A stretch of DNA of 24,000 nucleotides from Burkholderia cepacia. GTDB lineage: Bacteria; Pseudomonadota; Gammaproteobacteria; Burkholderiales; Burkholderiaceae. Shown in pieces: positions 1-24,000 of the stretch. The translations under genes and the position numbers were made by a program. The notes below the pieces were generated by a model, which was given only the letters and a program-made list of their open reading frames with translations, was not told the origin of the DNA and did not search any database. The stretch lies in NCBI RefSeq assembly GCF_001718835.1, contig NZ_CP013442.1, positions 628,775 to 652,774 on the forward strand, written 5' to 3'. How positions within the stretch are numbered: position 1 is the first letter of the stretch; each line of letters begins with the position of its first letter.

Positions 1-3000
1 TCACAGATGTCCTTCCAATGCAGAGATTTCCCGTTCGAGCCGGGCGACCAGTTCGTCCGCGGACAGGTCGGTCCGCGCGGCCGGCGCGGCCTCGTCCTGC
101 ACATCGCGGCGCGCGGCCGCCGCCGGAGCGGCCGCTGCGGCCGTCTTGCCCGCCTCGTCCGCCAGCGCGGCGAGATGCGCGGCGAGCGCCACGATGCTCG
201 GGTAGTCGAACGCTATCGTCGGCGCCAGGCGCCGCCCCGTGAGCGCGCATAGCTCGTTGCGCAGTTCCATCGCCATCAGCGAATCGAGGCCCAGCTCGCG
301 CAACGGCATCTGCACGTCGAGTCGCGTCGACGGCCGAGTGCCCGTCACCTTGCGCACCGCCTGCTCGACCAGCATGCGCGGATCGACGTCGCGCCCCGGC
401 GCGGCGGCCGCCGGCGACGGCGCGGCCGAAGGGTTGCCCACGTCCGCCAGCAGCGACGGGCGCACGGCGCGCGTCTGCGCGACCGTCGCCCAGTCGGCCG
501 CGATCACCGCGACCTGGCTGTCGGGCGCGTTCAGCAGCCGCGCGAGGCTGGCCATGCCGCTCGCCGGCTTTAGCAGGAACTGACCTTGCGCGCGCAGCCG
601 GCGCAGCGCGGCGGCCTCCATCGAACCCGCCATGCCGGCCCCGCTCCAGCCGCCCCAGTTGACAGCGAGGGCCGGCAGGCCGAGGCGGCGGCGGTACTGG
701 ACCAGCGCGTCGAGATAGCCGTTGGCCGCCGCGTAGTTGCCCTGGCCCGCTGCGCCGAGCGCCGATGCAATCGACGAGTAGACGACGAAGAAGTCCAGCG
801 GCACCCCACTGGTCCGCTCATGAATCCAGCGCGCACCGTCCGCCTTGGGCGCGATCACGCGGCCATAGCGCGGCTCGTCGAGCGCGCTCAGCGGCGCGTC
901 GTCGAGCGTGCCGGCGGCATGCAGCACGCCCCGCAGCGGCGGCCAGCCGTCCGCGAGCGCGGCGAACAGGCTATCGACATCCGCCTCGACGCCGATGTCG
1001 GCAGGCGTCCAGCCGCACCGTACGCCGCGCGCCGACAGGTGTTCGAGCAGCGCGTCGAGCGCTGCGTCGCGGGTTCGGGAGGTCAGCAACAGGTGCCGGG
1101 CGCCACGCTCGACCAGCCATTGCGCGGCTTCCCGGCCGAGTGCGCCGCTGGCGCCCGTGACGAGGTAGGTCGCGCCGGCCGGCAACGCGTCGCCGTCATC
1201 GTCCGCGACGCGCAGCACGACCTTGCCCACGTGACGGCCCTGCGCCATCGTGCGGAACGCCGCGCGCGCGTCGCGCAGCGGATGGACCGTGCGCGGCAGC
1301 GGCTGCAACTCGCCGCGCGCGAACATCGCCTGCAGTTCGCCAAACAGCGCTTCGATCCGTTCGCCCGGCACGTCGGCGATGTCGAAAGGCAGGTAGCGCG
1401 CGCCCGGATGATGCGCGGCGACGCGCTCCGGCGGCCAGATCTCCGCCTTGCCCATTTCCAGGAAGACGCCCGACGGGCCGAGCGCGCGCAGGCTTTCCGG
1501 GATGAAGTCGCCGGTCAGCGCGTTGAGCACGGCGTCGACGCCGCGGCCGCCGGTGCTCGCGAGAATCTCGTCGGCGAAGCCCAGGCTGCGCGAATCGAAG
1601 CGATGCTCGACGCCCAGCCGCTCCAGCACGCCGCGCTTGCCCGCGCTCGCGGTGGCGAACACCTGCACGCCCATGCGTTGCGCCAGCTGGACCGCCGCGA
1701 GGCCGACGCCCGTGGCGGCGGCGTGAATCAGGATGCGCTGGCCGCGCGCGAGACCGCCGAGCGTCGTCAGCGCGTAATGCGCGGTCAGGAAAGCGACAGG
1801 CACCGTGGCCGCCGCCTCGAACGACCAGTCGTCGGGCATCCGCGCGACGTAGCGGGCATCGACGACCGCATGCGACGCGAAGCTCCCGTCGGCCATCGCC
1901 ATCACGCGGTCGCCGACCCGCAGCGTCGTCACGCCATCACCGATCGCGGTAACCACGCCGCTCAACTCGCCGCCGATGCCGCTCGCGCTCGCCGGCAGCT
2001 TGCCGAGCACGCGCAGCACGTCGCGGAAATTGAGGCCGGCGGCGCGCACCGCGATCGCGACCTCCCCGCGTCCCGGCTGCGGCGCCGCGCAGGCGGCCAG
2101 CGCCAGCGACTCCAGCCGGCCATCGGCCGCCGCCGTGAGCCGGTACGACGCCGCGGTCGGCACGGCCAGGCTGTCGTCGCCGGCGGCCACCCGCAGCCGC
2201 AGCGCGTAGCGGCGCGCACGCAGGCACACATCGGTCTCGCCGTCGGTGCGCCACAGCTCCGGCCACAGCGCGTCCGCCGCCGCGTCGTCCGGCAGGCCGC
2301 GCGCCAGATCGACGTTGGTGCAGCGCAGGTCCGGGTACTCGACCGCGAGCGTGCGACCCAGCGCCGCGATCGCGCCGGCCGCCGGCACGCCCGGCTCCGG
2401 ATCGTCGGCCGGCGACCACGCGCCCGCGGTCACGAGCCACAGCTTGAAACCCGGCGCCAGCGGCGCAGCGGCGAGCGCGACGGCCAATGCGCCGACGCGC
2501 GCGGCCACGCCGGCGATCGCCGTGCTGCCCGCCGCGACGTCCAGCTCCGGCACGACGCGCAGCGCGCCCCGCAACGGGCCGGGCGCGTCGCGCAATGCCG
2601 CGGCGATCGCGTCGCGCCCCGCCGCCTCGTCGACGCGCACGAGCGTCACGTCGGCGCCGCCGCGCGCGAACCTTGCCTCGAGCGCGGCGCAGCGCGCGGG
2701 CGCGCCGACCAGCAGCCAGACGCCTGCTGGATCGTCCGGCCCAACGGCTGCGTCGACCGGCGTCCATTCGATCGCATGCTCGGTCGGCTCCGCCGCTTCG
2801 GGCGCCGCGGCCGCCGGTTCCGCGAGGCGGCGCAGCGTCATGCCGCGCACCTCCATCACCGGCGCGCCGTCGTCCGCGAAGAGGCGCAGCGTCGCGCGGA
2901 TCGTGTCCGGCTGCGCGTCGCCATCGCGGTCCAGCCAGACGGCCACCCGCGACGCGGCAAACGGCCGGGTGTCACGCGACAGCACGACCTCGTCGAACGC

Positions 3001-6000
3001 GAGCGGCACGAAGGCCCCGTCGCGCAGTTGATAGACGAGGCACGCGGCGGTTGCCTGCAGCGCCGCGTCGAGCAGCCCGGGATGCACCGTGAGCCCGTTC
3101 GTCGTCCCTTGATCGAGCAGGGTCGCCTCGGCGCGATGCGCGCCGTGACGCACGTCGGCGAGCGCCTGGAAACTGCCGCCGTAGCCCAGCCCGCGCCGCG
3201 CGAATTGCGCGCGCAGCGCATCGCCGCCCAGCTGCCCGACGAGCGCGTCGTCGGCGGCGTCGAACGGCAGCGCGCCGGCTTCGCGCGCGACCGGCGCCAG
3301 CTCGCCGCGCGCATGCTCGGTCCAGCCCGCTTCTGCGCGCGCGGCGTCGCCCCGGCTGTGGATCGCGAAGCGCCTCCCACCATTCGCCGGCGCGGAGACG
3401 ACCAGCTGGATCACCCGGGTCTCGTCCTCGGCGAGGCGCAGCGGCGCGCTCAACACCACGTCGCGCACGCCCGTCGCGACGCCGTCGCCCAGCGCATCGC
3501 ACGCCTCGAGCGCGAGGCTCAGGTAGAAGCTGCCCGGCACCAGGATCGCCCCGGACAGGCGGTGGTCGCGCAGGAACGCGTGGCTGCGCGCGCTGCAACG
3601 CTGCTCGAACACGGTCGAGCCGTCCGCGACGTCGACGCGCGCGCCGAGCCCGGACGCCGCGATGCCAGGCGCACCGCCCGCGGTCTCGGCATCGTCCGGT
3701 TCGACCCAGTAGCGCTTGCGCTGGAACGGATAGGTCGGCAACGCGACCTTGACCGGCCGCTCGACGCGATGCAGCGACGCCCAGTCCAGCGCCGCGCCGC
3801 GCACGTGCAGCCCCGCCGCGCTCTCCAGCATCTGCTCGACCTCCCCGCGCCCCGGGCGCAGGCTCGCCAGCGACACCACCTCGCTGTCCGGCCCCAGCGT
3901 CTGCCGCGCCAGCACCGTCAGCGTCGGACGCGCGCCGATCTCCAGCACCACGTCCACGCCCTGCGCCGCCAGCGCCTCGATCCCAAGACCGAACCGCACC
4001 GGCGCGCGCGTATGCTCGACCCAGTACTCCACCGTCGCCACTTCCGCCCCCGCCACCGCGCCGCTCACGTTCGACACCAGCGGCAACTGCGGCGCCGACA
4101 GCCGCGTCGCCTTCAGCACCGCCTCGTACGCCGCCAGCATCGGCTCCACCAGCGGTGAGTGAAACGCATGCGAGCCCGGCAGCAGGTCCGTGCGTACCCC
4201 TTCCTGCGCCAGCCGCGCACGCAGCGCCTCGATCTGCGCCGACGCCCCCGCCACCACCTGCTGCGACGGCCCGTTCAGCGCGGCGATCACCAGCCCGCCG
4301 CCCTGCTCCGCCAGCCGCTCGCGCAGCGTCGCCGCGTCCAGCATCACCGACAGCATCGCCCCGCCTTCGCAACGGCTCTGCATCAGCCGCCCGCGGCTCG
4401 CCACCAGCTTCAGCCCCGCCTCCAGCGTCAGCACCCCGGCCGCCTGCGCCGCCATGTACTCGCCCAGGCTGTGACCCATCACCACCTGCGGCGTCACGCC
4501 CCAGCTCTCCCACGTCCGGCGCAGCGCATACCCCAGCGCAAACAGCGCCGGCTGCGTGTAGTCCGTGCGGTCCAGCAGCGCCGTCGACGCCCCGTACAGC
4601 ACCTCCAGCAGCCCTACCTCCAGCTCGCCTTCCAGCAGGCTCGCGCATTCGTCCAGCGCCGCCCGGAATACCGGCTCGCGCTCATACAGCTCGCGCCCCA
4701 TTCCCGCGTATTGCGAGCCCTGGCCCGTGAACAGCATCGCCACCCGCGGCCGGCGGTTCCGGTACACCCCGCGCAGCAGCGCCGGCTGCTCGCCGCCCTC
4801 GCCGAACGCGCGCAGCCGCGACACCAGCTCCGCCCGCTCGCGCACCACCCACGCCGCGCGCTGCTCGAACGCGCTGCGCCCCGTGTTCGCCGTGTAGCAG
4901 ATCGACGCCAGATCCGCCGAGCCCTGCTCCACGAACGATGCATAGCGCGTCGACAGCGCGCGCAACGCCTCCTCGCTGCGCGCCGACAGCGTCAGCACCT
5001 GCGCGCCGCGACCCGCGCCCGAAGCTTCCCGCACCACCTCCGGCGCCGATTCCAGGATCGCATGCGCATTCGTGCCGCTGAAGCCGAACGAACTCACACC
5101 GATCATCTTCAGCGGCGCGTCGTTTTCCGTCAGGCGCGTCGGCACCGCCAGCCCGCTGCCGGCCCAGTCGAAGCGGGGGTTCGGATTCGTGAAGTTGAGG
5201 CTCGCGGGTACCCGCTGGTGCTGCAGCATCAGCACCGACTTGATCAGCCCCGCGATGCCCGCGGCGGCTTCCAGATGGCCGATGTTGGTTTTCACCGAGC
5301 CGACCAGCAGCGGCCGCTGCGCGGTGCGCCCGCGCCCGTACACCTTCGCCAGCGCGGCCAGCTCGATCGGGTCGCCGAGCGGCGTGCCCGTGCCGTGCGC
5401 CTCGACGTAGCCGATCGCGCCGGCCTCGACGCCGGCATCCTTCAGCGCGGCTTCCAGCAGGCGCTCCTGCGCCCGGCCGTTCGGCACGGTCAGCCCGCTG
5501 CTCGCGCCGTCATGGTTGATGGCCGTGCCGCGAATCACGGCCAGGATCCGGTCGCCGTTAGCGCGCGCGTCGTCGAGCCGCTTCAGCACGATCACGCCGG
5601 CCCCTTCGCCGCGCAGATAGCCGTCGGCCGCCGCGTCGAACGTGTGACAGCGGCCGGTCGGCGACAGCGCCCGGATCTTGCAGCAGAACACCGTGGACAG
5701 CGGCGACAGCATCAACGCGACCCCGCCCGCGAGCGCCATGTCGCACTCGCCCATGCGCAGGCTCTGGCACGCCTCGTGGACCGCGACCAGGCTGGCCGAG
5801 CACGCCGTGTCGACGAGCATCGTCGGCCCCTCGACGCCGAGCACGTAGGCGAGCCGGCCCGCCGCGATGCTCGGTGTGTTGCCGAGCCCCGCGTACGCAT
5901 CGACGCGCCGCGCGTCGCGGCCGAACGCGAGCCGCTCGTAGTCGTGCCAGCTCACGCCCATGAAGACGCCGCACGATGCCCCCCGCACCGCGCTCGGCGC

Positions 6001-6399
6001 GATCCCGGCATGCTCGAGCGCTTCCCAGCCCACTTCCAGCAGCAGCCGCTGCTGAGGATCGAGCGACACGGCCTCGCGCTCCGCGATGCCGAAGAACGCC
6101 GGGTCGAAGCTGTCCACCGCGTCCAGGAAGCCGCCGCGCCGCACGTACATCTTGCCCGGCGCCTCCGGATCGGGATCGAAGAAGTGCTCGACGTCCCAGC
6201 GGTCCGCCGGAATCTCCGTCGTCACGTCCCGGCCGTTCGACAGGACGTCCCAGAACGCGTCCGGGCCCGCGACGTCGTGCGGAAAGCGGCAGCCGATGCC
6301 GACAATCGCAAGCGGCTGGCGCCGGGCCCGCTCGAGCGCCTCGACCCGCTCCCGCGCGAGCTTGAGCGCCTGCGCGATCCGTTGCTGCGTTGTAGTCAC
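1..6399 (-). CDS. Type I modular polyketide synthase, one fully reducing module: KS-AT-DH-ER-KR-ACP, no thioesterase
   Basis: Complete ORF: GTG start at 6397-6399 with GGGGA 7 nt upstream, TGA at 1-3. Motifs read from the translation follow. KS: DTACSAS / EAHGTGT / NIGHLE (approx nt 5050-6315). AT: GQGSQ, GHSLGE, YTQPALF, HAFHS, i.e. malonyl-type (approx 3820-4743). DH: HRLSGAILVPG, LGYGGSF, LLDAALQ (approx 2830-3657). ER: LNFRDVL ... HAAATGVGLAAVQLA (approx 1207-2157). KR: TYLVTGASGALG, LDD, SSIASALGAAGQGNYAAAN (approx 625-1173). ACP: LGLDSL (approx 160-378). The N-terminus has a coiled-coil docking-like helix, QRIAQALKLARERVEALERA. Confidence 0.95.
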   Translation of the reverse strand: MTTTQQRIAQALKLARERVEALERARRQPLAIVGIGCRFPHDVAGPDAFWDVLSNGRDVTTEIPADRWDVEHFFDPDPEAPGKMYVRRGGFLDAVDSFDPAFFGIAEREAVSLDPQQRLLLEVGWEALEHAGIAPSAVRGASCGVFMGVSWHDYERLAFGRDARRVDAYAGLGNTPSIAAGRLAYVLGVEGPTMLVDTACSASLVAVHEACQSLRMGECDMALAGGVALMLSPLSTVFCCKIRALSPTGRCHTFDAAADGYLRGEGAGVIVLKRLDDARANGDRILAVIRGTAINHDGASSGLTVPNGRAQERLLEAALKDAGVEAGAIGYVEAHGTGTPLGDPIELAALAKVYGRGRTAQRPLLVGSVKTNIGHLEAAAGIAGLIKSVLMLQHQRVPASLNFTNPNPRFDWAGSGLAVPTRLTENDAPLKMIGVSSFGFSGTNAHAILESAPEVVREASGAGRGAQVLTLSARSEEALRALSTRYASFVEQGSADLASICYTANTGRSAFEQRAAWVVRERAELVSRLRAFGEGGEQPALLRGVYRNRRPRVAMLFTGQGSQYAGMGRELYEREPVFRAALDECASLLEGELEVGLLEVLYGASTALLDRTDYTQPALFALGYALRRTWESWGVTPQVVMGHSLGEYMAAQAAGVLTLEAGLKLVASRGRLMQSRCEGGAMLSVMLDAATLRERLAEQGGGLVIAALNGPSQQVVAGASAQIEALRARLAQEGVRTDLLPGSHAFHSPLVEPMLAAYEAVLKATRLSAPQLPLVSNVSGAVAGAEVATVEYWVEHTRAPVRFGLGIEALAAQGVDVVLEIGARPTLTVLARQTLGPDSEVVSLASLRPGRGEVEQMLESAAGLHVRGAALDWASLHRVERPVKVALPTYPFQRKRYWVEPDDAETAGGAPGIAASGLGARVDVADGSTVFEQRCSARSHAFLRDHRLSGAILVPGSFYLSLALEACDALGDGVATGVRDVVLSAPLRLAEDETRVIQLVVSAPANGGRRFAIHSRGDAARAEAGWTEHARGELAPVAREAGALPFDAADDALVGQLGGDALRAQFARRGLGYGGSFQALADVRHGAHRAEATLLDQGTTNGLTVHPGLLDAALQATAACLVYQLRDGAFVPLAFDEVVLSRDTRPFAASRVAVWLDRDGDAQPDTIRATLRLFADDGAPVMEVRGMTLRRLAEPAAAAPEAAEPTEHAIEWTPVDAAVGPDDPAGVWLLVGAPARCAALEARFARGGADVTLVRVDEAAGRDAIAAALRDAPGPLRGALRVVPELDVAAGSTAIAGVAARVGALAVALAAAPLAPGFKLWLVTAGAWSPADDPEPGVPAAGAIAALGRTLAVEYPDLRCTNVDLARGLPDDAAADALWPELWRTDGETDVCLRARRYALRLRVAAGDDSLAVPTAASYRLTAAADGRLESLALAACAAPQPGRGEVAIAVRAAGLNFRDVLRVLGKLPASASGIGGELSGVVTAIGDGVTTLRVGDRVMAMADGSFASHAVVDARYVARMPDDWSFEAAATVPVAFLTAHYALTTLGGLARGQRILIHAAATGVGLAAVQLAQRMGVQVFATASAGKRGVLERLGVEHRFDSRSLGFADEILASTGGRGVDAVLNALTGDFIPESLRALGPSGVFLEMGKAEIWPPERVAAHHPGARYLPFDIADVPGERIEALFGELQAMFARGELQPLPRTVHPLRDARAAFRTMAQGRHVGKVVLRVADDDGDALPAGATYLVTGASGALGREAAQWLVERGARHLLLTSRTRDAALDALLEHLSARGVRCGWTPADIGVEADVDSLFAALADGWPPLRGVLHAAGTLDDAPLSALDEPRYGRVIAPKADGARWIHERTSGVPLDFFVVYSSIASALGAAGQGNYAAANGYLDALVQYRRRLGLPALAVNWGGWSGAGMAGSMEAAALRRLRAQGQFLLKPASGMASLARLLNAPDSQVAVIAADWATVAQTRAVRPSLLADVGNPSAAPSPAAAAPGRDVDPRMLVEQAVRKVTGTRPSTRLDVQMPLRELGLDSLMAMELRNELCALTGRRLAPTIAFDYPSIVALAAHLAALADEAGKTAAAAAPAAAARRDVQDEAAPAARTDLSADELVARLEREISALEGHL
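3701..5076. repeat. Copy 1 of a 1376-bp direct repeat (KS-AT linker + AT + post-AT linker cassette)
   Basis: Hand alignment to 9306-10681 at a constant offset of 5605 nt gave no indels and 12 mismatches, at copy-1 positions 3758, 3760, 4028, 4031, 4035, 4087, 4599, 4615, 4630, 4652, 4669 and 4684. The boundaries fall at the GTNAH (KS end) and YPFQRKRYWV (post-AT linker) codons. Confidence 0.95.
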
Positions 6400-6430
6400 C
6401 TTGAAGTCCCCATGTTTGTGCGCGTGATGC

Positions 6431-9400
6431 TCAGCGGCGCAGCGACGCCTCGAGGCGCGCCAGTTCCGCGTCGACGTCGTCCGCCGGCTCGCCCGCCGCC
6501 TGCCCCGGACTCCCGGCCCCGGCCGCCGGCATCGGCTCGTCCGCCGCCGGTGCGCGTTCCGCCTTCAGCCGCTCGAACAGGAAGTCGGCGCCGAGCTCGA
6601 CGTTGCCGTAGTCGAACGCGAAGGTCGCCGGCAGCGACAGCCGCAGGTCGCGCTGCACCTTGCTGCGAAACTCGACGGCGGCCAGCGAATCCAGCCCGAG
6701 CTCCAGGAAGCCGCGGGTCGGCGCGACCTCCTCGGCGGTGCGGCCGAGCATCACCGCGATCTGCGCCTGCAGATAGGTCGCCAGCGCGTCGTGCAGGGCC
6801 GGCAGCGCCAGCGCGTCGAAGCGGTCGCGCTCGTCGTGGGTCGCGGCGGGCGCGGCGTCCGCCGCCTCCTTCGGGAACCAGTCGGCGAGCAGCTTGCGCA
6901 CGCCCTCGGACGGTTCGGTCTGCGCGTAGCGCTGCCAGTCGTCGTTGCCGATCACCACCGTGGCCGCGTCGGCGCGCCGCGCCGCTTCGACGTGCTTGAG
7001 GAGCTCGTCCGGCGACAGCGCCTGCAGGCCGCGCGCGGCCGCCTTGTCGCGATGCGCGCGATCGAGCGCGGCTGCCATCCCGACTTCGGCGAACGGCCCC
7101 CACTGGATGCTCGTGGCCGGCAGCCCGAGCGTGCGGCGGGCGCCGACGAGCGCGTCGAGGTACGCGTTAGCCGCCGCGTAGCTGCCCTGCCCGGCGGTGC
7201 CGAACAGCGCGCTGATCGACGAGAAGCAGACGAAGCAGTCGAGCGGCGCGTCGAGGCTCAGCGCATGCAGGTTGAGCGCGCCCGCGACCTTCGCGTGGAG
7301 CGGCACCGCGAACTCCGCCCAGGACTGGCCGCCCAGCACCCCGTCGCGCAGCGCGCCGGCCGCGTGGAAGATGCCCTTCAGCGGCAGCGGGCCGGACAGC
7401 ACGGTCTCGTGCCATGCGGCGCGCAGCGCCTCGAGATCGGCGACGTCGCAGCGGGCCAGGTCGACCGTGCAGCCCTGCTTGCGCAGCGCGTCGATCGCGG
7501 CGGCCGCGGCGGCGTCGGGGGCGCCGCGCGACATCAGCACGAGCCGCTTCACGCCGGCCTGCGCGAGCTGTTGCGCAAGGCGCAGGCCCAGCCCGCCCAG
7601 CCCGCCGGTGATCAGGTAGCTGCCGTTCGGCTCCAGCGGCGGCACGTCCCGGCGGGCCGGCTTCGCTCGCCCAAGGCGGGCGGCATGCACCGCGCCGTCG
7701 CGAAGCGCGAGCTGCAATTCGTCCGGCGCCGCGTGCAGCAGCGGCGCCAGCGCGGCGGCCGGGTCGGCCGTCGCGGGATCCAGGTCGATCGTGCGGCAGC
7801 CCCATTCCGGATGCTCGGACGCGACCACGCGCGAGAGCCCGGTCAGCGTCGCCTGTGCCGCGCGCTCGACGTTCAGCGTGCCGCCCAGCTCTTGCGCGCC
7901 CCCGGTGACGAAGCTCAAGCGAGCCGGCCTGTCGACCTGCGCCAGCGCGCCGACGAGCGCGAGTGCGCCACCGCACAGCTGCGCCTGGACGGCGAGCGGA
8001 TCGGCCGGCGTGTCGGCCTCGGCGCCGAAGTCCAGCGCGCGCAGGTCCACGACATGCAGGGTGCCCTTGCCCGCACGCGCCGCGACCGCACGCAGCGTGT
8101 CGCGCCATGCCGCCTCGCTCGCCGGATCGGCCAGCGGCACGCTCAGGTCGTCGCCGGTGTGCGATGCCGCATCGACCTGCAGGCAGCGCACCCCCGCGCT
8201 GCGCAGCCGCGCGGCCAGCGCCGCGCCGGTTCCAGCGCCGTCGCCGGCGACCAGTACGCAGTCGTCGGCCGGCAGCAGCGGCGTCGCCAGATCGTCGAGG
8301 CGCTGCCAGCGGGTCGCGAACAGGCGATCCGTTCCGTCGCCCTGCAACAGCGCATGCACCGCGCCCCGATGCAGGCGGCGCACCTCGAAGCCGCGCACAT
8401 GCGCGATCACGCGCCCCGAGTCCTCGAACACCCGGATATCCGCGGTCACGCCGTTCTCCTCGCCCTCGCCCTGCCGGACGATCCGCGCATGGACCCATAG
8501 CCGGTCGGTGGCGGGGCGGCCGTACAGGCGATAGCTGTCGATGCTGAACGGCACGTAGATGTAGTCGGTCTTGAGCAGCTCCTCGGTCGCGAACTGCCAG
8601 CAGCTGTTGAGCAGCTGGAAACCGGATTCGACGAGGCCCGCGTGGAACGGCCCGTCGATCGGTTCGAGCAGCGCCGGCAGACGCGTGCGGCACAGCGCCT
8701 CCGCGTCGCCCCGCCAGATCTCGTCGATCCAGCGGAACGAATTGCCCGTGTCCATGCCGGGAATCCACACTTTCGAATAGAAATCGGCGCCCGACAGGTA
8801 GTCCGCGCAGCGCGCCTTGACCGCGTCCAGCTCCGATGCGTCCGGGGCCGGCGGCAGCGCGCGCGGGCCTCGAATGCTGCGCGCCTCGACGTGGAGGGTC
8901 CACGCCGCGTCGTCGGCGGGATCGCGTTGCGGTGCGAGCGTGACCATCTCGATCGCATGCGACTGGCCGGCCGCCGGCCGCATCACGATCTGCACCGTGC
9001 GCCGTCCGGCCTCGGGCATCACGAACGGCCGGAGGAACAGGATTTCGTCGACGACGCAGCCGGCTTCGCCGTAGACCGCCTCGGCGGCGGCCAGGAACAT
9101 CGCGATGTGCGACGCGCCGGGCACGACCATCGCACCGAACAGGCGATGGTGGTCCACGTAGGCAGGCCAATCCGGACGGAATTCGGCCTCGAAGCGGACC
9201 TCGGTCGAACGCGGCAGCTTCAGGCGCCGGCCGAGCAGCGTGTGCAGGCCGCCTTCGTCGGACGCCGCGTGCCGGTGCGCGGACGCATCGGCGTGCTGGC
9301 TCGCGTCGACCCAGTAGCGCTTGCGCTGGAACGGATAGGTCGGCAACGCGACCTTGACCGGCTGGTCGACGCGATGCAGCGACGCCCAGTCCAGCGCCGC

Positions 9401-12400
9401 GCCGCGCACGTGCAGCCCCGCCGCGCTCTCCAGCATCTGCTCGACCTCCCCGCGCCCCGGGCGCAGGCTCGCCAGCGACACCACCTCGCTGTCCGGCCCC
9501 AGCGTCTGCCGCGCCAGCACCGTCAGCGTCGGACGCGCGCCGATCTCCAGCACCACGTCCACGCCCTGCGCCGCCAGCGCCTCGATCCCAAGACCGAACC
9601 GCACCGGCGCGCGCGTATGCTCGACCCAGTACCCCGCCGCCGCCACTTCCGCCCCCGCCACCGCGCCGCTCACGTTCGACACCAGCGGCAATTGCGGCGC
9701 CGACAGCCGCGTCGCCTTCAGCACCGCCTCGTACGCCGCCAGCATCGGCTCCACCAGCGGTGAGTGAAACGCATGCGAGCCCGGCAGCAGGTCCGTGCGT
9801 ACCCCTTCCTGCGCCAGCCGCGCACGCAGCGCCTCGATCTGCGCCGACGCCCCCGCCACCACCTGCTGCGACGGCCCGTTCAGCGCGGCGATCACCAGCC
9901 CGCCGCCCTGCTCCGCCAGCCGCTCGCGCAGCGTCGCCGCGTCCAGCATCACCGACAGCATCGCCCCGCCTTCGCAACGGCTCTGCATCAGCCGCCCGCG
10001 GCTCGCCACCAGCTTCAGCCCCGCCTCCAGCGTCAGCACCCCGGCCGCCTGCGCCGCCATGTACTCGCCCAGGCTGTGACCCATCACCACCTGCGGCGTC
10101 ACGCCCCAGCTCTCCCACGTCCGGCGCAGCGCATACCCCAGCGCAAACAGCGCCGGCTGCGTGTAGTCCGTGCGGTCCAGCAGCGCCGTCGACGCCCCGT
10201 ACAACACCTCCAGCAGCCCCACCTCCAGCTCGCCCTCCAGCAGGCTCGCGCATTCGGCCAGCGCCGCCCGGAACACCGGCTCGCGCTCGTACAGCTCGCG
10301 CCCCATTCCCGCGTATTGCGAGCCCTGGCCCGTGAACAGCATCGCCACCCGCGGCCGGCGGTTCCGGTACACCCCGCGCAGCAGCGCCGGCTGCTCGCCG
10401 CCCTCGCCGAACGCGCGCAGCCGCGACACCAGCTCCGCCCGCTCGCGCACCACCCACGCCGCGCGCTGCTCGAACGCGCTGCGCCCCGTGTTCGCCGTGT
10501 AGCAGATCGACGCCAGATCCGCCGAGCCCTGCTCCACGAACGATGCATAGCGCGTCGACAGCGCGCGCAACGCCTCCTCGCTGCGCGCCGACAGCGTCAG
10601 CACCTGCGCGCCGCGACCCGCGCCCGAAGCTTCCCGCACCACCTCCGGCGCCGATTCCAGGATCGCATGCGCATTCGTGCCACCGATCCCGATCGAACTC
10701 ACGCCGGCCACGCGCACGCCGCCCTCGGGGCGCCACGCGCGCAACTGCGTATTGACGAAGAACGGACTTGCGTCGAACGGAATGTCCGGATTGGTCTGCG
10801 TGCAGTGCAGGCTCGGCGGGATCTCGCCGTGAAATACCGTGAGGACCGCCTTGATCAGCCCGGCGACGCCCGCCGCCTGATCGAGGTGCCCGATGTTGGT
10901 CTTGACCGAGCCGATCGCGCAGAAGCCGGTGTCCGCGGTCGACGCGCGGAATGCCTGCGTCAGCGCGGCGATCTCGATCGGATCGCCGAGCGGCGTCGCC
11001 GTGCCGTGCGCCTCGACATAGCCGATCGCGCGCGGATCGATGCCGGCCGCCGCGTGCGCCTCCATGATCGCGGCTGCCTGGCCGTCGACGCTTGGCGCGG
11101 TGTACCCGACCTTGCCCGAGCCGTCGTTGTTGATCGCCGTCCCCTTCACCACCGCGTAGATGCGGTCCCCGGCCGCGAGCGCGTCGTCGAGCCGCTTCAG
11201 CACGACCACGCCGGCGCCGCTGCCGAACACGGTGCCCGCGCCCTGTCGGTCGAATGCGCGGCAGTGTCCGTCGGGCGACGCGACCATCCCTTCCTGGTAC
11301 AGGTAGCCGATGCGATGCGGAACGTGAATGCTGACCCCGCCGGCGAGTGCCGCGTCGCACTCGCCGCGCAACAGGCTTTGCGCAGCCAGGTGCACGGCGA
11401 CCAGCGAAGTCGAGCAGGCCGTCTGCACGTTGACGCTCGGGCCGTGCAGGTTCAGCCGGTAGCTGACGCGCGTCGGCAGGTGATCCTTCTCGTTGCTGAT
11501 GCGGATCTGGAAGGCCGCCGCGGGTGCCGAGTCCGACTCGAGCGGCGCGAGTACCGACTTGTGATAGCCGCTCGCGTCCGTTCCCGCAAATACGCCAATC
11601 CCGTCGCCCTCCTTCTGCGGATCGATGCCCGCATCTTCCAGTGCCTGCCACGCGCATTCGAGAAAGATCCGCTGCTGCGGATCGAGCAGCTCGGCTTCGC
11701 GCGGGCTCATGCCGAAGAAGGTCGCGTCGAACAAGTCGATGTCGTCGAGCACGAAGCCCGCGCGCACGTAGTTCGGATCGGCGAGCAGCGCAGGCGAGAC
11801 GCCCGCCGCGCGCAGTTCGGCCTCGCTGAATTCCGTGCGCGATTCCACGCCTTCGCGCAGGTTGCGCCAGAACGCGTCGACGCTCGACGCGCCCGGCACC
11901 CGCACCCCGATCCCGACCACGGCAACGCTCGCCGAGCGCGCCGGCATCTCGCCCCGGCTGCGTCCGCGCGGCCGGCCAGCGGCGACGGCCGACTGGCCGT
12001 GCGCGTCGAGATAGGCGGCCAGCCCGGCCACCGTCGGATTGCGGAAGAACTCGACGCGCGGCACGCGCATCCCGAACGCCTGCTCGATCTTCTGCTGCAT
12101 CTGCAGCAGCAGCATCGAATGACCGCCGAGATCGAAGAAATTGACATCGACGCCCACCTCGGGCGTGCGCAGCACGTCCCGCCAGATCGCCTGCACGCGT
12201 TCGAGCGTCGATCCGTGCGCCGCGGCCTGCGGCGCGGGCGACACCGCGCGGGCGAGCGCCGGCAGCGCGTTGCGGTCGACCTTGCCGTTGTCGGTCAGCG
12301 GCACCCGCTCGATGGACACGAACGCCGCTGGAATCATGTAGTCGGGCAGCGTGCGGCGCAGGCCGTCGCGCCACTGCGCTGAGCGGTCCGCGGCCGCGCC

Positions 12401-14452
12401 GTCGTCGTGCACCACGTAGGCGACGAGCCGCTGGTCGTCCTCGTCGAGGCGTTCGACGATGGCCACCGCCTGGCGCACGCCCGGCAGCGCAGTCAACGCG
12501 GCCTCGACGTCGCCCAGCTCGATCCGGAAGCCGCGCAGCTTCACCTGGTTGTCGAGCCGCGCGAGCCAGCGGATCGCACCGCTCGCGCTCGCCCGCACCA
12601 GGTCGCCGGTGCGATACAGCCGAACCGCGCGATCGCCGTCGAGCGTCACTTCGACGAACCTCTCCCGCGTCAGCGAATCGCGGCCGTGGTAGCCATCGGC
12701 GAGGCCCTCGCCGCCGATGTACAGCTCGCCCGCCACGCCGGGCGGCACCGGCGCACCATGCGCGTCGAGGATATGCAGGTGCACGTTGCGCAGCGGCGCG
12801 CCGATCGCCACGAAGCCGTGATCGCGCACGTCGTGCCAGGTCGCCCACACGGTCGCCTCCGTCGGCCCGTAGACGTTGCACAGGCGGCCCACCAGCGGAC
12901 GCAGCGCGCGCGCGAGCGGCTCGTCGAGCGCTTCGCCGCCGCACACGGCGGTCAGGTCGGGCTTGCCTCGCCATTGCGCGGCGACCAGCATCCGCCACGT
13001 GGCCGGCGTCGCTTGCAGCACGCGCGCCTGCGCCGCGTCAATCCGGCTCGCCAGCGCCAACGGGTCCGCCGTTTCGTCGCGGCTGGCAAGCCACACGCGC
13101 CCGCCGGCGACGAGCGGCACGAACAGCTCCGCGAACGCGATGTCGAACATCGGCGTGGTCACGGCCAGCCACGTCTCGCCCACCTGCAAGCCGCTGCGCT
13201 CGTGCATCGCGAGCAGCAGGTTGACGGCCGCACGATGCGCGACGCGCACGCCCTTGGGCTGGCCCGTCGAGCCCGACGTGTAGATCAGGTAGGCGATCGC
13301 GGAAGGATCGTCATCGCTGAAGTCAGCGCCCGCGCCGTCGCCCGGCACGCCTTCCAGCAGCGCGTCCAGCGCCACCTGCGGACGCGCCTGCGCACCGTCG
13401 GCTGCCGCTTCGGCGATCACGAGCCGGACGTCGGCGTTCTCCAGGATGAAATCGCGTCGCGCGGCAGGGTAGCCGGGGTCCAGCGGAACGTACGCGCAGC
13501 CGGCCGTCATCACGCCGAGCAGCGCGCTCAGCAAATCGACGCGACGCTCCACGCACACCGCCACGCGCTCGCCCGGCTGGATGCCGCGTGCGCGAATCGC
13601 GCGTGCGACCCGCGCCGCGCGCTGCAGCAGTTCGCGATAGCTTAGCCGCTGCGTCGCCGTTTCGACAGCAATCGCGTCCGGCGTCCGCCCGGCGGCCGCA
13701 CGGATCAGCGCGCTGACCGTCAGATCGGGTATCTCCGCCACCGGGCCGCGGAGCGTGTCGCGCCATGCGGCGAGCGCATGCGCCGGCCACAGCGGCAGCT
13801 CGCCGACCGGCGCGGCCGCCGCGTCCGGCAGCGCCGTGGCCGCGCCAAGCCAGCTCGTCAGCATGCCCGAGATCGTCGCGGCTTCGTAACGATCCTCGTC
13901 GTACTCGCACTCGAGCAACAGCGCGTCCGCGCGGCGGATCAGCATGAAATTGAGCTCGCTGTCGACGAACAGCGCGTCGGCGTCGTCCAGCGCCGCCTCG
14001 GACAGCGCCGCCTCGGCGAGATCGGCGGGCAAGTTGACGAACGACACCGTCACCGGAGCAGGCGCGCGCTCGGGATCGTGCGGCGTGCGCTGGTCGAGCG
14101 CGCCACGGGTCGCGCGCAGCAGCACGTCGGCCGGCGCGTCCGGCGCGACGTCGAGCGTCAGGCGCGTGCGCGCCGGTTCGCCCTGTGCGTCAGCGTGCGT
14201 GATCAGGTCGAGCGGCACGCTGCGCTGGTCAGCGTAGCGGGCGAGCGTCATGCCGAGCGCCGCGAGCCAGAGCGTCGCCTCCGCGTAGCCGCCGTGCCGC
14301 GCGCGCGCGCCGGCCGCCTCCGCCGTCGCGGCGGGCACGGGCATGTCGTTTCGCATCCTGCGGTAGCGAGGCGTGACCGGCGCGGGATAGTCCCGCGGCA
14401 GGTCGAGCGGTACGGGCGTGTGCGTCGCGGGCTTCGTCGTGTGTGCGTTCAT
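6431..14452 (-). CDS. Hybrid NRPS-PKS: truncated condensation domain (C-terminal lobe only)-A-T-KS-AT-DH-KR-ACP
   Basis: Complete ORF: ATG 14450-14452, TGA 6431-6433. Residues 1 to ~225 match only the C-terminal lobe of a C domain; they start at LDLPRDYPAP (LPxDxxRP-type motif) and no HHxxxDG is present. A domain: LSYRELL, AGCAYVPLD, YTSGSTGQPKG, FDIAF, NVYGPTE, GELYIGGEGLADGY, YRTGD, GKVDR (approx 12248-13720). PCP: FFDLGGHS (approx 12008-12211). KS: QTACSTS / EAHGTAT / NIGHLD (approx 10655-11929). AT: GHSLGE / HAFHS (approx 9425-10348). DH: HRLFGAMVVPG (approx 8363-9250). KR: SYLITGGLGGLG, LRD, SSISALFGTAGQGSYAAAN (approx 7088-8275). ACP: LGLDSL (approx 6578-6805). The C-terminus carries the helix DVDAELARLEASLRR. 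Confidence 0.95.
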   Translation of the reverse strand: MNAHTTKPATHTPVPLDLPRDYPAPVTPRYRRMRNDMPVPAATAEAAGARARHGGYAEATLWLAALGMTLARYADQRSVPLDLITHADAQGEPARTRLTLDVAPDAPADVLLRATRGALDQRTPHDPERAPAPVTVSFVNLPADLAEAALSEAALDDADALFVDSELNFMLIRRADALLLECEYDEDRYEAATISGMLTSWLGAATALPDAAAAPVGELPLWPAHALAAWRDTLRGPVAEIPDLTVSALIRAAAGRTPDAIAVETATQRLSYRELLQRAARVARAIRARGIQPGERVAVCVERRVDLLSALLGVMTAGCAYVPLDPGYPAARRDFILENADVRLVIAEAAADGAQARPQVALDALLEGVPGDGAGADFSDDDPSAIAYLIYTSGSTGQPKGVRVAHRAAVNLLLAMHERSGLQVGETWLAVTTPMFDIAFAELFVPLVAGGRVWLASRDETADPLALASRIDAAQARVLQATPATWRMLVAAQWRGKPDLTAVCGGEALDEPLARALRPLVGRLCNVYGPTEATVWATWHDVRDHGFVAIGAPLRNVHLHILDAHGAPVPPGVAGELYIGGEGLADGYHGRDSLTRERFVEVTLDGDRAVRLYRTGDLVRASASGAIRWLARLDNQVKLRGFRIELGDVEAALTALPGVRQAVAIVERLDEDDQRLVAYVVHDDGAAADRSAQWRDGLRRTLPDYMIPAAFVSIERVPLTDNGKVDRNALPALARAVSPAPQAAAHGSTLERVQAIWRDVLRTPEVGVDVNFFDLGGHSMLLLQMQQKIEQAFGMRVPRVEFFRNPTVAGLAAYLDAHGQSAVAAGRPRGRSRGEMPARSASVAVVGIGVRVPGASSVDAFWRNLREGVESRTEFSEAELRAAGVSPALLADPNYVRAGFVLDDIDLFDATFFGMSPREAELLDPQQRIFLECAWQALEDAGIDPQKEGDGIGVFAGTDASGYHKSVLAPLESDSAPAAAFQIRISNEKDHLPTRVSYRLNLHGPSVNVQTACSTSLVAVHLAAQSLLRGECDAALAGGVSIHVPHRIGYLYQEGMVASPDGHCRAFDRQGAGTVFGSGAGVVVLKRLDDALAAGDRIYAVVKGTAINNDGSGKVGYTAPSVDGQAAAIMEAHAAAGIDPRAIGYVEAHGTATPLGDPIEIAALTQAFRASTADTGFCAIGSVKTNIGHLDQAAGVAGLIKAVLTVFHGEIPPSLHCTQTNPDIPFDASPFFVNTQLRAWRPEGGVRVAGVSSIGIGGTNAHAILESAPEVVREASGAGRGAQVLTLSARSEEALRALSTRYASFVEQGSADLASICYTANTGRSAFEQRAAWVVRERAELVSRLRAFGEGGEQPALLRGVYRNRRPRVAMLFTGQGSQYAGMGRELYEREPVFRAALAECASLLEGELEVGLLEVLYGASTALLDRTDYTQPALFALGYALRRTWESWGVTPQVVMGHSLGEYMAAQAAGVLTLEAGLKLVASRGRLMQSRCEGGAMLSVMLDAATLRERLAEQGGGLVIAALNGPSQQVVAGASAQIEALRARLAQEGVRTDLLPGSHAFHSPLVEPMLAAYEAVLKATRLSAPQLPLVSNVSGAVAGAEVAAAGYWVEHTRAPVRFGLGIEALAAQGVDVVLEIGARPTLTVLARQTLGPDSEVVSLASLRPGRGEVEQMLESAAGLHVRGAALDWASLHRVDQPVKVALPTYPFQRKRYWVDASQHADASAHRHAASDEGGLHTLLGRRLKLPRSTEVRFEAEFRPDWPAYVDHHRLFGAMVVPGASHIAMFLAAAEAVYGEAGCVVDEILFLRPFVMPEAGRRTVQIVMRPAAGQSHAIEMVTLAPQRDPADDAAWTLHVEARSIRGPRALPPAPDASELDAVKARCADYLSGADFYSKVWIPGMDTGNSFRWIDEIWRGDAEALCRTRLPALLEPIDGPFHAGLVESGFQLLNSCWQFATEELLKTDYIYVPFSIDSYRLYGRPATDRLWVHARIVRQGEGEENGVTADIRVFEDSGRVIAHVRGFEVRRLHRGAVHALLQGDGTDRLFATRWQRLDDLATPLLPADDCVLVAGDGAGTGAALAARLRSAGVRCLQVDAASHTGDDLSVPLADPASEAAWRDTLRAVAARAGKGTLHVVDLRALDFGAEADTPADPLAVQAQLCGGALALVGALAQVDRPARLSFVTGGAQELGGTLNVERAAQATLTGLSRVVASEHPEWGCRTIDLDPATADPAAALAPLLHAAPDELQLALRDGAVHAARLGRAKPARRDVPPLEPNGSYLITGGLGGLGLRLAQQLAQAGVKRLVLMSRGAPDAAAAAAIDALRKQGCTVDLARCDVADLEALRAAWHETVLSGPLPLKGIFHAAGALRDGVLGGQSWAEFAVPLHAKVAGALNLHALSLDAPLDCFVCFSSISALFGTAGQGSYAAANAYLDALVGARRTLGLPATSIQWGPFAEVGMAAALDRAHRDKAAARGLQALSPDELLKHVEAARRADAATVVIGNDDWQRYAQTEPSEGVRKLLADWFPKEAADAAPAATHDERDRFDALALPALHDALATYLQAQIAVMLGRTAEEVAPTRGFLELGLDSLAAVEFRSKVQRDLRLSLPATFAFDYGNVELGADFLFERLKAERAPAADEPMPAAGAGSPGQAAGEPADDVDAELARLEASLRR
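9306..10681. repeat. Copy 2 of the 1376-bp direct repeat (KS-AT linker + AT + post-AT linker cassette)
   Basis: Same alignment as copy 1. The flanking KS and DH coding sequences of the two genes are clearly divergent at the nucleotide level immediately outside the repeat. Confidence 0.95.
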
Positions 14453-14471
14453 GGTCGTGTCGTCGTTGTCT

Positions 14472-16235
14472 TCAAGCCTTCAGCGTTGCCAGGTAATTCC
14501 CGATCACCAGCGCGTCGAGGCGCGCTTCGCGGAACGTCTCGACCGCTTCGTCCGCCGTGCGAACGATCGGCTGGCCGCGCACGTTGAAGGAGGTGTTCAG
14601 CAGGATCGGAATGCCCGCCGCATGCTCGAACGCTTCGAGCAACTGATAAAAGCGCGGATTGCGATCGGCGAACACCGTCTGCACGCGCGCGGAGCCGTCG
14701 CAATGCGTGACGGCCGGCAACGCGTTCCGGTGCGCGGCCTTCACACCGGTCACGTACAGCATGTGTGCGAAGGTCTCCACTTCGCCCGCCTTGATGTCGA
14801 AGAATTCCGGCGCACGGTGGGCCAGCACGGCCGGCGCGAACGGCCGGAAGTCCTCGCGCTTCTTCACCAGCGCGTTGACGCGCGCACGCATCGACGGCGA
14901 GCGCGGATCGGCGAGGATGCTGCGATTGCCGAGCGCACGCGGACCGAATTCCATCGCGCCCTGGAACCAGCCGACGATCTGCTCGCGCGCGAGCAGGTCC
15001 GCCGTCACGCGCGCCAGCTCCGCCGCGTCGTCGAAGCGGCGCACGTCGAGCCACGGCTTGTCGAGCGCCGCGCGGATCGCGCCGTCGTCCTCGTGCGTGC
15101 CCCAGAACGGCATGCTCATCGGCTGCATCACCGCATCCGGGTCATGCTCGCTCTGTACGTAGAGCGCTGCGCCGAGCGCCGTACCGTCGTCGCCCGAAGC
15201 GGGCTGCACGAAGGTGCGCTTGAACAGCCGGCTGCGCAGCACGACGCCGTTCGCGGTGCAGTTGAGCGCGACGCCGCCCGCCATGCAAAGGTGGCGCGCG
15301 CCGGTGCTCGCCTTGAAGGTCTGCAGCGTATGCAGCGTCGTGTTCTGCAGCACGGCCTGCAGCGCGGCGGCGAGATCCATGTGGGCCTGGGTGATCGGCT
15401 CGTCCGGCAGGCGCGGCTTGCCGAACAGTTCTTCGATGACCCGCGACGACGCGCGATAGGTCGCCATCTCGAGCGGCGTCTCGTTCAGCTGCAGGACCGG
15501 AATCGTGTAGAAGCCGTCGTCCTGCAGGCGCACCAGCTCGCTCAGCTTCGCGAAGTACGGGCGCGGGTCGCCATACGGTGCCAGCCCCATCACCTTGTAT
15601 TCGCCCGAGTTGAAGCGGAACCCGAGGTGCAGCGTGAACAGCCCGTACAGCACGCCGAGCGAATGCCGGTGCGATACGCTCGCGACCCGGGTGAGGCGGC
15701 CATTGCGGCCCGTCCAGATCGACGCGCTCTCGGTCTCGCCCATCCCGTCGGAGACGAACACCAGCGCGTCGTCCATGCCGCTCGGGTAGTAGGCACTGGC
15801 CGCGTGAGCGAGATGGTGCGGCACCTGCACGAACTTCTCGTCCCACGGCCCGTCGCCCCAGCGTTCGCGCAGCACGCTCAGTTGCGCGTCGCGCGACTGG
15901 ACCTGCTCGAACTCCACGCGCGCATCGCCCGTCTGCGCCAGCGATGCGGCGACGGCATCGTAGGCGAATCCGTGCGCGATGCGATCGACCTGGTCGAGCC
16001 GCAGGCCCGCCCGGGCCAGCACTGCGTCGATCGCACCGGCCGGAAAGCGCTCGATGCCCTTTTGGCCCGTGAAGCGCTCTTCCGCCGCCGCGCCGACGAT
16101 GCCGCCCGGGCCGACGAGCGCCGCGGCGGCGTCCAGCCCTTGCGTAATGCGCAGTTCACGGCGCTGGATATCCGGGTAATGCTGCTCGCGAAACGAAATG
16201 GCGCGGTCCAGCCCGCTAATGCCAAGGACATGCAT
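14472..16235 (-). CDS. Carbamoyltransferase, NodU/CmcH family
   Basis: 587-aa ORF: ATG 16233-16235 with GAGGGG 5 nt upstream, TGA 14472-14474. Family-typical motifs: PHHLAHAASAYY, GEYKVMGLAPYG, MAGGVALNCTAN, MEFGPRALGNRSIL, KKREDFRPFAP, DGSARVQTV, NTSFNVRGQPIV. The stop lies only 19 nt before the NRPS-PKS start. Confidence 0.9.
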   Translation of the reverse strand: MHVLGISGLDRAISFREQHYPDIQRRELRITQGLDAAAALVGPGGIVGAAAEERFTGQKGIERFPAGAIDAVLARAGLRLDQVDRIAHGFAYDAVAASLAQTGDARVEFEQVQSRDAQLSVLRERWGDGPWDEKFVQVPHHLAHAASAYYPSGMDDALVFVSDGMGETESASIWTGRNGRLTRVASVSHRHSLGVLYGLFTLHLGFRFNSGEYKVMGLAPYGDPRPYFAKLSELVRLQDDGFYTIPVLQLNETPLEMATYRASSRVIEELFGKPRLPDEPITQAHMDLAAALQAVLQNTTLHTLQTFKASTGARHLCMAGGVALNCTANGVVLRSRLFKRTFVQPASGDDGTALGAALYVQSEHDPDAVMQPMSMPFWGTHEDDGAIRAALDKPWLDVRRFDDAAELARVTADLLAREQIVGWFQGAMEFGPRALGNRSILADPRSPSMRARVNALVKKREDFRPFAPAVLAHRAPEFFDIKAGEVETFAHMLYVTGVKAAHRNALPAVTHCDGSARVQTVFADRNPRFYQLLEAFEHAAGIPILLNTSFNVRGQPIVRTADEAVETFREARLDALVIGNYLATLKA

Positions 16236-16288
16236 GACGGCCCCTCGTAAAGAAATGCGAATGGTGTCGGGTCGACGCGGACGCTCGA

Positions 16289-17284
16289 TCAGCGCGCGCC
16301 CAGTCTCGTGATCAGATGCTCATCCCGCTCGAGCGTCGGGTTAGGCGTCGTCAGCAGCCGGTCGCCGACGAACACCGAGCCGGCGCCGGCCAGGAAGCAC
16401 AGCGCCTGCAGTTCGTCGCTCATGTGCTCCCGGCCGGCCGACAGGCGGACCACCGATTCCGGCATCAGGATCCGGGCAACCGCGATAGTGCGCACGAACT
16501 CCAGCCCGTCGACGCCGTCGGCTGCGGCCAGCGCGGTGCCGGGAACCCGCATCAGCGAGTTGATCGGCACCGACTCGGGATGGACCGGCAGGTTCGCGAG
16601 GGTCTGCAGCATGCCGATACGGTCGTCGCGGGTCTCGCCCATGCCGACGATGCCGCCGCAGCACACCTTGAGGCCCGCGCCGCGCACGTGGTCGAGCGTC
16701 TCCAGGCGATCGTCGAGCGTGCGCGTGCTCGCCACCGTCGGGTAATACGCCGGCCCGGTGTCGATGTTGTGGTTGTAGAAATCCAGGCCGGCATCCGCCA
16801 GCCGCGCGGCCTGCGGCCCGGTCAGCATGCCGAGCGTCACGCAGGTCTCGAGGCCGAGCGCCTTCACGCCCTTGACCATGTCGCACACACGCTCGAGATC
16901 CCGCTCGCGCGGGCTGCGCCACGCCGCGCCCATGCAGAACCGCTGCACGCCGGCCGCCTTCGCGGACGCCGCGGCAGCCAGCACCGCATCGAGATCCATC
17001 AGCTTGCTGGCCGGCAGCATCGTGTCGGCATGCACTGACTGGCTGCAATAGCCGCAGTCCTCCGGACATCCGCCGGTCTTGATCGACAGCAGCTGCGAAA
17101 TCTGCAGCGGACGTCCCGCATGGAAGCGGCGCTGGATCGTCTGCGCGTCGTACAGAAGATCCGTCAGCGGCGCGGCGAACAGCGCCGCGATCTCTTCTTG
17201 CGTCCAGTCGTGCCGGACGGCCGCGTCGGCGCTCCGATTGCCTGCGGACGCGCGAACGCCGTCCGACGACGTGTCATGACTCAT
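16289..17284 (-). CDS. bioB: Biotin synthase-type radical SAM enzyme (BioB paralogue)
   Basis: 331-aa ORF that is colinear with E. coli BioB as recalled from memory. It has the radical-SAM triad CPEDCGYC and the [2Fe-2S] ligand contexts FCMGAAW, ETCVTLG, KVCCGG and RLSAGR. Further matching segments are [36 protein letters not shown] and LLTTPNP. Confidence 0.9.
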
Positions 17285-17324
17285 GTGAACGATTCCGTTG
17301 ATTGAGATGAAAGTCGGACGGCAG

Positions 17325-18308
17325 TCAGTTCCGCCCGGTGCTAAGCACCACCTTTCCGGCCACCTTGCGCTGGCGCAGCAGCTCGATTGCGTCCGCAGCC
17401 TCCGACAGTTCCATGACGCGCGACACGTGCGGTGCGAGCTTGCCGGCCTCGAACCAGCCGAACAGCGTGGCGAACGCCTTGCGCACCCAGTCCGGCCGGC
17501 TCGCCCGGTAGTGCCCCCAGTAGAAGCCCATCACGTCGCAGTTCTTGACCAGCAGCAGGTTCGCCGGCACGCGCGGGATCTCACCGCTCGCGAAACCGAT
17601 GACGACGATGCGCGCCTCGGGCGCGACCACCCGCAGGCTGGCGTCGAACGCGGCCCCGCCGACCGGGTCGTACACGACGTTCACCCCCTTCCCGCCGGTC
17701 AGCGCCTTCACCTGCTCGCGAAAATCGTCCCGGCCGGCCTCGATCACGTGGTGCGCGCCGCTGCGGCGGGCAGCCGCCCGCTTGTCCTCCGAGCTCGCCA
17801 CCGCGATCACCGTGGCACCGAGCGCCCGGCCCACTTCGATAGCGGTCAGGCCGGTGCCGCTGCCCGCGCCGTGCACCAGCAGCGTCTCGCCCTCCTGCAG
17901 CTTCGCGCGCCACGTGAGCGCGCCGTACGACGTGCCGTAGGCGATGGCGAAACCTGCGCCGGTCGTGAAATCCATCGACGCTGGCATCCTGAACAGGTTC
18001 GCGGCAGGCAGCACGACCTCGTCCGCGAAGCCGCCCCACGCAAGGATGCCCATCACCCGGTCGCCGACCGACACCGACGTCACGCCGGGCGCCGTCTCGA
18101 CGACCGTGCCCGCAATTTCGAAACCCGGCACGAACGGCAGCGCCGGCTTGGTCTGGTAGCGCCCCTCGACGATCAACGTGTCCGCGAAATTGATGCCGCA
18201 CGCATGCACGTCGATCCGCGCCTCGCCCGCCGCGAGCGGCGCCGACGTCACGTCCCGCAGCGCCAGCGCCCCGGTGCCGTCATAGGCTTCACACACGATC
18301 GCTCGCAT
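17325..18308 (-). CDS. NADPH:quinone oxidoreductase-like medium-chain reductase (zinc-free MDR)
   Basis: The true start is taken as ATG 18306-18308 ([11 protein letters not shown]...), 2 nt after the upstream gene's TGA (TGATCATG). The track ORF 17325..19562 is an upstream run-on in another frame of the DAO gene. Motifs: [43 protein letters not shown]. No zinc-ligand Cys/His pattern is present. Confidence 0.85.
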
Positions 18309-18310
18309 GA

Positions 18311-19477
18311 TCAAGCCCCGGCCGGCACGTCGTCGGCGCGCGCGCCCGGACGGCCATCCTGCTCGATGCCTGCCGGCCCGGCCGACAGCATGTGTTCGAC
18401 CCGTTCCGCAGCCTCGAGCGCGCATCCCCACGACAACGTCACACCGGCCCCACCATGCGCGTAGTTGTGCAGGATGTGCGTGCCCGATACCGCTTCGAGC
18501 CGCACGTTGCCATGCCTGAACGGCCGCAGCCCGGCCCGCACCGGCTCGCCCGGATCGATCTCGGCGTTCGCGAGCGCGGGCATGAACTCGATGCCCCGCC
18601 GGTACATCCGCCGGATCGGCTCGTGATTGTCGAACCCGATGTCCGTGCTCCATTCGTCGGCTTCCGCGATCGCGCCGAGCACGATGCGGTCCTCGCCGCG
18701 CGGCACGATGAACACGATCTCGTCGACGCCCGTCACGTGGTCGTGTGACACGCAGTGCGCCTGATCGAGGCGCGGGATCCTGCTGCCGTCGTTCACGAGG
18801 CGGATCACGGCGCCGCGCAGCGGATACATCGGCTCGCCGCTCAGCTCGGCCGCCCCGAGGCCCGCGCAGTTGACGATCGCATCGACGCCAAAGTCCGCCT
18901 TCAGGCGCGCCTCGTTCGCCTGCAGGTCGCCTTCGATCCGCTGCTGGATGACCCGGATGTTCTTTGCGATCACCTGACCCAGCAGCCAGGCCATGTAGAC
19001 GTCCGTATCGACCATCGGCGCGAGATGGCAATACGCGTCGACGAGTCCGAAGTCCGGATTCACGCCGTTCTCGCGGATCAGTGCCGGATCGCGCCGGAAA
19101 CCCGGCACGTGCTGGCGGATCTCGTTCATCTTCTCGAGATGGAGCGCGTGCTCCTCGATGCGGTTGCGGAAGTAGAAATTGACCGGACGGATGTAGACGC
19201 CGGTCGCCGGATCGGCCGCGAGCGTCTCGAACTTGCGGAACGAGACCATGCACCAGTGCTTCGAGCGCTCCAGCGAAACCTCGTCGTGGTGATAGCCACA
19301 GACGGCGGGCGGCCATTCCCACAGGGCGCCGGCCACCACCGACGTGATGTTTGGCGCGAATTTCTCGCCGACGACCGTCACGCTGATGCCGCGCTTGTGC
19401 AGGCACAGCGCAGTCGTCAGGCCGGCCACGCCGGCACCTATGACGAGCGCGCGCCCCTTCTCTCCAGGTTCCCTCAT
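18311..19477 (-). CDS. FAD-dependent oxidoreductase, D-amino-acid oxidase (DAO/glycine oxidase) family
   Basis: Has the Rossmann motif ALVIGAGVAGLTTA near the N-terminus and the C-terminal DAO signature HNYAHGGAGVTLSWGCA. I prefer ATG 19475-19477, which has GGAG 5 nt upstream, over the track's GTG at 19504. TGA at 18311-18313. Confidence 0.85.
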   Translation of the reverse strand: MREPGEKGRALVIGAGVAGLTTALCLHKRGISVTVVGEKFAPNITSVVAGALWEWPPAVCGYHHDEVSLERSKHWCMVSFRKFETLAADPATGVYIRPVNFYFRNRIEEHALHLEKMNEIRQHVPGFRRDPALIRENGVNPDFGLVDAYCHLAPMVDTDVYMAWLLGQVIAKNIRVIQQRIEGDLQANEARLKADFGVDAIVNCAGLGAAELSGEPMYPLRGAVIRLVNDGSRIPRLDQAHCVSHDHVTGVDEIVFIVPRGEDRIVLGAIAEADEWSTDIGFDNHEPIRRMYRRGIEFMPALANAEIDPGEPVRAGLRPFRHGNVRLEAVSGTHILHNYAHGGAGVTLSWGCALEAAERVEHMLSAGPAGIEQDGRPGARADDVPAGA

Positions 19478-19578
19478 GTCTTCTCCATGAATCGGTCGCG
19501 CCACGCGACGTCGAGGCGGCCGACAGGAAGCAGCAATGACGGGCGCGCCGCGCCCGCCGCACGGACTACTGCGGATGA

Positions 19579-20754
19579 TCAGCCCCCGGCCGGTGCGTCC
19601 GAGCGCGGAACGCGCTGCCGGATCACCGTCGCGAGACGCTCGATCTCGTCGTCGGGATGGCCTGCGGTGATCAGGACGCGCAGGCGGGCCGTGCCGCGCG
19701 GCACCGTGGGCGGACGGATCGCGGTCACGAAGAAGCCTTCATCGGCAAGCATGCGCGATGCGTTCAGCGTGGCCATCTCGTCGCCGATGATGATCGGCAC
19801 GATCGGAGTCTGCGGCTCGGGGATGCCCAGCGACGCCGCGAACGCCTTCGCTTTCGCGAGCGGCCGCTCGACAAGCGCCGGATCGGTGGCGATGATCTCG
19901 AGCGACGCGATGGTCGCCGCGACCGTCGCCGGGGGTTGGCCCGTCGTCAGTCCATAGGTGCGCGCGCGGTTGCGGATCAAGTCGATCACCGGGGCCGAGG
20001 CTGCGAGGTAGCCGCCGTAGCTGCCCACCGCCTTGCCTAGCGTGCCCATCTTCAGGGGTACGCGCGCGTCGCGCCCGGTCGCGAAGGTCGCGCCGCGCCC
20101 TTGCCCCACGACACCGATGCCGTGCGCGTCGTCGGACATCACCCAGGTGTCAAAACGATCGCCAAGCGCGACCAACTCCTCGAGCGGTGCGATGTCGCCG
20201 TCCTGTGAGAACACGCCGTCGGTCAACAGGATCGCCTTGCCATGCGCGCGCCGGTGCTCGTCCAGCAGCGCCTCGACGTGGGCGAGATCGTTATGCCGGA
20301 ACCCGACGATCCGGCCGCGCGACAACTGCGCGCCCGCCCACAGGCAGCCGTGCGCGAGTTCGTCGATGAGGATCAGATCCTCCTTGCCGACGAGGGCCGG
20401 GACAATGCCCGAGTTCGCGAGGTAACCCGAGCCGAACACGCAGGCGGTCTCCGTGCCCATCAGGCCGGCGAGCCGCGCTTCGAGATCGGCGAACAGCGGG
20501 TGATTGCCGGTCACGAGCCGCGACGCGCCGGCACCGGCCCCATAGCGGCGAATCGCGGCGATCGCCGCTTGCTTCACCACCGGATGCTGGGTGAGATTGA
20601 GGTAGTCGTTGCACGAGAACGAAAGCAGCCGGCGTCCGTCCCGGCGGATCCAGATTCCTTCGCTTCGATCTGTTTCCGTGAGTGCGCGACGCAAGTTCGA
20701 CGCGCTCAGCTCCGCGAGCTTTTGCTCTGCAAATGAATCAAGCGAATGTGTCAC
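19579..20754 (-). CDS. bioF: PLP-dependent alpha-oxoamine synthase (8-amino-7-oxononanoate synthase / BioF-like)
   Basis: 391-aa ORF: GTG start 20752-20754 with purine-rich GAAGAGAGGGA 4 nt upstream. It is colinear with E. coli BioF as recalled from memory: SNDYLNL, GSGYLAN, FRHND, GVFSQDGD, DDAHG, PLP-lysine context TLGKAVG, and IRPPTVPRGTARLR. It is the first gene of the operon. Confidence 0.85.
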   Translation of the reverse strand: MTHSLDSFAEQKLAELSASNLRRALTETDRSEGIWIRRDGRRLLSFSCNDYLNLTQHPVVKQAAIAAIRRYGAGAGASRLVTGNHPLFADLEARLAGLMGTETACVFGSGYLANSGIVPALVGKEDLILIDELAHGCLWAGAQLSRGRIVGFRHNDLAHVEALLDEHRRAHGKAILLTDGVFSQDGDIAPLEELVALGDRFDTWVMSDDAHGIGVVGQGRGATFATGRDARVPLKMGTLGKAVGSYGGYLAASAPVIDLIRNRARTYGLTTGQPPATVAATIASLEIIATDPALVERPLAKAKAFAASLGIPEPQTPIVPIIIGDEMATLNASRMLADEGFFVTAIRPPTVPRGTARLRVLITAGHPDDEIERLATVIRQRVPRSDAPAGG

Positions 20755-20940
20755 TCGGTCCCTCTCTTCCCGATGTTCCGTTCAATGAACATCCGTACCG
20801 CGCTGCCCGCGCGTCCGGCACAAGGTAACGCCATCCCCGCGGGGCGTCGCGGCCATGGGTGCATGTCCATCATCTGAATGCCGGCCCCGATCCGTCGGCG
20901 CGCACTCGGAAAACACCGGGTATTTCCATGAAAAAATACG

Positions 20941-20968
20941 AATATGCATTGATGCACGGCCCCTTCAA
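20941..20968 (-). promoter_or_regulatory. Candidate sigma70-type promoter for the biosynthetic operon
   Basis: Minus strand: TTGAAG (20968-20963), 16-nt spacer, CATATT (20946-20941), about 190 nt upstream of the bioF-like GTG. This is a pattern match only. Confidence 0.2.
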
Positions 20969-21120
20969 TCTCTTGCTCATTTGTGACAGGCACATCGAAT
21001 TCGCAACGGAGTCGCTTAGTGCCTCATACAGACGACACCATTGCGGCTTCGGCGACTTTCGCGCAAGAAAGGTTCGAATTAGGTCGTTTCTCGACCAAAT
21101 CCCAATAAAAGCACTGTTGC

Positions 21121-21161
21121 AATAAAAAACAAGAAACCGACGTGACTCTCAGGCAGTCACG
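21121..21161 (-). terminator. Candidate intrinsic terminator / hairpin upstream of the cluster
   Basis: The minus strand reads CGTGACT-gcctgag-AGTCACG (7-bp stem, 7-nt loop, 21141-21161) followed by tcggTTTcTTgTTTTTTaTT. The stem is short and the U-tract starts 4 nt after it, so confidence is low. No convincing minus-strand gene is seen upstream of it. Confidence 0.3.
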
Positions 21162-21563
21162 AGCCCCGTGATATCAGGCTTATCGATCAAATCAGCGCCA
21201 CATCACTCGGCAATCTTGTTTTCTTAAATATCTCGGTATTGATTTTGAATCTATCTTGCCTGTTAACCGGCATTAGCAAGCCAGGAACTGACTTGATCGG
21301 CCACTGAACCCGGCCCGTTTTGTTTTCCGCACTGAAAAGCGTAAGGGCGTGCCAGAACGACGCACATCAAAGCGCTGGCCGACAGACTCGGGGGAGTTTC
21401 TTCAACGGGACATTGCGATAATGATGCGATCCTCTTTAAACAATCTAAATCTCCGTTAGCTGAAAGCTCATCGAGTCGACAAGGTAGTACACGGCGTTTT
21501 CAAAGTCAACTTTATTGGCATTTTTATGTCGCGCGCGCAAGCGCAAGCATTAAACTCAATATT

Positions 21564-21593
21564 TTGTCGATTTGATTTGAATTTGTTTACAAT
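21564..21593 (+). promoter_or_regulatory. Candidate sigma70-type promoter facing the DUF1697 gene
   Basis: Plus strand: TTGTCG (21564-21569), 18-nt spacer, TACAAT (21588-21593), about 200 nt upstream of ATG 21792. This is a pattern match only. Confidence 0.25.
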
Positions 21594-21791
21594 CTTGCAT
21601 GGCGACATGCCGATTCGTTAGGCCCTGCGATAAATAACAGGAGATTGATCTGAAATTCGATTCAAATTGGGTGATTGACGCCGTTACACGACTCATCACC
21701 GGCGGTATCGGCCGGCGGCATTCACGGCGGAGGACCTTGTTGGTCTTCCTCTATAGAATGGATCCTCCTTCCACCAGAATCCCTTATATCC

Positions 21792-22322
21792 ATGCGTTAC
21801 ATCTGCCTGCTTAGAGGAATCAACGTCAGCGGCCATCGCAAGGTGACAATGAAAGAATTGCTGGAAATGTGCACGGATTTGAAATTCCGGAACGCCGTCA
21901 GCTACTTGCAGAGCGGCAATCTGGTTCTCGAATCGACGCTGAAGGCAGCCGAACTCGAATCAACGCTCGAGCGCGAAATCGCCGACCGTTTCGGCTATGC
22001 CGATGTCTCCGTGATGGCGCTCACCAAGGCCGGCCTCTCGGCCGTGATCGACGCACTACCGAAGCACTGGCGCGAGTACGACCCGTCCAAGCTGCACTTC
22101 TCGTTCCTGAAGATGGCGGGCGCCCAAGCCGGCAGCGCCGCGTCGAAAGACTATCTTCCCGACGAGTACGCGGTCGGCGAGCGCGTGGTCTATGTCCATT
22201 GCCCGAACGGATATGGACGCACCAAGCTGAACAACAGCTTCGTCGAACGGCTGACTGGCACGCAGGCCACGACCCGCAACTGGAACACCACGCACCACCT
22301 GCTTGAACTCGTCGCGGCCTAG
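21792..22322 (+). CDS. DUF1697 family protein
   Basis: The N-terminus MRYICLLRGINVSGHRKVTMKEL...YLQSGNLV is the characteristic DUF1697 start, so ATG 21792 is preferred to the track's upstream TTG at 21675. TAG at 22320-22322. No strong SD is seen. Confidence 0.75.
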   Translation: MRYICLLRGINVSGHRKVTMKELLEMCTDLKFRNAVSYLQSGNLVLESTLKAAELESTLEREIADRFGYADVSVMALTKAGLSAVIDALPKHWREYDPSKLHFSFLKMAGAQAGSAASKDYLPDEYAVGERVVYVHCPNGYGRTKLNNSFVERLTGTQATTRNWNTTHHLLELVAA

Positions 22323-22421
22323 TCGGCGCGGCATCTGAACGACCCAGCGCCAGCTCGCCCAGGGCCAGCGCACGACTATCTGCCCGAGGCGCGCGCGTTC
22401 GCGATCCAGCTTCAGAACTAT

Positions 22422-22688
22422 ATGAACGTGAAGCTGTCTCCCGACGCGGTCGCGCTCGTCTACGAGGAAGTGTTCGGACGTCACGGCAAAATGCATTGGC
22501 TCGTTCATATGAAGACCCCGTCCGACTACGGCCGCCTCCTCGACCTGGTCGATCACGACAAGGCGTTTCAGGATATCTACCAGGAAGACCGTCTGCCCGA
22601 GCGAGGCGGTGGCGACTGGGCGCGGATCTGCGTCCAGGGCAGCTTCCGCGAGCACGTGATCGTGCCGCGGCACGGTTTCGCACGCTAA
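22422..22688 (+). CDS. Small hypothetical protein (88 aa), possibly 5'-truncated
   Basis: Codon usage fits coding sequence and the track gives a protein-like translation (HWLVHMKTPSDYGRLLDLVDHDKAF). No domain was recognised and there is no SD before ATG 22422. The frame stays open and protein-like upstream to the TAG at 22320, with no ATG/GTG/TTG in between. Confidence 0.35.
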   Translation: MNVKLSPDAVALVYEEVFGRHGKMHWLVHMKTPSDYGRLLDLVDHDKAFQDIYQEDRLPERGGGDWARICVQGSFREHVIVPRHGFAR

Positions 22689-22957
22689 GCGATGGACGAA
22701 CCGGATCCGCGCAGCTTGCTTCCTCCCGCGCGTCACCAGATCGCGGACGCTGCCGCAGCGTGCGCGCAGTGCCACAAACCGATGGCCGCCGACGACCTGT
22801 CCTCCACTACGGGGCGCTCGGACGCGCTGCGGCAATGCCGCCGTTGCCGGCGACTGTCCCAGACATCACAAATCTTTTAACTTTCCGTGAGGACTTCGAC
22901 ACCGGCCGCTGACTACGATGGGCGCATGTTTTCAGGACCTGCTGCCAGGAGCCCATC

Positions 22958-23473
22958 ATGCCCACCCGCAGACATCTGCTGTTCGCCGGCGCCACCGGCC
23001 TCGCCGCGCTCGCCGCGCTGACCTCCGCGGGCCGCCGCGCGCTGTTGCGCAGCGCCGTCGCCGCCCCGGCGGCCGGCGGCTTCGAAGTCACCCTCAGCGA
23101 CGCCGAATGGCATCGCCGGCTCACGCCCGCCCAGTACACGGTCCTGCGCGAAGCCGGCACCGAACGGCCGTACACCAGCCCGCTGAACGACGAGCACCGG
23201 CACGGCACGTTCGCGTGCGCCGGCTGCGACCTCGCGCTGTTCTCGTCGGCCACCAAGTTCGACAGCCATACGGGCTGGCCGAGCTTCTGGAAGCCGCTCG
23301 ACCACGCGGTCGCCACCCACACCGACGCGTCGTTCGGGATGATCCGCACCGAAGTGCACTGCCGCCGCTGCGGCGGCCATCTCGGCCACGTGTTCGACGA
23401 CGGCCCGCCGCCGACCGGCCTGCGCTACTGCATGAACGGCCTCGCCCTCACGTTCCATCCGACCCCGGCCTGA
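22958..23473 (+). CDS. msrB: Peptide-methionine (R)-S-oxide reductase MsrB with twin-arginine signal peptide
   Basis: AGGAG lies 6 nt upstream of ATG 22958. The N-terminus [21 protein letters not shown] is a Tat-type motif. SelR domain features: the two zinc CxxC pairs ([17 protein letters not shown]), GWPSF, and the catalytic RYCMN. Confidence 0.9.
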
Positions 23474-23504
23474 TCCCGCCCCGAAACCCCACGGAGACTG
23501 CCTC

Positions 23505-24000
23505 ATGCTGCTCATCGTCCTTGCCTATCTCGGCGGCGTGCTCACGATCCTGAGCCCGTGCATCCTGCCCGTGCTGCCGTTCGTGTTCGCGCGCGCCGAC
23601 CAGCCGTTCGTCCGCACCGGCCTGCCGCTGCTGGCCGGCATGGCGCTCACGTTCGCCGTCGTCGCGACGCTCGCGGCCGTCGGCGGCGGCTGGGTCGCGC
23701 AGGCCAACCAGGCCGGCCGCTGGGTCGCCATCGTGCTGCTCGCGGTGTTCGGCCTGACGTTGCTGATGCCGCGCCTCGCGGAGCACCTGACGCGCCCGCT
23801 CGTCGCCGCCGGCAACCGCCTCACCGGCTTCGCGCAACGCGACGGCCGCCCGGCCGGCCCCGCGTCGTCGCTGCTGCTCGGCGTCGCGACCGGCCTGCTG
23901 TGGGCGCCGTGCGCGGGCCCGATCCTCGGGCTCGTGCTGACCGGCGCCGCGCTGCGCGGTGCAAGCGTCGGCACGACGCTGCTGCTGGTCGCGTATGCGG
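23505..24000 (+). CDS. ccdA: CcdA/DsbD-family thiol-disulfide transporter membrane protein (3' end off-window)
   Basis: This ORF is not in the supplied track because it has no stop within the window. My translation from ATG 23505 (GGAG 8 nt upstream) is open to 24000: MLLIVLAYLGGVLTILSPCILPVLPF...LLWAPCAGPILG. It is hydrophobic and carries the two conserved Cys-Pro motifs (SPCxLP and APCxGP) of the DsbD_2/CcdA family. Confidence 0.85.
   Translation, partial: MLLIVLAYLGGVLTILSPCILPVLPFVFARADQPFVRTGLPLLAGMALTFAVVATLAAVGGGWVAQANQAGRWVAIVLLAVFGLTLLMPRLAEHLTRPLVAAGNRLTGFAQRDGRPAGPASSLLLGVATGLLWAPCAGPILGLVLTGAALRGASVGTTLLLVAYA

Follow-up and report, generated by a model that had tools for sequence, protein, structure and literature searches.

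Biotin synthesis is a validated and under-used antibacterial target, and the only known natural arsenals that combine an avidin with an antimetabolite are those of Streptomyces, described in 2025-2026. There, alpha-methyl-KAPA, alpha-methyl-dethiobiotin and alpha-methylbiotin are real antimetabolites, their genes adjoin the streptavidin genes, and BirA loads alpha-methylbiotin onto AccB (PMC13336041; bioRxiv 10.1101/2025.10.09.681295). In the mkp(kap)/mdb system the chain comes from the FAS-like MkpB, MkpC and MkpF together with a BioI-like P450 (6-methylpimelate) and then the BioF-like MkpD, and the ring is made by MdbA and MdbB, homologues of BioA and BioD (PMC13336041). In the romidepsin (FK228) pathway, the A-T of DepA and the KS-KR-DH of DepB give an ACP-bound allylic amine, whose nitrogen is deleted via DH-mediated isomerisation, phosphorylation by DepG and the ACAD-like DepF (bioRxiv 10.1101/2025.03.13.642940).

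The stretch of DNA analysed here (the window) comprises 24,000 nucleotides of Burkholderia cepacia and contains an operon with the gene order bioF-like, DAAO-like, QOR, bioB, carbamoyltransferase, PKS1, PKS2. Its two synthase genes, found by Pfam and motif regular expressions and with domains delimited by Pfam, and an internal repeat are as follows.

6431..14452, minus strand: PKS1, hybrid NRPS-PKS, 2673 aa; relic C ~13763-14452, A 12281-13702, T 12008-12202, KS 10802-11929, AT 9398-10339, DH 8357-9244, KR 7088-7624, ACP ~6578-6775
1..6399, minus strand: PKS2, 2132 aa, stop codon 3..1; KS 5191-6315, AT 3793-4734, DH 2809-3648, ER 1213-2073, KR 643-1173, ACP 172-369
3701..5101, minus strand: copy A (KS-AT linker and AT of PKS2) of a 1401-nt near-identical repeat, copy B being at 9306-10706 in PKS1

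By domains and motifs (Pfam, regular expressions), PKS1 and PKS2 make up a modular hybrid NRPS / cis-AT type I PKS, with the order A-T-KS-AT-DH-KR-ACP in the former and KS-AT-DH-ER-KR-ACP in the latter, all Pfam scores being far over the curated cut-offs. An earlier note on this DNA had described the pair as an orphan two-megasynthase line, and its domain order, catalytic motifs, intergenic gap of exactly 31 nt and terminal helices (at the C-terminus of PKS1 and the N-terminus of PKS2) were all recovered as claimed. The exception is the "(C*)" at the start of PKS1, which amounts to a relic: the Condensation match spans residues 166-218 against the last ~50 positions of the model, scores 18 bits with a cut-off of 30.6, and this stretch lacks HHxxxDG.

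The regular expressions found the KS Cys/His/His triads (TACSTS/EAHGT/NIGHL in PKS1, TACSAS/EAHGT/NIGHL in PKS2), the carrier-protein serines (GGHS, GLDS, GLDS), the nucleotide-binding motif of the PKS2 ER and HxxxGxxxxP in both DH1 and DH2. AT1 and AT2 alike carry GHSLG, HAFH and YTQPALF, in agreement with the malonyl specificity assigned to them earlier, and the B-type motifs LRD (KR1) and LDD (KR2) are accompanied by the Tyr (YAAAN) and the NADPH-binding motifs. The two copies of the repeat that covers the KS-AT linker and AT differ at 18 positions (98.7% identity), and the duplication is common to the clusters of B. glumae and Burkholderia sp. FERM BP-3421. DH1, although its His motif is in place, is atypical: it has GMDTGNSF in place of GYxYGPxF (TGN for YGP) and HAGLVESGFQ in place of HPxLLDxxxQ, that is, Glu where the catalytic Asp is expected. 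Dehydration by DH1 is therefore uncertain. The variant is nearly invariant in the three lineages compared.

The specificity code of the A domain, read by hand at the GrsA anchor positions, is D-I-A-Q-V-G-V-V-W-K. The nearest known code is that of Gly (DILQLGLIWK), with four pocket residues smaller, and the domain may be called Gly-like, as had been supposed for the starter. The A-domain motif stretches with 7/10 code positions are identical in the four lineages checked. Exact-sequence look-ups of PKS1 and PKS2 gave no match, so that in the strain of the window both proteins have one or more residues of their own, and a homology search with the KR-ACP tail of PKS2 returned short metagenomic PKS fragments and no orthologue.

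PKS2 ends in a docking-type helix of its own (ADELVARLEREISALEGHL), its stop codon is exactly the window edge, and Pfam detects no TE in PKS2 or anywhere in the window. The lack of a TE and the terminal helix point to a missing downstream partner. Contigs of B. ubonensis (L102, L104) match positions 1-2716 at 99.2-99.4% identity, and in both the PKS2 stop codon (TGA) shares nucleotides with the ATG of another synthase, PKS3 (KS-AT(YASH)-DH-ER-KR-ACP-TE). Behind PKS3 come the genes for a secreted avidin, an MFS exporter, a VOC protein resembling an epimerase, and methylmalonyl-CoA mutase. The same arrangement was observed in B. glumae BGR1 (plasmid bglu_2p), in FERM BP-3421 (plasmid p2) and in the Logan contig L088. 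The sequences of PKS3 and the avidin, both beyond the window edge, come from the 99%-identical B. ubonensis sister contigs and not from the molecule that carries the window; the contigs were reached from the B. glumae avidin via its 90% cluster members and the B. ubonensis avidin. A two-megasynthase line is hence not supported, and with PKS3 downstream of PKS2 the short 6-aminohex-4-enoyl thioester proposed earlier as the product would be at most an intermediate, the predicted product being a C8/C9 2-methyl acid.

The TE at the end of PKS3 has GHSLG and a C-terminal GGH (B. ubonensis contigs, B. glumae). AT3 differs from AT1 and AT2 (GHSLG and HAFH) in carrying YASH (RVDYASHS) and the unusual serine motif GQSMG in 4/4 PKS3 proteins checked (B. 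glumae, FERM BP-3421, L088, B. ubonensis L102), and the YASH motif predicts a methylmalonyl type. The mutase is a full equivalog (1060 bits); the top match of the VOC protein is methylmalonyl-CoA epimerase, at 47.6 bits, under the cut-off. The avidin (PF01382) is directly behind PKS3 in B. ubonensis, B. glumae, FERM BP-3421 and L088, has an N-terminal Sec signal peptide and retains the ureido-ring and Trp-cage residues of streptavidin (N23, S27, Y43, S45, W79, W92, W108, W120, D128). To judge from the sequences, PKS1, PKS2 and PKS3 are one assembly line, A-T | KS-AT(mal)-DH-KR-ACP | KS-AT(mal)-DH-ER-KR-ACP | KS-AT(methylmalonyl)-DH-ER-KR-ACP-TE, and the window holds the left two-thirds of an operon of ~34 kb in full, which we read as one of B. 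ubonensis.

The remaining part of the operon, upstream of PKS1, consists of five genes and is bounded by an AT-rich region.

14472..16235, minus strand: carbamoyltransferase of the TobZ/NovN/GdmN family, 587 aa (Pfam Carbam_trans_N and Carbam_trans_C)
16289..17284, minus strand: biotin synthase BioB, 331 aa (TIGR00433 bioB)
17325..18308, minus strand: NADPH:quinone oxidoreductase-family (MDR) reductase, QOR, 327 aa (Pfam ADH_N and ADH_zinc_N)
18311..19477, minus strand: D-amino-acid-oxidase-like FAD flavoprotein (DAAO-like), 388 aa (Pfam DAO)
19579..20754, minus strand: BioF-like alpha-oxoamine synthase, first gene of the operon, 391 aa (TIGR00858, Pfam Aminotran_1_2)
20755..21675, no strand: AT-rich upstream intergenic region, the cluster edge by GC content and end of homology

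BioB scores 384.8 bits against TIGR00433 (cut-off 225) and 392 bits against E. coli BioB (1R30), and in alignment to the latter retains CxxxCxxC, the 2Fe-2S ligands (cysteines of FCMGAAW, ETCVTLG and KVCCGG, arginine of RLSAGR) and the dethiobiotin-binding motifs YNHNxDT and SVPIN. By these features it is a bona fide BioB, and it is a second, cluster-borne copy.

A gap of 19 nt separates the carbamoyltransferase gene from PKS1 downstream of it, and translational coupling of the two is probable; the closest structures to the enzyme are NovN (E 4e-110), GdmN and TobZ. Its presence agrees with the earlier suggestion that the amine might become a ureido group. An identical sequence is found in GCA_001718855.1 and GCA_001530285.1. 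Among the best 80 of at least 597 matches in GTDB species genomes, close relatives are limited to those of Trinickia sp. NRRL B-1857 (97%) and Streptomyces camponoticapitis (48%), and the gene of the latter adjoins, within an NRPS locus, a stand-alone A domain of Gly type, which fits N-carbamoylation of an aminoacyl starter.

The BioF-like protein scores 421.2 bits against TIGR00858, slightly below the cut-off of 426.45, and in PDB is roughly equidistant from BioF, SPT and KBL (225-250 bits). It is 93.6% identical to its B. glumae orthologue and 88% to that of FERM BP-3421; in the plasmid database the nearest match is a Methylobacterium gene (52%) in an uninformative context. The BioF-like gene is unlikely to be a recent duplicate of the housekeeping bioF of Burkholderia, as its product scores 240 bits against B. 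multivorans BioF, about the same as against SPT or KBL. A role as off-loader of the fumonisin/prodiginine type (PKS-AOS) was rejected as the main model, since the TE of PKS3 is intact and a C10/C11 aminoketone fits no biotin skeleton.

The top PDB matches of the DAAO-like protein are human and pig DAAO (E 7e-30); the equivalent of the carboxylate-binding Arg283 is retained, Tyr224 is replaced by Asp and Tyr228 by Phe. The protein is 99% identical to an "amino acid oxidase [Burkholderia ubonensis]", and its family shows ~60% identity across phyla in varied gene contexts. A conserved pairing of DAAO-like and carbamoyltransferase genes, which are neighbours in Herbaspirillum seropedicae, was rejected, as the transferase there is 34% identical, below generic family members, and the other DAAO contexts are unrelated. 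QOR scores 248 bits against TIGR02824 (PIG3-type), and within the PDB it lies closest to zeta-crystallin/QOR proteins and to the ER domains of PKSs.

Upstream of the operon the GC content falls to 48.6% (21001-22000), compared with ~70% elsewhere in the window, and homology stops at ~20786 with the B. glumae cluster and at ~20769 with that of FERM BP-3421. This region has no Rfam matches (riboswitch) and no short inverted repeats or operator-like palindrome. Between B. ubonensis and B. glumae the five cassette proteins each share 92-94% identity, and against FERM BP-3421 they are more conserved than PKS1, which we count as a sign of selection. In at least four lineages, and on different replicons, the PKS genes are accompanied by those for the avidin, BioB, the BioF-like protein and the carbamoyltransferase; the cluster is strain-variable, often on plasmids, with IS elements at its flanks, and sits on plasmids of the rice pathogen B. 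glumae and the third replicon of B. ubonensis. Pfam and NCBIfam searches of every gene in the cluster and flanks revealed no BioA, BioD, P450, FabH, class-III aminotransferase or dethiobiotin synthetase; neither a phosphotransferase nor an ACAD was found in the cluster. In line with the orphan status claimed earlier, a full-text literature search (avidin, Burkholderia, PKS, biotin, carbamoyltransferase, FERM BP-3421, glumae) found no description of the Burkholderia cluster.

The earlier note had left the architecture unlinked to the biotin-type genes nearby. BioB, the BioF-like protein and the avidin around the PKS genes point to the likely meaning of the cluster. The reading that we consider the most likely, at somewhat under an even chance, is that the cluster makes a methylated dethiobiotin or biotin look-alike that would starve competitors of biotin, thus being an anti-biotin weapon. 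That the NRPS-PKS and the carbamoyltransferase build the dethiobiotin/biotin rings de novo from alanine, three malonate-type units and carbamoyl phosphate, with an aza-Michael closure bypassing BioF/BioA/BioD, is put forward more tentatively, as a possible rather than a probable route. We infer the structure of the chain from colinearity; the ring closure is a proposal. The A domain would load a small amino acid, which would have to be Ala for an exact match to biotin; assuming colinearity, three extensions would give a nine-carbon chain, with Ala supplying C9, C8(N) and C7, a C6=C7 double bond, an otherwise saturated backbone and a 2-methyl group. The mutase and the epimerase-like VOC protein would supply AT3, and the predicted released product is a C8/C9 2-methyl acid, C9 with an Ala starter.

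The 8-amine would be carbamoylated to a ureido group by the carbamoyltransferase, either on the carrier-bound starter or on the allylic-amine intermediate. At the alpha,beta-enoyl thioester stage on ACP1, the distal urea nitrogen would add to C7 in a 5-exo aza-Michael addition, possibly aided by the atypical DH1, and an imidazolidinone ring would result without BioA or BioD. The two fully reducing modules and the TE would then release alpha-methyl-dethiobiotin. BioB might insert sulfur, yielding alpha-methylbiotin, or provide self-resistance as a resistant or extra copy of the target, and the secreted avidin would bind up biotin in the surroundings, perhaps also carrying or neutralising the product. 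This route to the predicted look-alike is absent from the literature searched, where neither a direct precedent for the aza-Michael ring closure nor a ureido group building a cyclic urea on a PKS intermediate was found.

Several observations count against the look-alike. The A-domain code is nearest Gly, and a product started with Gly would have no C9, so that BioB would be unable to close the thiophane ring. Enzymes of the TobZ family are mostly O-carbamoyltransferases. The scheme leaves three conserved proteins (BioF-like, DAAO-like, QOR) without a role, which suggests that the chemistry is partly different from that proposed. Furthermore, gamma-amino enoyl thioesters may isomerise and lose their nitrogen, as in romidepsin (bioRxiv 10.1101/2025.03.13.642940).

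If the anti-biotin logic is right and the ring is not formed, the warhead could be the allylic amine itself, (E)-8-amino-2-methylnon-6-enoic acid, a KAPA/DAPA look-alike that would inactivate the PLP enzyme BioA as a suicide substrate, in the manner of vigabatrin or amiclenomycin. Its skeleton, with one double bond kept, would be that of the biotin look-alike model, and inhibitors of BioA of the stravidin/amiclenomycin type are co-produced with streptavidin in Streptomyces (PMC13336041). In this case, the upstream cassette would be a bypass, independent of BioA and BioD, keeping the producer in biotin: the BioF-like enzyme would make KAPA, the carbamoyltransferase a ureido-ketone that cyclodehydrates to an imidazolinone, QOR would reduce this to dethiobiotin, and BioB would finish the synthesis. 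Roles are thus assigned to four of the cassette proteins, the order bioF / DAAO-QOR / bioB / carbamoyltransferase resembles a bio operon with bioA and bioD replaced, and BioA and BioD are absent from the cluster and flanks. However, the host should already own BioF and BioB, so that a bypass would require the carbamoyltransferase and QOR only; the carbamoyltransferase adjoins PKS1, with probable translational coupling, and its one close homologue outside the cluster, among the matches listed, is paired with an NRPS A domain, pointing to action on the assembly line. The DAAO-like protein is again left without a role, and cyclodehydration with reduction to dethiobiotin is without precedent. On balance, we regard this variant as unlikely.

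An alternative of a different kind, which we also think improbable, is that the polyketide does not mimic biotin, being for example an N-carbamoyl amino-alkenoic acid with another target, and that BioB and the BioF-like protein merely raise the biotin level of the producer, letting it survive its own avidin or feeding biotin-dependent carboxylases for extender supply. Both proteins look like ordinary, fully functional enzymes, the turnover of BioB is known to be limiting, and the precursor-supply genes for the mutase and the epimerase-like protein are in the same operon. Against this, it would be by coincidence that the skeleton (C9, 2-methyl, 8-N, C7-functionalised) fits alpha-methyl-KAPA and alpha-methyl-dethiobiotin exactly. 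The avidin, BioB, BioF-like and carbamoyltransferase genes travel with the PKS across lineages and replicons, and the carbamoyltransferase, DAAO-like and QOR proteins would go unexplained.

Were the line an alternative biotin-vitamer pathway serving the cell's own cofactor needs, the match of the skeleton to dethiobiotin and the apparently functional BioB would be expected, but the YASH-type AT3, the mutase and the epimerase-like protein predict a 2-methyl branch missing from natural biotin, and the cluster encodes a secreted avidin and an efflux pump and is strain-variable, often plasmid-borne and IS-flanked; we consider this very improbable. Finally, a self-contained two-synthase line ending at a 6-aminohex-4-enoyl or 6-ureidohex-4-enoyl thioester agrees with the domain order and motifs in 1-14452 as first described, but is refuted as a description of the end product and hardly credible, since PKS2 lacks a TE and has a docking helix at its end, and its stop overlaps the start of the TE-bearing PKS3 in the 99%-identical B. 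ubonensis contigs and three other lineages.

If the biotin look-alike model and its de novo ring closure are true, the cluster would represent the first polyketide route to the biotin scaffold, a new way to form a cyclic urea on an assembly line and a convergent Gram-negative counterpart of the Streptomyces streptavidin/antimetabolite system, the strategy of avidin plus antimetabolite having evolved at least twice. It would also provide an engineerable PKS route to dethiobiotin and biotin analogues, in which chain length, branching and starter are each set by a separate module. The cluster may be of ecological relevance for B. glumae on rice and for B. ubonensis, which antagonises B. pseudomallei in soil, and it offers three conserved enzymes (BioF-like, DAAO-like, QOR) for role assignment in such a pathway. 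With PKS3 and the avidin situated just beyond its edge, the window also illustrates how truncation can mislead product prediction.

Among the known systems, VioL of viomycin biosynthesis is reportedly a carbamoyl-phosphate-dependent, N-carbamoylating member of the TobZ/NodU family that converts an amine of a non-ribosomal peptide precursor to a ureido group. The conversion predicted here is of the same kind, but the solved relatives of the cluster enzyme (NovN, GdmN, TobZ) are O-carbamoyltransferases. With the canonical bioFADB pathway the cluster shares a bona fide BioB equivalog and a BioF-like protein within ~5 bits of the bioF cut-off; unlike it, the cluster has no BioA, BioD or pimelate-supply gene, and its biotin-type genes sit inside a PKS operon that also encodes an avidin and an efflux pump. 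As in romidepsin biosynthesis, a system also present in Burkholderia and relatives, an amino-acid starter loaded by an NRPS would pass through KS, KR and DH to a carrier-bound gamma-amino-alpha,beta-enoyl thioester, whereas the nitrogen is here predicted to be kept and carbamoylated.

[quoted passage not shown] In contrast to mkp/mdb, the Burkholderia cluster has a modular NRPS-PKS and a carbamoyltransferase in place of the P450, the FabH/KS-ACP set, BioA and BioD, and its methyl branch is predicted to originate from methylmalonyl-CoA, compared with a branched starter in Streptomyces. Given these differences in gene content, the resemblance would be convergent, not homologous.

The genes under study belong more probably than not to an anti-biotin system, if the two readings considered below (a carbamoylated chain closed to a dethiobiotin analogue, and an inhibitor of BioA) are taken together. 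The window contains the following genes (synthase domains according to Pfam).

1-6399, minus strand: PKS2, the second megasynthase, KS-AT-DH-ER-KR-ACP
6431-14452, minus strand: PKS1, the first megasynthase, A-T-KS-AT-DH-KR-ACP
14472-16235, minus strand: carbamoyltransferase (CT)
16289-17284, minus strand: BioB
17325-18308, minus strand: NADPH:quinone-oxidoreductase-family reductase (QOR)
18311-19477, minus strand: D-amino-acid-oxidase-like (DAAO-like) flavoprotein
19579-20754, minus strand: BioF-like alpha-oxoamine synthase
21792-22322, plus strand: DUF1697
about 22422-22730, plus strand: small DUF6039 gene
22958-23473, plus strand: MsrB/SelR
to 24000, plus strand: DsbD/thioredoxin-like protein, start only

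All motifs quoted in the earlier note were found at their places, as were the 31-nt gap between the PKS1 and PKS2 genes and the two terminal helices, which confirms the observation. Of a condensation domain, PKS1 retains only the remnant of a C-terminal end, in its first ~250 residues; the match, at 18 bits, does not reach the cut-off. Positions 3701-5101 in PKS2 and 9306-10706 in PKS1 form a repeat of 1401 nt with 98.7% identity (18 mismatches), which spans the KS-AT linker, the AT and a part of the post-AT linker. The same duplication is present in B. glumae and in Burkholderia sp. FERM BP-3421, which suggests that the two malonyl ATs have evolved in concert or exchanged sequence by gene conversion. 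Such a repeat is also a hazard for short-read assembly.

PKS2 lacks a thioesterase (TE) and has a docking-type helix at its C-terminus, and with the stop codon at positions 3..1 the window cuts the assembly line short. The missing DNA was reached through the avidin family, which led to B. ubonensis contigs that extend past position 1: L104 shares 99.4% identity with window 1-2716, and L102 99.2%. There, the ATG of a third synthase, PKS3 (2383-2386 aa; KS-AT-DH-ER-KR-ACP-TE), overlaps the TGA of PKS2. Thus, the line is not a two-synthase one, as had been proposed, and the chain length predicted earlier was wrong, since a third module and a TE lie beyond the window. In B. ubonensis PKS3 is followed by genes for an avidin (157 aa, with a Sec signal peptide), an MFS transporter, a VOC-family protein and methylmalonyl-CoA mutase, and then by pntAB and a GntR-type gene, both probably being flank outside the cluster. 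The transhydrogenase genes pntA and pntB (15084-18114 in L101-L104) come straight after the mutase gene in B. ubonensis, an arrangement that B. glumae does not share; they probably belong to the chromosomal flank and not to the cluster as a source of NADPH.

Several genes are linked to biotin. With 385 bits, the cluster BioB lies above the TIGR00433 equivalog cut-off of 225, and aligned with its E. coli counterpart it retains the cysteines of the radical-SAM motif, the ligands of the 2Fe-2S cluster and the Asn residues for the dethiobiotin ureido ring. The first gene of the operon reaches 421 of the 426 bits that the bioF model demands, and in the avidin the streptavidin residues that bind the ureido ring are conserved, together with those of the Trp cage. 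Neither BioA nor BioD was found anywhere in the cluster. The earlier note, whose interpretation is borne out in part, had assigned the domains correctly and rightly hinted at a ureido group, and it missed the significance of the cluster.

The CT belongs to the TobZ/NovN/GdmN family. Among the best 80 of at least 597 matches in GTDB species genomes, its only close relatives were a Trinickia orthologue and a 48%-identical gene of Streptomyces camponoticapitis. The latter adjoins a stand-alone A domain whose code we read as that of Gly (DILQLGCIWK), with further NRPS sequence beyond; this supports action of the CT on the amine of an aminoacyl starter. In that contig (NZ_BMMV01000050.1, 5801-10590) the CT homologue lies between the A domain, which has an N-terminal extension, and the NRPS sequence, with a SARP regulator and an MFS gene upstream; the locus looks like an uncharacterised N-carbamoyl-glycine-primed NRPS.

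The A-domain code of glycine is DILQLGLIWK. That of PKS1, read by hand against the GrsA anchor positions, is D-I-A-Q-V-G-V-V-W-K, thus resembling it with four smaller pocket residues (L239A, L299V, L322V, I330V), which argues for a small alpha-amino acid, Gly or Ala, as the predicted starter. The motif stretches with positions 278-331 and 517 are identical in four lineages. AT1 and AT2 carry the malonyl signature (GHSLG, HAFH, YTQPALF), and AT3 has the methylmalonyl one (GQSMG and YASH) in four lineages. The methylmalonyl-CoA mutase of the operon passes its equivalog cut-off (1060 bits), and the top match of the VOC protein is methylmalonyl-CoA epimerase (47.6 bits, sub-threshold).

Assuming colinearity, Ala would provide C9, C8 with its nitrogen, and C7; the first malonyl unit, C6 and C5; the second one, C4 and C3; and methylmalonyl, C2 with its methyl, and C1. 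As module 1 has a KR and a DH without an ER, C6=C7 would be left unsaturated, while modules 2 and 3 would reduce fully and the TE would free the acid. The sole chain functionality predicted to remain is at C7, the site of the second ring nitrogen of dethiobiotin. If the starter were Gly, the product would have no C9, and BioB could serve only for resistance or as a target copy.

In the proposed route the CT would form the 8-ureido derivative, so that the chain on ACP1 would be a gamma-ureido-alpha,beta-enoyl thioester; the distal urea nitrogen would then attack C7 in a 5-exo aza-Michael reaction, closing the imidazolidinone, and two reducing modules and the TE would yield alpha-methyl-dethiobiotin. 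BioB could convert it to alpha-methylbiotin, or else be a resistant or extra copy of the target. PKS1 shares its A-T and KS-KR-DH logic with romidepsin, for which formation of a carrier-bound allylic amine by such domains has been reconstituted (bioRxiv 10.1101/2025.03.13.642940). DH1 (8357-9244) keeps HxxxGxxxxP, but has GMDTGNSF for GYxYGPxF and HAGLVESGFQ for HPxLLDxxxQ, the catalytic Asp being replaced by Glu. This variant is almost invariant in three lineages whose PKS1 proteins share only 79-91% identity, whereas DH2 and DH3, both canonical, vary more; one may speculate that DH1 has an added or altered role. To this specific aza-Michael route we would give somewhat less than an even chance.

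The BioF-like, DAAO-like and QOR proteins show 92-94% identity between B. ubonensis and B. glumae, and 83-88% with FERM BP-3421, being better conserved than PKS1, and thus are functional members of the cluster; the aza-Michael route has no step for them. Alternatively, the free allylic amine could be a suicide inhibitor of BioA, with the BioF-like enzyme, CT, QOR and BioB forming a BioA/BioD-independent bypass via carbamoyl-KAPA and an imidazolinone, which would use several of the genes left without a step. As a further alternative, BioB and the BioF-like enzyme might do no more than offset biotin scarcity induced by the avidin. The DAAO-like protein retains the carboxylate-binding Arg of true D-amino-acid oxidases, and its family shows about 60% identity across phyla in varied gene contexts. 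In Herbaspirillum seropedicae CP013136.1 (L096, 1-9737) a 69%-identical gene shares a small locus with genes for an ACP, a protein with a transglutaminase core, a carbamoyltransferase, an ApbA-type reductase, a flavin reductase and an MFS transporter. The carbamoyltransferase has only 34% identity to the window CT, and the locus may encode a further uncharacterised pathway for a small molecule.

CP013445.1 (GCA_001718855.1) matches the window with 99.5% identity. The DAAO-like protein has a 99%-identical counterpart in B. ubonensis, and B. stagnalis has an orthologue of it. The B. glumae BGR1 plasmid bglu_2p matches window 3-20786 with 90.7% DNA identity, and for FERM BP-3421 plasmid p2 the identity is 83-84%; the PKS3-avidin-MFS order is annotated in both, as well as in a Logan contig. 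The cluster is carried by 37 B. glumae plasmid records, and the avidin 90% cluster also includes sequences from B. contaminans, B. pyrrocinia and Trinickia sp. NRRL B-1857. Upstream of the operon lies an AT-rich intergenic region of ~900 bp (20755-21675; 48.6% GC vs ~70% elsewhere), in which no riboswitch or palindrome was found. As homology stops at ~20786 for the B. glumae copy and at ~20769 for the FERM BP-3421 one, this region is the island edge. With H-NS genes near the FERM BP-3421 copy and IS elements flanking the B. glumae one, the cluster may be silenced and mobile. The plus-strand genes (21792-24000) are housekeeping neighbours unrelated to the cluster; in sister contigs MsrA follows the DsbD/thioredoxin-like gene, making a methionine-sulfoxide repair set. 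In p2 the annotation splits the PKS2 orthologue (L086, 5519-11910) into overlapping ORFs for a PKS of 1944 aa and an "acyl carrier protein" of 206 aa, which suggests a frameshift or a sequencing error. In place of the VOC and mutase genes, p2 has an ISKra4 transposase, and luxI/luxR and a type VI secretion cluster come after it.

A full-text literature search found no description of the Burkholderia cluster, and the genus is unmentioned in the 2025-2026 papers on Streptomyces cited here (PMC13336041; bioRxiv 10.1101/2025.10.09.681295). According to these, streptavidin genes flank the stravidin, acidomycin, ANDA/dapamycin and alpha-methyl-KAPA clusters; BioA/BioD homologues convert alpha-methyl-KAPA to alpha-methyl-dethiobiotin, which target cells turn into alpha-methylbiotin, put on AccB by BirA, and streptavidin both sequesters biotin and protects the producer. 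Tested for membership, the Burkholderia locus proved to be neither of the mkp/mdb type nor a canonical bio operon. The carbon chain in Streptomyces is made by FAS-like enzymes, a BioI-like P450 and a BioF-like enzyme, only the last having a Burkholderia counterpart, whereas an avidin and a biotin look-alike, predicted in Burkholderia, are common to both. Thus, given the predicted product, the Burkholderia locus would work like the Streptomyces system while standing outside that gene-cluster family.

Follow-up and report, generated by a model that had tools for sequence, protein, structure and literature searches.

A BioB-containing gene cassette adjoining an NRPS-PKS in Burkholderia cepacia suggests a mobile operon for a biotin-pathway antimetabolite

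The window analysed here, a stretch of 24,000 nucleotides from Burkholderia cepacia (NZ_CP013442.1, positions 628,775 to 652,774), carries on its minus strand five co-directional genes encoding, in operon order, a BioF-like enzyme, a D-amino-acid-oxidase (DAO)-like flavoprotein, an MDR reductase, a BioB copy and a carbamoyltransferase. The coordinates first assigned to them were confirmed: the intergenic gaps are 101 (or 74, if the DAO-like gene is read from an upstream GTG at 19504), 2, 40 and 53 nt, and 19 nt separate the carbamoyltransferase stop from the start of the NRPS-PKS at 14452. The family assignments of the initial annotation hold as well (TIGR00433, Pfam DAO, ADH_N/ADH_zinc_N and Carbam_trans_N/C, with the BioF-like protein just under the TIGR00858 cut-off), and, as it had stated, the window contains no BioA or BioD homologue. 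The features, in operon order, are as follows.

20755..21674, no strand assigned: AT-rich (about 49% GC) non-coding leader/promoter region, 5' of the operon
19579..20754, minus strand: the operon's first gene, encoding a 391-aa BioF-like alpha-oxoamine synthase from a GTG start (Pfam Aminotran_1_2)
18311..19477, minus strand: D-amino-acid-oxidase-like flavoprotein, 388 aa from ATG, or 397 aa from GTG at 19504 (Pfam DAO)
17325..18308, minus strand: zinc-free MDR (quinone-oxidoreductase/PIG3-like) NAD(P)H reductase, 327 aa (ADH_N, ADH_zinc_N, ADH_zinc_N_2)
16289..17284, minus strand: copy of BioB (radical-SAM biotin synthase), 331 aa (TIGR00433)
14472..16235, minus strand: NodU/CmcH-family carbamoyltransferase, 587 aa (Carbam_trans_N, Carbam_trans_C)
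6431..14452, minus strand: NRPS-PKS 1, 2673 aa, A-T-KS-AT-DH-KR-ACP without ER (Pfam map of a 91% identical B. glumae orthologue)
12281..13696 (approximate limits), minus strand: adenylation domain, code D-I-A-Q-V-G-V-V-W-K (read by hand and with a script)
8360..9244 (approximate limits), minus strand: atypical DH of module 1 (motif reading)
1..6399, minus strand: PKS 2, 2132 aa, KS-AT-DH-ER-KR-ACP, stop codon at window positions 1-3 (AT motif HAFH)

Other genes in the window encode a DUF1697 protein, MsrB and a DsbD-like protein. On the coding strand between the genes no terminator-like site was found, in a scan that did not itself rise above chance; the leader matched no Rfam family and contained no BirA or BioR operator match.

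At loci with 88-91% nucleotide identity, the operon runs on beyond PKS 2. The five genes open a ~33-kb mobile operon with the order BioF-like, DAAO-like, MDR, BioB, carbamoyltransferase, PKS1, PKS2, PKS3(TE), avidin, MFS, VOC/epimerase-like and methylmalonyl-CoA mutase, of which PKS3 with its TE, the avidin and the genes after it, the mutase among them, lie outside the window and are deduced from these loci. The avidin-family gene, which encodes the biotin contacts of streptavidin, is found directly 3' of PKS3 in B. glumae, FERM BP-3421 and locus L014; the downstream VOC protein gives a weak epimerase match. A more distant variant (L007/L008) carries an avidin and an acyl-CoA-synthetase::BirA-ligase fusion beside the carbamoyltransferase-NRPS-PKS, and BioB adjoins the PKS in three different gene orders, so that the tie to biotin chemistry proposed initially is stronger than it first appeared. 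The cluster is accessory and mobile, occupying an IS-flanked plasmid site in B. glumae, a plasmid in FERM BP-3421, and the chromosome in B. stagnalis and in the window.

The BioB copy scores 384.8 bits against TIGR00433 (cut-off 225) and 392 bits against E. coli BioB (1R30). In alignment to the latter every cluster ligand and dethiobiotin contact is kept, which bears out the motifs named initially: the CxxxCxxC triad as CPEDCGYC, the [2Fe-2S] contexts ([29 protein letters not shown]), YNHNIDT and TTPNP. It is 99% identical to its B. ubonensis counterpart, 89-91% to the cluster copies of B. stagnalis and FERM BP-3421, and 75-80% to other BioBs; its identity to ordinary BioBs is 75-78%. The gene is deleted in two decayed copies of the cluster, Trinickia sp. 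NRRL B-1857 and L098. This BioB may either be catalytic in product formation or serve as a resistance or supply copy.

The BioF-like protein reaches 421.2 bits against TIGR00858 (bioF; cut-off 426.45). By eye, its identity to the BioF of B. multivorans (5VNX; 240 bits) comes to ~43%; that to the Mycetohabitans enzyme is 39%. The protein retains the PLP lysine (TLGKA) already noticed, ELAHG and DDAHG, as well as an N-terminal LRR which we take to be the Arg21 motif of E. coli BioF, presumed to bind the pimeloyl carboxylate. The DAO-like protein matches human and pig DAAO over its full length (E about 1e-30), with the Arg283 equivalent kept, Tyr228 replaced by Phe and Tyr224 by Asp; its homologues at 47-65% identity are stand-alone genes in unrelated contexts. 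The MDR protein scores 247.7 bits against TIGR02824 (cut-off 296.8), is 33-35% identical to the ER domains of PKS2 and PKS3, and has PGFEIAG where the zinc-ligand GHE motif would stand, in agreement with its first description as zinc-free. These three genes form a conserved sub-cassette: they are kept with the PKS at 63-74% identity (BioF-like 72%, DAO-like 74%, MDR 63%) in the rearranged cluster L097. There the trio comes with its own acyl-CoA ligase; the Burkholderia operon is devoid of a separate one. The substrate of the trio may belong to the carboxylic acid thioesters.

The carbamoyltransferase is the only tailoring gene joined to the NRPS-PKS in every variant in which the junction is visible (the Burkholderia/Trinickia loci, L007/L008 and L009/L010), the junction of L097 and of the P0006 contig lying beyond the fetched stretch. 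Among solved structures it comes closest to NovN, GdmN and TobZ (260-370 bits), all of them O-carbamoyltransferases.

The assembly line comprises three modules, of which module 1 alone is devoid of an ER; in the orthologous loci, PKS3 is organised as KS-AT-DH-ER-KR-ACP-TE, the terminal thioesterase carrying GHSLG. The N-terminal ~230 aa of NRPS-PKS 1, in which no Pfam Condensation match was found, are read as the remnant of a C domain. By their motifs, AT1 (GHSLGE...HAFH) and AT2 (HAFH) look malonyl-specific and AT3 (YASH in both B. glumae and L097) looks methylmalonyl-specific. The code of the A domain is of the Gly type, and the domain clusters with Gly-activating domains: its nearest solved relatives are the second A domain of LgrA (520 bits) and AB3403 (code DILQLGVVWK), both of which we take to be Gly-activating. 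The pocket-widening substitution L239A is conserved in all cluster variants. DH1 keeps HxxxGxxxxP, has GMDTGNSF in place of GxxYGPxF, and in HAGLVESGFQ carries Glu at the position of the catalytic Asp; these atypical motifs are conserved in the Burkholderia copies and L009, and DH2 is canonical.

On balance, we lean towards the view that the product of the operon is a biotin-pathway antimetabolite built on a KAPA/dethiobiotin-like skeleton, most likely a dethiobiotin- or biotin-like compound made by a previously undescribed route. The A domain would load a small amino acid, with alanine favoured and glycine possible. Extension by two malonyl and one methylmalonyl units, halting at the enoyl stage in module 1 and proceeding to full reduction in modules 2 and 3, would let the TE free 8-amino-2-methylnon-6-enoic acid or a derivative. 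[quoted passage not shown] The carbamoyltransferase would carbamoylate N8, and the urea nitrogen would then attack C7, which is the beta position of the enoyl thioester formed by module 1, to yield an imidazolidinone in the absence of BioA and BioD. BioB might then insert sulfur to give alpha-methylbiotin, or else be a resistant or extra target copy, and the secreted avidin may bind the product, scavenge biotin, or both. Of the ring assembly envisaged in the initial annotation, carbamoylation and enoyl cyclisation fit the lack of an ER in module 1 alone and the position of the carbamoyltransferase beside the NRPS-PKS, while the MDR reduction is, in this model, not needed for the ring. The model also draws on the domain order with the terminal TE, the AT motifs, the methylmalonyl-CoA mutase and VOC protein encoded downstream, the linkage of avidin, BioB and the BirA-ligase fusion to the PKS, the accessory and mobile nature of the cluster, the Gly-type A-domain code with its widened pocket, a DH1 that is atypical at exactly the proposed cyclisation point, and the Streptomyces precedent described below.

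Several observations count against this model: a glycine starter, as the clustering of the A domain suggests, would lead to a 9-nor skeleton, which BioB would be unable to close; the closest characterised carbamoyltransferases act on oxygen rather than on an amine such as N8; DH1, with Glu for the catalytic Asp and no YGP tyrosine, could be inactive and leave a 7-hydroxyl open to O-carbamoylation; Trinickia sp. NRRL B-1857 and L098 have lost BioB; and no role is assigned to the BioF-like, oxidase and MDR trio, although it is kept with the PKS in L097.

A tentative alternative is that the PKS and carbamoyltransferase make an inhibitor, and that BioB, the BioF-like protein, the oxidase and the MDR only sustain biotin synthesis in the producer, BioB as an extra or insensitive target copy and the BioF-like protein with a reductive-amination/oxidation pair that might bypass BioA. 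BioB is indeed ordinary by sequence: copies in a plain chromosomal or bioB-bioF setting share 78% identity with it, and its dethiobiotin contacts are intact; the BioF-like protein retains the presumed pimeloyl-binding Arg21 motif; the acyl-CoA ligase of the L097 trio is what a supply line from pimelate to KAPA would lead one to expect; and in L007 and L009 the carbamoyltransferase-PKS core occurs without BioF/DAO/MDR/BioB directly upstream. Moreover, alpha-methyl-dethiobiotin has been reported to inhibit BioB and alpha-methyl-KAPA to inhibit BioA, and the extra BioB of S. lydicus has been suggested to be a resistance protein (PMC13336041). However, the BioF-like protein shares only ~40-43% identity with true BioFs and stays below the equivalog cut-off, a BioD copy is not present, an MDR/DAAO pair in place of BioA is without precedent, and resistance genes are normally retained beside an intact PKS, yet Trinickia lost only BioB. 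It is unlikely, in turn, that the product is an O-carbamate. Were DH1 inactive, as Glu for Asp and the missing YGP tyrosine could indicate, the hydroxyl would stay on C7 and be open to O-carbamoylation, giving 8-amino-7-carbamoyloxy-2-methylnonanoate or a cyclic oxazolidinone that would mimic the DAPA-carbamate intermediate of BioD; all of the nearest solved carbamoyltransferases are hydroxyl-acting. But DH1 retains its His motif, its atypical motifs are conserved rather than decayed, Glu is a working partner in FabZ-type dehydratases, and the carbamoyltransferase family includes N-carbamoylating members of the VioL/CmnL type.

We consider improbable the route put forward initially, in which the AONS, using alanine, frees the ACP-bound chain as a KAPA-like amino ketone, followed by N-carbamoylation, cyclisation, MDR reduction and thiolation by BioB. 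The catalytic residues of the AONS are intact, the trio is conserved together with the PKS, and, as a separate acyl-CoA ligase is missing from the Burkholderia operon, the enzyme could conceivably use an ACP thioester directly. Since PKS3 ends in a thioesterase, however, hydrolytic release is expected, and as chain arithmetic would derive the 8-amino group and C7-C9 from the NRPS starter, a KAPA-like skeleton needs no AONS. Furthermore, the CoA ligase of the L097 trio implies a free-acid substrate, and with AONS release the methyl branch would end up beside the ketone, at the C6 equivalent, and the far end would bear an amine rather than a carboxylate, unlike biotin. Very improbable, finally, is a PKS product unrelated to biotin, with avidin and the bio genes as a travelling module for biotin competition by sequestration and supply. 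Bacterial avidins are widespread without such clusters (PMC8033661), and one distant homologue of avidin (P0245) has an unrelated gene neighbourhood, but three independent biotin functions (avidin, BioB and the BirA-ligase fusion) are linked to the same carbamoyltransferase-PKS core across gene orders and taxa, and the predicted chain length, amino position and methyl branch fit the biotin skeleton.

Our literature search found no paper on this cluster. The closest known system is the Streptomyces 'streptavidin BGC nexus/megacluster' of mkp/mdb, acd, nda and sta clusters (PMC13336041; bioRxiv 10.1101/2025.10.09.681295), where avidin genes are likewise physically linked to biotin-pathway antimetabolite clusters. 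Alpha-methyl-KAPA, alpha-methyl-dethiobiotin and acidomycin are products of these avidin-linked clusters (PMC13336041), which thus yield the product class predicted here; the clusters include a BioF-like enzyme (MkpD), extra bio genes with a BioB copy, and an NRPS-PKS (nda) that builds a C9 amino diacid. The nexus belongs to a different phylum and is a cluster of clusters, whereas the Burkholderia genes form one operon, which has neither a FAS-like/P450 BioI route nor bioA or bioD copies, and in which an NRPS starter would supply the amino-bearing end and a carbamoyltransferase the ring carbonyl; a DAAO-like or MDR partner is not described in Streptomyces. With the canonical BioF-BioA-BioD-BioB pathway the cluster shares an equivalog-level BioB, a near match to BioF and, as predicted, a chain of nine carbons that bears nitrogen at C8 and is functionalised at C7. 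In contrast, it lacks BioA and BioD, its chain would come from a modular PKS rather than from pimeloyl-ACP, C7-C9 would enter intact from an amino acid with no decarboxylative Claisen step, and the ureido carbon would stem from carbamoyl phosphate instead of CO2/ATP.

Alpha-oxoamine synthases are also encoded with PKSs in the fumonisin (Fum8), prodiginine (PigH/RedN) and saxitoxin (SxtA) pathways, in the last together with a NodU-type carbamoyltransferase. In those pathways either the PKS is not known to have a thioesterase for chain release or the AONS forms a fusion with an ACP of its own, whereas here PKS3 has a TE and the AONS cassette of L097 its own CoA ligase. GdmN, NovN and TobZ share the two-domain fold family of the cluster carbamoyltransferase but O-carbamoylate late intermediates, whereas the latter is proposed to N-carbamoylate an early one and is coupled to the loading NRPS module across the 19-nt gap.

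The five genes that the initial annotation had placed directly upstream of the NRPS-PKS are arranged as it described, and each of its family calls is confirmed by Pfam and NCBIfam. The window has a GC content of ~70%, and all relevant genes lie on its minus strand, separated, 5' to 3' of the operon, by gaps of 101, 2, 40, 53, 19 and 31 nt.

Features of the window, in operon order (the first five assigned with Pfam and NCBIfam)
19579-20754, minus strand, BioF-like gene
18311-19477, minus strand, DAO-like gene
17325-18308, minus strand, MDR gene
16289-17284, minus strand, BioB gene
14472-16235, minus strand, carbamoyltransferase (CT) gene
6431-14452, minus strand, NRPS-PKS1, the sixth gene of the operon 5' to 3'
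8360-9244, minus strand, DH domain of module 1, with atypical motifs
1-6399, minus strand, PKS2, whose stop codon occupies positions 1-3
21675-22322, plus strand, DUF1697 gene

BioA and BioD are absent from the window, which otherwise contains an AT-rich leader, the DUF1697 gene and genes for MsrB and a DsbD-like protein. The leader, running from position 20755 onward, is ~0.9 kb long, non-coding and ~49% GC; upstream of the operon we found neither a BirA operator (the closest bioO-like site differs at 5 positions) nor any BioR operator, and Rfam returned zero riboswitch matches. Positions 22864-23998 (msrB and the dsbD-like gene) match the B. stagnalis chromosome at 89%, and positions 21666-22864 are without counterpart in that otherwise syntenic locus.

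The cassette and its NRPS-PKS recur in B. stagnalis at this same msrB-side locus and in Trinickia sp. NRRL B-1857 (93% nucleotide identity). A plasmid of Burkholderia sp. FERM BP-3421 carries them as well, and so do 38 Burkholderia plasmids, mostly of B. glumae (37 records at 90-95% nucleotide identity). IS110, IS21 and IS66 elements flank the unit on plasmid bglu_2p of B. glumae BGR1, and the cluster is therefore accessory and mobile rather than a housekeeping bio locus. Reading these genes as housekeeping is ruled out by this accessory character, that is, by the IS-flanked plasmids of B. glumae and the plasmid location in FERM BP-3421, and is likewise at odds with the absence of bioA and bioD and with a BioF-like protein only ~40% identical to the BioFs of Burkholderiaceae. 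The scans used did not bring up a separate canonical bio operon in these genomes, where one is expected.

More distant variants reveal which parts of the cluster travel together. The CT, which possesses both expected domains (Carbam_trans_N, 178 bits; Carbam_trans_C, 230 bits) and misses the NodU equivalog by far (151.7 bits versus 1000), is the sole tailoring gene kept fused to the NRPS-PKS wherever the junction is visible; a scan of the genome collection with it returned mostly generic homologues (36-48%) and a single close locus, that of Trinickia. In one pair of loci (L009/L010; CT 76% identical) the order is CT-PKS1-PKS2 with unrelated genes upstream, and in another (L007/L008; CT 75%) CT-PKS1 is preceded by a divergent avidin gene and an acyl-CoA-synthetase::BirA-ligase fusion, the BirA-ligase domain of which is genuine (121 bits versus 83). 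In the region 6635-9380 of L007 (metagenome 3300027835), and likewise in L008, this fusion of 756 aa adjoins the avidin gene and is oriented divergently from CT-NRPS-PKS. The DH of the first module in this variant resembles the DH2 rather than the DH1 type of Burkholderia. In two groundwater loci (L097/L099), PKS2-PKS3-MFS and BioB lie on opposite strands, accompanied by a separate operon for an MFS protein, the BioF-like protein, DAO, a benzoate-CoA-ligase-family enzyme and MDR, the orthologues being 72% (BioF-like), 74% (DAO), 63% (MDR) and 75% (BioB) identical to those of the window; in a JGI contig, BioB adjoins PKS3-MFS. Hence the CT and the three PKSs constitute the core of the cluster, to which BioB is linked in three independent gene orders, and the BioF-like, DAO and MDR genes form a conserved sub-cassette.

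Pfam domain maps assign to PKS1 the order N-terminal stretch-A-T-KS-AT-DH-KR-ACP, to PKS2 KS-AT-DH-ER-KR-ACP and to PKS3 KS-AT-DH-ER-KR-ACP-TE, where PKS3 with its TE, like the avidin discussed below, lies beyond the window and is taken from loci of 88-91% identity. The N-terminal stretch of PKS1 (~230 aa) is read as the remnant of a C domain, though a Pfam Condensation match is absent. AT1 and AT2 exhibit the malonyl signature (GHSLGE...HAFH) and AT3 the methylmalonyl signature (GQSMGE...YASH), its YASH being present also in the distant locus L097. A direct repeat of 1.4 kb (3701-5101 and 9306-10706) spanning the KS-AT linker and the AT domain is 98.7% identical between PKS2 and PKS1, respectively, with flanks of only ~35% identity; AT1 and AT2 have been homogenised through gene conversion or a recent swap. 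A methylmalonyl-CoA mutase and a VOC protein encoded downstream fit a dedicated supply of methylmalonyl-CoA, the match of the latter to methylmalonyl-CoA epimerase being weak (47.6 bits, below the cut-off). The A domain has the code D-I-A-Q-V-G-V-V-W-K in every Burkholderia copy, with I or L at position 299 in distant variants; among solved A domains it is closest to the second one of LgrA (520 bits) and to that of AB3403 (aligned code DILQLGVVWK), both of which activate glycine. One substitution, Leu239 to Ala, is common to all variants of the cluster and enlarges the pocket. We thus read this A domain as a member of the glycine clade that was probably retuned for a slightly larger residue, and alanine would be the simplest candidate for the starter.

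From this architecture we infer the product by textbook PKS logic. An alanine starter would supply C9 (methyl), C8 (bearing the amino group) and C7 (carbonyl); module 1 would add C6-C5 and halt at a C6=C7 enoyl thioester; modules 2 and 3 would add C4-C1 in fully reduced form, with a 2-methyl group from module 3; and the TE would release 8-amino-2-methylnon-6-enoic acid. [quoted passage not shown] Starting from 2,3-diaminopropionate or 2,3-diaminobutyrate, loading a Glu-type residue through its side chain, or turning the amine end oxidatively into a pimelate-like diacid was considered as well, and each was rejected because the resulting chain would differ by one carbon from the required length or be without the methyl group BioB needs.

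On the ACP of module 1, C7 would be the beta-carbon of the enoyl thioester, and attack by a urea nitrogen on N8 might close a five-membered cyclic urea there. Such a closure on the carrier protein fits two observations, namely that the CT is fused to the NRPS-PKS at every visible junction and that DH1 is atypical. The His motif of DH1 is intact, its second motif reads HAGLVESGFQ, with Glu in place of the catalytic Asp, and GMDTGNSF takes the place of GxxYGPxF, the YGP tyrosine being lost; these features are conserved from Burkholderia to the distant locus L009, and DH2 is canonical. DH-like domains with altered second motifs serve as Michael-type cyclases in other PKSs. The earlier proposal of N-carbamoylation, cyclisation onto the ketone or enoyl group and reduction by the MDR enzyme survives in altered form, as carbamoylation followed by cyclisation onto the enoyl group, for which the MDR is not required. 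Its companion, off-loading of the ACP-bound chain by the BioF-like AONS, is unlikely because PKS3 carries a TE of its own and the cassette of L097 a CoA ligase; it would also place the methyl branch adjacent to the ketone, with an amine terminating the other end of the chain.

The BioB copy scores 384.8 bits on the TIGR00433 equivalog, above the cut-off of 225. Aligned residue by residue to E. coli BioB (1R30, whose numbering is used here), it keeps the CxxxCxxC triad of the [4Fe-4S] cluster, the [2Fe-2S] ligands Cys97, Cys128, Cys188 and Arg260, and the dethiobiotin contacts Asn151, Asn153 and Asp155 along with TTPNP, and no change is visible in the active site. It shares 99% identity with a protein of B. 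ubonensis and 75-78% with BioBs from ordinary contexts, namely a Mycetohabitans bioB-bioF unit with a GntR regulator and a plain chromosomal locus. A neighbour-joining tree, which carries no support values and was not used as evidence, does not separate the cluster copies from the BioBs of Mycetohabitans and Vallotia. The closest named BioB outside the cluster (78%), that of Mycetohabitans endofungorum, sits in a two-gene bioB-bioF unit (L096, 5134-8240) with a GntR-family regulator divergently upstream and adjacent bioA and bioD absent. Two roles are conceivable for the cluster BioB: it may thiolate an alpha-methyl-dethiobiotin, or it may be just an extra or tolerant copy of the target, as has been suggested for MdbC of S. 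lydicus (PMC13336041).

For the trio of BioF-like protein, DAO and MDR, several roles are conceivable. The BioF-like protein scores 421.2 bits on TIGR00858, marginally below the cut-off of 426.45, and is ~43% (by eye) and 39% identical to two Burkholderiaceae BioFs; alignments show that it retains the PLP lysine, His133, Asp204/His207 and the N-terminal LRR motif, corresponding to Arg21 of E. coli BioF, the residue that pairs with the pimeloyl carboxylate. DAO is a full-length homologue of human and pig DAAO (E ~1e-30, residues 9-360) with the N-terminal FAD motif GxGxxG present as GAGVAG and the carboxylate-binding Arg283 retained (GLRPFR aligned); Tyr224 and Tyr228, which contact the substrate carboxylate, are replaced by Asp and Phe, and the enzyme may act on something other than a plain D-amino acid. 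Deducing its function from the contexts of distant homologues was abandoned, since those of 47-65% identity are common stand-alone genes of soil bacteria in unrelated neighbourhoods. MDR scores 247.7 bits on TIGR02824 (quinone oxidoreductase/PIG3), under the cut-off of 296.8, and lacks the catalytic zinc ligands (PGFEIAG), which places it in the wider zinc-free MDR group only. In one lineage (L097) the trio comes with a CoA ligase of its own, an indication that it acts on a free carboxylic acid. It is possible that the carboxyl end of the product is extended to an amino ketone, with subsequent oxidation and reduction as in the synthesis of alpha-hydroxyketone signals; equally, the trio might provide a bypass from pimelate via KAPA to DAPA through which the producer's biotin supply would escape the inhibitor it makes, or might make a second metabolite.

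Beyond PKS2, the B. glumae operon continues with PKS3, an avidin/streptavidin-family protein, an MFS transporter, the VOC protein and the mutase, and the order PKS3-avidin-MFS is found also in FERM BP-3421 and two further loci (L014/L015). In orthologous loci (L006, L011, L014 and L007) the avidin gene lies inside or beside the cluster, outside the window; for the window's own genome, an exact look-up of PKS2 returned no record leading on to PKS3 and avidin. The protein has a signal-peptide-like N-terminus and, aligned to streptavidin, the same or conservative residues at the biotin contacts Asn23, Ser27, Tyr43, Ser45, Trp79, Trp92, Trp108, Trp120 and Asp128. FAS-like KS/ACP genes, a BioI-type P450 and copies of bioA or bioD are absent from both the window and the B. 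glumae locus. Avidin-linked antimetabolite clusters are known from Streptomyces (PMC13336041; bioRxiv 10.1101/2025.10.09.681295; PMC13111796), where the biotin antimetabolites alpha-methyl-KAPA and alpha-methyl-dethiobiotin arise by a pimelate-type route (PMC13336041); the likeness to this mkp/mdb pathway is confined to the predicted product, and the route differs. Full-text literature searches found neither a Burkholderia counterpart of these clusters or a product of the present one, nor a PKS/carbamoyltransferase route to a dethiobiotin-like scaffold, and the genome paper of FERM BP-3421 states its remaining, non-assigned clusters to be orphan (PMC10589681).

Gene content, domain order and motifs are shown, and all further statements are inferred. 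We rate the locus as a probable cluster for a biotin antimetabolite, linked to avidin and with a predicted chemistry that is new. For the complete pathway it is tempting to speculate, albeit quite tentatively, that a BioA- and BioD-independent assembly line leads to the biotin ring: intact alanine, two malonyl units and one methylmalonyl unit would be joined, the CT and the atypical DH would form the imidazolidinone while the chain is carrier-bound, through an aza-Michael addition that gives alpha-methyl-dethiobiotin, the recruited BioB would convert this to alpha-methylbiotin, and the co-encoded avidin would handle the product. If true, this would be the first case of a dethiobiotin/biotin scaffold built in the manner of a polyketide, and a new way of forming a cyclic urea. 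Biotin synthesis is being actively studied as a target for antibiotics, and its known natural inhibitors and their avidin partners come from Streptomyces. With the present cluster, biotin antagonism linked to avidin would reach Burkholderia, both plant-associated and opportunistic, where plasmids and IS-flanked islands carry it. The cluster represents a compact, testable system of ~33 kb in a genetically tractable host (e.g., FERM BP-3421), with a product expected to bind avidin, and might be used for making biotin analogues or for asking how producers survive their own; the conserved AONS/DAAO-like/MDR trio also merits attention for its chemistry.

Several copies are eroded. In Trinickia (L016, 9801-9948) an in-frame deletion has left only 46 codons of BioB, joining the N-terminal 19 aa to the C-terminal TTPNP end, beside intact BioF-like, DAO, MDR, CT and PKS1 genes. 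A soil metagenome contig (Ga0207695_10000255; L098, 12150-13506) retains BioF-like-DAO-MDR-avidin-MFS, which might be mistaken for an ancestral unit; this is ruled out, the arrangement being the product of a ~23-kb deletion, after which ~125 codons from the start of BioB are fused to the terminal ~600 nt of PKS3. Three regions of the FERM BP-3421 plasmid (CP117779.1; L011, 1-2721; L001, 3172-5535; L011, 14363-16838) show further peculiarities. PKS2 is divided into ORFs of 1944 and 206 aa, due to either a frameshift or a sequencing error. The cluster of this strain is devoid of the VOC and mutase genes, and it is accompanied by an AprA-like methyltransferase-ACP gene upstream and a luxI/luxR pair downstream.
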